Assembly: GCA_036172245.1 (NCBI GenBank)
Contig: JAYWIR010000053.1
Coordinates: 186,001-250,000, forward strand
From: Raillietiella orientalis
Lineage: Eukaryota
Direction of reading: 5' to 3'
Length of the DNA: 64,000 bases
The notes under the pieces were generated by a model, which did no database searches, was not told the origin of the DNA, and saw only the letters and a list, made by a program, of their open reading frames with translations. How positions within the stretch are numbered: position 1 is the stretch's first letter; each line of letters starts with the position of its first letter. Positions 1-64,000 of this stretch are shown here, in pieces. The position numbers were made by a program, and so were the translations under genes.

Positions 1-1415
1 GCAGCTTGCGTTCAAGTGGACCGACTTGATCGATTTCGTGGTGACGAACCTGTACGCTCCGGTGAGCAGCCACAGGGCCGAGGAACGCATTGCGTTCTTC
101 CAATCCCTGCGGTGAGACTGGTTGGCTGAAGCAAGCGTACGGCGGGCGCACCTCATCGCGGGCGACTTCAATCTCCGCCTGCTTGCAGGTGCTCCCAGCA
201 GTCGAGCACAACTAGTCAACGAGCTGTGCGCAGCAATGAATGCGCGCAACTTGTTGGCCGGTGATGCCAAGAGAGATCGGAACATCGACCACATGTTCCT
301 CGACAACCACCTGTGCACGCGGGTGGGAACTCGAGGAACGCTCCCGGCAGAGCTGTCCGACCATCCACGGCTCGTGCTCGAGTTGCATCCGCGGAATGAG
401 GGCCCTCCCTTGAAGACGTGGCGCCTCCCAGGGGACTGGATGCGCCTCGCAGGAGCGGCGGAACATCTACGCGCGTTCCTGCGAGTATTCCATCTTGAGA
501 CGCTCGCGGACTGGGACGAAATGAAGTGCTCAGTCCGCGAGTTTTGCGACCAGTTTCCCCTGGAACGTCTGCCGCCGAGCTTCGGCAATGGGGTCAGGAA
601 CGAACGGGCCTACCTTCAGGCCCGCTGGTATTCCAGGCGTCCCGACGTCCGGCGCTTGGCGGAATTCAAAGCTGAGGCGGAGAGGCAGGCCTGGCAGTCA
701 GGCTCGGCCTGCTTGCTACACCATCAGGGCCAATAGCGCTTCAGCCCAACTCAGGTATGCCGCATCGTGCGGAAGTTCTATTCCTCCTTGTACGCGCCAC
801 TAACACCGGAGCGCCATTTCGCGCGGCAAGTGCTGCAGGATGGCCTCCCCGCACTCAAGGAGGAGGATCGTTTCACGTTGGCAGAACCGTTCACGATGGT
901 GGAGGTTGTCTCCGCCATCAGCAGGCTCAAGAATAGGAAGGCACAAGGAGAGGACGGCCTGCCCGCGGAGTTTTACAAACACTTCGCGGCAGAGCTGGCC
1001 CTTCCGGTGCTCAGGTTGAGTACGCTGATCCGCGAACACGGCGAAGTTCCCGCCTCGTTCCGGTCAGCAAAAGTACGTCTCCTGCCGAAATCAGGAGACT
1101 TACGCAACATTGGCAACTGGCGTCCCATCACAGAAGTGAATGCGGACGCAAAGCTGTATGCCAAGTATTGGGCTGAGCGCTTGGGGCGGGTGGCCGCTTC
1201 CGTGATCAGTCCGGAGCAGACCTATGCTGTTCCCGGACGAAGCATCGAGTCAAACCTGCTTCTCGCCAGCACATGGTGGCAGTTGCGACAACGCGTTGCC
1301 CAGAAAGGTCAAGGGAGTCTTGCGCTCCCCTCTGACGAAAAACATCGGATAGAGGGTGGGAGGGACTCGGCGGGAGCCTTTGCAGTCGCGGTCGACTTGG
1401 GCAAAGCATTCGATT
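1..1415 (+). mobile_element. L1/Tx1-like LINE, family A, copy A0 left part (endonuclease to RT motif AVDLGKAFD), interrupted by D1
   Basis: ORFs 122-736 and 767-1540 carry HLIAGDFN, IDHMFL, SDH, KAQGEDGLPAEFY, WRPIT, QTYAVPGR and AVDLGKAFD. Internal stop at 734. Closely matches 17180-18590. Confidence 0.93.
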
Positions 1416-1632
1416 TTCATCCGGATTTCTCCAAGTCGTTTATTAAAAAAATAAACGACGTAAACAAATTATTAATGGCTGTGGCAATGCTCCAGCCAGA
1501 AGCTAAGAACCACGGCGCCTGCCAATTCACCGGTTTCTAGACCGGTACCGTCCACCAAGGCAGCAGGGGAAAGGGGAAAAACAAAAAAAAACCAAAAAAA
1601 AAAAACAAAGGGTGGGAGGGAACGGGAAGGGT

Positions 1633-3761
1633 TCACTGTTGCTGCTGGGGCTGCATCATTCCTCTCAGGAGGCTGGCAAGCTCTTGTTTGTTGCGAACAT
1701 CCAGGTGGGCCATCGCGACGTTCTCCTCAGGAATTCGGAGGCGCACTGGATGGCTTCCTGATCGCTAGGTCCTCCCTTCGCCGTGCTCCAGGCGGCGACG
1801 ATCCCACGAAGGCAGCACAAGGCTGCTATCGAGGACGCTGGCCGCAGGGCGTCGGCAACGAAGAAGGCTTTTAGTGCGTCCCTGGGGTTGCTGCAAGGGA
1901 TATTGATGGCCGCGTCAAAGCGGAATTAAAAGGGCCGAAGGGCAACACAATCCACTAGGAGGTGGGGGAGGGAATCACGTTCCCGCACCTTACACAATTG
2001 GGATCCACCGCTCCCCAGGTCCAGTGGTGTCGACGGGCGTTGCAGGGGAGTCCCCAGTGCTGCAACAGGAATGCCGACTCTTGCCATTTCAGGGGGAGCA
2101 TGGAAGTGTTCATAAGAATCGGAGGCCACTTCAGATGTTTAATCACAACATCCAGCAGCGCTCCCCAGCGCAGAAGTCCATTAGGAAGCGTACTCGGGGT
2201 CGCAGCGTCTGTTAACTGGCCCGTCTTCCACTCTCCTATCTTCTTCTCCTTTCCGGAGATTGTTACTCTAACCACCCACTTCGCCGCAACATCGCTGTTT
2301 AAATCTTCCATTAGGGAGGGCAGCGCAGCAGCGGGGGGGTTCTTCCTGCCAACGCCCTCTTCTTTGGATCCTCCAGGATCTCGCGAAGCGTGCCACTTCT
2401 GTAACCCGCAAACAGGAACCTTAGTTCCTGTTGGGAGCGTTGCTTGCCGAACTGTCCCCACGTCGAACGGTTTCCTGCAACCAGGCACTACCGTCCAAAC
2501 GGCGACAGGTGAGCAATCCTTTATTTCTGCGATACAGCGCAGCCACCCTCCGTAGTTGGAGTCCGCATCGGTTGACGCGGCGACGGAGTGCAAGAAACGA
2601 CGTCAGTCCCGTCTTGCCGGTGGGTTGCTGGAGAAGGAGACGTGCAGGGACGCACCAACAGGTGCACCGCAACTCTGGAACGAGTGCCGACATTCGGAAC
2701 TGGAGCTTAAGCTCTAGCCTCTCCAGCGTCGGGAGGCCCAGACCACCATCCCGACGAGGAGCGCACAAGACCTTTAAGCGGATTCGGGCCCTCCCGTTGC
2801 CCCTAAGGGCGATGCAGAGGAGGTCCTTTGTCCGCTTTTTAATTCTCGCTGTGGGGGGGCAAACAAAAAGCAGGGGGCGGAGGAGAGGAGCCGCGAACGT
2901 GTTCCAAACCGCGGTCCGTTCAGGCAGGAAAAAACTGCCGCCTCGGAACGGGCCGATAGCCGTCTCTACTTTTTGAAGGCAGCCGGACCACGCTTCCGCA
3001 TGGGAGTAGTCCCCCAACGGCACACCAAGGTAGTTGAAGTACCTCACCGTGAGGATCCCCAAACGGACCTAGTCCTGCTGCCCTGCCCACGCCGCACCAA
3101 CTGACATCACGGACGACTTCGCCCTGTTCACCGTAAGCCCGGTTCCTCGATTCAGCAGGTCGAAGAACTTCTCGACCGCCGAAGCCGGGGTGGACATAGG
3201 GAGCACTAGCAGGAGGTCGTCCGCATATGCTGAAACCGCAGGCGTTCCGGCGCATTCATGTGGCAGGTGCGCCAGAGTTCCCCTGAACGCTTTCAGTACT
3301 AACTCAAAGTAGGTACTGAAGAGCAAGGGGCTTCGGCTGTCTCCTTGCCAAATTCCACGTCGCACCGGCACGCCGTGAACAGTATGCCCGCTGAAAGTAA
3401 CATTGATTAGCGCATCGCCCTAGCTAGAGCGCAGATATGCCAATATTGAGGACGGGAAGCCCAAGCGTTCCAAAAGCTCCAGCAGGAGATTCTGGTCGAC
3501 GCTGTCGAATGCTTTACGCAAGTCGACAGCGACCGCAAGTGCTCCCTCCCCGATCCGACCATCCGTCGCATGACTGACGGACTCACCGGAATTCCCGGAG
3601 CGCATAGAGCCCCTTTCGTGTTGGAGCTCTAGCCAGGTGGAAGCGTGGAACAGGTTCGCCTCCATGCTTCGCCCCGGAACAACATACGTCTGTTCCATGG
3701 TGATGAAGGGGTTTGCAAGCCGTCCCAAACGCTCAGCCCAAACCTTAGCTATCAACTTGGC
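1633..3761 (-). pseudogene. D1 ORF2, 3' half (RT motifs, YADD, C-terminal CCHC), with stops and frameshifts
   Basis: ORFs 3420-3839 (AVDLRKAFD), 3069-3371 (QGDS, YADDLL), 2421-3062 (YLGVP, GGLGLP) and 1955-2593 (CVRCG). Confidence 0.9.
3749..3761. repeat. 13-bp target-site duplication of C1 (left copy; right copy 9715-9727)
   Basis: CTATCAACTTGGC is present exactly at both ends of C1. Confidence 0.95.
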
Positions 3762-3860
3762 GTGCGGAAGTGTTTTTTCCGTGCTCCTCTGCGCCTGTTG
3801 TAAAGCATTCTTTTTCGGTAGTGTTTGTGCGTGGAGCATCTGCGGTGTCCAATGGCAGAA

Positions 3861-5921
3861 ATGCCTGAGGACACCGCGATGGAAGTCGGCGGGAGAGAGG
3901 ATTGCTCCTCAACCCAACCTATTGAGGTGAGGGCAACCGCCCCCACGAAGGAGAGAGCAACCGCTTTTTTGAAAAAGGGGGCAACCGCCTCTCCGGAAAC
4001 GAGGGCTACTGCCACCTTGAAAAAGGGAGCAACCGTCCTCGTGCAAAAGGCCGCAACCGCCCCCTTGAAAAAGGGGACAACCGCCGCCTTGGAAAAGGCC
4101 GCAACCTCCCCCTTGAAAAAGGGGACAACCGCCGCCTTGGAAAAGGGCGCAAACGCCTTCTTGAAAAAAAGGGCAACCGCGTCCTTGGATCCACCTGCTC
4201 CATGCACGAAGACCTAGAGCTCCGTGGCTGCAGCGCCATCTCCTGCTGCCTTAGCAGAACAACGGGCCTACATGGAACAAGGATACAAGCCGTCCTTGAT
4301 TTACAAGGTAGGAAACCTGTTTATAGGGAACACCGCTCGTAACTTTGAAAGGGAGTTACAGCGGTTGGGTGTTAAAGAGGAAGACCTGGAAGGTCTCTCC
4401 GTGATGAGTGGGGGCCAGCGTGTTTAGCTGACGTGCGAAAATGCAAGTCTGGCTCAACGCCTGCTGAACACTCCCATCACTCTGGAAGGCCGAAAGGTCT
4501 TCCCTGTAACGGAGGACCGCTCCATTGTTGCCCACCTTACGGGTGTAACTCTTCGCATGACCAAAGCTGGCGTGCAGGAAGAGTTACAAAAACATGGTAC
4601 GGTGCACGCGCTCTGGACCAAGCCCAACGTCTTCTAAACATACGGAAGACTGCTCAGTGGCATGGCTGCAGCGCGTGTGACGGTCCACGACAACAATGGG
4701 CTGTCCCACAAACTCGACGTCGGCAACGAGGTCGTCGACGTCTGGTACGTGGGCAAGCGCAAGTACTGTGGGCACTTTGATGCAACAGGGCACCTGAAAA
4801 AACGGTGCCCTCACATCCAGTGCTTCCACTGCGGCGAAAAGGGCCACCTGCGGAAGGTGTGTTCTAAACGCGAAACCCCGGGTACCCTGCTTTGAAAAAA
4901 GAAAAAGGGAAACGCGCGGGGCGATCGGACAAGCCTTAGGAGGCACCCGAGAGGCGGAACCCACAGCCAGAGCCCGAACCCGTGCAGCAAGCGCCGGTCG
5001 AGGGTACTCCCGACGACGCTGGAGAGAGCGAGGGCTGGCATAAGGCGAAGCCTAAAAGAAAAGAAATTAAAGAAAACCGAAGAACCGACAGCGGAACCCG
5101 CGACATCTTCTTTAAATAGGAGACAACGCCGCGCGTTGCTCCGCGAATGTTCGGTCGCTTTGGAGCGAGTGGAGATCCCCGAGACCTCCACCGGGGGAGA
5201 TATCTCCCGCCTCGTTGACGCCGAAGCCGCGATCGAAAAAGGCGAACCCTCTGTGCAAACAGAGGGGGAGCCGAGCGACGCGCTCGCCGCAATCGAGGAC
5301 ACCGCCTTCCAGCAGGCGGCGGAAGAGCTCGCGGCCGAACTCGCGGAGCGTGAGAACGGCGCACGAAAGGCCTTGCGAAGGCCGGCCACGAGCAAGGCAC
5401 CTCGGACAGGTGACCACGAACCGGATGCCGGAAGTGCGTCCTCCTCCGCGGAGGCGCCTCCGAAGAAGACTGGACGGAAGTCCAAGACTCCCAAGAGGCG
5501 CATCCCGACAAAGAAAGAGGGGGACGCACCGGCATCCGGGGGGGAAGCCGGCAGCGTGGGAACGGAGGGAGGGATTTTCCCACCCCCCGTTACCGAGCAA
5601 CTGGAGACCCCCATGGAGGAGGGGGATAAGGTGAGTGATTGCCGCCCTCTCCCATCGGTGGAACCTGTCCAGGAGATAGCCATGGAGGAGGGGGAGCAGA
5701 CAGCTGACAACCGCTCCCCCCTGCCGTTTAACGCAGCCGACGAATCGACCCCCATGGAAGAGGGGGAGCAGGTGCGTGAAACCCGCCCCATTCAACCGTT
5801 GCGGTCCGCCGAGGAATCGGCCCCCATGGAGGAGGGAGAACCGGTGCGCGGTGATCCTGTTCCTCCATCCGTCCCGCCCGACCAGGTGGCGGGAGCCCCA
5901 TTGCCACTTTCCCAGGAGTAA
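3861..5921 (+). pseudogene. C1 ORF1 (gag-like, zinc knuckles), with several premature stops and frameshifts
   Basis: MPEDT start, YKVG and WYVGK blocks, CFHCGEKGHLRKVC knuckle, low-complexity tail with AAEELAA; colinear with intact ORF1 at 15202-16872. Confidence 0.88.
3933..4184 (+). repeat. Degenerate 24-bp coding tandem repeat (about 10.5 units of ATAPLKKG-like octapeptide) in the C1 ORF1 N-terminus
   Basis: GCAACCGCCCCCTTGAAAAAGGGG-like units every 24 nt. Confidence 0.9.
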
Positions 5922-8900
5922 CACCTGGGCTCGCCTGTCGCCGTCGATTACCCGTGGCCTGCTGGAACGTTAACGGGCTGCGCGACGACGGCAACAGACG
6001 GGACACGGCCGCCACCCTGCGTGACTTCGACCTGGTACTTCTGCAGGAGATCCACGTGATCACCGCGGAGAACGCCCAGGAGATCGAAAGGATCGCAGGA
6101 AGACGGTTGATGTGGCAATGCGGCACCCGATACACCAGCGGCGTCGCGTTTTTTATGAAGCCGGCAGTCGACGCAGCCGTGAAGGGCGTGCGCTTCGACG
6201 AAGCCGGTCGTGCCGGCCAGCTGATTCTCAGGTGGTCCGACACGATCGACCTCGTCGTAACAAATGTGTACGCTCCGAGCGGTCCTACCAGGTACCAGGA
6301 ACGTAAGGCGTTCCTGGAAACCCTGAAGCGCGACTGGCTGGCGGAAGCGAACGTGCGCGTGGCTCACCTGATAGCGGGAGACTTTAATCTCCGCCTGCTA
6401 TCAGGTGAGCCACACGCACAGGAACGGACGGCTAACGAGTTGTGCGCCACCATGCGCACGCGCAACTTGTTAGGGGATCTTTCGGAAATGGTCAGCAGCA
6501 TCGACCACGTCTTCCTGGATGTAGACCTGTATTCACGGGTCGGCAAACGGGGGAAAGTTGCGTCGGAGCTGTCTGACCATTTCCGGTTGATATTCGAGGT
6601 GTGCCCGCGCGACAAGGGCCCCCCATCGAGGGCATGGCGTCTGCCTGGGGACTGGACGCGACTCTCAGGTGCGAGGGAACACCTTCGCGAATTCCTGAGA
6701 GGCGTCACCCTCCGCAATCTCAATGATTGGGACCTTTTTAAGGCCTCGGTCCGCGAGTTTTGCGAGGAGTTCCCCTTGCACCTCCTGCCCCGGGGATTTG
6801 GGGAGGGCATCCGTAACGAACGAGCGTACTTGTATGCCCGTCGTTACAAGAGGACCCCCAATGCCCGTCACCTGGCAGAGTACCGAGCCGGGGCCGAACG
6901 TCGAGTCTGGCAATCCGGAACGGCCAGCTTGCTGGACGACCAGGGCCGGGAGCACTCGGCTCCGGCTAGAATACGGCACCTCGTGCGGCGTTTTTATTCC
7001 TCCCTTTACGCCAGGGCGCCCCCGGACCAAGATGCCTCTCGGCGCTTGCTTCCGAACGGTGCCCCGGCAATAGGGGAGGAGGAGAAGGAAAGCATCGACG
7101 AGCCTTTTACCACCGGCGTAATTCTCGCCGGTATCAAAAGGCTCAAGAGGAGGAAAGCACCAGGGGAGGACGGCCTGCCTGCGGAGTTTTTTCAATGCTT
7201 CGCGGAAGAGTTGGCACCCCTGGTGCTTAAGTTGACAAGGCTGAGCCGAGATGAAGGCGATGTACCCGCCTCGTTTCGATCAGCCAGAGTGAGGCTCCTT
7301 CCGAAAGGAGGAGACCTCAGGAAACTCAGCAACTGGCGTCCGATCACAATTGTGAACACGGACGCCAAGTTGATTGCCGGACTGTGGGCTTCGCGTCTGG
7401 GGCAGGTGGCCAATTCCAAAATTAGCCCGGAGCAGACTTACGCTGTTCCCGGGCGAAGTATGGAGGCCAACCTCTTCTTCGCGAGCACATGGTTTCATGT
7501 GCAGAGTAGTGAAGAAAAGGAAGCGGGAAGGATTGGTAGCCCCGCTTTGGGGGCGTCAGCCGGGCAGGGACAGGACTCCCAGGTGGGAAAGGGAGCCTTA
7601 GCTATCGCAGTCGATCTGCATAAAGAGTTTGACTGCGTGGACCAGGATCTCCTGCTGGAGCTCCTGGGACGCATGGGCTTTCCTCCCTCCCTACTGACCT
7701 ACCCGCGCTCTTGCTGGCGCAGCGCGCTGATCAATATCTCTTTCAGAGGTCAAATGGCGTACGGCGTGCCGGTACGGCGGGGCATACGGGAGGGCGACAG
7801 TCTCAGTCCCCTGCTCTTTAGCACCTACTTTGAGGTGGTGCTGAGAGCGTACAGGGTGAATTTGGCTCCCTTGCCGAGGTCGTGCACCGGCACGCCCGCC
7901 GTAGCAGCGTACGCCGACGATCTTTTGCCTCTGTTGCCGATGTCCACCCCGGCGAAGGCGGTCGGGGATTTCTTCGCTGTGCTTAGCCGCGGGACCGGAC
8001 TTACAGTGAACAAGGCGAAGTCGTCGGTCGTACCGGTAGGTGCGGCGTGGGCTGGGCAGCAGAACTGGGTCCGCTTGAGGATCCCCACGGCGAGGTGCTT
8101 GAAGTACCTTGATGTGCCGTTGGGGGACTACTCCCCTGCGGAAGCGTAGTCCGGCTGCCTCCAAAAAGTGGAAACGGCGATCGGCCCGTTCCTGGAAGAC
8201 AAGTTTCTCCTTCCGGAACGGGCCGCGTTATGGAACGCGTTCGCGGCTCCTATCCTCCGCCCCTTGCTTTTTGTTTGCCCCGTCCCCAGAGAGTTGAAAA
8301 AACGGACGAAGGACCTCCTGAGAATTGCCCTTTAAGGAAGAGGGAGGCCCCGAGTCCCGTTGAAGGACTTGTGTGCTCCACGTCGGGATGGCGGTCTCGG
8401 CCTCTTGACGATGGAGCGAGTAGAGATTCAGCTGCGGTGGCGAACCCTCGCCATCGCAGCGAAGTTATGGAGCACTTCTTGGTGCGTTCCGGCCCGACTC
8501 CTTGCCAGCCGTGTATCCGGGACGGAGGGTCTCGCGTCCTATCTTTTTTGCCGTGGCAAGAAGATCAAGAGATGCGGACTTCTCCTGGGACGCATGGCAA
8601 CTCTGGCGAAGGAAAACGGCTGGATGGTATGCAGCCCCGCCAACTCCTGCGCATGGCTGGAGGAGAGAGCTGGCACGTGGGCGAAGATTAATGAAAAAAA
8701 TTAAGAAATATGGAACTGCCTGCGACGCGGCGCCTATTCCCGCTGCACTCTGCGGAAGATACTCCAGCGTCCCGCGAGAAGCACGTGGGCAGAGACAACC
8801 CCCCTAGCTACGGCGATGCCCTTATTGAGGAGGGCGCTCTCCATCAGCCGCAAGCCTAGGTGGCAAGTCTCCTGCCGCATCGCAGGTAAGGAGAAGTTGA

Positions 8901-9507
8901 TCAGCGGCTGGTCCACGGGTGAACTGACGGACGCCAGTACCCCTAGTGTCCAGCCGAGAGGACTGCAGAGATGGGGCGAGCTACTCGGCATCCAGCCGGA
9001 TGACCTGAAGTGGCCCCCGGTATGAATTGGATCTAGGATCCTCCCCCTGAAGTGGCAGGAGTCGGCGCTTCTGTTGTTGCATTAAGGTCTACCCTGCAGC
9101 GCACGACGCCACCACTGGACCAAAGGTCGAGTAGATCCTACTTGCATCAGGTGTGGGGAACGGGAAACTCTCCCCCACCTCCTTGTTGATTGTGCTGCCC
9201 TCCGACCCCTGTGGGAACGTCTCCGTGCCTCCCTACGGATCCAGGAGGGCAACCAGCCCAGAGACGTTTTTCGGCTTCTGTTCGTGCATGATGCCCTGCG
9301 TCCAGCCGCTGCCCTGGCTGCACTTTGCTGCGTACTCGGGATTGTGACGTACTGGAGCAACGTCGGAAGACCGAATCACGACAGGGATGCCGTCGTACTT
9401 GCAGTCCGCTACCTGCAGATTGTGACCAGATGACCCCACCTGGGGATTATACGGACGGACCTCGAGGGCATCTTGCGAAGGATGGACCCTCCTCCCAGTG
9501 GTCAGTG
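5918..9507 (+). pseudogene. C1 ORF2 (APE endonuclease-RT-CCHC); open for 731 codons, then multiple stops
   Basis: ORF 5954-8149 has WNVNG, LLQE, GDFN, SDH, WRPIT and YADD; stop at 8147 replaces a conserved Trp; downstream fragments include CIRCG..ETLPHLLVDC. Confidence 0.92.
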
Positions 9508-9714
9508 ATCCCTCCCCAACCCTCCCAAATCTTTTTGTTTTTATGTTTTATTTTTCTTTTTGTTTTTTCCCCCACCCCCTTCCGCTGCCGAGGAGAGTCG
9601 CGCAGGTCTGCGTACGGGCGACTTGGCAGGTCCAGTTGAGTTGGCCGTGGTGGGGCCTCGTACCACGAATTATATAGAATTTATAATAAACGCCTTGGCG
9701 TGACCGGGTGGCAA

Positions 9715-11180
9715 CTATCAACTTGGCATCAGCATTCGCTATTGTGATGGGACGCCAGTTCATGCTCCTCAGATCTCCTCCCTTAGGGAGAAGCCGCACC
9801 TTTGCCAAACGAAACGAGGCTGGAACGTCACCTGTCTCGAGTATCAGCAAGGTCAGTTGATGTACCAAGGGGGTTAGCTCAGCCGCGAAAGTTTGATAAA
9901 ACTACGTGGACAGGCCGTCCTCCTCTGGAGTTTTTCGCCTCTTGAGCTTTCCGATGGCCGAGATGATCTCGCCTATCGTGAAAGACTCGTCAAGGGACTT
10001 TTTCTCCTCTTCCCCGATCGCAGGAGCGCCTTCCGGAAGCAGGATTCGTGAGAAATCCCGCTCGGAAGGCGTTCGTGCGTACAGGGAGGAGTAAAAACGC
10101 CGCAGCAGACCGCGGATCTGAGCGGGTGCCGAATGCTCCTGGCCCTGATCGTCCAGCAAGCTGGCCGATCCTGACTGCCAGGCTTGCCTCTTGGCTCCCG
10201 CTTTGTATTCCGCCAGCCTGCGGATGTCGGGGGTCCTGGCGTAACGGCGAGCCCGCAGATAGGCTCGTTCGTTACGTACCCCGTCCCCAAATCCCGCAGG
10301 TAGGCGGTGCAGAGGGAACTCGTCGCCGAACTCCTGGACCGACCGTTTAAAGCGGTCTTAATCCTGGAGTGTCTGCATCCTAAAGCTCCGTATAATCATG
10401 CGGAGATGTTCCTTTGCGTCCGGGAGCTTCAGCCAGTCCCCTGGCAAACGCCAAGCTGAAAAGGGTGGGCCCATGTCGCGCGGATGGATTTCAATCAGGA
10501 TTGGTCGATGGTCGGAGAACTCGTACGGCATCTTGCAGCGCCTGCCCACACGAGTGCACAGGTGTTCATCAAGGAACACGTGATCGATGTTGTCCTCCAT
10601 CGCTGGTACACTGGCCAACAAATTACAAGTGTGCACCGCCGCGCACACCTCGTTGACCAGGTCACGCTCGTGATTCGGCCCATCCGGATTCAGACGAACG
10701 TTAAAATCGCCTGCAACCAGATGGGCATTCCGCACGCCTGCCTTGGTCAACCAGTCGCGATGGAGGGCTAGGAAAAATTCTTTCCTGCGGTGTGGCCCTC
10801 CTGTTCGTCAGGTCCGCTCCGCTCTGGGCGTAAACGTTGGTAACGATCAGGTCGATCATGTCGCACCAGCTAAGAGTCAGCTGGCCGACACGACCGTGAT
10901 CCTCGAACCGAACTACACGGGCGGCGGCCTCGATGGCGGGCCGAAGCAGGTAGGCGACACCACAACTTCTCGATGTTCCACACCGATACCACAGCCGCCC
11001 TCCGTAGATGCGTTCGATCTCGTGCGCTTGTTTTGCAGAGATCACATGGATCTCCTGCAGCAGCACAAGGTCGAACGATCCTAGAATGGCGGCCATGTCA
11101 CGTCTCCTGCCGGCGTCTGTCATTCCGTTCACGTTCCGAACCGCGATGCGCAGACGACGGCGGAAGAAGATTCCCTACAT
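9715..11180 (-). pseudogene. D1 ORF2, 5' half (endonuclease to RT motif 2)
   Basis: ORFs 10701-11132, 10358-10750 (HLVAGDFN, IDHVFL, SDH), 9902-10159 and 9548-9868 (WRPITIANADAKLI). Confidence 0.9.
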
Positions 11181-12895
11181 TACTGCCGGGAAGATGAAGG
11201 TGTGGGGAACCCGCCTCTTCCGAGGCGGGTGAAATGACCATTAGGGTTTCAGCCTCCTCAGGCACCTTGGGTACCTTTCCGGCTTCAACCCCCTCCATCT
11301 CCTCCGTGTCTGTGCGTGGTGGTCTCTCGGGTGACGATTCCCTGGATTCTCCCACGCTCATGGCACCCTCGCAGTCGGAAGTCATCTCCACGCCTTCGAC
11401 CTGGAGAGGGGCTTTCCGGGGTTTGCTGGACTTTTTTCCAGCCTTCCGGCGGGGTGCCGCGGAGATGGAAACTTGGTTTCCGGCCTGCGCTTCGGGGTCG
11501 GAAGTTACCGACTCCTCGGTGGTGGCCGGACAACTCACTGCCTTTTTGCAATCCTTGGAGCGGTCTGGCTGCAACGATGCAGCCAGCTCCTCCGCCGCAC
11601 GCTCGAAGGCGGCGTCATCGATCACGGTCTCGATGACGGACGCTTCAGCCGGTTCGCTCCCCACGCTGTTGACATTTTCAACAGTGGGTTGCTCGTCGGT
11701 GGCAGCGATTTCAACCTTGCGGCGTTCGGCGGGGACGCGTTCCACGACGACGTTGCATTCTTTTAAATTCTCGCTAACCTGCTGTTTTTTATTTTGGTAG
11801 GCGAGCTTTTTTTCGATTCGTCGTTCTTTCTTCGAATTTTTTTTCTTTTTCGCTGTGACTTCTTGCCATTCCAACACCTGACCGCTTTTGTCAATCTTTT
11901 CGGCATTCGTTGCCGGGTTGTCGGTTGAGGCCTGGACCACGGGAGTGGGTGGCACAGCTTGAGCGGCAGCCTTCACCGCCAGTTTTTTCTGAAGGAGCCG
12001 CGCGCGTTTTTTTAGGTTCCTCGCGGAAACCACGCGCACAGCGGATTGTGGACACACTTCCTTCGTGTGACCCATTGTCCCGCATACCAGGCACTATACG
12101 TTGGGGCACCTCCTTTTGAGGTGTCCCGACGTGTTGCAGAAGCCAAAGTATTTGGGCTTCCCCACGTACCAGAGGTCGACGCTTTCTCCGCCGACCACCA
12201 GATTGTGGAGAAGGGTAAAGCACTCCCGAACGGTTACACGGGCAGCCGTGAGGCCGCACTGAACTGTGGTATAGTCCTCGAAAGGACTAGGCTTGGTCCA
12301 TACTGAATGGACCGTGCCTTCTTTTCCAAACGCGGCACGTAACTGTTCTTTCCGCATCCGCGCGGTAACTCCTAAAAGGTGGACCACCATACTGTGGTCC
12401 GCCGTAACGGGAAGGAGTCTGCGTGTCCCCATTACCACGGGGGTTTTAAGCAGATGTTGGGTCAGATCTGCATGTTTGCAGATCACCTCTACGTACTGCC
12501 CCCCGCTACGAATGGTCATAGCGCAGAGCTCCTCTTCTTTAAAATCGAGAGCGCGCATATTCTTCGAAAAGGCGCGCGCACTCTCAACAGATTGCAGATT
12601 TCCTACCTTGTAGAATACTGATGAGTTATACCCCTCTTCCACATAGGCAGATAATTCCGCCGCGGCTGCAGGCGATGGCGCCGACACGACGGCGCTCCAC
12701 GCCCGCGCTGCAGCGGGGACCGGTTTTGTGGAGGCGGACTCCCCACGTCTTCGCCACTGAAGGCGACGTTGCCGCCGCCCCCTGGCACTCCACATTCTCT
12801 AGAGGCGACGTTGCCGCTGCCACCTGGCACTCCATTTCTTCAGGAGGCGACGTTGCCACCGCCCCCTGACACGTACTGGTGGTCGCGTCAGGCAT
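11180..12895 (-). pseudogene. D1 ORF1 (gag-like; N-terminal ~42-bp repeats; zinc knuckles)
   Basis: ORFs 12626-12919, 12094-12795 (WYVGKP..GHLKRRC) and 11098-12075 (GHTKEVC, AAEELAA). Confidence 0.88.
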
Positions 12896-12993
12896 TGCTG
12901 CCTGATCGACCACCACCACACACGAAGCCTACACCTAGGGACGGTTCCCGGCACGAGGAGCACCGAGAAAACACTTCCGCGATAGCCGACGTG

Positions 12994-15106
12994 AAGCTTT
13001 CGATTGCGTCGACCAGGAACTCCTTTTGGAGTTCCTGGAACGCATGGGTTTCCCGGCCGTGCTCCAGTCCTACCTGCGCTCCTGCTGGCGCAACGCGTCA
13101 ATTAATATTGGTTTCCGCGGCCGACACGTGTACGGCGTGCCAGTCCGCCGCGGTATCCGGTAGGGTGACAGCCTGAGACCCTTGCTCTTCAGCATCTACT
13201 TCGAGTTGGTGCTGAGGGCATACAGGGTAACTCTGGCAACCCTGCCGAGCTCGTGTGCCGGCACGCCTGCCGTGTTGGCCTATGCAGACGATCTTCTGCT
13301 GCTGCTTCCCAAGTCCACCCAGGCGAGTGCACTCGAGAACTTCTTCGAGTTGCTGCGCCGAGGGACGGGCCTGGAGGTGAACAGGGCGAAGTCGTCCATT
13401 GTCTTCGTCGGTTCGGCGTGGGCTGGACTGTCGTACTGGATCCGCTTGGGGATCCTAGGCGGGCAGGTGCCTCAAGTACCTCGGCGTACCGTTGGGGGAC
13501 TTCTGCGCAGCAGAAGCCCGGTCCGACCGTCTCCAAAAGGCAGCGTTGGCGATCGGTCCGTTTTAAGAAGGCAAGTTCTACTTGCAGGAACGGGCTGCGG
13601 TGTGGTCCGCGTTTGCGGCTCCGCTGCTTCGCTTCGTACTTTTTGTTTGCCCCGCCCCTTATTTTATTCGGAAACGAGCAGCGGGCCTCCTGAGGACAGT
13701 CCTTTGGGGCAAAGGGAGGTCCCGTGTGAGGCTCAAAGACTTGTGAGCTCCACGTAAGGACGGTGGACTTGGCGTACTTACGCTGGAGCGCATGAAACTG
13801 CAACGTAGATTCAGAAATCTCGCCCTCGCGGACGAATTGTGGGACGCGCCTTGGTGCGTTCCAGCACGCCTCCTGGCCCAACGAGCCTGCGGAATCGGCG
13901 GACTTTTGTCGTTTCTGTCTGCGCGCGTCTGCAGAAGAGCATACTGTGGCTCTATGCTGCGACGCATCTTCGTTGCGGTTCGGGAGAACGCCTTGATCTC
14001 CTGCCTCCCAGGGAACTACTCCGCCTGGTTGCACGAGTCAGTCTCCACCTGGGAAAAGATCCACGTTCCGGCGGGCACAAGGAACACTTGTATGAAAAGG
14101 CACGCCCGCTGGACGCTGCAGGAGATCGTGCAGTCCCACGACAAGCTTCTGTGGGCCTTGATAACCCCTCTCACCCCATTGCTGCTTTTCCTTGTGAATG
14201 CCAGGGACAGTAGCGATCAGGAAAATGGACCGTGTCCTGCACCATAGGCGGGAGGACACAATCGATAAAAGCGTGGACATCTCGGCAGCTAGCTGACGCT
14301 GCGACGCCGAGTGTCCTGCCCAACGGAATTCGACGCTGAGGCGAGCTACTCGGACTATCTCCGGAGGAGATGAATTGTCCCCCAGCGTCCTGAAACAGTG
14401 CATTTCTCCCCCTGAAATGGCAGGATGTGGCGTTGCTTGTGGTACTCTGGGGATTACCATTCAAAGCACGCCTGCACCACACCACCCGGGGGGCTGTGGA
14501 TCCTGATTGTGACCGGTGTGGGGCGAAAGAAACATTCCTCCACCTTCTCCTTGAATGCAGAGCCGTCCGCCCTTTGTGGGATCGTCTCGCGTCGATCCTG
14601 GACTTGAGCGGATGCGGACCAAAGGACGTTTTAAGGCTCCTCTTCTGTAGTGACGCCTTGGCCCCGCCCGCTAGTCTTGCAGTCCTTTGCTGCATCAGAG
14701 GAATAGTGGCGGCTTGGAACGCCAACAGAAGAAGGCGTCAGCCAACCGGCAACGCCTTACACTGAACTCTCCTTTTCGCGCGCAGTGTCTGCAAGTAGCG
14801 CCACTTAGGCGCAGAAAGGACTCAGCTTGTGCGGATCCGGAACAGGATCTAGAGGACCTGTCCACGCGCACCGTGATCCCTTCCCCGCCCTTCCACCCTT
14901 ACAACATTTGTTCCCCCCCCACATTTGAGCTTTTTTTTTATTTTTGTTTTTCCTTATTTCCCATCCCCGCGCATCGAAAGGACCTCTCCGGCATGGAGCC
15001 GGTAACCAGCAAGCTGTTTTAGAGTGGTGAACCTTTGAGTTCGCCACGCGGAATGTCATGTGTCTTATTTCAAAGAAATAAATGCCCCGGCACATCAGGG
15101 TGTGAA
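12994..15106 (+). mobile_element. Family A copy A0, right part (RT from KAFD to the 3' end), degenerate
   Basis: Resumes at AAGCTTTCGATTGCGTCGAC; YADD near 13281; CDRCG..HLLLEC; family-A 3'UTR; terminal AATAAATGCCCCGGCACATCAGGGTG at 15077-15102. Confidence 0.92.
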
Positions 15107-15116
15107 CCGCAGTGAC

Positions 15117-15130
15117 GGCAGACGTGTTTT
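15117..15130 (+). promoter_or_regulatory. Conserved 5'-terminal motif, putative internal promoter or initiator (representative copy)
   Basis: GC(G/A)GA(A/C)GTGTTTT-like motif at the 5' end of 7 elements from four families; function is inferred. Confidence 0.5.
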
Positions 15131-15201
15131 TTTTGCTGCTTCTGCGTTTTAGCGCGATTTTGTAGGTTGTGTGGTGTTTGGGCGGTGTTTTGAAGGCGGA
15201 A

Positions 15202-16872
15202 ATGCCTGAGGACACCGCCAGTGCGGAAGAGGGGGACGGGCGTGCCTCGTCCCCTCAGCCCATGGATGTGGGGGCCATCTCCACCACAGATTCGTCCCCC
15301 GCTCCGGCGAGGGATTGGAGTGCGGTGGTAGCGGCTCCCGCGCCGCCCCCCGCAGAGGAACAGCGGGCCTACATGGCCGACGGCTACAACCCGGCCCTAC
15401 TTTACAAGGTAGGTGGCCTGTACTCCCCCGCGGTGTTACGATCGTTCGCCGCGGAGTTTAAAAAGTTGAAAGTCCCGGAGGACGAAGTCCTCGGGCTTTC
15501 CGTGCGAAGTGGCGGGCAGCTGGTTGAGCTGAACTGCAAGTCTGCAGGGATGGCTCAGCAGCTGCTCCGCCTGCCGGTGACCGTGAACGGTCGAAGAATC
15601 TTCCCGTTCACGGCGGACAACTCCATGGTTGTCCACCTCACCGGTATTACGATGAGAATGGCCAAGACCGCCGTTCGGGAAAGTTTGGAGAAGTTCGGGA
15701 CGGTCCACGCGTTGTGGGCAAAACCCACTGTCCTGGGTTACACCAGGGCATTTAGTGGTTACGCCGCTGCGCGCGTGACGGTACGTGCCGAGGGTGGGCT
15801 ACCCCACAGACTGCAGGTCGGGGAGGAGGAGATCGACCTGTGGTATGTGGGGAAACCCGTATACTGCGGCTTTTGCCAGGTGTCGGGGCACCTGAAGAAG
15901 AGATGCCCAAACATCGTGTGCTTGGGCTGCGGCGCAAAGGGGCACATCAGGCGGATGTGCCCCAACAGAAAAAGGTCAGTTCCTACAGGCGCGAGGAAAG
16001 CAGACACGCCGAAGGAACAGGACCGGAGCCACGAAATGGCAGAAACCCACCCTGCCGACCAACCCGCTGCTCAGCCATCCACCAGCGAACAACCAGCTGG
16101 AGAAAGCGCCGAGAACGAGGAAGGTTGGCAGAAGGTGGAGAAGAGGAAAAAGGCCCCGAAGAAGGAGGTCAAACGAATCACCAAGGCGGCACCGCTGAAG
16201 AAGAAGCAGGTGATCCGCGCTTGTTCGGTAAAAATCGAACGCGTGTCGGTCATAAAAACCGCCGAAAAAATAGCGGTAAAACCGATCGATACCGTCGAAT
16301 CCGCGCCGATCGCGCCCGCAGTGACGTCACCATCAGCTGGCGACAATGCCGCTCCGGCATTGCCAGCGAAGGACGTCTGCGCGGCGATCGATGAAGCCGC
16401 TTCCATTGCGCCTGCGCCGTGTGTCGGTGCGGAAAGCGAGGAGGTGGCGCGAATCGAAGACGCGACCTTCGAGCAGGCCGCGGAAGAGCTGGCAGCCATG
16501 TTCAGGCGGCCTGCCAAGGTCGAAAAGAAGGCCTTGAGACGACCGGCGACGGCGAAGGGCCCGGAATCTTCCGGGTCCGACGCTGAAGCCGGTTGCTCTA
16601 CTTCCGCAGCCGTGCCGAAGAGGAAAGCTGGCAAGAAGGCCGGATGCCCGAGACGTGTCGCCTCCTCCCAAGTGGAGGAGCCCATGTCATCGGGCACGGA
16701 GGAGGAGGCAATGTGCGTCGCGTCACGCGAGCCTTCTCCGATCCGTGTCTCGGAAGCCAGCGCAATGGAAGTCGCTGCTGACGACGTGCTCCCGGGTGAG
16801 CAGCCGACCGTCGTCACGGCCGCCAACGAGCCGCCTCCCGAAAGGGAGGAGGCCGCCTCCACCCCACCATAA
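15202..16872 (+). CDS. LINE ORF1p, 556 aa, gag-like nucleic-acid-binding protein
   Basis: Uninterrupted ORF from the MPEDT ATG; CGFCQVSGHLKKRC and CLGCGAKGHIRRMC knuckles; upstream alpha/beta block resembling an RRM (inferred); disordered C-terminal half. Confidence 0.92.
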   Translation: MPEDTASAEEGDGRASSPQPMDVGAISTTDSSPAPARDWSAVVAAPAPPPAEEQRAYMADGYNPALLYKVGGLYSPAVLRSFAAEFKKLKVPEDEVLGLSVRSGGQLVELNCKSAGMAQQLLRLPVTVNGRRIFPFTADNSMVVHLTGITMRMAKTAVRESLEKFGTVHALWAKPTVLGYTRAFSGYAAARVTVRAEGGLPHRLQVGEEEIDLWYVGKPVYCGFCQVSGHLKKRCPNIVCLGCGAKGHIRRMCPNRKRSVPTGARKADTPKEQDRSHEMAETHPADQPAAQPSTSEQPAGESAENEEGWQKVEKRKKAPKKEVKRITKAAPLKKKQVIRACSVKIERVSVIKTAEKIAVKPIDTVESAPIAPAVTSPSAGDNAAPALPAKDVCAAIDEAASIAPAPCVGAESEEVARIEDATFEQAAEELAAMFRRPAKVEKKALRRPATAKGPESSGSDAEAGCSTSAAVPKRKAGKKAGCPRRVASSQVEEPMSSGTEEEAMCVASREPSPIRVSEASAMEVAADDVLPGEQPTVVTAANEPPPEREEAASTPP

Positions 16873-16880
16873 ATACACCA

Positions 16881-19800
16881 ATGCGTGGGCTCGCCTCCTG
16901 CCGCCGCTTGCGCATCACCTGTTGGAATGTCAACGGGTTGCGCGACGACGGAAAGAGGCGAGATGTAGCCGCCATACTGCGAGACTTCGACCTGGTGCTC
17001 CTGCAAGAGACGCACGTTCTCCGACCGGGAGATGTCCAGGAAATCGAAAGAATCGCGGGAGGGCGGCTACTGTGGAGGAACGGAACGGACAACTCCTGCG
17101 GAGTGGCCTTTCTGCTAAAGCCAACCGTCGACAACTCACTGCGCAGTGCACGGTTCGACGGGGATGGTCGAGTTGGGCAGCTTGTGTTCAAGTGGTCCGA
17201 CTCGATCGTCCTCGTAGTCACGAACCTGTACGCTCCGGTGAGCAGCCACAGGGCCGAGGAACGCACTGCGTTCTTCGAAACCTTGCGGCGAGACTGGTTG
17301 GCCGAAGCAGGCGTGCGAAGGGCGCACCTCATTGCGGGCGATTTCAATCTCCGCCTGCTGGCAGGTGCGCCCAGCGGACGAGCACAGCTGGTCAACGAGT
17401 TGTGCGCAGCCATGCATGCGCGCAACGTGTTGGCCGGCGATGCCGGGAGAGATCGGAACATCGACCACATGTTCCTCGACAACCACCTGTGCACGCGGGT
17501 GGGAACTCGAGGAACGCTCCCGGCAGAGCTGTCCGACCATCCACGGCTCGTGCTCGAGTTACATCCTCGCAATAAGGGCCCTCCCCTGAAAACATGGCGC
17601 CTGCCAGGGGATTGGTTGCGCCTCGCAGGAGCGGCGGAACATCTACGCTGTTTCCTGCGAGGATTCCAGCTTCACACGCTTGCGGACTGGGACGAAATGA
17701 AGTGCTCAGTCCGTGAGTTTTGCGACCAGTTTCCCCTGGAACGTCTTCCGCCGGGCTTCGGTGAGGGTGTCCGGAACGAGCGGGCGTACCTACAGGCGCG
17801 CCGGTATTCCCGGCGTCCCGACGTCCGTCGCCTGGCTGAATTCAAGGCTGAGGCGGAGAGGCAGGCCTGGCAGTCAGGCTCGGCCTGCCTGCTGGATCAT
17901 CAGGGCCAAGAACGCTCCAGCCCAGCCCAGGTAAGCCGCATCGTGCGGGAGTTTTATTCCTCCTTGTACGCGCCACTGACACCTGAGCGCCATTTCGCGC
18001 AGCGCCTGCTGCCGGATGGCGCTCCCGCGCTCAAGGAGGAGGACCGTTCCAGATTGGCGGAACCGTTCACGATGGCGGAGATCATCTCCGCCATCAACAG
18101 GCTAGAGAGAAGGAAGGCACCAGGGGAGGACGGCCTGCCCGCGGAGTTTTACCATCGCTTCGCGCCAGAGCTGGCCCCCTGGTGCTCAGGTTAAGTGCGC
18201 TGATCCGCGAACACGGCGAAGTTCCCGCCTCGTTCCGGTCAGCTAAAGTACGTCTCCTGCCGAAGTCAGGAGACTTACGCAACATTGGCAACTGGCGTCC
18301 CATCACAGTAGTGAATGCGGACGCAAAGTTGTATGCCAAGTTGTGGGCTGAGCGTTTGGGGCGGGTGGCCGCTTCCGTGGTGAGTCCCGAGCAGACCTAT
18401 GCTGTTCCCGGACGAACCATGGAGGCCAACCTGCTCCTCGCCAGCTCATGGTGGCAGTTGCGACAACGCGTTGCACAGGACGGTCAAGGGAGCCTCGCGC
18501 CCCCTCTGACCAAGAAGATCGGGCAGAGGGTGGGATGGACTCGGCGGGAGCCTTTGCCGTCGCGGTCGATTTGCACAAAGCATTCGACTGCGTCGACCAG
18601 GATCTCCTTCTGGAGCTCCTGGAACGCATGGGTTTCCCGGCCGTGCTCCAGTCCTACCTGCGCTCTTGCTGGCGCAACGCGTCTATGAATATTTGTTTCA
18701 GCGGCCGGCACGTGTACGGCGTGCCAGTGCGCCGCGGCATGCGGCAGGGTGACAGCCTGAGCCCCTTGCTCTTCAGCATCTACTTTGAGTTGGTGCTTAG
18801 GGCATACAGGGTAACTCTGGCAGCCCTGCCGAGCTCGTGTGCCGGCACGCCTGCCGTGTCGGCCCATGCAGACGATCTTCTGCTGCTGCTTCCCGGGTCC
18901 ACTCCGGCGAGTGCGCTCGAGGATTTCTTCGAGTTGCTGCGCCGCGGGACGGGCCTGGAGGTGAACAGGGCGAAGTCGTCCATGGTCTTCGTCGGTTCGG
19001 CGTGGGCTGGACGGTCGGATTGTATCCGCTTGGGGATCCCCACGGACAGGTGCTTCAAGTACCTAGGCGTTCCGATGGGGGAATTCTGCGCAGCAGAAGC
19101 CTGGTCCGACCGTCTCCAAAAGGCAGCGTTGGCGACCGGTCCGTTCCAAGAAAGCAAGCTTTACTTGCAGGAACGGGCCGCGGTGTGGACCGCGTTTGCG
19201 GCCCCCCTTCTTCGCCCCCTACTTTTTGTGTGCCCCGCCCCTTACTTCATCCGTAAACGAGCAGCGGGCCTCCTGAGGACAGTCCTTTGGGGCAAAGGGA
19301 GGTCCCGTGTGAGGCTCAAAGACTTGTGCGCTCCACGTAAGGACGGAGGACTTGGCGTTCTTACGCTGGAGCGCATTGAACTACAACTCCGGTTCAGGAC
19401 TCTCGCCCTTGCGGCGGAATTGTGGGACACGCCTTGGTGCGTTCCAGCACGCCTCCTGGCCCAACGAGCCTGCGGATTCGACGGACTTTTGTCGTTTCTG
19501 CTTGCACGCGACCGCAGAGAAGCACACGGCTGCTTAATCCTGCGTCGCATGGAAGTTGCGGTACGGGAGAACGCCTGGATCTCCTGCCGCCCAGGGAACT
19601 ACTCTGCATGGCTGCACGAGTCGGTGTCCACCTGGGTAAAGATCCACGTTTCGGCGGGCACAAGAAACACTTGCCTGCAAGGGCACGCCCGCTGGAAACT
19701 GCAGGAGATCGTGCAGTCCCACGAAAAGCGCATGTGGGCTTTGATTACCCCCCTTGCCCCAGTGCTGCCCTTCCTCATCGACGCCAGGGACAGTAGGGAG

Positions 19801-20436
19801 CTTGGGAAATGGAACGTGTCCTGCACTATTGGAGGCAGGACACAAACGATTATGGCGTGGACATCTCGGCAGCTAGCGGACGCTTCGACACCGAGAGTCC
19901 CGCCTAACGGAATTCGACGCTGGGGCGAGCTACTCGGACTATCTCCGGAGGAGATGAAGTGGCCCCCGGCGTCCTGGAACAGTGGATCCCTCCCCCTGAA
20001 ATGGCAGGATGTGGCGTTGCTTGTGGTCCTCTGGGGACTTCCATTCAAAGCACGCCTTCATCACCCAACCCGGGGGGCTGTGGATCCTTATTGTGACCGG
20101 TGCGGGGAAAAAGAGACCTTCCCCCACCTTCTCATCGAGTGCAGTGCCATCCGCCCTTTATGGGATCGCCTTACGGCGATCCTGGACTTGCGCGGATGCG
20201 GCCCTAAGGACGTTTTTAGGCTCCTCTTCCGTAGTGACGCCTTGTCCCCCTCCTCTTCTGTAGCAGTCCTCTGCTGCATTCGAGGGATCGTGGCGGCTTG
20301 GAACGCCACCAGAAGAAGACGTCAGCCAACTGGCAACGCCTTACGGTTCACCCGCCTATTCGTCCGAGACGTCTGCAAGTGGCGCCACTTGGGCGCAGAG
20401 AGGACTCAGCTTGTACGGATCCTAAATAGGATCTAG
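16881..20436 (+). CDS. LINE ORF2p (APE endonuclease, reverse transcriptase, CCHC zinc motif); 1185 aa if two homopolymer frameshifts near 18175 and 18500 are corrected
   Basis: ORFs 16881-18194, 18182-18688 and 18448-20436 join into WNVNG/QETH/GDFN/IDH/SDH, KAPGEDG, WRPIT, QTYAVPGR, DLHKAFD, RQGDSLSP, HADD, KYLG, GGLG and CDRCG-X6-H-X4-C. Confidence 0.88.
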
Positions 20437-20660
20437 AGGACCTATCCGCCCGCACGGTGATCCCCTCCCTGCCCTCCCATTCCCGAAACATTTGCTCCCT
20501 CCCATACTTCAACTATTTGTTTGTTTTTTGTTTTGTTCTTTCCCAACCCCCGCGGATCGGATGGACCTCTACGGCATAGCGCCCGTAAATACCAAGCTGT
20601 TTTGTAGTGGTGGACCTTTGGGTTCACCACGCGACAATCCATTGTGATTTTATTCTTTTG

Positions 20661-20691
20661 AATAAATGCCCCGGCATATCCGGGTGAAAAA
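20661..20691 (+). terminator. Poly(A) signal plus terminal stem-loop and short A tail of A1 (representative of 11 similar ends)
   Basis: AATAAA-TGCCC-C-GG-CATAT-CC-GGGTG-AAAAA. Confidence 0.75.
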
Positions 20692-21821
20692 GCGGTTCCG
20701 GCTTCGTGCGGCGAAATCGCTACGGTCGCGATCGATAGCGCGGCACACGTTGCTGCGATCGACACTGTTGTTCCAGTCCAGTCCACTGGAAGCATTGTAG
20801 CGGCGTGCGAAAGCTTAGCCGCTGCGGTTCGGAACAATAGCGCGCCAGTTGCCGCAATCGAATCGCTTGTTACGTCACCCAAATCGCAACAGGCGGAGAA
20901 ATCCGTGATGACGTGGAACGCATCCCTGTTGCAAACTTCGCGCAAGCCGCGGAAGAGTTGGCTGCCTTCCTGAGGCAGCCCGTCAAGGCCGAGAAGAAGG
21001 CCGTTCGACGCCCGGCTACGGCAAAATACCCGGAAACCTCCGAGTCTGACGCCGAAAGCGCGAACTCGCCCTCCGTTCGCTTGCCGAAAAGAAAACATAA
21101 AAATGCAACAGGAGCACGTAGACGTGCTGTCGCCTCTCAGGAAGAGGTCGAAATGGCATCTGACAGCGAGGAAGAGTCCATGTGCGTTGCACAATGCGAA
21201 TCCGTGCCTGAGAGCATCCTTTACCAACTGTTAACAAAGTCCACGGCCGACGTTGTGAGCGATGCTCCTGAACACTCCAACGACATGGACCCGAACCACT
21301 CACCCGTCTTCTGAATAGGAGGCGGTTACTTCCACCCCACCATAACAACACCATTGCGTGTTCTCGCGTTTCCTCGCCGCTTGCAAATAACCTGTTGGAA
21401 CGTCAACGGTTTGAGCACCGACGGGAAGAGGCGAGACGTAGCCGCCATTCTGCGAGACTTCGACCTGACCCTACTGCAAGAGACCCACGTGCTCACAAAA
21501 GAAGCAGGCAAGGATTTCAAAAGAATCACAGGAGGGCGGCTAATGTGGAGGAACGGAACAGACTAATCCTCCGGAGTGGCCTTTCTGCTGGATCAGGCAG
21601 TCGAAAACTCTCTGCGTAGCGTTCGCTTCGACGGAGACGGTCGAGTTGGACAGCTTGTTCTCAAGTGGTCCGAATCGATCGCCCTCGTTGTGACGAACAT
21701 ATACGCGCCAGTGAGCAACCACGGGGCCGAGGAACGCACTACGTTTTTCGAATCCCTGCGGCGAGACTGGCTGGCTGAAGCAGGCGTACGGAGGGCGCAC
21801 CTCATTGCGGGAAATTTCAAT
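20692..21821 (+). mobile_element. Family A-like fragment A2: ORF1 3' end plus endonuclease up to G(D/N)FN
   Basis: ORF 20913-21314 (AAEELAA..KKAVRRP), 21354-21566 (ITCWNVNG, LLQETH) and 21576 onwards (HLIAGNFN). Confidence 0.88.
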
Positions 21822-22353
21822 CGAGTGCGGACATGTTTTTCTCCGCTCTCGTCTCCGGGCTTCCATCCGCTTCATCTTGGCGTCCTACATTTTGACGACG
21901 ATGTCGACCCAACCCGAAGCTACTGAAGTTGGAGAAACAGCATCCGGATCGGCAATCGCGGAACCGACGGCCGCCTCCACTTCGTCTTTCTCGCCAATGG
22001 AGAGGAGTTTTGCTGACGTTGCTGCCACAGCAGCCGTCAAAGATAAACCACTCGAGGAGTCGCAGTTGCGGGCATACGTAGCCCAAGGTTATAGACCTGC
22101 TCTCCGATATAAGGTGAGTGGTATTCTTTCTGCGCGCGACGGGAATTCGTTCAACGATGAACTGACCCGTGTTGGCGTGCGGGAGGAGGACCTTCTCGCC
22201 ATTATGCCCGTAAATAATATGAACTATTTCAAGGTGCGTTGCAAAGACGCTGCACTTGTGCAACGCTTGCTGCGCACCCCGTTGTCGATCCGTGGCCAGA
22301 AGGTTTTCCCGGCCGCCATGGGCGACTCATTTGTGGCGGAGATTTTTGACATC
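21822..22353 (+). mobile_element. Family F 5' end and ORF1 start (copy H1), inserted in sense at the GDFN motif of A2; 3' part deleted
   Basis: CGAGTGCGGACATGTTTTT 5' motif; ATG at 21901 (MSTQPEATE..LRYKVSG); near-identical to 38139-37610 on minus. Confidence 0.87.
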
Positions 22354-24413
22354 AGATTTTCCGACGTCAGACGTTCATTGAAGTTCGATAGCACTTGTCC
22401 TTACTGACCCGGAGGCGGATAAGATCCTTCACTGGCGCCGGGACGGCAAAAATAAAAGAAAACAAAAACAAAAAGAGAAAAACGTCTGGAGGGCAATGTT
22501 TCTGAGGTGGGGGAGGGAAGGAGGGGATCACGGTGCGCCGTGAGCAGGCCTTTGCATCCGGTTTCGGATGCGAACAAGTGCCGGCAAATGTTTTTGAAGT
22601 CGGCGCCAACGGCACGCTTTCTCAAAGGAGAACGCTGCCCAGTGGATGGCATTCCGGCTGGTCCTACCTCTCCTAGACGCCGTCCACTTCTCCAGGATAC
22701 CGCGTATGCAGCAGAGCACTGCTACGCTTCCGAAGGCTGGCAAGCCGTCTCGCGTCACGAGGCGTCTGAATAAGGTTTTCGGGTCACCCTCCGGAATGTT
22801 GAGGATCGTCCAGAGTCTGTCCCACATTCCGCGGAGGGCAACACACTCCAGAATCAAGTGAGAGAAGGTCTCCCTTTCCCCGCACTCTGCACAACTAGCA
22901 TCCACATTCTCCGTTGTCCAGCGAGACAGGCGTGCTCTGCTTAAAAGTCGCCACTGGAGGAGAAGCAACGCCGTCTCCTGCCACTGCAGGGGAAGGGTGC
23001 CGTTGTTCCATGAGGCTGGGGGCCACCTCACCTCCTCCGGAGGTATACCGAGCAGCGCGCTTCAGCGTAAAAGTCCGTTCCACGGGACAGTCGGGGTACT
23101 AGCGTCCGCTAGTTCCCTCGGCGTCCACGCCTTCAGCAAATTTTTCCTGCCTCCGTTGAGGCAGGACACTTCCCACGATGCCTGTTGGTGGCTTTTTTGA
23201 AGTTCCCTAAGGAAGGGCAGCACTAAGGCAAGGGGGGTGAAGGAAGCCCACAGAAGATTCCGTGGGTTGGAAACGATCAACAGGAGTGGCTGACCAGCGT
23301 GCCTCCCTCTGCGGAGGCAGGAGAAGTCCTCATCGCTGGTGTCATTGATCTTCGCCCATGCAGAAACGTACCCCTGAAGCCAAGTAGTGCAATCCGCTGG
23401 GATTCAGGAGATCCAAGGGTTGTGTCTCATCAGGGCAACCAAGTCCCGCAGCTGATGACCACAATGTTTCAGGCTGCGTTCGTTGGCTACCAAAATTGAA
23501 GTCAGTCCGAAGCAGCCGGTTGCCCTGTGAGCAAGGAGTCTTGCCGATGCATACCAGGGTGCTGTCCAAAAGTTTGCCACAAGAGCAAGTTTTCTGAATT
23601 GGTGCTGTCGCTCCATGCGCTCCAACGTCAGGAGACCAAGTCCAGCGTCCCTGCGTTTAGCGCACAAGTCTTTGAGCGGGACGCGGGGCCTCCAATTGCC
23701 CCAGAGGGCTTTTCGTATCAGGCTCCTAGTCCGTGTCCTAATTTGGTAAGGAGTAGCGCGCACAAAAAGTAGGGGGCGAAGGAGGGGGGCCGCGAAAGCG
23801 TTCCATACCGTGGCCCGTTCCTGCAAATGAAACTTGCCGTCCCGGAACGGGCCGATCGCCAGCTCCACCTTTTGTAGACGGTCGGACCAGGCTTCTGCAG
23901 AGCAGAAGTCCCCCAACGGAACGCCAAGGTACTTGATGTACCTGCCCGTGGGGATCCCCAAGCGGATCCAGTCCGACCGTCCGGCCCTCGTCGAGTCGGT
24001 GAAAAGCAACGACGATTTCGTCCTGTTTACCTGGAGGCCTGTTCCACGGTATAGCAACTCGAAGAAATCTTCGAGCGCCGATGCCTGGGTTGACCCGGGA
24101 TGCAGGAGCAGAAGATCGTCGGCATAGGTCGACACGGCAGGCGTGCCGGGACACGAGCTCGACAGGGTTGCCAAAGTCTCCCTGTATGCTCTTAGCACCA
24201 ACTCAAAGTAGATGCTGAAGAGCAGGGGGCTGAGGCTGTAACCCTGCCGGATGCCACGACGAACCGGCACGCCGAAGACGTTGCGGTCGCTGAAATTGAT
24301 ATTGATGAGCGCGAAGCGCCAGCAGGAGCGCAGGAAGGCCATTAAGACGGCCGGAAATCCCAAGCGTTCCAGGAGTTCCAGAAGGAGTTCCTCGTCGACG
24401 CAATCGAAAGCTT
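22354..24413 (-). mobile_element. Family E 3' half (E1): RT from KAFD to a truncated 3'UTR
   Basis: ORF 23404-24363 (RQGYSLSP, YADD, KYLG) and 22528-23031 (CAECG..HLILEC, ending RIRNRMQRPAHGAP). Confidence 0.9.
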
Positions 24414-26393
24414 TACGTCAGCTAGAGCGGACGTGTTTCCTCGGTGCTCCTCGTGCCGAAAACCGTCCCTAGGTGTAGGCTTCGTGTGTGGTGGTGGTCG
24501 ATCAGGCAGCAATGCCTGACACGACCACCAGTGCGTGTCAGGGGGCTGTGGCAACGTCGCCTCCTGAAGGAATGGAGTGCCAGGTGGCGGCGGCAACGTC
24601 GCCTCTAAAGAAGGTGGAGTGCTAGGAGGAGGCGGCAACGTCGCCTACACTGGCGAAGGAGGTGGGGGCGTCCGCATCTACAAAATCGGTCCCCGCTGCA
24701 GCGCGGGCGTGGAGCGATGTCGTGTCGGCGCCATCGCCTGCAGACGCGGCGGAATTGTCGGCCTATGTGGAGGAGGGGTACAACCCCTCATTGTTCTACA
24801 AGGTAGGCAAATTATATTCTTCTGAGAGTGCACGCGCCTTTTCGAAGGGGATGCGCGCTCTCGATGTTAAAGAGGAGTAGCTCTGCGCTATGACCATTCG
24901 TAGCGGGGGGCAGTACGTAGAGGTGATCTGCAACCATGCAGATCTGGCCCAAAGTCTGCTTAAAATCCTTGTGGTAATGAAAGCATGCAGGCTTCTTCCT
25001 GTTACGGCGGACCACAGTATGGTGGTCTACCATTTAGGAGTTACCGCGCGGATGCGGAAAGAACAGATACGCTTCGCGTTGGGAAAAGAAGGCACGGTCC
25101 ATGCAGTATGGACCAAGCCTAGTCCTTTCGAGGACTATACCACAGTTCAGTGCGGCCTCACGGTTGTCCGTGTAACCGTTTGGGAGGGCTCTACCCTTCC
25201 CCACAAACTGGTGGTCGGCGGAGTAAGCGTCGACCTCTGGTACGTGGGTAAGCCCAAATACTGTGGCTTCTGCAACACGTCGGGACACCTCAAAAGGAGG
25301 TGCCCCAACGTACAGTGCCAGGTATGCGGGACAATGGGCCACACGAAGGAAGTGTGTCCACAATCCGCTGTGCCCGTGGTTTCCGCGAGGAACCTAAAAA
25401 AACGCGCGCGGCTGCTACAGAAAAGGCTGGGGGCGAAGGCTGCCGCTCAAGCTGTGCCACCCACACCCGTGATCCAGGCCGAAGCCGACACCCCGGCAAC
25501 GAATGCCGAAAAGATCGACAAACGCGGACAGGTGTCGGAATGCCAAGAAGTCACAGCGAAAAAGAAGAAAAATTCGAAGAAAGAACGACGAATCGAAAAA
25601 AAGCTCGCCTACCAAAATAAAAAACAGCAGGTTAGCGAGAATTCAAAAGAGAGCAACGTCGTCGTGGAACGCGTCCCCGCCGAACGCCGCAAGGTAGAAA
25701 TCGCTGCTACCGACGAGCAACCCACTGTTGAAGATGTCAACAGCGTGGGGAGCGAACCGGCAGAAGCGTCCTTCATCGAGACCGTGATAGATGACGCCGC
25801 CTTCGAGCGTGCGGCGGAAGAGCTGGCTGCATAGTTGCAGCCAGACCCCTCCAAGGCTGGAAAAAAGGCAGTGAGGCGTCCGGACTCCACCGAGGAGTCG
25901 GTAACTTCCGACCTTGAAGCGCAGGACGGAAACCAAGTTTCCATCTCCGCGGCACCCCGCCGGAAGGCTGGAAGGAATTCCAGCAAACCCCGGAAAGCCC
26001 CTCTCCAGGTCGAAGACGTGGAGATGACTTCCGACAGCTAGGGTGCCATGAGCGTGTGAGAATCCCGGGAATCGTTACTCGAGAGACCATTACGCACAGA
26101 CACGAAACAGATGGAGGGGGTTGAAGCCGGAAAGGTACCCAAGGTGCCTGAGGAGGCTGAAACCCTAATGTTCATCTCACCCGCCTCGGAAGAGTCGGGT
26201 TCCCCCACACCGTCATCTTCCCGGAAGTAATGCCGGAAATCTCCTCCCGCCGTCGTCTGCGCATCGCCGTTTGGAACGTGAACGGAATGACAGACGCCGG
26301 CAGGAGACGATACATGGCCGCCATTCTAGGATCGTTCGACCTTGTGCTGCTGCAGGAGATCCATGTGATCTCTGCAGAACAAGCGCAGGAGAT
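24414..26393 (+). mobile_element. Family D 5' part (D2): 5'UTR, ORF1 pseudogene 24512-26230 and start of ORF2; inserted antisense at KAFD of E1
   Basis: Colinear with D1 12993-11015; TAATG stop-start at 26228-26232; CGFCNTSGHLKRRC and CQVCGTMGHTKEVC knuckles. Confidence 0.9.
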
Positions 26394-29300
26394 TTCTCAC
26401 CCGGTCACGCCTGGGCGTTTATTCCATATAACATAACCAAAAAAAGCAATTTTACAAAATAAACCAGTTAAGAACCAAACTCCCAACCGACGACTGAACA
26501 AGAATAAAGAGAATATTGCTGCCACGCAGGGCAGAGTAACAGTTTTGTGAACGATGTGGGGGAGCCGGGAACGCAAAGAAACCAAAATAAAATAAAAACA
26601 ATGAATAAGGAGGACGGGATAAGGGTCTTTGGGATCGCTTTGGAAGACACAAAAATAAAAGCATGGGCACCGGAAGTTTTACCGAAAGAACGAGGACGCG
26701 GTATATGTGGGCGAGAGGTCGCAGGGGTCAACGGATTACGCAGTTCTCAGAGGTGTGTAAACCGGCGATGTTTGCCGGTGATGTCCTAATTCACCTTGTC
26801 ACGAAGATGAGACCACCTGGAAGCCTTCTTCATGAATTGAGCTGCAAGCAGGTGAGCCTCCCTTTGCTGCGATGACAACTCCAGGGCGTAGCGGGACTTT
26901 ACGATGGCGCGAATGCAACACATGGTTGCGACAATCGCGCCAACCGAAAGTCCATTTCTGCTGAAGAAGCGCCGCAGCACATCATTGGCAGTGCCTCCTT
27001 GTGGCATGATGGCCGAAGTGAGCCTTCGCCACAGTTCCCGGAGGTCACCGCAGTCCAGCAAAACGTGCGGAAAAGACTCGATCTCTCCGCACCTTAAACA
27101 GTTTGCAAAGCAGCTCCCCCGGAAGCGAGGCTTGGCTGCCTTTTTCAGTCTAATGCACAATGTAAAAAGAGCAGCACATCTTGTTTCCACTTAAGGGGGA
27201 ACACAGAGCTGTCCAAACAAACGGGGGTACCACTACCTCTCCGGGGGGCACACTTAAATGTTCGCTCCACCGAAGCAGTCCCTTCGCCCGATTCCGAGGT
27301 GTGGCGGCTTGCACCAGCTCCTTTGTGGTCCAGCTACGGAGGAGCTTACTGACTACCGCTATTCTGCAGGAGAGCTCCCATTCCGCCGGTAGGCAACCGT
27401 CGTTGCTTTCCCTGAGGGCACACAGCGCTGCGGCGATTGGTGTGACGGCCAGACGATCAGACAACTTCTTGTCCTGCATGACTTCGTCCATTTGATGACT
27501 GAGGAGAAGTCGCAGGCGTCGAAGATCTTCCGGGCGCGTTCCTTCGGAAGCTGCCCACGATGAAAAAGATTCCTGCCGCCATGCATTAATGTTCATGGGG
27601 CGGCAGGAGATCCAGCTTTGGGCTTCCAGCAGTGAGGACAGCTTCCTCAGCGGGAAGCCAAACCCTATTCTGGTGTGCCGAAAGTGGGGTAGCAACGAAA
27701 GCAGTCCCTCGCTTCCCGTGCAGCGCCTCAGTATAAGGCGTGCGGGTAAGCACCACGGCGTACACCACAGCTTGGCACAGAGCCGCAGCATGCGGAACTG
27801 AACCTGCAGTTCGATGCTGTTTAAGTCGAGGATGCCCAAGCCTGCATCCTGACGCGCCGCCACCAAGTCTTTAAGTCTAACACGGGATCTTGCAGCGCCC
27901 CACAACGCTTTGCGTAGAAGGCGCTGCGCCCAGACTTTGACTTCCTGGGGGGGTGGACAAACAAAAAACAGGGGGCGGAGGAGGGGAACAACCAAGGTGT
28001 TCCAGATGCAGGCCCGTTCCTGCAAGACGAACTCGCCTTCTGAAAACGTACCAAGTGCAAGCTCTGCCTTCCGAAGGCAGTCCGACCACGCTTCTGAGAT
28101 GCAGAAGTCGCCCAACGGCACGCCAAGGTACCTGAGCTACCTGTCGGTGGGGATCCCCAGGTCGATCCAGTCAGACTGCCCCTCCCACGTCGCACCCACC
28201 GGAACAACCATACACTTACTGCTGTTAACGCTCACGCCCGCACCGCGACGAATCAACTCAAAGAAGTCTTCAAGCGATGTCGCCGGGGTGGACATGGGCA
28301 ACAGGAGAAGCAGGTCGTCGGCATAGTCTGCCACGGCCGGCGTACCTGGACAGGAGCTCGGCAGGTTGGCTAGCGTCACCCTGCCTAATTCCTCGTCTTA
28401 CCGGCACGCCGTAAACGCGACAGCCACAGATAACAATGGATGTAATCGCGTGGCGCCAGCAGGAGCGCAAGTACGCCAACAGCGATGCCGGAAGACCCAG
28501 ACGTTCCGAAAGCTCAAGAAGAAGCTTTTGGTTCACGCAATCGAAAGCTTTGTGCAGATCGACTGCAACCGCCAAGGCTCCCGGTGTCTCCCTTTGCGTC
28601 CCGCGCCTCCGTCGGTAAGAGATCGGAAGCGTCGCTTCCGCACGACGATCCACCGCCACACGATGCTGCAATTGCAGTCATGTGCAGATGAACAAGAGAT
28701 TCGCGTCCATGGACCGCCCAGGAACAGCGTACGTCTGCTCCGGTCTTACCAAGGATTCCGCGATCCTACCCATCCGCGCCACCTAAAGTGTCGAGAACAA
28801 CTTGACGTCCGAATTCACTAATGTGATCGGACGCCAGTTGTTCAGTTGGCGCAAATCTCCGCCTTTCGGCAGTAGACGCACCTTCGCTGAGCGAAACGAG
28901 GCGGGGACATCGCCCGAGTCTCGCATCAGCGACGAGAGTTGGAGCACAAGGCGGATGAGCTCCGCCGCAGAACACTGAAAGAATTCCGCAGGGAGCCCAT
29001 CTTCGCCTGGCGCTTTTCGTCTCTTGAGCAATGAGATGGCCGAGGAAATTTCCTCTGCCGTGTAGGGCTCATCAAGACGCGCCCGTTCCTCCTCGTCTAC
29101 AACAGGTGCATCAATCGGCAGAAGCAGCCGGGAGAGGCTGCGTTTCGTCTGTGCCTCTGCATACAGAGAAGAGTGATAGCGCCTGACTATCACTCGCACG
29201 TCGGCTGGAGCCGAGCATTCCTGGTCCTGGTCGTCGAGCAGAACTGTCGCCCCTGACTGCCACACCTGGCGCTCGGCCTTGGCCTTGTACTCGGATAATC

Positions 29301-30890
29301 GACCAACGTCCGCGCGCCTGGAAAAGGAGCGGGCCTGCAGAAAATCTCTGCTGTTGGCTACGCCCTCTCCGAAGCCGCGCGGAAGCTGGTGCAAGGGAAA
29401 CCGGCACCATAACTCGCGGACCGATCTTTACAGATCGTCCCAGTCCTCCAGCTCACTTATGGCAAAGTCGAGGAGGTACTGGCGAATATACTCAGCCGCC
29501 TCCAGGTTGCTTAGCCAGTCTGCCGACATCCTTCAAAAACAGTTTGGAGGCCCCTTGCCTGGCGGGAGCAACTCGAACTCGAGCCTGTTGTGGTCTGAAA
29601 GCACGGACGGCATGGCACCTCTCCGACACACTCGACAGAGCAAGTGTTCATCAAGGTATACGTGGTCCGGCGTTGCTGCCATAACAGGGTCGCTAGCGAA
29701 CAAGTTGCAGGCGTGCACGGACGCGCACATCTCTTCCGCTAGCAACTTTTCCCTTTTCTGGGATCTATTCTCGGAAAGCAGGTGGACGTTAAAGTTCCCC
29801 GCAATGAGATGGGCCACAGTAGGGTGAGATCGAGTGAGTTACTGGCTTTGAAGGGTACCGAAGAACTCAATCCTTTCGGTCCATCGTCCAGCACCGCTCG
29901 GCGCGTACTCGTTGGTTACGACAAGGTCGATCGAGTCGGACCACTTGAGTACAAGCTGTCCCACTCGGCCTTCCGTGTCGAAACGAACGCTGCGCACCGC
30001 TCCCGCCAAAGTTCCTTGCACGAGGAAAGCGACGCCGCACGTACGTGCAACGCCGCACCTATAAAGTAGCGTTCCGCCCGCGCGCCGTACGATTTCGGCA
30101 GCCTGCTCTCCGGAGATGCTGTGAATCTCCTGCAGGAACGTCAAGTCGAAGGCGGGCAGAGCGTCAGCCAATAGTCGCCTCTTCTCCTCGTGTTGGAGCC
30201 CGTTGACGTTCCAAGAGGTTAAGGCAACACGACGAGAAGACGCAATTACCCTCATGACGGCTGGGAAAGCGAGGCCGTGGTGCTCGCCTCACCCGGCGAG
30301 CGGGCAGTAAGCAGCACGACGGGCTGGAGGGCGCACTCGCCACCGGCCTCAACTGTGCTGCACGTAATCGGGTGCTCCTCCCCGGGTGCAGAACCTGTGG
30401 GTTCCGGGGTGAGCACTCGCCGTTTCGCGGCGAGTGTGTCACGCCTCTGGGCTTGAGCCCTGCGTGCGCTCGCTCTTGCGCGAGTGACGCGTCGTTCAGC
30501 GGCGCTATCGGACTCCTTTGTGGAGTCAGATGCTCGCACGATCGACGTGCGCTTGCATCCATCCGATTGCACCGGGATAGCCTTCCCGGCGGTCACAGAA
30601 GCGGACTTGCACGCGTTGAAGGCGCAGGCTTTTTCCTTGGAAGAGGCACAAGCAGCGCGTGTTTTCGAATTCCCGCGACTGCGTTTTCCTTTGGAAGAGC
30701 TCAGGGATTTATGTTGCGTAGCTTTTTTTGGAGATTTTTCTTTCCTCCTGTCCACAACCTGCTATTCGCCTCCGCGATTTTCGGAAGCTTCCGCGACAGA
30801 AGTTGCGGAAACCTCCAGGATTTTGGCTGCGTTCTCTGGGGGCGTTGCCTTCGCAACGCCTTTAAAATGCGGCAAAGGATTCACCTTCTT
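26394..30890 (-). mobile_element. Family F copy F1: ORF1 3' end, degenerate ORF2 (30255 to about 26786) and complete 3' end; inserted antisense in the D2 endonuclease
   Basis: ORFs 29839-30255, 29533-29817, 28783-29394, 28137-28379 (YADD), 27150-28121 and 26786-27190 (CLRCG..HVLLDC); terminal AATAAACGCCCAGGCGTGACCGGGTG at 26423-26398; internal deletion just after QGD near 28378. Confidence 0.9.
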
Positions 30891-30899
30891 GGAAGTCGG

Positions 30900-32707
30900 G
30901 AGATTGCTCCTCTCCTGTCGAGTCGGAGACATAACAACCGATGACCAGCGTCTTACTCATTTGGCATACGCTGATGATCTACTCTTCTTTATCAAGGCAG
31001 AGAGAAATCAACAAGCGTTTCTGGATGTGGTAGACCTGATGGATCAAGGCCTGGGTCTAAAGATCAACGCCCACAAAAGCCAGCTCTTGCCCGTTGGAAT
31101 CTTCGATCTCTCCACTCTAGCGGCGAGAGGATTCCGAACGGTGGACAAGGCCAAGCACCTGGGTGTCTACATTGGCGACGTCTCCGCGTCGAAGCTATTG
31201 TGTACCGAGATTTTAGGGAACACGGCCAAGGAAGCAGTCAAGTACACCCGAACGGACCTTGGAATGAAGAGAAAAGCCAACATATGGAACGGAGTACTCC
31301 TTCCGAAAGTGCTCTTCGGGGCGGCCTTTGCGAGGATGAACAAGGAAACCACGAGGGAGTTCGACAAGCTGCAGAGAAAAACACTGTGGGGCCACTATCG
31401 CCCAAGAGTCCGACTAAAACCCCTGTGTCGTCCCAGGGAAAAAGGCGGTTCCGGGATGAAGTCGCTTGCACACTCCATTGAGATCATGGATACGCGACAC
31501 ATCCTGGACATTGCCACTCACTGGGATGACTGGCCGTATGCGGCGCACAGGGCCTACGCGTTGCTGTTGAACAACTCGAAAGTCCTGATGACTGCGCTAC
31601 TAGGCCGTGCAGGCGTGTGGAAAAAAATCGACCCAACCTGGACGAGGAAGCAACGGCTGGTGCGGAAGCACAAAATCAAGATCGTGCCGAGAAGTAGGGA
31701 ACTCTGTCAGGACGAGTCCATCCTGGTGATCTCTTGGATGCTTCCTGTCCCGCCGGCCACGAGAAGCTGAATCCACCAGCGGTCCAGAGTTACCCTTCAA
31801 CGAATCCAGGAGTGGAAATGAGAAGGGTACCTACATCACACTCGTATACTTAGGTATATAGAGATGATGTTAGGAAGGTTTACTCACATGACTCGCGAAG
31901 TGTGGTTCAACCACAACGACTTTGCGTGGTCCAGGGTAACCAAAACAAACCTCCGAAGACTAATTCAAGAAGAACACAGTGATATCAGTGCCCTCCTGGA
32001 AGCCGCCGATCGCTACGGGAGTGACCGAATCAACCTGTCAGCGATTGGCACGACGCTCTGGAGAAGTGACCTTCCGCCAGGCACCCAGGATGACCTCCTG
32101 ATGTTTTATCATGGAGGAATTCAGAGTGGGTCCCGATTACAGCACTACACCGGAACAAGGGAAGATCCAGACTGCACAGCATGTGGAAACATCGACACGA
32201 GACTTCACGTCTTGACGTGTCCCACATTGCTGCATGACTGGCTGAACCTGAAAAGGATCATCGGACTTACGAACAGATCCGTAATTGAGATCCTCGCCGG
32301 GATGTTACAGGGGAATGGTAATGTTCCCTGTTACAATCCCATGGTGAGGACGACCATCGCCCTCTTCATCACCGCCATACTTGTGCGGTGGGGTTAAATG
32401 AGGAAACCCAGAAGAGCCGCACCACCGATGGAGATCCTACAAGGGCACCTCAAGAGGGAAATCGGCATTAGAAACTGTGGGAAAATCCAAGCCTGGACGT
32501 ACCGATTCATCCTGAACAGGATAGAAGACGACGCCCGGGACCAAACAGTAGGAATCCCACCATGAGTGCAGAACTTGTGAGAACCCAAGGACTTCATAGT
32601 GGTAAAAAAAAGTGCTAATGGTATGGATGAGATTATAGTGTGAATGTTTTTGTGGAAAAATTTTAGAAAAATAAATTTACCCCACCCCTCGTGGGACATG
32701 GGGAAAA
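30900..32707 (+). mobile_element. 5'-truncated divergent LINE 3' part (probably family B): RT YADD to CCHC and 3' end
   Basis: LTHLAYADDLL, KINAHKS, KHLG, KGGSG, CTACGNIDTRLHVLTC; ends AATAAA..CCCAC-CCCTC-GTGGG..GGGG-AAAA. Assignment to B is inferred from similar divergence and adjacency. Confidence 0.85.
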
Positions 32708-35054
32708 CTACCGAGTCGGTAAACTTGCTTCGCGGCTCAAAGTATTGTGCGCTCGACAACTTAATCAGTTTATTCTGCTTGTGTGTGCCCGGAGAGGGGA
32801 AGTTTTCCAGACGAAACTACAAAAGAAGCGGCGAGGAGATCGCGGCAAAAGACCTGCAGTGGTCCCGTGCAGCAAGACCAGCTGCCAGGATGCAGGCACC
32901 TAGAGGAGGACTGGAGAGACCGTCGTCCCCCATGGAAGCCATGGAGGTAACGTGCGGCAATGGCGAGGCGGTGGCAGGCATTTCGAGGATCGCGCCCGCG
33001 GCGGGCTTTGCTGCGCCGGCGGCGGCGATGTCAAGGGTCGTACCCGCGGCGACGACGGCGGAGGTCGTGCCTACGGCGGCGACGCCGAGGATCGTGCCCG
33101 CGGCGGGTAAGGTCGCGCCTTCCGCGTCGATGCCGAGGGTGCCGCCCGCGGCGGCAACGGTGGCGACGTCGAGGGTTGCGCTCGGAGCGGCGGCGTCCCA
33201 GGCAGGACCCGCGGGCGTCCACGCGGTTCAGGGCGAGCCGCCATGTTGTTCGGCTGCAGCGGCGCAGCCCTTTTTTCCTGCGTCGGTGGCGGCTGGACAA
33301 GCGAGTGTCCACCCACCAAGAAAATTCGGGAAGCCGCTATGAGGTAGAATCCAAAAGGTGGATCGGCCGATCGTGGAGTTAGGGCCGAATGTGAAGCCCA
33401 TCATTTTCAAAACTGGGCTGATGAAGTTCAATAATATCAGGAAGGTGTATCTGTTCCTCGATAAAACGGACATGAATTTTAATCGCATACAGGCGATCTT
33501 ACCAGCAAACAACGGGTTCACAGTCTTCACAGACTGTGAAAAGATGAGAGAGCGATTGATCCAGAAGGGGATCAATATACAAGGGAGGATGGTAGTTGGT
33601 GTTGGCGAGATTCCATACACAACCGTGTTTCTGAACGGCATTTCCATCCTCACACCTCAACTAACTGTTTGGAAATTTTTGGAGCAGAATGGGTAAGTTC
33701 TGGACCTTGGATTCCAGAACTTCTCTGGAAATATATTTTCTGGCGACATGATCGCCAAAATAAAGTTGAAAGAGGGAGCTGTCATCCCAGGATTAGCCGT
33801 TGTTGACGAACAATCCCAGGGACTGAACGTGCGTTACCGGCAACAACCCATATTCTGCCCCGGGTGCAAGCAGTTCGGCCACAGGGCCGGCGCTTGCCCA
33901 ACGTGTCGTTGTTTCCGCTGCGGCAAAGTAGGACATCAAGTCCGAAACTGCCCGCAGCCGGTGGTGTGCTCCTTCTGCAAGAAACACGGACATGCCTAAT
34001 GGAGCTGTTTGGAGTTTTAAACTGCAGAAGGATTCGAGGTCTCTCTCCCGTGAGAGAGATTAACACCAAGGAGGCGGAACATCCTCAGAAGGCAGGAAGG
34101 CCGAAGAAGGTGAAAGAAGCCGTCCCGGTATCGGAAGACTGCTTCATACAGCTAGTGAAGAAAGGAAAGAGGACGATGCTCGTCAAGGAGCAAGAAACCC
34201 CTCTTATCCAGCAAGGTGAAGAGCAAGAAGGCGAGAAGATGGATATAGCGCAGGAAGGCGCGGAAGAAGAAATAGCCAAAGCCACTCCGGTGTCGCAGGA
34301 GGCCCTGCAATCTACGGAGGAGTTCGCATCACTGGCTAATGAAGTCCTGGATGTGCAGAGCGGCCACCAGCAAGAGAAAATCTTGCAGAAGATCTGCAAT
34401 GCACAGGAGAAAGTCAACCAGGATTTGAATGTCACCGAGAGCGAAAAGCTTGAGGAGCAGCTCCTCGACGTAAAGGCAAACTTCGGCGCCAAGGTCCAGA
34501 TAGAGACGCTATCTCGAAAACTGATCGCGCGGGCCGAACACTCGACGGAGGAGGCGGAAGTAACCGACCTCACCGGAACAGAGAGTGACGCAGGCAGCGA
34601 GAAGCCCGCTGCTTCTTCATTGTCTGTAAGAGCACGCTCTCTCAGACAGAAGAATCTCAGGAAGGCCAAGAAATAGGTCTTCCTCTTTTATGGCCTCTTC
34701 CCTATCGACCGCTAGGAAGCTGAACATCGCCTCCTGGAATGTAAACGGTATGATCGACCAGGGAAAAAGAACAAGGATTGTGCGGACCATCGCACAACAA
34801 GACATAGTGTGCCTGGAGGAGACCCACAAGATGGGTCTCGAGATTAGTCAGCAAATGGAACGGCGATTCAACAGCAGATTTTTGTTAGCGATGGAGAACG
34901 GAACGCGCAGGGTGTGGCGGTCTTAATCAAGAACAACTTGGCCCCCACTATTCTGGAAGTGTTCTCTCCCCAACCCGGACGAATCATCGGCGTGCGGCTG
35001 GCCTGGTCCGCTACTGTTCACCTTATCCTGGTGAACGTGTACGTTTCGCACAGG
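32708..35054 (+). mobile_element. Family B 5' part (B1): ORF1 pseudogene (about 32890-34676, three zinc knuckles) and endonuclease start (34690 onwards)
   Basis: CPGCKQFGHRAGAC, CFRCGKVGHQVRNC, CSFCKKHGH; SWNVNG..CLEETH; paralogous to 55712-58450 on minus. Confidence 0.88.
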
Positions 35055-36245
35055 TGCACCATTGTGGTTATCAGCTGCGGGACTTGGTTGCCCTGATGAG
35101 ACACAACCCTTGCATCTCCTGCACTACCTGGCTTTAGGGGTCCGTTTCTGCATGGGCGAAGATCAATGGCATTAGCGATGAGGACTTCTGCCTCTGCAGA
35201 GGGAGGCAGGCTGGTCAGCCACTCCTGGAGATCGTTTCCAACCCACGGAAACTTCTGTGGGCTTCCTTAACCCCCCTTGCCCCAGTGCTGCCCTCCCTAA
35301 TGGAAGTTCGGGACAGCCAGCAGGAGGGATCGTGGGAAGTGTCCTGCCTCATCGGAGGCAGGAAAAAATCGATGAAGGCGTGGACGCCGAGGGAACTAGC
35401 GGACGCTAGTACCCCGAGTGTCCCGCCGAACGGACTTTTACGCTGGGGCGCGCTGCTCGGTATACCTCCGGAGGAGGTGAAGTGGCCCCCAGCGTCATGG
35501 GACAACGGTACTTTTCCCCTGCAGTGGCAGGAGACGGCGTTGCTTCTGCTCCACTGGGAACTTTTAAGCAGAGCACGCCTGTCTCGGTGGACAACGAAGA
35601 ATGTGGATGCTAGTTGTGCAGAGTGCGGGGAAAGGGAGACCTTCCCTCACTTGATTCTGGAGTGTCTTGCCCTCCGCGAAATGTGGGACAGACTCTCGTC
35701 GATCCTCAACATTCCGGAGAGTGACCCGAAAAATTTATTCTGACGCCTCCTGACGCGAGACGGCTTGCCAGCCTCCGGGAGCGTAGAAGTGCTCTGCTGC
35801 ATACGCGGTATCCTGGAGAAGTGGACCGCGTCTAGGAGAGGAAGGACCAGCCGGTATGCCATCCACTGGGCAGCCATCTCCTTGGAGAAAGCGTGCCGTA
35901 GGCGCCGACTTCGAAAACATTTGCCGGCACTGGTTCGCATCCGAAACCGGATGCAAAGGCCTGATCACGGCGCACCGTGATCCCCTCCCTCCCTCACCCT
36001 CCCCCAAAAACATTGCCCTCCAGACGTTTTTCTTTTTTTTGTTTTTGTTTTCTTTTATTTTTCCCGTCACGGCGCCAGTGAAGGACCTTATCGGCCTCCG
36101 GGTCGGTAAGGACAAGTGCTACTGCACTTCTGAACTGAACTTCTGACGTCGTAAAAAGAAAAATTTTAACAGCATAGACTTTATTACAAAATTTTGTAAT
36201 GTCGAAACTTTAGTAATAAGAGCCCCGGGTTACCCGGGTGAACAA
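35055..36245 (+). mobile_element. Family E 3' fragment (E2) with complete 3' end, antisense to H2
   Basis: ORFs 35285-35743 and 35765-35980 match E1; terminal AATAAGAGCCCCGGGTTACCCGGGTG-AACAA at 36215-36245. Confidence 0.9.
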
Positions 36246-38139
36246 CCCCGTCGGGTTTCGTGGAGACTTCGCGTTGCTTCGCGGCGAGCGTTGCCTGGTT
36301 GCCTACTTTTGATCGGCGCGCACACTCTTTTGAACGAGTTGTCCTCGTCTCGGTGATCGGAACGGCATCCATTTCAGACTCCGACCGGCGCATGTTCGAT
36401 CGGGTTTCGGCCTTCGGCGAACTACTGACAGGTTCTGCTGGATTTACAGCTGTCCTGTTGTCGTTTTCCGTCACCAGAGCATCGCTTTTGGTCACTGTTG
36501 CTTTCCCGGCGCGCGAGTTTTCAGCGTGCTCACGCGCAGTCGCACGAGGGACCTTTGCTGAAGTCTTCTTTACTTCATTACGGTTCCTCACTTCGCGTGG
36601 CGCCGTAAATGGAGATTGTGCTCCATTGCCATCTTTGAAGCCATCCGCGTCTTTGGACGGGAGCACTTTCGATGGCACCGACACGCTCGTCATGGACGCT
36701 GCCTTCGGAAAGGCTTTTAATCCCTTCGTTGGCATGGCATCCGCGCCAGTCGAGAGCTTGCTCTCCGACTGCGACGGCGTGAGATTTTTCTCCGCTTTCG
36801 CGGTGTTGGATCGCGACGCGGATTTTTTTTTGTCGACTTTCGAAGTCGACACGGCACAACCCTTCTTACCCGATTTGGGCTTATCAGCCACTGCAGGAGG
36901 TGAAGGAATGGATCTGACGGTACTGGAAGTGTCCTTACCGCCGTTGTCCATTGGCGTCCCCGCCGGTTGCTCGAACTCCGAAAAAGCCGGGCGTGCTTGG
37001 GAAAGACAGCTATTGCGCCTAGGGGGACTTACCATTGCCCCGGATTCCCCGCACCCTTTCTTTTGCGGCTCCCCTGCCGCGAGAGGGAGCGCGCAGGGCT
37101 TCGCGTGCGAGGTTTCCTGCTGCTTTGGGGCGAAATTCCGCCTCGCGTTTTTACGGAATTTCTGCAGTGGGGTCTCCAGGCTTTTCGCAGAATTTTTCTG
37201 TTTATCCGCGCTTTGTTTTTTAAGATGGAGCTTCGCGGCTGCCTTTTTTCGCAAAAGATCCAGGCAGCTTTTCAATTGGTGCCCGGATAGTTTGCAATAA
37301 CGGCATTTTCCTGAGGGGCATTTTCCTGAGGGGCATTTTCCTGAGGGGCATTTATCCAAACAATGCCCCTCCTTCCCGCATTGCTCGCACGTTCTCACTT
37401 TGCCCACGAACCACAGGTGAACGACCGTGTCTTTCACCTGTAGTTTGGTGGGCAGCAGACGGCGGTCCGGCATTCTAAGCCCGATTCCAGCGACTCCGCT
37501 GTGTATGGACGGGAAGTCCTTGAGGTTGCTACGCACCCTCCGAAGCGCATGGACCGTGGCGAATTTCCCCAACGCGTTCCGAATATCAATATCTGACATT
37601 TCCGTCTCGATGTCGAAAATCTCCGCCACAAATGAGTCGTCCATGGCGGCTTTGAAGACCTTCTGGCCACGGATCGACAATGGGGTGCGCAGCAAGCGTT
37701 GCACAAGTGCAGCGTCTTTGCAACGCACCTTGACATAGCCCATATCCTTTACGGGCGTAATGGCGAGGAGGTTCTCCTCCCGCACGTTAACACGTGTCAG
37801 TTCATCGTTGAACTGATTCCCGTCGCGCGCAGAAAGAAATCCACTCACCTTATATCGGAGAGCAGGTCTATAGCCTTGGGCTACGTATGCCCGCAACTGC
37901 GACTCCTCGAGTGATTTCCCTTTGACGGCTGCTGTGGCAGCAACGTCAGCAAACTCCTCTCCATTGCCGAGAATTACGAAGTGGAGGCGGCCGTCGGTTC
38001 CGCGATTGCAGATCCGGAAGCTGTTCCTCCAACTTCAGTAGCTTCGGGTTGGGTCGCCATCGTCGTCAAAATGTACGACGCCAAGATGAAGCGGAAGAAA
38101 GCACGGAGACGAGAGCGAAGAAAAACACGTCCGCACTCG
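36246..38139 (-). mobile_element. Family F 5' part (H2): 5'UTR and most of ORF1; inserted in sense at the GDFN motif of C2
   Basis: ORF 36184-37896 with CEQCGKEGHCLDKC and CRYCKLSGHQLKSC; tail ARRSKVGNQATLAAKQR resembles the F1 ORF1 tail ARRAQAQRRDTLAAKRR. Confidence 0.87.
37306..37350. repeat. Perfect 15-bp tandem triplication (CPSGK x3) between the two zinc knuckles of H2 ORF1
   Basis: TTTTCCTGAGGGGCA x3. Confidence 0.95.
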
Positions 38140-40440
38140 ATTGAAATCTCCCGCTATCAGGTGAGCCGTACGGACATTGGTATCCGCTAGCCAGTCGCGC
38201 TTCAGGGTTTCCAGCAGCCTGGTGCGGTCCCGGTACCCCTGCTTGCCGCTGGGGCCATACACGTTTGTGACGATTAGGTCGATCGAGTCGGACCTGCTGA
38301 GAATCAGCTGACCTATCCGACCGTCGTCATCAAACCGCATGCCCTTCACGGCAGCGTCGATGGCCGGCTTCACGAAGAACGCGACCACGCAGGTGTTGCG
38401 GAGGCCGCATCGCCAATACAACCGACCCCCGCGATCGTCTCGATCTCCTGGGCGTCTGCCGCAGTGATCACGTAAATCTCCTGCAGCAGCGCCAGGTCGA
38501 AGTGACGCAGGGTTTCGGCCGTATCTCGTCTATTTCCGTTGTCGCGCAGCCCGTTCAGGTTCCAACTGGCCACGCGGATCCGCCGGCGACTGGCGAGCCC
38601 AGGTGTTATTCCTATGAAATTGGCCCTTCGTCGTCCGCCACCTGTTGGAGCGAGACGCTAGATGGAGGGGGAGGGTCAGGTGCTGAAGGCACCTGGGCCT
38701 CCTCCTCCGTGTGTAACGGCGCTTCGGCCGGTTCACCCTCAGGTGGGGTCGCGCCTCCCTGTTCGCCCTCCTCCATAGGGACGGGCTGCTCAAGTTCGGC
38801 GACTTCAGGGAGGACTTTGCCCCCCTGTTCACCTGCCTCCATGGGGGTGGCCTGCTCGACGGCTTCCGTGCGTAAGAATTCCACCTCCGGGTTTCCCACG
38901 CTGGCGTCGGTTTCCGGCTTCTTCTTTTCGCTCGTGGAGTGGAGGCGCCTCCTTGGTTTCTGGGACTTACGTCCCGTCTTCCGGTGGGGTGCCTCCGAGG
39001 AGGAAGATGCACTTCCGGCCCCCAGGTCGAACTCACCTGCGGGGTCCTTCTTCGGCGGAGCCGGCCTGCGCACGGCCTTGCGTAAGGGCTTCTCACGCTC
39101 GGCCAGCGTGATTGCGAGCTCCTCCGCCGCCTTCGCGAAGGCGGCGTCCTCGCCGTCGGCGCGCGCGTCGCGCGGCTCACCCTCTGTGCAAACAGAGGGT
39201 TCGTTTTTGCGAACCTCGGGCGCGGCGCAAACAGCAAGGGTTGGCTCTTCGCCCCGGTTGGCAGTTTCAGGAACGGCTATGGGTTCCAGTGCCACCGTAC
39301 ATTCCCGCATGGTCTTGGAGCGCGGCCTAGGTTTTTTCGCCATGCCGGCTGTCTTTTTGACAGCTTCCGCGGGTTCCGCGGGGGGCACATTTTTCTCCTT
39401 TCTAGCCTTAACCAGCTGCCAGGCGTCCTGGACTCCCGCGTCTTCAGAAGGTTTTTCTTCCGAGGCCTGTGGGTGAGGAACGGGTGCTTGCGGCTGCTGC
39501 CCGCCAGCATCTGTCTTTGGTCTTTCGATCAATTTACCGCGTTTAGAATGCGCTTTCTTTGCGGCAGGCTGCATCGGAGTGGGAGGTTTAGGGCACACGC
39601 GGCGCACGTGGCCCTTCTCCCCGCATAAGTGGCACACAATGTTCGGGAACCGGTTGCGCATGTGTACTACCGCAACGGTGTTTCCTTACGTTCTAGAGGT
39701 CTACGTCTTCTTCATTGACCTCTAGTTTGTGAAGAACCCCACTATCCTTCTTCACCGTCACACGCGCGGTGGCCTGCCTTCCGAAAAGGCTATCGTAGCC
39801 ATCGAAGATTGTGGCCTTGGGACATGGCGCGTGTAGTTCTCCGTATTTCATAAGCTGATCAGCAACCGCAGACCGCGTCATGCGGCTGGTGATGCCAGTA
39901 AGATGGACCACTACTGAGCGCTTCATCGTGACTGGCAAGATCTTGCGTCCGTCCACGTTCAGCGAGGTAGTAATCGAGCTATGCGCCAAAGTGATGTCCT
40001 TGCAGACAACCTCGACCCGCTTACCCCCGCTGAGCACGGATAGACCGTGAAGATCCTTTTCTAACACGTTGGCGTTCTTCAACGCCTTCGATAAAGCGCG
40101 TGCAGTTCGCCCGTCAAAGAGATTGCCTACCTGGTAAACCAGGCTGGACTTGTACCCAGCTGCCCGGTAGGCTGCCATCTCCGCCATGGCATCCGCGCTA
40201 GGCGCGGCCACCATGACGCTCCAGCTCCTCGCCTTGAGCGGCGAGGGCGATTCCGGGGCGGGCGCCCCTTATTCTGTAGGCTGTGGGGGCTAGCAAACCT
40301 TCCTCACACCTACCTCTATCGTGTTGTTCTCAGGCATCGCTGCCAGAGTACACCAACGATGTTCCACACAAAAGAAACACCACAAAAACGCGCTTCCTGT
40401 CGACTCACTAGGGAGGGAAGGAAAAACACGTGCGCTCGAA
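38140..40440 (-). mobile_element. Family C-like 5' part (C2): 5'UTR, ORF1 pseudogene (40337 to 38606) and endonuclease up to GDFN; antisense within E3
   Basis: 5' motif GAGCGCACGTGTTTTT at 40438-40423; ORFs 39693-40214, 38612-39661, 38370-38573 and 38035-38421. Confidence 0.88.
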
Positions 40441-43422
40441 ACCTGTTTCGGCGACGGCCAGAGAAACGACCGAGCATACCATCACGCCCGTCTTCACTCT
40501 AGAACTCCAGACGTTCCACGCCTAACGGAGTATAAAGTTGCGCTGCGCGACAGACCTTGCAATCCTCGACGGCCAGCTTGCTGGACGCCCAAGGCCAAGA
40601 ATGCTCAGCTCCAGCAAAAATAAACCGCATCCTGCGAGACTTTTGCTGCATTCTGTACGCGCGTAGAACAACAAAGCGCGCCGTGGCGCAGCGCTTGCTT
40701 CCGCAAGGCGCTCTCGCGTTACAGGATGAGCAGAAACATCAATTCGAGGAGCCTTTCTTGATGGCGGAGATCATCTCCACCATCGGAAAGCTCAGAAAGA
40801 GGAAAGCACCAGGAAAGGACGGTCTGCCTGCGGAGTTCTACCAAGGCTTTGTGGCGAAGCTGGCCTTCCTAATGCATCGGCTTTACATGCTGATCCGAGA
40901 ACAAGGGGACGTCCACAAATCGTTCCGGTCAGCTAGAGTGCGTATCCTGCCCAAGGAAAGAGACAATCGCAACGTACGAAACTGGCGTCTTATCATAGTT
41001 GTGAATGTGGATGCAAATTTGCTTGCCAAGCTTTGGGATGAGCTACTGGGACCGGTGGCGGAATCCGTGGTGAGTGCGGAGGCGGCATACGCTGTTCCAG
41101 GACGATCCATATAGGCCAACCTCTTCCTCTCCAGTATATGGTGGCAGTTGTAACAAGGCGAAGAGCAAAAAGCTCGAGTGAATTCTGGATTCTTTTCTGA
41201 TCAGGGAGGGGACACCCTCCATGTAAGAACCGCGCCCGGAGCTCTTGCGGTCGAAGTCGATCTGCGCAAAGCGTTCGATTGCGTCCACCAGGAACCTTTT
41301 CTAGAGCTCTTGGAACGCTAAGGATTCCCGGTCGTCTAACTGGCTCACCTGCGCTCCCGATTGCGCTTCGCTCTAATAAAAATCACTTTTAGTGACAGGC
41401 ACGTGTACGGCGTGCCGGTTCGGCGTAGCATGAGGCAGGGTGACAGTCTGAGCCCCTTGCTCTTCAGCATCTACTTCCAGCTGGTGCTGAGGGCATACAA
41501 GGAGACTCTGGCAACCCTGCCAAGCTTGTGTCCCGGCACGCCTGCCGTGTCGGCCTACGCCGACGACCTTCTGCTCCTGCTCCCCGGGTCCTCATCGGCG
41601 TCGTCGCTCGAAGATTTCTTTGAGTTGCTGCGCCGCGGGACGGGCCTCGAGGTGAACAGAGAGAAATCTTCCATCGCTCCAACATCGCCACTACTTTTAA
41701 ACAATACGGCGTGGGCCGGACGGCCGGACTAGATCCGCTTATGGATCCCCACGGGCAGGTGCTTCAAGTACCTTGGCGTTCCGTTGGGGGACTTTTGCGT
41801 TGCAGAAGCCTGGTCAGACCGTCTCCAACAGGTGGAGTTGGCGATCGGCCCGTTCCGGAACGGCAAGTTTTACTTGCAGGAGCGGGCCGCGGTGTGGAAC
41901 GCGTTCGCGGCCCCCTTTCTTCGCCCCTTACTTTTTGTTTGCCCGCCCCTCCCATCATACAGAGACTGACCAAAGCCCTCTTGAGGACTGCCCTTTTGGG
42001 CACAGCGAGGTCGCGAGTCCGATTGAAAGACTTGTGCGCTCCACGCAGGGATGGTGGCTTGAGCCTTTCTATGTTGGGGCGCATCGAACTACAAACTAAA
42101 CTTCGAAAGTTAGCCTTTGTGGCTAGGTTATGGATGACGCCATCGTGCAATGCGGCACGGCTCCTCGCCAGAAGAGCGACCGGCTGCGAATGATTGTCCT
42201 CGATGCTCGTGGCCTACCAGCGCAGCCTCTCCAACTGTGGCCCCCATTTGCGTCAGATGGTCGCCCTGATGAGGGAGAATACCTAAAGCTCCTGTTTATC
42301 CGCTAACTAGACTGCCTTGCTTCAGGAGTCAGCCTCCGCGTGAGCTAAGATGAACGGCAGGAGCGCGTCGGAATACAACTGTCTAGGACGATGTCCGTAC
42401 GCTCGACATCCGCTCCAGGAGACTATAAACACGCCCCGGAAGTTTTTTCGAGCTTCTTTTAGCCCACTTGCCCCGTTCTGTCCTCCCTGAAAAACACTAG
42501 CAGCAGCAACGAGCGGGCATCGTGGGAAGTGTCCTGCCTCATCCGTGGCAGGAGAATGCTTTTTAAGGCGTGGACGACTCGGGAGCTCACGGACGCTGCT
42601 ACTTCGAGCGTCTCGTCTCACGGACTTGCGCGCTGGGGACAGCTGCTCGCAATACCTACGGAGTAGGTGAAGTGGCCCCCAGCGTGTTGGGATAGCGGCA
42701 CACTTCCGTTAAAGTGGCAGGAGACGGCGTTGCAATTTCTGCTCTGGGGACTGTTAAGCAGAGCACGCCTGTCTCACTGGGCACTGAAGAATGTGGATGC
42801 CTGCTGTGTCGAGTGCGGTGAAACAGAAACGTTCTCGCATCTCAATCTTGAGTGTGTCGCCCTGGATGGACTCCGGAGTCGAATCGCTTCAATCCCTCAT
42901 CTTCCAGTAGGCGACCCTAAGGACATTTAACGTCACCTCTTTCTGCGTGACGTCCTGCGCCCCATTGCGTTTCTAGCAGTCCTCTGCTGCGTGTGCGGCA
43001 TTGTGCGAAGGTGGCACGCCAGAAGAAGAGGCTTAAGATGCAGGGAATCCATCCACTGGACGACGATCTCTTCAGAGACGGCGACAAGGTGGCGTCTACC
43101 TCAAACAGTGAAAGCAGAACTTGACTGCATCCTAAACTGGATGCAGAAGACCGACTTAGGCGCCCAGTGATCTCTACCCTGCCCCCCCACTCCCCCATAT
43201 AACTGTTACCCTCCCTTTTATTTCTCTTTTTGTTTCTTTTTGTTCTGGTTTCCGCTTCCCATGCTCCTCGGGAATGTGCCTAACTGGTCTATGCACCGGC
43301 AACCGACACGTCAAGCATGGTGGGAAAACCAATTGTTTCCCCACAACAAACTTTTGAAAGACTTTATTAACTAATTCTGTGAGGATTAGATTGATAAATG
43401 CCCCGGCATATCCGGGTGACAA
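40441..43422 (+). mobile_element. Degenerate family E-like copy (E3): post-endonuclease linker, RT and complete 3' end
   Basis: ORFs 40557-41114, 41361-41732 (RQGDSLSP, YADD) and 42667-42930 (CVECG..HLNLEC); terminal GATAAATGCCCCGGCATATCCGGGTG at 43393-43418. Confidence 0.88.
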
Positions 43423-44645
43423 ATGTCGACCGCGCCCAAGCCCTCCAGGCCCTGGTCGTCGAAAGCACAAGCCGCTCCTGAATGCCAGACCTTGCGCTCA
43501 GCCTTGGCCTTGTACTCCTCAAGGTACCGGACGTCCAGGCATCGGGAGAATTGGCGGGCCTGCAGAAACTCTCTGCTATTGGCCATGCCTTCCCCGAAGC
43601 CACGGGGAAGCAGGCACAAGGGGAACCAGCTGCAGAACTCGCGGACCGATGTTTTCAGATCGTCCCCGTCCACGAGCTCTCGAGCGGCCAAGGTCCAGAG
43701 ATGCTAGCGGAAGTGCTCCGCAGCCACCGGATTTGTCATCCAGTCGGCCGGCAACCTCCAGACTTGTGTCGGAGGGCCCTTGCCAGGCGGGAGTAACTCC
43801 AACTCCAGCCTGTAGTGGTCGGAAAGCTTGGACGGCACGGGACCTCCTCGACCCACCCTACAATGCAGGTGAGCGTCGAGGAACACATGGTCCGGCAAAG
43901 CACGCATCCCGGGATCGTCGGTCAGCAAAATCGAGGCGTGCACCGACGCGCACACGTCGTTCACCTGCCGTTTCTCCCGGAGACGGTGAGTCTCCTCCGA
44001 TAGCGCGTGGACGTTGAAGTCCCCTGCTACGAGGTGAGCCACGTCAGGGCCGGAGTTGTTCAGACAGCTGTCGCGCAGTCTCTCGAGAAACTCCAGTTTC
44101 TCGGTGCGCCGCGCGGAGCCGCTCGGCGCGTACACCTTCGTGACGACGAGGTTGATCGATTCGCACCACTTGAGAACAAGTTGGCCCACACGACCTTCCT
44201 CGTCGATACAAACGCTCCGCACCGCTCCCGGCACCCTCCCTCGGTCAATTAATGCGACTCCGCAGGTATTCTGGGAGCCTGACCTCCAATGGAGCGTCAC
44301 GCCTGCGCGAACTTGCAGATCGGCCACTTGCTGCTCGGAGAGCGAGTGAATCTCCTGCAGCAGGGTCAGATCGGATTCGCCCAAGACGTTCGCAACCAAT
44401 CGCCTCTTCACGTTGTCCTGCAGCCCGTTGACGTTCCAACAGGCCACTCGGACGCGACGGGGAGAAGCGACACTGCGCATTGCTATTACGTTCAGGGAGG
44501 TGTGTTCCACGCCCCGTCCGGCGAGGCATTAGCCGGAAGCACGGCGGATGAAGTAGCGCAAGCGCTTCCTGTCCCCACCGCGCGGCTCGCGGGTGGCGCG
44601 GTGGAGTCGTGGACCACTGCCACAGTCTTGCAACTGGAGGCGTCT
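43423..44645 (-). mobile_element. Family F-like fragment (F3): ORF1 end plus endonuclease domain, interrupted by E3
   Basis: ORF 43704-44510 (ATG 44480; WNVNG, LLQEIH, HLVAGDFN, PDHVFL, SDH) and 43386-43691. Confidence 0.88.
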
Positions 44646-45101
44646 AAAAATATGTTTTCGGTCGCCAATGCCGGAATGTGTAGGGCCGATGAGAGTCTGT
44701 CCCTCATCTAGCGGAGAGCAACACACTCCACCATCTCTTTGCAGGAGAAGTCCCTTCAGTGCGTACGAAGAAAATATCTGTTGGCACTTGGTGGCTTCCA
44801 TACCCGGATACAAAGGCTTCCCCACGGAGTACCGCGATCAGTTCTATTCCCTCCTCTTCCAAAGAGAATTTCCTTCCCAGTCATTTGCTTTTTTTTTTTT
44901 TTATCCCTATCTTTTTAGCCTTCTCAGCCAGTGGAGAGGTCCTTACCAGCTTTAGGCTCGGTAAGGACAGGTGTTTAAAGACCTTCAGAACTCTGTCTGC
45001 TTGAACAAAAAAAAAAAATTCTTAATTGATTTTTTTAAAGGACAGAGCGTTTTATGGAATTTTTATTCATAAGAATTTCAATAATAAAAGCCCCGAATTA
45101 C
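44646..45101 (+). mobile_element. Old family E-like 3'-terminal fragment
   Basis: Degenerate ORF2 C-terminus, GTCCTTACC..GGTAAGGAC hairpin, AATAAAAGCCCCG (truncated terminal motif). Confidence 0.7.
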
Positions 45102-45109
45102 TGAAGATC

Positions 45110-46620
45110 CATGAAGATTTACTCAACGACGTTTGAACTACATTATCAAAAACCCACGCAACTTGATGTTGGCCCATTCTACCTTTCCTCCGCCCTTGCT
45201 GCTCTTCCTCACGAACACCAGGGACTGAAACAATCGGGCACTCTTGGAGGTATCCTGTTTCGTTGGAGGCACAAGGAAACCCTTAGAAGCGTGCACGATA
45301 CAAGAGTTATTCGACGTTTCGTCTTCGAGCCCAAATCTAAAACACTTCTGCATCGAAGCGAACTGCTCCGACCACGATCTTTTTGAGGACTGTGTCAAGA
45401 TGATATCGCGGAAATAATTTAAAAGGAGCGCATGTCAGATGCCGAAGACGAATCTATACGAACAGTGATTTATTTCCTGCCTTCCCTTCCTACAATTAAT
45501 GTTTCTTCTTTTTCAATTCTTTTCCTTTATTTGTGTATTTCTTTTTCCTTTTATCTTGTCCTTCAAGATCAGCGTTGTGTAGAAAAATTTCATTGATGGA
45601 TACTTCGACATATCCGGTTGCTAGACGTCGTTTGGGGTGGAGCATTTCCAGCTCTTCTCGTAGGGCGGGCACTCTGTCCTGCACTACCAGATTTCGCGCT
45701 CGGCTCTCGCCTTTCACTCTGCAAGATGCTGGACGTCATCGATTCTGGAAACAATCAGCGTCTGCAGAAATTCTCAATTGTTAGCTACGAGTTTCCCGGA
45801 GCCTCGTGGAAGGCGATACAAAGAGAACCGGCTGCATAGCTCTCGGACAAATCTTTTGAGATGGTCACTGTGCGAGTGTTTTAAGATTACGGAGTGGCAA
45901 TGATGCTGATAAAGATGTTCAGCGGCTTCCCAATAGCTATGCCATTCCCTTTATAAGCTCCTGTTGTTGTACGGAGGCCTCTTGACTATCATGAGAAGCT
46001 CGAATCTGTGCTGGTCCGACAGCCCAGGTGGTATCATTCCAGTCCTCTTTACGCGGGAATAGAGGTTATAATCGAAGACCAAATGAACCAGCGATCTTCC
46101 CTTCCTAGGTTCCTGTCCTTGAAGTTGGTTGCGTGCACATACGCGCACATCTCGATGGCTAGCGAGCACACCCTTGGGCAGATCCAGTCGTCCGAAAGCA
46201 GGCAGACTTTGAAGTCCCTCGCGAATATGTGCACCAATTAGTGGCTGAAGATCTCCAGCCAGTGGCACTGCACTTTGCAAAGGAATGCTATCGTTTTGGC
46301 GAGACAGCTTATGCCACTCGGCTCCTAGACGTTCGTAGCGAGGAGATCGATTGACAAGAAACGTTTGACGACAGCTTAGTCCAATAGACTGGTCTTGTCG
46401 TAACGAACGCCACGCATTGATTTCTCCAATTTGTCTCTTGCGAGGAACGCCACTGCATTTGTCCGTGCGACACCGCAACACAAAGGTGGCGTTCCTTCAT
46501 CGGGTTTCTCTATTTCGGCAGGGTTTAGTATTGGTAGGGTTTCTTTTTTGTAAAGTCGCCAGTTTATGGTGCTCATTTATGACTTCCAAAGCTCATGGGA
46601 GTCTATTTCTTATCATTCTA
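45110..46620 (-). mobile_element. Highly decayed LINE ORF2 relic (endonuclease to early RT); ORF1 relic possibly extends to about 47550
   Basis: Remnants such as GLSDQHRFELL, a GDF codon run near 46220, VSINEI and KG-QD in the expected order on minus. Confidence 0.55.
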
Positions 46621-47619
46621 TGATTCTCGCTGGAGATATATCAAAATTAGGAGCGTATGGAATGGTGAAGTATAATTATGGAAGAGAAGAAGCACGAGCT
46701 TCAAGGAGTGAACGACGTTGCCTACTAGTCGCCTCTTTTCGGGGTCCTGCATTTTGGTCACGTTCGCGCAAGCGACATACTGATGCCGATAAGACGCATT
46801 CCCTCTTAAAAGTTCCGAGGAGATGTCAGCTTTTTGCTAGTTTTATCCGTCAGAAGGACAGTGAGCAACACCACTGGTTGGACGCCAATTTCGTTCACGG
46901 CCGCCGTCGCTCTGCATGCAGCCGTGTAGCAACTCTGCAGTGCTTCCCTGAATCTTCTTCTTTACTTCCTCAGAAGCTGAGCACGTGCACCCTATTCACC
47001 TGCTTTCGTTTTCAAGGTCTTGTCCTGGTTCTTTATCCTGAGTGACTCTAGCAAATCTGCCGAAGGCGCAGACTTGTGGTAGGGGAAAACCCAATCGATG
47101 ATCCCTCAAAAGCAACTTCATGAAAGTCAGGAAAGACTGCGTCTTTGCCTTCAGAGAAAAACTGGCAGTGTTTGCTAGCTCCACGGCAGTCTTGACTTTG
47201 GGTACGTGATCATAGCGTCTCTTTTCGTGACGGTAGTTTCCCGGATGCGCGCGATTTCCATAGCTAATCGCCTTATTGCGTGAGGAGCCTTCCCGCGACT
47301 CCTCTCCACGTAATGCTTTAAAAAGAATCACAGAATGTAGTTTTCGAGCGCCTTTTGTAAGCATTTGGTTGCTGCTCTTTTCCAAAACCGTGCCTATTAC
47401 TTTACCATCGTCGGAGGCGATCGCGTATCACTACCCGACAACTTCCGACGTTTCCACCACGGATGACAAAGGCCCTGCCTTCGCAGCAGCTTTGAACGGC
47501 TTCTTCTTGGTCTCGTGGGCAACTGCCAATGCTCGTCCTTTCACTGTGTAGGTGTGGAACGGCTCTCAGCTGCGTGACTGCGCGTGGTAAGTGTTTTGGA
47601 GTTCCGACTTTCCAAGGTA

Positions 47620-48675
47620 AATTTTTCCTGCCTCCGTCGAGACATAAACGGTAACCAGTACCTGCGGGGGATAGTTTTCAACTCACAAAAGCTTTTGTGG
47701 ACTTCATTTATCCTCCTTGCACCGTGCTATCCTCCCTCAAAAAAGCAAGGGACATAAAAGAGGTGGCATCCTGAGAAGTGTCCTACCTAATCGGATGCAG
47801 GAAAGAACTCATCAAGGCGTGGACGCCCCGGGAACTAGCGGAAGCTACGAAACCGAGTGTCTCACCAAATGGAATTGGCGCTGGGACGAGCTGCTCGGTA
47901 TTTCTACGGAGAAGGTGAAGTGTCCCCTAACGTCTCGTGACTCTCCCTGCAGTGGTAGGAGACGGTGTTGCTTCTGCTCCATTGAGGAGTTTTTAAGCAG
48001 AGAACTCCTTTCTCATGATCCTCCGGGAGTATGGATGATAATTGTACATTGTACCAGGAATGGGAGACCTTTCCCTACTTAGTCATCGAGTATTTTTCCC
48101 TGCGCCAGATGTAAAATCGACTCTTGTCGACCCTAAACATTCCGATTGGAGACCCGAAAAACACTTTCAGACGTTTCCTGTTGCAAGAAGCGATGCCAGC
48201 TTTCGTATGTGTAGCGGTGCTCTGTTGCATACTTGGAATTTTGGACAAGTGGACTGCAACCAGGAGAAAACGCCGAAGTCGGAATGCCATCCACTGGGCA
48301 ACCATCTCTTTGTAAAAGGCTTCTCGTTGGCGCCGACTTAACATTTGCCGGCACTTGTTATCATCTAAATTCGGATGCAGAGGCTCACCACGGCGTACCG
48401 TAATCCCTTTCCTTCCCTACCCACCCTATAGACATTGTTCCCCAAGCATTTTTTCTTTTCTCGGTTTCTTTGTTTTGTTTTGTTTTCTCTTTTCCCCGTC
48501 CCATTTGTCAGTGCAGAGGACCTCATCGGCATACATTTCGGAAATGACAAGTGCTTAAGACAATAAGAACAGTGTGTTCTGAATGGAAAACAAGTACAGA
48601 CGACAGAACTTGATTATAAAATACTCAAATGTAAAAATTTTTAATAAGAAAAGCTCCGGCTTACCCGGGTAAAAA
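47620..48675 (+). mobile_element. Old family E-like 3' fragment with terminal motif
   Basis: ORF 48124-48315 (AVLCCILGILDKWTA..RNAIHWA); AAAAGCTCCGGCTTACCCGGGT-AAAAA at 48649-48675. Confidence 0.82.
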
Positions 48676-51600
48676 TCCAAGGTGGATAGGATCTCTCGTT
48701 ATTTAGCTTTTTTTTTCGGCCACTCAAGCGTGTAAGAGTGGAACAGGCGCGCTTTGCGTCATCGTTATTGCTATTCTTTACATATTTTGTCACCGCCAAT
48801 CACTCGGCCTTCATGAAGCGCGATGGCGCAAGTGTGGTCACTTGACCTCTGGCAAGAGCGCTTGCCATAGCCGCGAATTTCCCGAGATTCATTTTCTTGG
48901 GGCTTTCCTGCCACGAGAGGGGCTCTCGACGCTTGACGAGCGAAGTCTTTTGCTGTTTGTCAGCATTTGATTCCATTTTGGCTGGCTTCTACCGCACCTT
49001 TTTTTTTCTTCTGCGGAGTTTTTTTTTACCGCGACCTTTTTCGCACGGCAAAGCGTTGAATCTGCCTTCTTGCTTGTGATTTCCATACAATTTCTTACGT
49101 CGTTTCCGGATAACCTGTTGTATCGGAATTGACATAAAGGGCAATTTTTGGATTGGTGCCCTCGATCTCCACATTTTTCGTATGATGGAGTATTAAATGC
49201 TCATTACAGATGAACGAAAGTGTTTTTCACCTATGGCTTCGTAGGCAGAAGACGACACTCGGGCGTGATGGGCCGCACCGCATTGGTTCCGCTGTGAATG
49301 GTCACGATGTCCTTTAAGGCGCTCCGAACCATCCATAGTGCCTGGACCTTGGCAAATCTCGCCAACGCGTTTCATATGTCGCGATCGAAAACCTCGAGCT
49401 GCGAATATTCGGATTTTGAATAAATAATAACTACAATTGTTATACGATGGATACAAGTCAACAGGAAAGCATTATAAATCACTTCGCAGAATACCGAATG
49501 GTCATGAAATGTTGTGAACACAACGCAGAAAACTGTTAGTTTCTCATTCTATTTGTAATTTTCAAGAGTTCAGTTGACAAATTGAGCATGTTGTGGTGAT
49601 TTGTCAGTACATCATCTGAAGTTCTCATCGCCAAACTAGGAATTATGAGTTCTGCGACTCTTATGTAGCCGCAGTTCGTATACTCTTAAAAGACAAAACC
49701 GGAAGCTACAAGGACTTTATTCTACGCAGCAACTTAATCGCTGCGTCGTTTAATTAGTTTCTCCCTTCAACTTCACCGTCACAACTTTTCCTGCAGGCCA
49801 ACTGCATCTTAGTCTGCCAGGTACTGGCTGAAGGTTACGGCCTCTATTCAATCTGAAAAATTTCTCAGGTTTCTTTTGGGAATCCAATAATCTTCAGCGA
49901 AATCCAAAGATACATCCAATAAAGATAGCTCACATGCAATTCTATGAGGATCTGTTACGATAGAATTTAGAAACAGTGTAAGAAAAGAAGCCGAGACACT
50001 CCCAAATAATCGCAACCCCATTCAAGAGAAATTATGGGTGAACTGAGAAGGAACTTGCTCAGAAATCGAGTGCTTTCTTATGGAGAGAAATGCTTTCTTT
50101 GCTCACACATTCAACTGGTTTCTCTGGAAAATCCGCTTAAGATGGAAGCAAACAGAAAAAACTGGAAGGAAAAGACGAATAAAACTCAAGCAGATAGTTT
50201 GGAATCTTTCAGGAGGAGCTGGAGCCCACGTATTGCAGAGTATTCCGTTAACATGTTCTCAAGGATGTATGCGATCTCTTGGTTGCTTCAGATAAAAAGT
50301 TATGCGGATGCTGTTCTAAAACAAAGAAAGGAATCGCATGGGCTACCTCTGACCCTGTCCACGAGATTCTCTGCAACAGACGAAAAAGGGAGAAACGTAA
50401 TTGCCGAGGGCGAAGATGCTCCTGAATGATTCCTTCCAACAATTTAGTGGTAAATGGAAGAACGCTATCTGCCGCTGTTCCCCCACAACAGAGGTCAACG
50501 GTTAGGTGTGAAAAAGTATTCGCTCTTCCTTTTACGGACAAAAGGCGTGGAAAACCTGTGGAAGAGCTGACTGCTTTTCATCGATGACAGCGATCTCTGA
50601 GTCGCATGGAATCTTTCCCGATTTGTTATTCTCATGCTTTGTTCCCTTCTAAAGACTGCGCCGAATGCGCCGCGCATGTGTCGCTCGGAAGCACCTATTC
50701 CACATCCGCTGCATACAATTCCATGCCCAAAACTCACGTCTGACTTTATTCCCGAGAGAGCCCCCTCGAGGTGAGAAGGGAATGCCTCGCACGGGTGTTT
50801 TTCCTGCTGCTTATCGAATGAAAAGAAGCAAACACCGAGAAAGGCAGAGCAATCGTTTCCCCTTATCAGTCAGCCACATCTTTCCTTTTTAACATGCATA
50901 GCATTCTCCGAGCATCCTGTGATCTCTTCTTGCGCGTAATGTGTGAGGAAATCGTTAAAGGAAGTCGGTGTTTAAGCCGTTTGCACTAATTGCAAAAAGT
51001 TCTTCGCAGTTTGGTCGCTTGGAATGGTTAAATGCAATTTCTGCTTTCTTTAGACGCGCGGCACGCAGCTTGTTTGGTCTTGCTTCTGCACCCTCCCTGA
51101 TTCTCCATCTGGGAGCAAACTCCCCTACAGTGGGAAACCTGCATCTTTGCATCACGTGTACTGGGGTGTGATGATTTCGTAAGCTGTGAGTGTTGGACAA
51201 GTTTTGTTCATGTCGCCACAGGTGTTGACCGCGGTTCTTATTGGTTTGCAGTCTACGGAATTTCTTATTTCTGTGTAAGCTTTGGTGAAGTTTTGTAGAA
51301 CGCGGAATTCGTTATTAGGTCTCATCCCGTGTGCAGTTATGGAAGGCAGGATGCTGTGGCGATTCTTCTTCTCCTACGTAAGGGAATCCATCTGCATATC
51401 AGCGTTTCTCCTCTTAAATTCTGGTTCTTTCTGTTAGGGGCTATCTCATCTGGCGTACTTTTCATATTCATGGCTCAACTTATGGGAACCATTTTTTTTT
51501 TTTTTTTGGCTTGCAATTTCTTTTTTGAACCTGTTTGGACCGTCCAGGGGATCTTTGTCATTCCACTGTGCCTGCACTGTCGGTCTTCTTGTGTTTCCTT

Positions 51601-53619
51601 GAAGATTGAAATTTGTTGCAGCGTGTTTCGATTGTGCCTTCATGCAGTTTACTTCATGTGTACTGTTTTGGTGCTCAACGTACGGATCTGCTTAAGTGGC
51701 TCTATGAATTTTGTTGGATGTCCTATAGAATGGTTTGCTTTTTGTTGATATTTCTAGTCGATTGATTTCTCCAAAGTAGATATTTTCACTTCACTCACTG
51801 AGCAATCTTTCATTTGTTGAATTTCGTGTTCTCCGCGATGTTCGATGTGTTTTCCCATCTCATTGCAGTATGCAAGCAGTTCAATGTATTTGGAACGAAC
51901 GACTATATGCCGGATGGTTGTCGTTGTTCTCTTTGGAGAAACACGCTCGTTTTTTTGATTGTGCTATTTTCAAAAGCACTTGCCTTAGCGTGAAGGAGCA
52001 TGCCGGTTGTATTGTGATGATTTCTTTGCTCTTTTCCTTTCCTACATACTCTCTTTCTGATTTTGCATTGGTTCTCGTAACACTTATGCGCACTTCGTTG
52101 TTGCTGATGCTGTCGTTTCTATTTTTCGTAAATGTTTGCAGCAATGTTTGGAGTCTTTTATTATGGAGAAAGATAGGAAGAGAGCTGGCTGTTTGACGAC
52201 AGCGTCGAACTCCAGCCACGTCTCAATGAGGACAGATGGTGCTCAACCGAATCGAAGAGTTTACTGATCGGCATTGCGTGAGTGGCGTGCGGAAACCTTT
52301 TTCTTATAGCTGTGTCTACTGCTCAACCTACTTTTCTTGTGTACATTTGTTCCCGCATGCTTTCTTTCGAGTGTAAGGAAATTTTTCGCAGCTATTTTAC
52401 GTCCCCGCGAAGCTTTGTACTCCATGTGTCCTTTTAAACGCTAAAGTGTCACCGAATCCTTTTTCTTTCAGACTGTGTTGTTGAGCTGTGGTGCGCTTGG
52501 CGCAGCATCTTCTTACAAGGGAAACATTACGATTCCATTGAAGGGATCGCTCGCACGTGTCATTGCCCTTGTGGACAAGAGTGGGCCATGTTCTTCTGTT
52601 TTCAACAACAGTTATGGAAATTGTCAACTTTTGTTCACTAATTCGCGGGTTCGAGCGCCACGTGGCTCGTGTTCCCTGTCTTTTTCTGTAAGCGCACGTT
52701 TGCAATGTAGTAAAACTTAGCAGAATTTCAGCTGCCAGACTTCCAAGGAACTATGAATGTGAAATTCACTTTGAATGCATTCAACGGGGAATGTTTCCTA
52801 CAGCCTACAGGAGGTGCATCTCGAAGGTTTGTTTCCATTCGATTCTTCGTCTGTGTTGAGATGCGCTGCACTCTGAACTGCACTGTCGCTTTTTATTTTT
52901 GTTGAAGAGAAGTTTCTAGAAACATGGAAAACGGTTGTTCGATTTCAACTATTTGGAACTGTCTGCTTTGTCTTCTTTGAATTACAAGGGGTGTGGAAAC
53001 GTGCATGTTTCGAGAACAGTGTTTCCATGTGTTTTTATGTTCGCAGTGGAAAAAGTTTCCTAAAGATATTTGACATTCTTTTACTCTTTTTTTCATCTTG
53101 TGATGTTCCAGTTAAACAAAAATACAAAAACTCACGATTATCATTAGGGAATATGCTTGGAAACTTTGAATCCACGCATCCATCATGTGTGTGTTGCATC
53201 TTTTGATAACGTATTGTACTTTGTTTATGCTTCAGGCTAACTCCTGGAACAAATCATGGAACTGTTCCCAGCAAAGTGCAGTGTAGATGGAACCCTAACC
53301 CAAATAAGGACTTCGCAGTTATACTGTCGAGTCCAACTCCGTGAGCAAACTATTCTCTCAGGGGTTTAGAAAGGTTCGGTAACATCATTCACTGATGACA
53401 ATAAAAAGTATTCCCACTTCATTTGAAACTACCTGAAGTAGATTTTTCTTGCTTTCGAATATAAAGGACACTGAAGATCTCAAATATTCGACGTAAGCAG
53501 AACAGAAGGCACGGGAATTTAAAATTGAAATACTTTCAGACATTCATTCGAAGCATTAGGAATATTCTAGTCTCGGTTTTGAATTCCATGTGATCTAACG
53601 CCTGTAGTCTATATTTCAT

Positions 53620-54359
53620 TTTCTGTTCGGACTAGCGAATGTGTGGATTCCAGTTGTGAAGACTCTTGTGGAAGGGAAATTCCTTCCCGCACCTTCTAAT
53701 CGAGTGTGCGGCCCTCCTTCCAATGTCCAATCGAGCGTTGTCGAAAGTGTCCATTCCATCTGGTCACTGAAAAAGCATTCCACGTAGCTCCCTGCTTCAA
53801 GACGCCTTGCCAGCAGTCTCGTGTATGGCACGTTTCTGTTTCGTGCGCGGAATCCTGGACAAGTGGCCTGCGTCAGGGATCATCCGCAACATCCGGAATA
53901 CCATTCACTGGAAAGCCATTTCCATAAAAAAAATTGCCCATGACACTGCCTTTAAACTCTAGCACCTGTACTTGTCCACGCCTTGTCCGCCTCCGTCTTG
54001 CAGAAGACCATCCGTGGCGAGCAGTGATCACTTCCCTCCACCCATCGGAGAACACCGCTCTCTTAGTTTTCTTTGTTTCCTCTTGTTTTATTTGTGGGTT
54101 CTGTCTTCAACGGCTTTATATTTAACAAGGCGTCCTACGTCAGGTGTCCTGGATTGGTAACGATTGTGTAGGTACGCTTCATTCTTTAATGTCGAGGGGA
54201 GTAGGCCTTACCAGCACTCAAGTCGGTACACAAGTGCAAAAGAATACGGAAAAGTGTTCCAACAGGAACACAAAACAATGAAAAATCAATCGACTGCAAT
54301 TAAAAATTGTAATTTTGTTTTTTCAAATTGATAAAAGCCCTGGCTTACCTGGGTGAAAA
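53620..54359 (+). mobile_element. Old LINE 3' fragment with terminal motif
   Basis: GILDKW..RNTIHWKAIS-like remnant at 53848-53925; GTGATC + C-rich + T-rich UTR; GATAAAAGCCCTGGCTTACCTGGGTG-AAAA. Confidence 0.75.
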
Positions 54360-54389
54360 CATTCCTTTAATGCTTCGCCAAACCTATAT

Positions 54390-55710
54390 TGAGCGGATGC
54401 TTCTGCACCGCGCTACAGAGCAAAAATGGTGTCAAGGAACTTCTGTTTAGGTGTGTGCACGTGCATAGAGTTTCATGAGAGCGATGCCTGTGGACAACGC
54501 GATCGAAATTAGAGTAGGGAAGGCGAATCTTCTCTTCAAGTGAAGGATGTGCAAGCGACCGTTCCTACGGAATGCTCCTCATGCTCTTTGAAGGAGCTCT
54601 AGCAGAAGCCTCCACCTATAACGCAACAAACTGCCTGTGGGCAATTATACGCAAGGTAGGCGGCATGTACTTGGAGACACCTTACCCGTGTTCGCCAATG
54701 AACTCCAAAGATTTGAAGTTAAGGAAGAAGACTTTTAAGGTCTTACCGTGCAGAGTGGGTGTCAGCACATCAAGCAGAATTGCAAAGACGTAACTGTGGT
54801 ATAGCGCTTGCTAAGAACGCTATGTTGCTATGCCGACGCAGCTACTTCCCTGTCTCCGAAGAACGGCAAGTAGTGATCGAAATGAAAGGCATCACTTGTC
54901 AGATGAATAAAAACGCAGTAAGAAAGTAACCCCAGCATCACGGGAACTTGCGCGCGCTTTGGAGCAAGTCCTACCACTTTGGGGAGTACGAAAAGCTTTT
55001 CAGAGTACCGTTCGCCGGGCTCGCAACCATCGAAAAAAACTCAAGGCTTTTCTAGAAGATCTAGTTGGGAAACAAGTATGTGCATTTATCGTACGTGAAG
55101 AAGTCTGAGTAACGCGGGCACACTGATGCTACGGATTACTTAAAAAACTGGTGCCCGAACATGCAGGGAAACCTTTGTGAAGAGAAGGGTCACAGGTCAC
55201 ATGCCTGGCGTTCTCCCAAAAAGAGAAGCCCAGGCTTTTCATTCCCAAACTATCAAACAGAAGTATCGCGAACAAAGTGCCGACAACGCAGGCGGAAGCC
55301 AAGACTGGCAGGTGGTAAAGACCCGAAACAACGTTCAGCGAGCCCAATAAGGGCGAAAAAACCTGGCTCAACGAGCCTTCGGATCCGGAGGATTTTTGTG
55401 GTTTCTGTCTGCGCGCGTCGGCAGAAGAGCACACTGTAGCTCTCACCTGCGACGCATGGCCGTTGCGGTTCGAAAGTACGCCTAGATCAACTGCCTCCCA
55501 GGGAACTAATTTGCATGGTTAGACGAGTCAGTCTCCTCCTGGGAAAAGATCCACGTTTCGGCGGGCACAAGGAACACTTGCATGAAAAGGCACGCCCACG
55601 GGACGCTGCAGAAGACCGTACAGTCCCACGACCAGCTTCTGTGTCCCTTGATAACCCTCTTTGCCCATGTGCTGCCCTTCCTTTTGAATACCAGAGACAG
55701 TAGCCAACAG
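54390..55710 (+). mobile_element. Decayed ORF1 relic fused to an internal family-A ORF2 piece (about 55370-55710)
   Basis: RKVGGMY block resembles ORF1 YKVGGLY; 55370-55710 aligns with 13880-14215. Confidence 0.6.
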
Positions 55711-55711
55711 G

Positions 55712-58450
55712 GTATCAAAAAGCCACTCACTCGCTGGTAGGAGTCTGGTTCACCCATTAATGCGGTTTTCCTTAAGAACGGAGAATCCTCGGCGCAGGCA
55801 AGGCACCGGGTCGGCATTCATCAGCATGCCCAACAAGTGATCGGACTGAGTGGTCAATGTGTCTCGAAAACCCTGAATGCGATTTCCAAGTTCGGTGCTG
55901 TGAAGGAGGTGATCGTTCGGCTTGTGACTTGCTGTTCGCCACACAAGTCCGAACTTTCCGGATAGCCGCCGATATCGCCGTCTTTGCTCTGGCGTACTGG
56001 GAATGAGTGATCTCATCCGATATGTTGAGATCGCAAGCAACAATCACGATGTCCTTGGGTACGACCTTTTCACGGAGTGCTGCATGCAGCGCCTCCGCAC
56101 AACGATGTTTCAGCCTGTGCGGCCCGGACACGTTCACAGGGATGAGGTGAACAGTAGCGGACCAGGCCAGTCGCACGCCGATGCTTCGTCCGGGTTGGGG
56201 ACAGAACACTTCCAGAATAGTGAAAGTCAAGTTGTTCTTGATTAGGACCGCCACACCCTGCGTGTTCCTTTCTCCCTCGCTGATGAAAATCTGCCCGTTG
56301 AATCGCCGTTCCATTTGCTGACTAATCTCGAGACCCATCTTGTGGGTCCCCTGCAGGCACACTATGTCTTGTTGTGCGATGGTCCGCATAATCCTTTTTC
56401 TTCTTCCCTGGTCGACCACACCGTTTACATTCCAGGGCGCGATGTTTAGCCTTCTGGCGGTCGATAGGGAAGAGGCCATAAAATAAGAAGTCCTCTTTCT
56501 TGGCCTTCGTGAGCTTCTCCTGTCTTAGAGAGCGTGCTCTTCCAGACAATGAAGGAGCAGCGGGCTTCTCGCTGCCGGCGTCACTCTCTGTTCCAATGAG
56601 GCCGGTTACTTCCGCCTCCTCCGTCGAGTGTTGCGCCCGCGCGATCAATTTTGTAGACAGCGCCTCTATCTCGACCTTGGCGCAGAATTTCGCCTTTACG
56701 TCGAGAAGCTGTTCCTCTAGCTTCTCGCGCTCGGTGCTTCCACAACCTAGTTGACCTCCTCCTGTGCATTGCAGATCTGAGAGATTTTATCTTGCTGGGG
56801 ACCGCTCTGCACCTCTATGAAATCATTGGCCGCTGATGCCAGCTCCTCCGTAAATTGCAGGGCCTCCCACGAAACCGGAGTGGCTTCAGCTATTTCTTCT
56901 TCCGCGCCTTCCTGCGTTACCTCCATCTTCTCGCCTTCTTGCTCTTCACGTTCCAGGATAAGAGGGGTTTCCTGCTCCTTGACGAGCATATTCCTCTGTC
57001 CTTTCTTCCCTATCTGTATAAAGCCGTCTTCCGCTACCGGGACGGCTTCTTTCACCTTCTTCGGCCTTCCCGCCTTCTGAGTCTGTTCCGCCTCCTTGGT
57101 GTTTCTCTCTCTCACGGCAGAGAGACCTCGAATCCTTCTGCAGTTTGCGAACTCCGGACAGCTCCATTTGGGATGTTTGTGTTTCTTGCAGAGGGAGCAC
57201 ACCTCCGGCTGCGGGCAGTTTCGGACTTGATGTCCTACTTTGCCGCAGCGGAAACGACGACACGTTGGGCAATCGCCGGCCCTCTGGCCGAACTGCTTGC
57301 ACCCTGTGCAGAATATCGGCTGTTGCCGGTAACCCACGGTCACTCCCTGGGATTGTTCGTCAAGAACGGCTAATTCAGGGATCACAGCTCCCTATTTCAA
57401 CTTCATTTTGGCGATCATGTCGCGAGAAAATATATTTTCAGAGAACTTCTGGAATTCAAGGTCCAGAACTTCCCCATACTGTTCCAAAAAGTTCCACACC
57501 GTTAGTTGGGGTGTGAGGATGGAGATGCCGTTCAGAAAGACGGTTGTGAATGGCATCTCGGCAATACCACAAACCATGCTCTCTTGTATATTGATCCCCT
57601 TGATCAATAGATTTCTAATATTTTTACATTCTGTGAAGGCTGTGAACCCGTTGTTTGCTGGTATGATCGCCTGTATGCGATCAAAATTCATGTCCGTTTT
57701 ATCGAGGGACAGATGCACCTCCCTGATATTATTTAACTTGATCAGCCCTGTCTTGAAAATGAGGGGCTCCACATTCGGCCCTAACTTTACGATCGGCCGA
57801 TACACCTTTTGGACATTGCAGCATTGCGGCTTTCCGAATTTTCTTGGTTGGTGGACACTCGCTTGTCCAGCCGCCACGGACGCATAGGAAAAGGGCTGCG
57901 CCGCCGCAGGCGAACAAGATGGCGTCTCACCCTGAACTGCGTAGACGCCCGCGGGTCCTGCCTGGGACGTCCCCGCCGCGATCGGAACCCTCGACGTCGC
58001 CATCGTTGCCGCCGTGGGCGGCACCCTCGGGATCGCCGCCTCAGACGCGCCCTTTCTCACCGCGGGCACGATGCTTGGCGTCGCCGCCGCGGGCACGACC
58101 TCCGCCTTCGTCGCCGCGGGCACGACTCTTGGCATCGCCGCCGTAGGCGAAGCAAAGCCCGCCGCGGGCGCGATCCTGGAAATGCCTGCCACCGCCTCGC
58201 CGTTGCCGCACGTTACCTCCATGGCTTCCATGGGGGACGACGGTCTCTCTACTCCTCCTCCAGGTGCCTGGATTCTGTCAGCTGGTCTTGCTGCACGGGA
58301 TGACTGCAGGTCTTTCGCTGTGATCTTCTCTGCGCTTCTTTTTTAGCTGTATGAGGAGATCCTATGCAGCACACTGTACTCCATACTAACTTTCTTCAGG
58401 AAACTTTCCCTCTCCGGGCACTGACGATCACAATTGACTGATTAATCGTC
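55712..58450 (-). mobile_element. Family B 5' part (B2): ORF1 pseudogene and nearly complete endonuclease domain (ATG 56479)
   Basis: ORFs 57392-58231, 56747-57385 (three knuckles) and 55772-56479 (WNVNG, QGTH, GVAV, CDLN, RHIDH); paralogue of B1. Confidence 0.9.
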
Positions 58451-58479
58451 TTCGTGCGGTTTTATTCGAGAGCACCTCC

Positions 58480-61400
58480 AAACCGACAGAGCAGGTGAGT
58501 GGCGAAGCGCCTGCGCTTCAATCAGACTCTGAAACGGTGTCTGAGTTCACCGACGCACGTCGGATCACACGCGCGGAAGCCGAAGCGCGACGGGCTAAGG
58601 CCCTGTGGCGCGCAGCGCAGGCCGCGAAGGAGCGAGAGCTCATCCCGGAGCGTTAAACGACGTAACGCAAAAAGGAGCACTCGATTTCGTGCAGCACCAA
58701 GGAGAACGGTGGCAACCGTGATCTCCAGTCAGCAGTGATGCTCACCGTCCGCTCGCCGGATAAAGCGCGCAAAATGCCGCCAACTTCTTAGCATCAATGC
58801 GGGGAATCGCGTCTTCTCGTCGTATGTGCGTCACGTCTTGGAACGTGAACGGACTGCAGAATGACGAGAAGAGGCGCTTAGTAGCGAACGCCCTGCGCAT
58901 CTTCGATCTCGTACTTCTGCAGGAGATTCACGTAATCTCCGACGAGCAGGCAGCCGAAATCGAGGATCGCTTAGGCGGAACGCTACTTTGGCGGTGAGGC
59001 GACACTCACACGTGCGGCGTCGCGTTCCTCGTAAGAGGAAAAATGGCGGAAGCGGTACGTATTGTTTGTTTTGACGACGACGGACGCGTGGGCCAACTTG
59101 TCGTCAAGTGATCCGAGTCCATCGATCTTGTCGTGACGAACATCTACGCTCCGAGTGGCTCTCGCTACTGCGAAAAAAGAATTGCGCTCTTCGAGGTAGT
59201 GAAATGCCCTTGGCACAACAACTCCGGGTCCCAAGTGGCGCACCTCTTCGCAGGGGACTTCAACATCCACCTGCTCTCTGAAGATTAGAACTGCCCGAGG
59301 GAGCGCACGTCGGCCATCGAGATGTGCGCGTCAGTACGGGCTTCCAACTTGATGGTCGGCGTACCTGAGATGGACAGGTCACCGGATCACATCTTTCCCG
59401 ATGAAAACCTGCACCCTTGTGTGGAAAGAAGAGGAAGATTGTCGTCCGGTCTCTCTGACCATCACAGATTGGAGTTCGAGCTCCTTCCGCCAGGCAAGGG
59501 GCCTCCGTTAAAGAACTGGAGGATGCCGGCGGATTGGCTTTGCCATCCGTAGGCGGCGCATGATCTCCGTCAGCACCTCCGGACCTTCGTCATCCGCGAA
59601 CTCGCGGACTGGGATCATTTAAGGAGTTTAGTCCGGGAGTTCTGTGAACGGTTTCCCTTGCACCGGCTTCCGTGTGGCTTTGGAGAAGGGGTCGCCAACA
59701 GCAGGACTTTTCCGCAGGCGCGCACCTTTTCGAGACGCGCAGATGTCAGCCGGCTTGCGGAATACAGGGCGAGAGCCGAGCGCCAGTTCTGGCAGTCAGG
59801 AGCATCTTCCCTGCTCGATAAAATAGGCCTGGAATGCTCGGCACCAGCCGGTATTCGCTTTATAATAAAAAGTTATTACTCCTCGCCTGACGCGGAAGCA
59901 CCAACGGAAATTATCTTTTCGGAGATACTGCCTTCCCAGGTTGCTGCCGTAGTTAGCGAATAGGAACGCTCACGTCTCGACGAGTCCTTCAAGGAGGAGG
60001 AAATTTCCTTCGCAATAGCGAAGCTCAAGAGACGAAAAGCGGCAGGCGATGATGGGCTGCCAGCGAAGTTTTATCACTGCTTCGCGGGGAAGCTCGTCCC
60101 CCTGGTGAATCGCCTCCCGTCGCTGATGAGTGTTTCCGGGGATGTCCCCAACTCCTTCCGCTCAGCGAGGGTGCGTCTCCTTCCGAAAGGTGGAGACGCA
60201 CGCCATCTCGACAACTGGCGTCCGATCACTTTGGTGAACTCGGACGTCAAGTTGTTCTCCAAGATTTGGGTTGCGCGCCTAGGGAGAATCTCGCCGTCCT
60301 TGGAGAGCCCGGAGCAGACTTACGCTGTTCCCGGGAGATCCATGGACGCGAACCTCCTGTTTTCACGCACCTGGATGCAGCTGCAGGAGCGCGTAGCGCA
60401 GCAAAGTCGATCCGTGACAAATGCCACTGCTAAAGGCACACGGTGTCGACAGAAGCGGCAAGAGGGAACGCCAGGTGCCTTGGCGGTAGCAGTAGACCTC
60501 CACAAGGCGTTCGATTGCTTGAACCAAACACTCCCATTGGAGTTCTTGGAACGCCTGGGTCTCCCGGCGCCACTCCTAAAGTACTTGCGCGCATGCTGGT
60601 GCCACGGGCTAACTTGCACTTCTTTTAGCGGCTGCAACGTGTACGGTATTCTCTTGCGCAGGGGCTTCAGGCAGGGTGACAGTTTAAGCCCGTTGCTTTT
60701 CAGCATCTTCTTTGAGTTGATGCTGAGAGCGTACAGGCTGACGCTGGAATACCTGCCTAGCTCTTGCCCGGGAACGCCTGCCGTGGCTGTCTATGAAGAT
60801 GACCTGCTTCTTCTGCTCCCCATGTCCACCCTGGCGTCCAGTGTCGAAGATTTCTTTGACCTGATTCGTCGATGAGCGGGCGTGAGCGTGAACAGAGAGA
60901 AGAGCGTGGTCGTTCCTGTGGGTGCGTCGTGGGAGGAACAGTCCGACTGGATCCACCTGGGGATCCCCACGGCGGTGTACTTCAAGTACCTTGGCGTTTC
61001 GTTGGGCGACCTCGGCGCTGCCGAGGCGTGGTCGGACTGCCTTCATAAGGCCGAGTTGGCCGCCAGCCCGTTCATTAACGGCAAGATCACATTGCTGGAA
61101 CGGGCGGCTATTTTTAACACCTTCGTGGCTCCCCTCCGCCGACCCATCTTTCCTGTCTTCGACCCCCCCTATGCGGCCAAAGAGCGGCCAAAACGCCTGC
61201 TAAGGAACGCTCTCTGGAGTCCGGCGCGAACCAAGATCCGCCTGAAAGACCTCTCTGCTCCACGTCGGGATGCTGGACTTGGCATCCTGACCATGGAGAG
61301 AATCGGACTGCTAGTGCATTTCCGGATGGTCGCACTTTGTGCCGAGTTATGGACTTCCCCTCTGTGTGTGCCTGCGCGCATCCTCCTAAGGAGATGCTCA

Positions 61401-62701
61401 GGCAGTGAAGGATTACTTTCTTTAACGCCTGGCTTGCGCCACAGGAAACAGGGATTTGGCTATCCTTTGAGGAAAATCGCCACCCTATTGGAAGCCAGTA
61501 CGTGGATTACCTGCCGCCCAATGAACTATTATGCTTGGAAGCAGGAATCCATTGATTCGTGGGCTGCATTCTTAGGAATGAGCCGTGAAGATCTTCGCCT
61601 TCTGCGTCGATTCCAGCCTTGGTCACTCCAAGATGTCATGCAGGACGAGGTAAAGCTTTCCTCCTTGGCCGCCACCCCGCTTGCCAAAGCACTGTCTGCC
61701 CTCGAGGCTCGAGATGACAGTAGCCAGCCGGCAAGGTGGGAGTTCTCCTGCACCATTGCAGGAAGAACAAGACCAGTTGGCGAATGGACCACGAGCGAGC
61801 TTGCGGATGCCGCCGCTCCTAGTGCTACATCAAAGGGGTTTCTTCGGTGGGGAGAAACTCTTGGTGTTGCCCCCGAAGAACTTATAGTCCTTCCCTGGTA
61901 TTTGGACGGTTCGCTGTTTCCACTTGCATGGAAGCCAGACGTTTTGCTCTTCTTGCACTGGGGATTGCGCTAAAACGAGCGGCGCCACCGAGTTTCCGGT
62001 GGGGTTGCTTCTGCCTACTGTGACCGCTGCGGAGCGACGGAGTCGTTTCCGCACCTTGTTATGGACTGCGGTGCCCTCTGGCTACTGTGGAAAAGGCTAG
62101 CAGCAGCTCTTCCGTCATTAGAAGACACCGCTCGAGAAGTGCTGCGACGGTTCTTCCAGACACAAGGACTTTCGATGGCTGCGACGATTTCCACTGTTGG
62201 TTGCATCCGCGCCATCGTCACAGTCCGAGACGTGCTGGAGAATACTGGACAGCAATGTTGTGTCACCAGGAAGGCAGCGGACTTCATCAGGTCGGCAGCT
62301 GCGGGGCGACACTTATATGAAGACACAACGGAGGAGCTAAGCGGTATCCATCGCCGGATCAGCAACGGCTTAGAACGACGAAATCGGTGAACCGCCCTCA
62401 TTTATTTTTGATTGGTTTTTGTGTTCTAGCGTCCTTTTCCCTATACGCTCCGCAGTCCTTTTGCTGCTAGAACTCTTGAATTTCCCGTTGAGTGCTTGCA
62501 ACAACAAGGTTCCCTTGCCCCCTACTCCCATTTACAATTTTGTTTTTTTTTTGGACTCCACTCAGTCGTCCATGTTCTTCCGTTTTCCTGGCCTGCGTGC
62601 AAAGGGTGCATCTCCGATGCATGTTTTCAGAGTAGAGAGCTGAAAACAGTCGTTTCCAGTTCGTTTATGTCAATAAACGTCCCACCGTGACCGGGTGAAA
62701 A
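58480..62701 (+). mobile_element. Family F copy F2: ORF1 end, ORF2 pseudogene 58797-62390 and complete 3' end abutting a host GDFN motif
   Basis: ORFs 58797-58997, 59322-59552, 60105-60875 (DLHKAFD, RQGDSLSP, YEDD), 60882-61973 and 62061-62390; AATAAACGTCCCACCGTGACCGGGTG-AAAA at 62672-62701. Confidence 0.9.
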
Positions 62702-64000
62702 ATTTCAACGTTCGCCTGAAACCAGATGGGCAGAATCACGAGCGTGAACTGCTCAAAGAGGTGTGCATGTCGGTGCACACCTCCAATTTGTTGGCCAGTG
62801 CACCGGGGATGGAGAAGAGCATCGACCACGTGTTTCTTGACGTGCACCTGTGCCCTCGCGTGGGCAGGCGCGGCAAGTTACCGTGCGAGCTGTCCGACCA
62901 TCGCTCGATAGTTCTCGAGATCCATCCGCGCTACAGGGGCCCCCCCTCGTCAGCGTGGCGTCTCCCAGCGGACTGGCTGAAGCTCCCGGACGCGGCGGAA
63001 CATCTCCGCACGTTCATACGGAGCTTCAGGCTGCGGACACTCCAGGATTCGGACCGCTTCAAGCGGTCGGTACAGGAGTTCGGCGACCAGTCAACACTGC
63101 ACCGCCAACCTACGGGTTTTGGGACCGGGGTCCGTAACGAACGAGCGTACCTGTAGGCCCGTCGTTACGCCTGAACCCCCGAAATCCGCAGGCTGGTGGA
63201 ATACAAAGCAAGAGCAGAGAGGCAAGCCGGTCAGTCCGGATCGGCCAGCTTGGTGGACGATCTGGGCCAAAAGCACTCGGCACCCGCCCAAATGTGCGGC
63301 CTGCTGGGGAGTTACTACTCCTCCCTGTATGCCAGGGCACCTCCTGAGAGGAACGTTTTACGACTCCTGCTTCCGGAAGGCGCTCCAGAGATCGGGGACG
63401 AGAAAAAGACCATCGACTAGTCTTTCACGATAAACGAGATCCTCTCGGCCATCGGAAAGCTCGAAAGGCGCAAGGCTCCAGGGGAGGACAGCCTGCCCGC
63501 GGTATTTTACCAAACTTTCGCTGCTGAACTTACCTTCCTGGTACAGCAACTCACATTGCTGATACGCGAGACAGGTGACTTTCTTGCCTCGTTTCGTTCG
63601 GCAAAGGTGCGTCTCCACCCTAAGGGAGAAGATCTGAGGAGCATGAACAACTAGCGACCCATCTCAATAGTAAATGAGCACGCCAACTTGCTGGCTAGGG
63701 TTTGGGCAGAGCGTCTGGGACGGGTTGCCAACATCTTCATCAGCCCGGAACAGACTTATGCTGTTGCCAGGTGAAGCATGGAGGCGAATCTGTTCCTCGC
63801 AAGTACATGGTGGCAGTTGAAACAAAGCAAAGACCAGGGAGGTCAAAAGAATCCTGGATTCTCCTCTGACCAGGGAGCGGACGCTTTTCATGGAAGAGCC
63901 GCGCCCGGTGCGCTTGCGGTCGCAGTCGATCTGCGTAAAGCGTTCGATTGCGTCGACCAGGAACTACTTCCGGAACTCCTGGAACGCTTGGGATTCCTAA
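62702..64000 (+). mobile_element. Host LINE ORF2 fragment (D-type endonuclease, E-type RT) starting inside the GDFN codons and running off the window
   Basis: ORF 62695-63156 (FNVRL, IDHVFL, SDH), then KAPGED and AVDLRKAFDCVDQ near 63920-63960. Confidence 0.88.

Follow-up and report, generated by a model that had tools for sequence, protein, structure and literature searches.

Two copies of one LINE family begin at the same KAFD-coding nucleotide of two different host LINEs: a probable case of sequence-specific insertion into other retrotransposons

In the window analysed here, a stretch of 64 kb of DNA, two copies of one LINE family (family D) lie in antisense orientation to LINEs of two other families, and at both places the 5' end of D meets the Lys codon of the reverse transcriptase (RT) motif K-A-F-D. 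An earlier, sequence-only reading had proposed a motif-specific target for D. The locus raises the question of whether the two copies record two insertions into one target, or a single insertion that was later copied together with its host.

At least 44 of the 64 kb consist of L1-like LINEs, nested one inside another, with a GC content of 54-62%. These LINEs encode an ORF1 with a weak CCHC match, an APE-type endonuclease (EN; Exo_endo_phos), an RT (RVT_1) and a weak zf-RVT match, which in the copy called A2 is below the cut-off. The 5' ends of full-length elements share the start GCGGA(C/A)GTGTTTTT. With up to three mismatches allowed, this pattern had 15 matches in the window against 7.7 expected, and seven of the 15, each with at most two mismatches, fall at element starts. 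The 3' ends have AATAAAYGCC..GGCGTGACCGGGTG in common, followed by an A-rich tail of 2-5 nt. Among named proteins, the closest to the A2 RT is a plant L1-like one (28%). A search of the window against Rfam gave 0 matches, and a Pfam search gave none for 10 ORFs of the low-GC stretch and three ORF1-like ORFs. As coordinate ruler we used A2, an uninterrupted LINE of family A (15103..20691, plus strand), whose empty KAFD site (18577-18597) is the pre-insertion reference.

The first D copy, D1, divides a host LINE of family A (A1) into two halves on the plus strand. The upstream half, with the EN and the RT up to KAFD, occupies 1..1415 (89.5% identity to A2 17177-18587), and the downstream half, from KAFD to the 3' end, occupies 12994..15102 (86.3% identity to A2 18578-20686). 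The 11.6 kb that separates them is D1 on the minus strand (5' end 12993, 3' end 1416), with a further LINE, C, inside. The 5' part of D1 (9715..12993) runs from the 5' end YACGTC..GCGGAAGTGTTTT through ORF1 and EN to the start of the RT, and its 3' part (1416..3761) from the DAKLIAK motif of the RT to the 3' end, AATAAACGACTTGGAGAAATCCGGATG plus AA(AA). C is a full-length LINE on the plus strand (3762..9714; EN and RVT_1 in 5855-8149), antisense to D1. It is accompanied by a perfect 13-bp duplication, GCCAAGTTGATAG in the D1 sense, at 3749-3761 and 9715-9727, which falls within the D-A-K-L-I-A-K coding motif of D1.

On the plus strand, the 5' junction of D1 (12980-13013) reads ...cgatagccgacgtg up to the boundary and aagctttcgattgcgtcgac beyond it, and the upstream half of A1 ends (1403-1415) with ...ggcAAAGCATTCGATT, followed across the boundary by ttcatccgg. 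The upstream copy of a duplication, AAAGCATTCGATT (1403-1415, plus strand), thus closes the upstream half of A1, and the downstream copy, (G)AAGCTTTCGATT (12993..13005, plus strand), which holds the K-A-F-D codons of A1, stands at the D1 5' junction (12993/12994). When aligned to A2, A1 1-1413 corresponds to 17177-18587 and A1 12994-15102 to 18578-20686, so that 10 bp of A2 occur twice in A1, which confirms a target-site duplication. It measures 11-13 bp, AAAGCATTCGA(TT), and begins at the KAFD Lys codon, located at 18577-79 in A2, 24414-12 in E1 (the host of the second D copy) and 12993-95 in A1, where the codon is GAA. The junction sequences and the A2 alignment bear out the sequence-only reading in that the D1 5' end at 12993 abuts the KAFD site of an A-family host, with a duplication copy on its 3' side. 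D1 is a true insertion into an A-family copy.

D1 carries an APE-type endonuclease (Exo_endo_phos, 10827-11174, E 2.6e-06, 27.8 bits against a cut-off of 24.5), the second half of which (10361-10786) scores 17.7 bits, below the cut-off. Its RT matches RVT_1 at 3072-3419 (E 3e-08, 34.1 bits). Amino acid identity to A2 is 57-61% for the EN and 46% over 620 aa for the RT. D1 has no terminal repeats, and its defined 3' end, AATAAA..GGATG plus AA(AA), resembles the AATAAA..CCGGGTG and short A-rich tail of other families. With the endonuclease, the RT and the target-site duplication and defined 3' end all present, D1 fits an APE-type L1-like LINE. We also considered a likeness of the D 3' end to its target, and attribute it to the CCGG(G/A)TG ending, which is family-wide, rather than to homology with the target. 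Stop codons are found in D1 in ORF1 (one), in the N-terminal piece of the EN (one), elsewhere in the EN (two) and in the RT and C-terminus (seven, 1710-3569); as these show, the D copies are decayed.

The second copy, D2 (24415..26393, plus strand), holds the 5' 1.98 kb of family D, namely the 5' UTR, ORF1 and the first EN motifs, and is truncated after ...LLQEIHVISAEQAQEI, where the 3' end of LINE I (26394-30379, minus strand) interrupts it. Its host, E1 (22357..24414, minus strand), extends from the KAFD Lys codon (24414-24412) towards the 3' end, ~100 bp of it lost; RVT_1 in E1 begins at residue 1 of the ORF at 23404-24417. On the plus strand the D2 5' junction (24394-24430) reads gtcgacgcaatcgaaagctt and, past the boundary, tacgtcagctagagcgg. 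This is the reverse complement of the D1-junction 20-mer followed by the same D 5' end, so that the first base of D2 adjoins the same AAGCTTTCGATTGCGTCGAC as at D1, here in the minus-strand RT of E1. D1 and D2 both run antisense to the host, with the 5' end set against the Lys codon of K-A-F-D. Either partner, D (5' YACGTC) or the host, may contribute the base at 12993/24414, which leaves the position of the junction uncertain by 1 nt, alike in both copies. D2 is a 5' fragment only; the window lacks its 3' junction and its duplication, as well as the upstream half of E1. The earlier placement of the D2 5' end against the identical site of an E-family host was right, coordinates included. So was the statement that the hosts have different C-termini and 3' ends: A ends with AATAAATGCCCCGGCATATCCGGGTG, E with AATAAGAGCCCCGGGTTACCCGGGTG.

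D1 and D2 are 91.5% alike over 1834 nt (82-97% in 100-column windows). Pairwise identity of the hosts past the junction runs 84, 74, 77, 85, 89% and so on, and is below 60% beyond ~800 bp. The D copies are thus more alike than their hosts, as had been noticed (91.5% vs. 84% falling to ~50%). In 100-bp bins taken from a seven-way alignment, A1-E1 and A2-E1 identities were 84/82, 77/80, 89/89, 76/79, 79/82, 83/83, 65/72, 78/78 and 59/60%, A1-E1 then continuing at 51-68%, and A1-A2 identity in those same bins was 87-97%. A sliding-window check for a recombination breakpoint found that the flank is not D-like and that A1-E1 identity tracks A2-E1 identity in all bins. Up to the junction, the A1 flank is ordinary A sequence and the E1 flank ordinary non-A sequence. 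In a maximum-likelihood tree of the 820 nt after KAFD, A1 and A2 group with 100/100 support and E1 lies outside, with F; the path from A1 to E1 is ~0.29 changes per site. The hosts differ little in the conserved RT bins and strongly at their C-termini, a pattern typical of lineages that diverged while functional, under protein selection, and not of decaying or dead duplicates.

These data bear on the possibility that there was one ancestral D insertion, that the block of D plus host was duplicated, and that recombination or gene conversion with an E-type LINE then replaced the host flank of one copy. Such a history would account for the single inverted 3.5 kb alignment of D plus flank that BLAST returns (11017-14474 vs. 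26393-22927, 83%), there are further inverted look-alike blocks in the window, and the first 32 bp of the two flanks are alike at 31 of 32 positions. However, since A1-E1 identity already equals A2-E1 identity in the first 100-bp bin, the exchange would have to end ~20-30 bp from the junction. Over 700 bp of flank, informative sites unite A1 with A2 in 103 cases, A2 with E in 33 and A1 with E in 19, and position 21 already has A1 with A2. The 100/100 grouping of A1 and A2 argues against it in the same way, an exchange over 2 kb between sequences only 55-80% identical is not expected, and an equally sharp switch is found at an unrelated junction, that of family J (see below). We regard this history as quite improbable. 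The view that a simple segmental duplication does not explain the pair accordingly holds on the bins and the tree, as far as one window allows.

The closest agreement between the two flanks lies next to the junction, in the most conserved motif. Within the first 26 bp, A1 agrees with E1 against A2 at three sites (positions 5, 11 and 26). One might suppose that the 5' end of the D RNA included a short stretch of former host sequence, acquired through an upstream transcription start or read-in, and that AAGCTTTCGATT.. is part of D. Both 5' flanks indeed read AAGCTTTCG, with T at position 5, where the upstream duplication copy of A1 and A2 read AAGCATTCG. Position 5, however, is a synonymous third position of the Ala codon, where the empty site of LINE I likewise carries T; the T at position 11 occurs in the A1 upstream duplication copy as well, and so is older than the insertion. 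From position 21 on each flank follows its own host family, and the A1 reading frame passes from 1415 into 12994 as in A2. The flank and frame evidence excludes a carried piece longer than ~12-20 nt, and even a shorter one would presuppose the same target. We therefore hold a carried piece to be very unlikely. Other families have the states of positions 5 and 26 at their empty KAFD sites too, and in a D-like copy, D3, the empty site departs from the A1 flank at 2 of 32 positions (counted from the listed sites). The early agreement between A1 and E1 thus appears to reflect conservation of the motif, not a carried fragment.

Given that the host identity bins and the tree do not support duplication, a carried host fragment or recombination, we conclude that D1 and D2 most likely represent two independent insertions. 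By our estimate, a second random hit on the same nucleotide of a host of ~5.6 kb, in either orientation, would have a chance of ~1 in 11,000.

The region abounds in repeats, and both places have an identical junction 20-mer, as would be expected if repeats had been collapsed or mis-joined at this common 20-mer during assembly. Against such an artefact, divergence is 8.5% between the D copies and 16-50% between the flanks, which makes them two distinct loci, and D1 has a proper duplication; we find this explanation hardly credible. A public run, X1, holds 16% of the sampled words. On 1-15102, 579 short contigs of this run were placed, 364 of them less than 90% alike. One contig joins 1336 to 12990, which corresponds to an empty (uninterrupted) A site, and among the loose ends (6 of 387) and joints (15 of 25) listed, none concerns 12993 or 1416.

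Searches outside the window, of metagenomes, bacterial genomes, viral contigs and proteins, yielded no additional copy of D in the matches listed. A metagenome scan with a four-sequence alignment of the RT after KAFD found no further D copy among the best 80 of 187 confirmed loci, and these 80 had 22-41% identity and no nucleotide similarity to the window. A 19-mer of the D 5' UTR gave 40 matches in bacterial genomes, none with nucleotide similarity to the window by BLAST, which we took for chance, and 0 in viral contigs. A junction peptide (18 aa of antisense D followed by KAFD..) gave no candidate among proteins of 40-130 aa, and among longer proteins two matches, P0001 and P0005, both uninterrupted RTs. 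A homologue search with the A2 RT gave four matches, the best of them, at 66%, from one metagenome contig; P0001 represents a further family, 53-77% identical to the families of the window. The Protein Atlas returned generic EN-RT clusters only.

Taken with the independence of the two insertions, the junctions suggest that D is probably a sequence-specific APE-type LINE that targets KAFD-coding DNA of other L1-like LINEs of the same genome. The motif-specific target proposed earlier is favoured by two insertions at one KAFD nucleotide, and this support is limited to two D events in one window: both D junctions (2/2) fall at one target in one orientation, in two host lineages, too few to call the specificity strict. 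The LINEs of the window contain nine KAFD sites, two of them occupied and seven empty. The 15-mer TTCGATTGCGTCGAC is present at both occupied sites and at one of the seven empty ones (D3); A2 and the KAFD site of D1 itself have GAC in place of GAT, and in C, F, G and I the differences lie downstream. A preference of D for TTCGATTGCGTCGAC sites (2/3 occupied, vs. 0/6 of the others) is suggestive only.

The D target would be the DNA for the K-A-F-D-C-V-D stretch in RT motif A of other LINEs. The sequence-only reading had described DLxKAFD as the RT motif with the first catalytic Asp. The catalytic residue of this motif is the Asp of VDL, four codons upstream of the Lys, and not that of KAFD.

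The geometry of the D junctions can be read directly, and the enzymology that we infer from it would be as follows. As D is antisense, the strand that primes cDNA synthesis is the host sense strand, ending ..TTCGA(TT)-3'. The D endonuclease would nick the host sense strand after ..TTCGA(TT), and the freed 3' OH (..ATT) may pair with the short A tail of the D RNA and so prime reverse transcription; the RNA end, ..CCGGAUGAA(AA), allows 2-4 A:T pairs. The second strand would be cut where the Lys codon starts, 11-13 nt upstream, and there joined to the full-length cDNA, which would produce the invariant 5' junction. Held constant by selection on active LINEs, the motif could serve as a stable, multicopy and harmless landing site, and so play for D the role that rDNA plays for R1 and R2, and Tx1D for Tx1L. 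If this reading is correct, most 3' ends of D copies, full-length and 5'-truncated alike, should adjoin the reverse complement of AAAGCNTTCGA(TT).

A different explanation is that D has no sequence-specific endonuclease and prefers nests of LINEs, by chromatin or a centromere-like context as for Zepp, with a structural hot spot or chance deciding the position. The whole 64 kb is LINE in LINE; Zepp and ZeppL clusters are described as arising from insertion into existing copies (PMC8226300, PMC3446292); several families are seen once, at various sites; and sister families (D/C and G/I) differ in their site. A regional preference does not, however, predict nucleotide precision, and here the same nucleotide, the same orientation and full-length 5' ends recur in two host lineages, and likewise for J at another site. 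We consider this explanation unlikely, and return to D as a probable sequence-specific element.

The J junctions offer a parallel at a second motif, G-D-F-N of the endonuclease. One host, H1, runs up to G-N-F-N (21822), where J1 begins in sense orientation with its 5' end at 21823 (20692..22353, plus strand). Another, H2 (40440-38139), runs up to G-D-F-N and is followed by J2 (38138-36243) at the same junction nucleotide as J1 (36243..40440, minus strand). Both J 5' ends, GAGTGCGGAC.., at 21823 (+) and 38138 (-), come directly after ..GG(A/G)A(A/T)TTTCAATC, which encodes G-(N/D)-F-N. The hosts H1 and H2 are 60-70% alike up to the last window, and identity then switches at the boundary to 91-98% in J. 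J repeats the D pattern at another motif in two hosts, as an independent parallel. In a third host, the 3' end of LINE G (..GACCGGGTG plus AAAAA) is followed by D3 from TTTCAACG on, which encodes the FN of GDFN (62672..62720, plus strand). Relative to the J junction site this 3' end is displaced upstream by 8-9 nt, where a duplication at that site would have its other end; the preserved parts of G and J have no detectable overlap. An interruption of K2 at GDFN was also considered and ruled out, as its reading frame continues.

Beside D, these three GDFN junctions (J twice, G once) favour the earlier suggestion of target partitioning among co-resident LINEs, and for the other families that suggestion meets single events, which could be non-specific. 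C sits in D1 at D-A-K-L-I-A-K, I in D2 after LLQEIHVISAEQAQEI, E2 in J2 at J position ~1895, H2 in F near A2 coordinate 2643, and F in I2 near A2 coordinate 2810-2830, each as a single event. A 3' junction of F in I2 at AVDL-KAFD was ruled out, as the map puts it near 2810-2830. In the RT tree D1 groups with C and G with I, and the occupation of different sites by such sister families means that single events could be non-specific. The A copies have unlike 3' flanks (A1 stands head-to-tail with A2, and A2 is followed by H1), which suggests that not every family here need be site-specific. The adjacency of J and E is seen twice, at similar identity, and may be one event, carried along when an E-bearing J copy retrotransposed. 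E3 was set aside as a third test of the E target, since its likeness to E2 is just 72% and its flank is another.

tRNA genes and spliced-leader genes are among the targets of sequence-specific LINEs. So are rRNA, snRNA, telomeric repeats, microsatellites and one DNA transposon (PMC4640811, PMC1950540). In the literature searched, we found no report of a LINE with a fixed target in the catalytic-motif coding sequence of other LINEs.

Tx1L, a member of the Tx1 clade, has an ORF1 and an ORF2 that encodes EN and RT. Tx1L of Xenopus laevis is described as having a highly specific APE-type endonuclease and as integrating at one sequence inside Tx1D (PMC1950540). Like Tx1L, D is an APE-type LINE found at one sequence within another transposable element. 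Tx1L goes to a non-coding site of a DNA transposon, whereas the D target is coding DNA from the RT motif region of other LINEs; this target is common to several LINE lineages and is hit in antisense. The likeness to Tx1L is drawn from features of the elements and their targets. R1 and R2 in 28S rDNA, and TRAS and SART in telomeric repeats, are sequence-specific with precise junctions and fixed orientation (PMC1950540, PMC4640811). Like these four, D would have its safe landing site in a sequence that is conserved and present in many copies. They insert into host RNA genes or telomeric repeats, in contrast to the coding sequence of another retrotransposon, and R2 uses a restriction-like endonuclease where that of D is APE-type.

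Clusters of nested L1 copies are formed by Zepp in Chlorella and Coccomyxa and by ZeppL in Chlamydomonas, as described in two papers (PMC8226300, PMC3446292), and green-algal centromeric LINEs are covered in PMC9940879 and PMC11005252. The window resembles Zepp and ZeppL in its GC-rich L1-type LINEs in clusters of nested copies. As described there, a single family inserts into itself, which yields 5'-truncated 3' ends with poly(A) in tandem array. Compared by description only, the window differs in its many families, cross-family hits and nucleotide-precise sites in coding motifs: in place of self-targeting, mostly 5'-truncated copies with poly(A), we found cross-family insertion, full-length copies (D1, C and A2) and tails of 2-5 nt.

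Homing endonuclease genes, inteins, and group I and II introns rely on nucleases that recognise the DNA of conserved active-site motifs, which cannot drift. Their likeness to D is in evolutionary logic alone; the enzymology is unrelated, and homing elements do not use target-primed reverse transcription.

A broader reading, which we put forward tentatively and hold somewhat less likely to be true than false, is that the co-resident L1-like families have endonucleases each tuned to a different conserved ORF2 motif. Taken jointly, and with the same reserve, the sites would be K-A-F-D (RT motif A) for D, G-D-F-N (endonuclease) for J and G, D-A-K-L-I-A-K (RT motif 1) for C, and the position just after L-Q-E-I-H for I. 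If so, the LINEs would be mutual landing pads that disable each other, a hyperparasitic network with partitioned niches, and selection on active host elements would fix the targets and leave no escape by mutation. Should the pattern prove genome-wide, retrotransposons could take each other's constrained motifs as stable multicopy targets, and such motifs could be divided among several families. LINE nests, possibly centromere-like, would then be built by nucleotide-precise mutual insertion, not by regional preference. There would also be natural APE endonucleases, 50-60% identical, with different long recognition sites, a set from which LINE endonuclease specificity might be better understood, and perhaps re-targeted. 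The EN domains of the families in the window align throughout, and differ mostly in the segments past GDFN and ahead of the SDH motif.

The D1 copy (minus strand, 12993 to 1416) itself hosts an antisense LINE C, which is flanked by a perfect 13-bp duplication, GCCAAGTTGATAG in the D1 sense (3749-3761 and 9715-9727). The duplication site falls within the conserved D-A-K-L-I-A-K stretch of reverse transcriptase (RT) motif 1, and an uninterrupted version of it is present at 63676-63688 in D3, a D-like copy near the window end.

D2, which comprises the 5' 1.98 kb of D (24415-26393, plus strand), is cut approximately 30 nt past the L-Q-E-I-H endonuclease (EN) motif by an antisense LINE I, whose 3' end (AATAAACGCCCAGGCGTGACCGGGTG followed by AGAA; 26394-26423) forms the junction. 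The remainder of D2 was not found in the window, and the nest therefore stays unclosed. There was probably a rearrangement or deletion near 30380-30400.

Comparison of D1 with D2 showed 7 mismatches in the initial ~27 nt (12967-12993 vs. 24415-24441), making this stretch far more diverged than the following 1.8 kb (~92–97% alike); CpG sites account for many of these initial differences. Both copies carry 42-bp tandem repeats (2.7 copies; 12761-12872 and 24535-24646) at the start of ORF1, the first reading frame, encoding recurring ..A-T-S-P.. units. Repeats of 24/48 bp occur at the matching place in LINE C (3931-4189).

The 5' part of a J-family LINE with an adjoining antisense 3' part of an E-family LINE was seen twice in the window (J 21823-22353 with E 22357-24414, and J 36243-38138 with E 35051-36240). 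The J parts of the two pairs are ~92% alike and the E parts ~90%, with a mere 60–70% likeness between the flanking hosts; the first pair lacks ~1.45 kb spanning the J/E junction. Either the target of E is specific to J, or E was already present in a J copy that then retrotransposed as a unit.

Lower GC content (43–50%) was observed across 44500-55300, where Pfam and Rfam searches gave no match. Its LINE content consists of decayed fragments only: an EN fragment (45624-46531), E-like (47667-48555) and J-like (48861-49401) fragments, and bits of ORF1 and RT (53678-55713).

The LINE A1, which is split by D1, is followed directly after its 3' end (..CAGGGTG) by the 5' end of the uninterrupted copy A2, in a head-to-tail tandem (15077-15130). 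The 7-mer past the A1 end, GAACCGC, is the reverse complement of the GCGGTTC past the A5 tail of A2 (20661-20700).

Two further elements, K1 (32760-35060) and K2 (58445-55772), belong to a far more distant LINE lineage, with 22–39% amino acid identity to A2. They are 88% alike, share a different 5' end (TTAATCAG..) and carry CDLN instead of the EN motif GDFN. K1 is cut at ~35060, the point at which a 5'-truncated E copy, E2, starts.

Follow-up and report, generated by a model that had tools for sequence, protein, structure and literature searches.

Organization of the window

The window, by which we mean the whole 64-kb stretch of DNA analyzed here, is a nest of L1-type LINEs that belong to at least two clades. 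We located endonuclease (EN) domains by tblastn, using the ORF2 at 5855-8146 as the query, which also supplies the EN residue numbering used throughout, and found 14 EN-bearing fragments in the 64-kb window. The features of the L1 group are present: an ORF1 with CCHC knuckles, an ORF2 with EN and reverse transcriptase (RT), a C-terminal zinc-binding region, and L1 ORF2p as the closest relative of solved structure. Pfam searches identified zf-CCHC in three ORF1s, zf-RVT in A1, X1, X2 and one more element, Exo_endo_phos in F2 (29842-30288), and RVT_1 in F1 (59964-60872) and F2, while an RRM, presumed to be present in ORF1, was not detected. The best PDB matches of the window ORF2 were L1 ORF2p and ExoIII/APE nucleases, with human L1 ORF2p and L1 EN (8uw3, 8sxt, 1vyb) at the top (E = 1.4e-44 for the RT; the EN matched to 1vyb residues 8-159), and human L1 ORF2p and R2 were the only LINE structures matched in the solved-structure search. 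The GDFN motif of the window ENs aligns with the GDFN motif in the solved ExoIII/APE nucleases.

At least seven full-length 5' termini occur in the window, and the 3' ends carry a conserved GTGACCGGGTG-type terminus followed by 0-5 A. The surroundings of the junctions discussed below consist entirely of LINE sequence. No tandem repeats were found within 44-56 kb, and Rfam, run over the whole window at the gathering threshold, returned no family and no 5' self-cleaving ribozyme. A single chance-level miRNA match (E = 2.2) in the Rfam scan lies near the 5' end of H2.

Three elements, F1, F2 and Q, form a clade apart, with 55-63% amino acid identity among themselves and 45-55% to most others; where only the conserved RT stretch can be compared (Ax, X1), the comparisons of this clade reach 60-66%. 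EN and RT can be aligned by tblastn along both F1 (residues 17-764 at 58779-61028, with the C-terminal part at 60447-62354) and F2 (residues 7-658 at 30327-28342). On the 5' side of F1, next to the 5' end of the element G' (58346), there is a truncation or an interruption; the 5' limit of F2 was set by its homology to F1. A preliminary description of this DNA had proposed that one family, F, homes on the GDFN codons of other LINEs. The recurrence of junctions at those codons stands; the single family does not, since F1 and F2 share 63% amino acid identity and are separate families, and what had been called 'family F' is a clade comprising distinct families. The coordinates of the features are given in Table 1.

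Table 1. Elements and fragments of the window that bear on the GDFN and KAFD junctions (TSD, target-site duplication).
Feature	Position	Strand	Description
Complete E-type insertion	1414..12990	-	Antisense in A-type host (1-1413 + ~12991-15102), KAFD codons
C1	~3757-9710	+	Full-length element splitting the complete E insertion; 13-bp TSD CTATCAACTTGGC
Host A2	20692..21821	+	A-type LINE, ORF1 tail and EN up to GNFN codons (21810-21821)
H1	21822..22353	+	F-lineage full-length 5' end: ~75-nt 5'UTR and ORF1 N-terminus
X1	22357..24417	-	A/X-type LINE in antisense; ORF2 starting at RT motif A, and 3'UTR without the last ~90 nt
E2	24418..26393	+	E-type LINE with full-length 5' end, ORF1, and EN as far as residue 77
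F2	26394..30531	-	F-clade LINE, ORF1 tail, ORF2 (EN, RT) and 3' terminus (GTGACCGGGTG then AGAA)
X2	35051..36242	+	Family of X1; ORF2 C-terminus and complete 3' terminus (AATAAG...CCCGGGTGAA)
H2	36243..38139	-	F-lineage 5'UTR and nearly complete ORF1; cut by X2
Host C2	38140..40440	-	C-type LINE, 5' end, ORF1 and EN up to GDFN codons (38151-38140)
F1	58521..62701	+	F-clade LINE, ORF1 tail, ORF2 and 3' terminus (GTGACCGGGTG ending 62697, then AAAA)
Host E3	62702..64000	+	E-type LINE resuming at ATTTCAAC (DFN codons), off window end

Recurrent junctions at the GDFN codons

Three of the 14 EN fragments break at GDFN (residues 176-178); two of them end there (at 21821 and 38140) and one starts there (at 62701), and all three breaks lie in sense orientation at the sequence ATTTCAAY. 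At 21821/21822, host A2 stops in its GNFN codons and the insert opens with CGAGTGCGGAC. At 38140/38139, on the minus strand, host C2 stops in its GDFN codons and the insert starts just as it does at 21822. At 62701/62702, the 3' terminus of F1 (GTGACCGGGTG followed by AAAA) abuts ATTTCAAC. These junctions, together with a fourth discussed below, had been listed in the preliminary description, and we recovered all four with the same strings at the same coordinates. Another EN fragment, which ends near residue 179 at 56021, was considered as a GDFN break and rejected, because G' encodes CDLN at this point and its ORF runs on; a search of 43-58 kb for further F-clade breaks found none.

The three interrupted elements represent three different families of the A/C/E group, and the F clade has 45-55% amino acid identity to them. 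Host A2 matches EN residues 11-178 at 21318-21821 and ORF1 residues 425-525 at 20907-21209 by tblastn; it is 77% identical to A1 in amino acids and is itself cut on its 5' side by the 3' end of A1 at 20686, with a five-A tail to 20691. Host C2 matches EN residues 6-178 by tblastn, is 70% identical to C1 in amino acids and has a complete 5' terminus. Host E3 matches residues 176-609 at 62701-63996 by tblastn and is 82% identical to E1 in nucleotides and 72% in amino acids.

The change from unlike to like sequence at the two 5' junctions is sharp. Measured in 50-bp bins, identity between the H1 and H2 loci is 42-70% upstream of the junction (n=11) and 78-96% downstream (n=11), the first 10 downstream bins having 84-96%; thus one and the same insert 5' end is joined at one and the same GDFN nucleotide to hosts of different families, as had been claimed. 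Over the last 60 host nucleotides, A2 agrees with A1 at 54/60 positions and with C2 at 44/60, while C2 agrees with C1 at 49/60, and the flanks remain family-specific until the last diagnostic difference, 8 nt from the junction. Six other full-length elements have 5' termini homologous to the start of the insert, and the pattern GSRSACRTGTTTYY has 8 matches against 1.3 expected, so we regard the insert start as a genuine 5' terminus.

The two 5' junctions follow the 8-mer ATTTCAAY and the 3' junction precedes it, which is the geometry of a target-site duplication; the earlier claim that an F 3' end lies directly against this 8-mer in another, third host is supported. The junctions, the differences between the hosts and this geometry can all be read directly from the DNA. 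The duplication of ~8-9 bp suggested earlier agrees with this geometry, but its 8 bp are pieced together from different elements (H1 and H2 for the 5' junctions, F1 for the 3' junction), and no complete F copy with both flanks and both TSD copies was found within the 64-kb window.

The fourth junction, at 26393/26394, is real and shows ATCTCC on the F2 strand as had been noted, but it does not lie at GDFN: F2 has its 3' end in the EN of E2, in antisense orientation at residue 77, where the sequence reads G^ATCTCC. Three of the four F-clade junctions in the window are therefore at GDFN, all in sense orientation, and one read-contig flank (see below) adds to them, so that the GDFN evidence comprises three junctions and one contig from one locus and one sample.

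The F2 site raises the question of whether the F endonuclease recognizes no more than a short sequence at the nick (about R^ATYTC), of which GDFN happens to be the best-conserved instance in a region made almost entirely of LINEs; the coincidence would then stem from context and small numbers, with no real homing. G^ATCTCC has four of the first six target bases (the AT.TC core), the targets of family E described below likewise begin with ^AT, and 8 of the 11 ATTTCAAY sites are empty, including the intact GDFN site of A1 at 17341, in surroundings that are all LINE. However, a motif of 5-6 nt would be frequent on the two strands of a 6-kb host, and yet three of four junctions and the contig fall at one position in one orientation. 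In a simulation of 200,000 trials, each of which scattered 18 junctions uniformly over a 6-kb host in two orientations, 0.24% of the trials contained one or more groups of three within 12 bp and none contained two such groups; this control models uniform placement without any short motif. We therefore consider a short preference alone unlikely, and favor homing of the F lineage on the GDFN codons.

H1, H2 and a full-length copy among the reads

H1 and H2 each carry, at or near the end of ORF1, an antisense LINE of one family, X. H1, whose ORF1 matches 21927-22380, ends at a 1.45-kb deletion that extends into X1. X1 itself matches residues 76-694 at 24414-22555 by tblastn, contains Pfam RVT_1 and zf-RVT, and is cut on its 5' side at its KAFD codons by E2. 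The ORF1 of H2 carries two CX2CX4HX4C knuckles; the last ~55 nt of its ORF (36187-38034) already belong to X2, which has inserted in antisense close to the ORF1 end and on its 5' side joins the element G at a patch of microhomology. X1 and X2 are 90% identical over 1115 bp, and the two arrangements lie in inverted orientation, 16 kb apart.

Because the antisense X is common to both, H1 and H2 must have come from one X-bearing copy or have exchanged sequence, and they are not fully independent events. They are nevertheless two separate joinings to two different hosts. The simplest explanation is two rounds of retrotransposition of an F copy that already bore X; another possibility is gene conversion between the inverted H1 and H2 copies.

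A stronger version of the second possibility, which the preliminary description had named as a refutation of its own proposal, is that a single X-bearing F insertion was copied as DNA, by inverted segmental duplication, ectopic recombination or gene conversion, so that H1 and H2 reflect one integration. In its favor are the X insertion common to H1 and H2 and their inverted arrangement, and the join of G to X2 demonstrates that secondary rearrangement with microhomology has happened here. The hosts, however, can be told apart as different families down to the last 8 nt before the junction; they have no stretch in common at the motif longer than 6+8 nt, which is too little for homologous exchange between sequences of 60-70% identity; and copying would explain neither the F1 3' junction, which involves another host again, nor an X-free contig with a GDFN-type flank. 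A single integration spread to both hosts by DNA copying is improbable.

The X-free contig comes from the reads (record 4; 3755 bp, depth 15), among the 11 of 385 pieces and 8 of 176 loose ends that were listed. Two further read runs yielded one contig each, with nothing to add. The first 28 nt of the record 4 contig precede the F 5' end, and this flank, known over that length only, aligns to the GDFN flank of C2. It then follows H2 at 96% identity (38167 to 36244) without X, and after a further 122 nt passes into EN and RT sequence that is 81-85% identical to F2 in nucleotides. That a full-length copy exists is thus seen directly; judged by its alignments, the contig appears to be a further, X-free copy at a GDFN-type flank.

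The same contig supplies the link between the 5' and 3' pieces, and ties H to an F2-like ORF2 and not to F1. A similarity of ORF1 tails, on which H1 and H2 had earlier been joined to F1 and F2, did not hold up: the best BLAST matches of the H2 tail to the upstream regions of F2 and F1 are 27 and 26 bp long (E = 0.07 and 0.22). We also rejected the idea that F1, F2 and H are parts of one element, since the contig matches H2 at 96% identity and F2 at 81-85%, and since the hosts A2 and E3 are of different families. Of the elements in the window, F2 is the one most closely related to the H lineage, and yet its 3' end lies elsewhere than at GDFN.

The contig also addresses the possibility that the assembly misjoined repeats at the conserved motif. 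The region is highly repetitive, and the reads perhaps came from the sample used for the assembly. Against an artefact, an independent k-mer contig spans a host-F junction; misjoins fall inside common repeats, while at these junctions unlike sequence gives way abruptly to like sequence; and the other nested insertions in the window resolve cleanly with TSDs. A misassembly at these junctions is very improbable indeed.

Searches beyond the window for relatives of the insert yielded nothing further. The 44-residue read-through tail, formed by the host GDFN and the translation of the F 5'UTR, had no candidate among proteins of near length, and for F ORF1 residues 30-300 none of 2450 candidates of near length reached E <= 0.001. 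The exact pattern of the F 5' terminus had 0 matches in each of metagenome_contigs and genome_contigs, and none of the 591 and 542 pattern matches in related-locus searches with the conserved part of ORF1 was confirmed.

Insertions of family E at the KAFD codons

Family E shows a recurrence of its own. E-type elements are found at one nucleotide position of the KAFD codons (RT motif A) in two different hosts: E2, which is cut in turn by the 3' end of F2, sits antisense at this position in X1, and the complete E insertion sits there in an A-type host. The hosts at the two sites are about 78% identical and the E copies about 90%. Comparison of the junctions with uninterrupted copies gives the complete insertion an 11-bp TSD, AAGC[A/T]TTCGAT. 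Since complete insertions carry TSDs of 11 bp and, for C1, 13 bp, the elements of the window use classical target-primed reverse transcription (TPRT). Six of the nine canonical 3' termini in the window, however, lie at scattered host positions, a point against site-specific insertion.

The complete E insertion helps to decide whether the GDFN junctions might instead be chimeric cDNAs, made when the RT switched template from the 5' end of an F RNA to the mRNA of another LINE at GDFN, in which case the 'hosts' would have been co-inserted. Both hosts at the 5' junctions are indeed 5' portions of elements (ORF1 and EN up to GDFN), the 5' end of C2 is complete, and the downstream halves of A2 and C2 were not found in the window. 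On the other hand, the F 5' end (CGAGTG...) has no microhomology to the host sequence that follows AAY (CTCCGC in A1 and C1), the 3' end that abuts the same 8-mer is left unexplained, and the complete E insertion, with its TSD at the E motif, is a genuine integration into a target. Template switching is hardly a likely origin for the GDFN junctions, and we return to integration at the motif.

A proposed mechanism

We propose, with a probability that we put at roughly 0.6, that these junctions arise by sequence-specific TPRT into conserved LINE coding motifs, the F lineage homing on GDFN codons. The F lineage (H1, H2, the read contig and F1) would integrate by ordinary TPRT, with an APE-type endonuclease that prefers a sequence coinciding with the GDFN codons of the other clade, in sense orientation. 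The bottom strand would be nicked opposite G^ATTTCAAY, and the 3' end of the F RNA (...GTGACCGGGTG and a few A) would be reverse-transcribed from the nick. Because the top strand would then be cut ~8 nt downstream, a full-length product would end as host...ATTTCAAY, F, ATTTCAAY...host. We infer the nick positions, the role of the endonuclease as the determinant of specificity, and any benefit to F; the renewable safe haven and the disabling of competitors put forward in the preliminary description would be hypothetical benefits of this kind.

The specificity of F is a preference and not absolute, given that F2 lies at the look-alike G^ATCTCC and that most ATTTCAAY sites are empty. Because the protein sequence of the motif is strongly constrained in every LINE, each new LINE copy would be a fresh target, and insertions at GDFN codons would hit no host gene. 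Sense-oriented F copies may be expressed from the promoter of the host LINE.

A broader picture, which we offer as a tentative one and rate well below homing by F itself, is that the genome houses a guild of L1-type families, the endonuclease of each tuned to different invariant catalytic-motif codons of rival LINEs (F to GDFN in sense, E to KAFD in antisense), whose mutual parasitism would produce self-renewing clusters.

Comparison with known elements

TPRT with variable TSDs is established for human L1, whose EN has a loose TTTT/AA preference and whose copies end in a poly(A) tail; the elements of the window differ in their GTGACCGGGTG-type terminus, their 0-5 A and their recurrent sites. 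The ingi/L1Tc elements of trypanosomes insert repeatedly at a defined position in RHS (retrotransposon hot spot) genes. There, as here, a LINE recurs at a defined coding position of a multigene family, but RHS is a family of cellular genes, and the target here is the catalytic motif of another retrotransposon.

Target-specific APE-type LINEs include Tx1L, which inserts into the piggyBac element Tx1D, Keno in U2 snRNA genes, Kibi and Koshi in microsatellites, and the R1 clade in 28S rDNA (PMC4640811, PMC4494074). As far as these two accounts go, the specificity of Tx1/R1-type LINEs is attributed to the EN and transposons are among the targets; the known targets that they give are RNA genes, microsatellites, telomeric repeats and a non-autonomous DNA transposon (PMC4640811, PMC4494074). 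The window elements resemble these in combining an APE-type EN with an RT and in using, always in one orientation, a single nucleotide position of a target that is present in many copies. They differ, to the extent that these accounts cover targets, in that the target consists of catalytic-motif codons of autonomous LINEs, and also in that the specificity of F looks leaky.

Nesting of LINEs in LINEs is known from the L1-type elements Zepp and ZeppL of green algae, which form nested clusters by insertion into existing copies (PMC8226300; likewise 10.1101/2025.03.28.645958). Zepp targets its own copies, its arrays consist mostly of 5'-truncated 3' ends, and no defined codon-level target is described in the accessible part of that source (PMC8226300). 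In the window, by contrast with Zepp as portrayed there, several different families are inserted into one another, at defined positions of the coding sequence, and full-length copies are numerous; nesting is present, but its targets are other families, and the full-length 5' termini already mentioned speak for something other than Zepp-type self-nesting. Nested plant LTR retrotransposons target specific regions of other elements, and so share with the window the insertion of one transposable element into another with a positional preference; they are LTR elements with an integrase, and no catalytic-motif target is stated in the accessible text of the paper (PMC6911290). A search of the open-access literature found no description of a LINE that specifically targets the coding motif of another LINE.

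If our proposal is correct, LINEs that home to the catalytic-motif codons of other LINEs would add a new class of target, one that cannot drift because its owner needs the motif, and would be a concrete case of parasitism of transposon on transposon. It would also provide a sequence-level mechanism for the build-up and confinement of LINE-only clusters, such as those found at some algal centromeres, and natural APE-type endonucleases with specificities of 8-12 nt (GDFN codons, KAFD codons), with a bearing on how the specificity of LINE endonucleases evolves.

Target codons in the F clade

The F clade may protect itself by encoding the motif through other codons: its own copies have GAC TTC AAC or AAC TTT AAC, and the occupied targets have GAT or AAT TTC AAY. 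The 8-mer is absent from all three F-clade copies, but it is also absent from three of the four uninterrupted non-F copies, so the codon comparison is suggestive only of a possible self-immunity by codon choice.

Recurrent breaks at the GDFN codons

The four F junctions claimed in the preliminary description are all present exactly as given. Host LINE A2 stops at 21821, the last base of its GNFN codons, and H1, a full-length F-lineage 5' end, opens at 21822 with CGAGTGCGGAC. Host C2 (minus strand) likewise stops with the last base of its GDFN codons, at 38140, and the second such 5' end, H2, has a start at 38139 identical to that at 21822. The F-clade 3' piece F1 terminates at 62701 (GTGACCGGGTG plus four A) and adjoins ATTTCAAC of host E3. 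The terminus of F2 (minus strand) is at 26394, and the next bases on the F2 strand are ATCTCC. Searching with a reference ORF2 (tblastn) gave 14 endonuclease (EN)-bearing fragments in the window. Eight, a G' copy included, traverse the GDFN motif, two break elsewhere (residues 77 and 140), and A2, C2 and E3 break at residues 176-178, which bears out the claim that junctions lie at one motif in three different hosts. The alignment of G' fragment 56470-56021 ends at residue 179, where CDLN is encoded, but the copy continues and we rejected it as a break. The G/G' family has CDLN in place of the GDFN of other families (56040-56070, minus strand).

The best solved relatives of the intact EN-reverse transcriptase (RT) ORF at 5855-8146 are human L1 ORF2p (E = 1.4e-44) and the ExoIII/APE nucleases. 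In this comparison LIAGDFN of the window aligned with ICGDFN of ExoIII/APE nucleases, and therefore the codons interrupted by F are the conserved APE motif. The Asp and Asn of this motif are catalytic.

ATTTCAAY is read at all three occupied GDFN-type sites. A regular-expression search returned seven other GDFN-type strings: GACTTCAAT, GACTTTAAT, GATTTCAAT (A1, empty), GATTTTAAC, GACTTCAAC (from F1 and Q themselves) and AACTTTAAC (from F2 itself). The 8-mer itself occurs 11 times in the window (3.7 expected), and 8 of the 11 are unoccupied. The fourth junction had been said to resemble the F target. The likeness holds, in that the F2 target rebuilt from E1 reads G^ATCTC, similar to G^ATTTC, but the site is antisense at EN residue 77 of E2 and not GDFN. 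The off-site F2 copy and the empty sites point to a preference for GDFN rather than an absolute rule.

As a chance control, 18 junctions (nine 3' termini and nine 5' ends) were scattered uniformly, with no short-motif preference, over both orientations of a 6-kb host. Of 200,000 trials, 0.24% produced a triple within 12 nt and none produced two. Preference for a short motif in surroundings consisting only of LINEs, a case outside that control, is an unlikely explanation of the clustering.

The host EN reading frame extends 34 codons into the F 5'UTR (21822-21926, 38139-38035) and stops about 28 nt past the ATG of F ORF1, which lies in another frame. Such read-through would be in keeping with F being co-transcribed, or re-initiated, from the host LINE.

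Independence of the two 5' junctions

When H1 and H2 were aligned globally, 50-bp bins on the upstream side of the junction showed 42-70% identity and those on the downstream side 78-96%, with 84-96% for the first 500 bp. The A2 flank matches A1 at 54/60 positions and C2 at 44/60, and the C2 flank matches C1 at 49/60. Host flanks are family-specific up to the motif, with the last diagnostic difference 8 nt from the junction, which makes it very unlikely that one insertion passed between hosts by exchange at the motif, as had been considered. Copying of the F insertion at the DNA level, so that H1 and H2 are not separate insertions, is improbable overall; homologous copying would need a crossover within 8-14 nt between partners 60-70% identical, a very unlikely event.

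H1 and H2 are nevertheless not clean replicates. Antisense LINE X2, with a complete 3' terminus at 36222-36242 (plus strand), cuts H2 ORF1 near its end, and H1 carries a 1.45-kb deletion from F position ~531 into the 3'UTR of its own antisense copy, X1. As X1 and X2 are 90% identical, X was present in both H copies. Most simply, either an F copy with X in it retrotransposed twice or gene conversion occurred between the inverted copies, 16 kb apart; in both cases the F 5' end must have been joined to GDFN codons on two separate occasions. The G|X2 join (35040-35070 compared with 56080-56110 and 23440-23470) lies in a microhomology patch, CAGG-TGAAACAT-TGTG-like, which indicates a secondary microhomology-mediated rearrangement or a 5' junction.

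Composition of the F lineage

The ORF1-tail similarity previously used to link the H and F pieces was not reproducible. Read contig record 4, which is 3755 bp long with a depth of 15, matches 38167-36244 at 96%, continues with 122 other letters and then matches F2 EN/RT at 81-85%. It spans H-type ORF1 and F2-like EN/RT, and therefore a full-length element exists with the H 5' end, ORF1 and an F2-like ORF2, without X. Misassembly as the source of the junctions is extremely improbable. The first 28 nt of the record align to the C2 GDFN flank, and we take it as a probable further copy at a GDFN-type site, this flank being known by alignment only. Of the window's elements, F2 is nearest to the H lineage. 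Amino acid identity is 63% for F1/F2, 59% for F2/Q and 55% for F1/Q, and mostly 45-55% between these three and the A/C/E/M/P group; with F1/F2 at only 63%, family F does not hold as a single family. The window contained no F copy complete with its two flanks, and no search of public collections matched F-lineage sequences.

Insertion at KAFD codons and a proposed mechanism

Positions 1-15102 form a three-level nest, C1 within E within an A-type host (junctions 1413/1414, ~3757, 9710/9711 and ~12990).

Coordinates of nested elements and LINE termini
Feature	Positions	Orientation	Remarks
E element, two halves	M 3821-1414; E1 12990-9711	antisense	split by full-length C1
A-type host, two halves	A0 1-1413; Ax 12991-15102		split by complete antisense E element
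Full-length LINE 5' termini (n = 7, five or more families)	3764, 12967, 15118, 21827, 24427, 38121, 40422		GCGGAC[G/A]TGTTTTT-like motif
LINE 3' termini (n = 9)	1418(-), 9710, 15102, 20686, 26398(-), 36240, 43418, 54355, 62697		AATAAA-N-CCGGGTG-like

The 11-bp target-site duplication (TSD) of the E insertion, AAGC[A/T]TTCGAT, corresponds to the KAFD codons of RT motif A; C1 (about 5.95 kb) has a 13-bp TSD, CTATCAACTTGGC, at antisense AKLIA codons of RT. These insertions show that elements of this kind use classical target-primed reverse transcription with TSDs. Template-switch chimeras are an improbable account of the host-F joins. The 5' end of E2 (24418) lies at the same nucleotide of antisense KAFD codons in a different host, X1 (24403-24432 compared with 12967-13005); at these two loci hosts are about 78% identical and the E copies about 90%. 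Two of eight KAFD-type sites are occupied. F is thus not alone in recurring at a conserved coding motif, and E is a candidate second motif-homing family.

The positions and orientation of the F junctions, the diversity of hosts and the existence of a full-length copy are direct observations. In the mechanism that we propose, the bottom strand would be nicked opposite G^ATTTCAAY, reverse transcription would be primed on the ...GGGTG(A)n RNA end, and the top strand would be cut about 8 nt downstream, with EN as the probable determinant of site specificity.

Tx1 targets the piggyBac-derived Tx1D (PMC4640811, PMC4494074), and Zepp/ZeppL elements are described as nesting in copies of themselves (PMC8226300). 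In the open-access papers searched, we found no report of a LINE specifically targeting the catalytic-motif codons of another LINE.

Shared termini and make-up of the window

The 5' motif has eight matches, seven of them true termini, against 1.3 expected. Its sharing by families with protein identities of only 50-60% suggests that a 5' end or promoter element has been conserved. The 3' form common to the families is AATAAA...CCGGGTG followed by 0-5 A; long poly(A) is absent, in line with stringent recognition of the 3' end by RT. A1 and the A-type 3' end at 15102 stand head to tail, with the start of A1 7 nt away.

The evidence comes from one window and one sample. The window has 55% G+C and 94 repeat pairs (self-BLAST), with Exo_endo_phos, RVT_1, zf-RVT and zf-CCHC (Pfam) across its whole length on both strands. 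Few LINE domains are recognisable at 44600-55300, which is AT-richer in places and has one further LINE 3' terminus, at 54355, and no tandem repeats. At 31364-32671 lies a diverged plus-strand RT-bearing element (ORF 30457-31767); summed read-contig depth there is 55-80, the highest in the contig-covered region, and the element seems far commoner in the reads than its neighbours.
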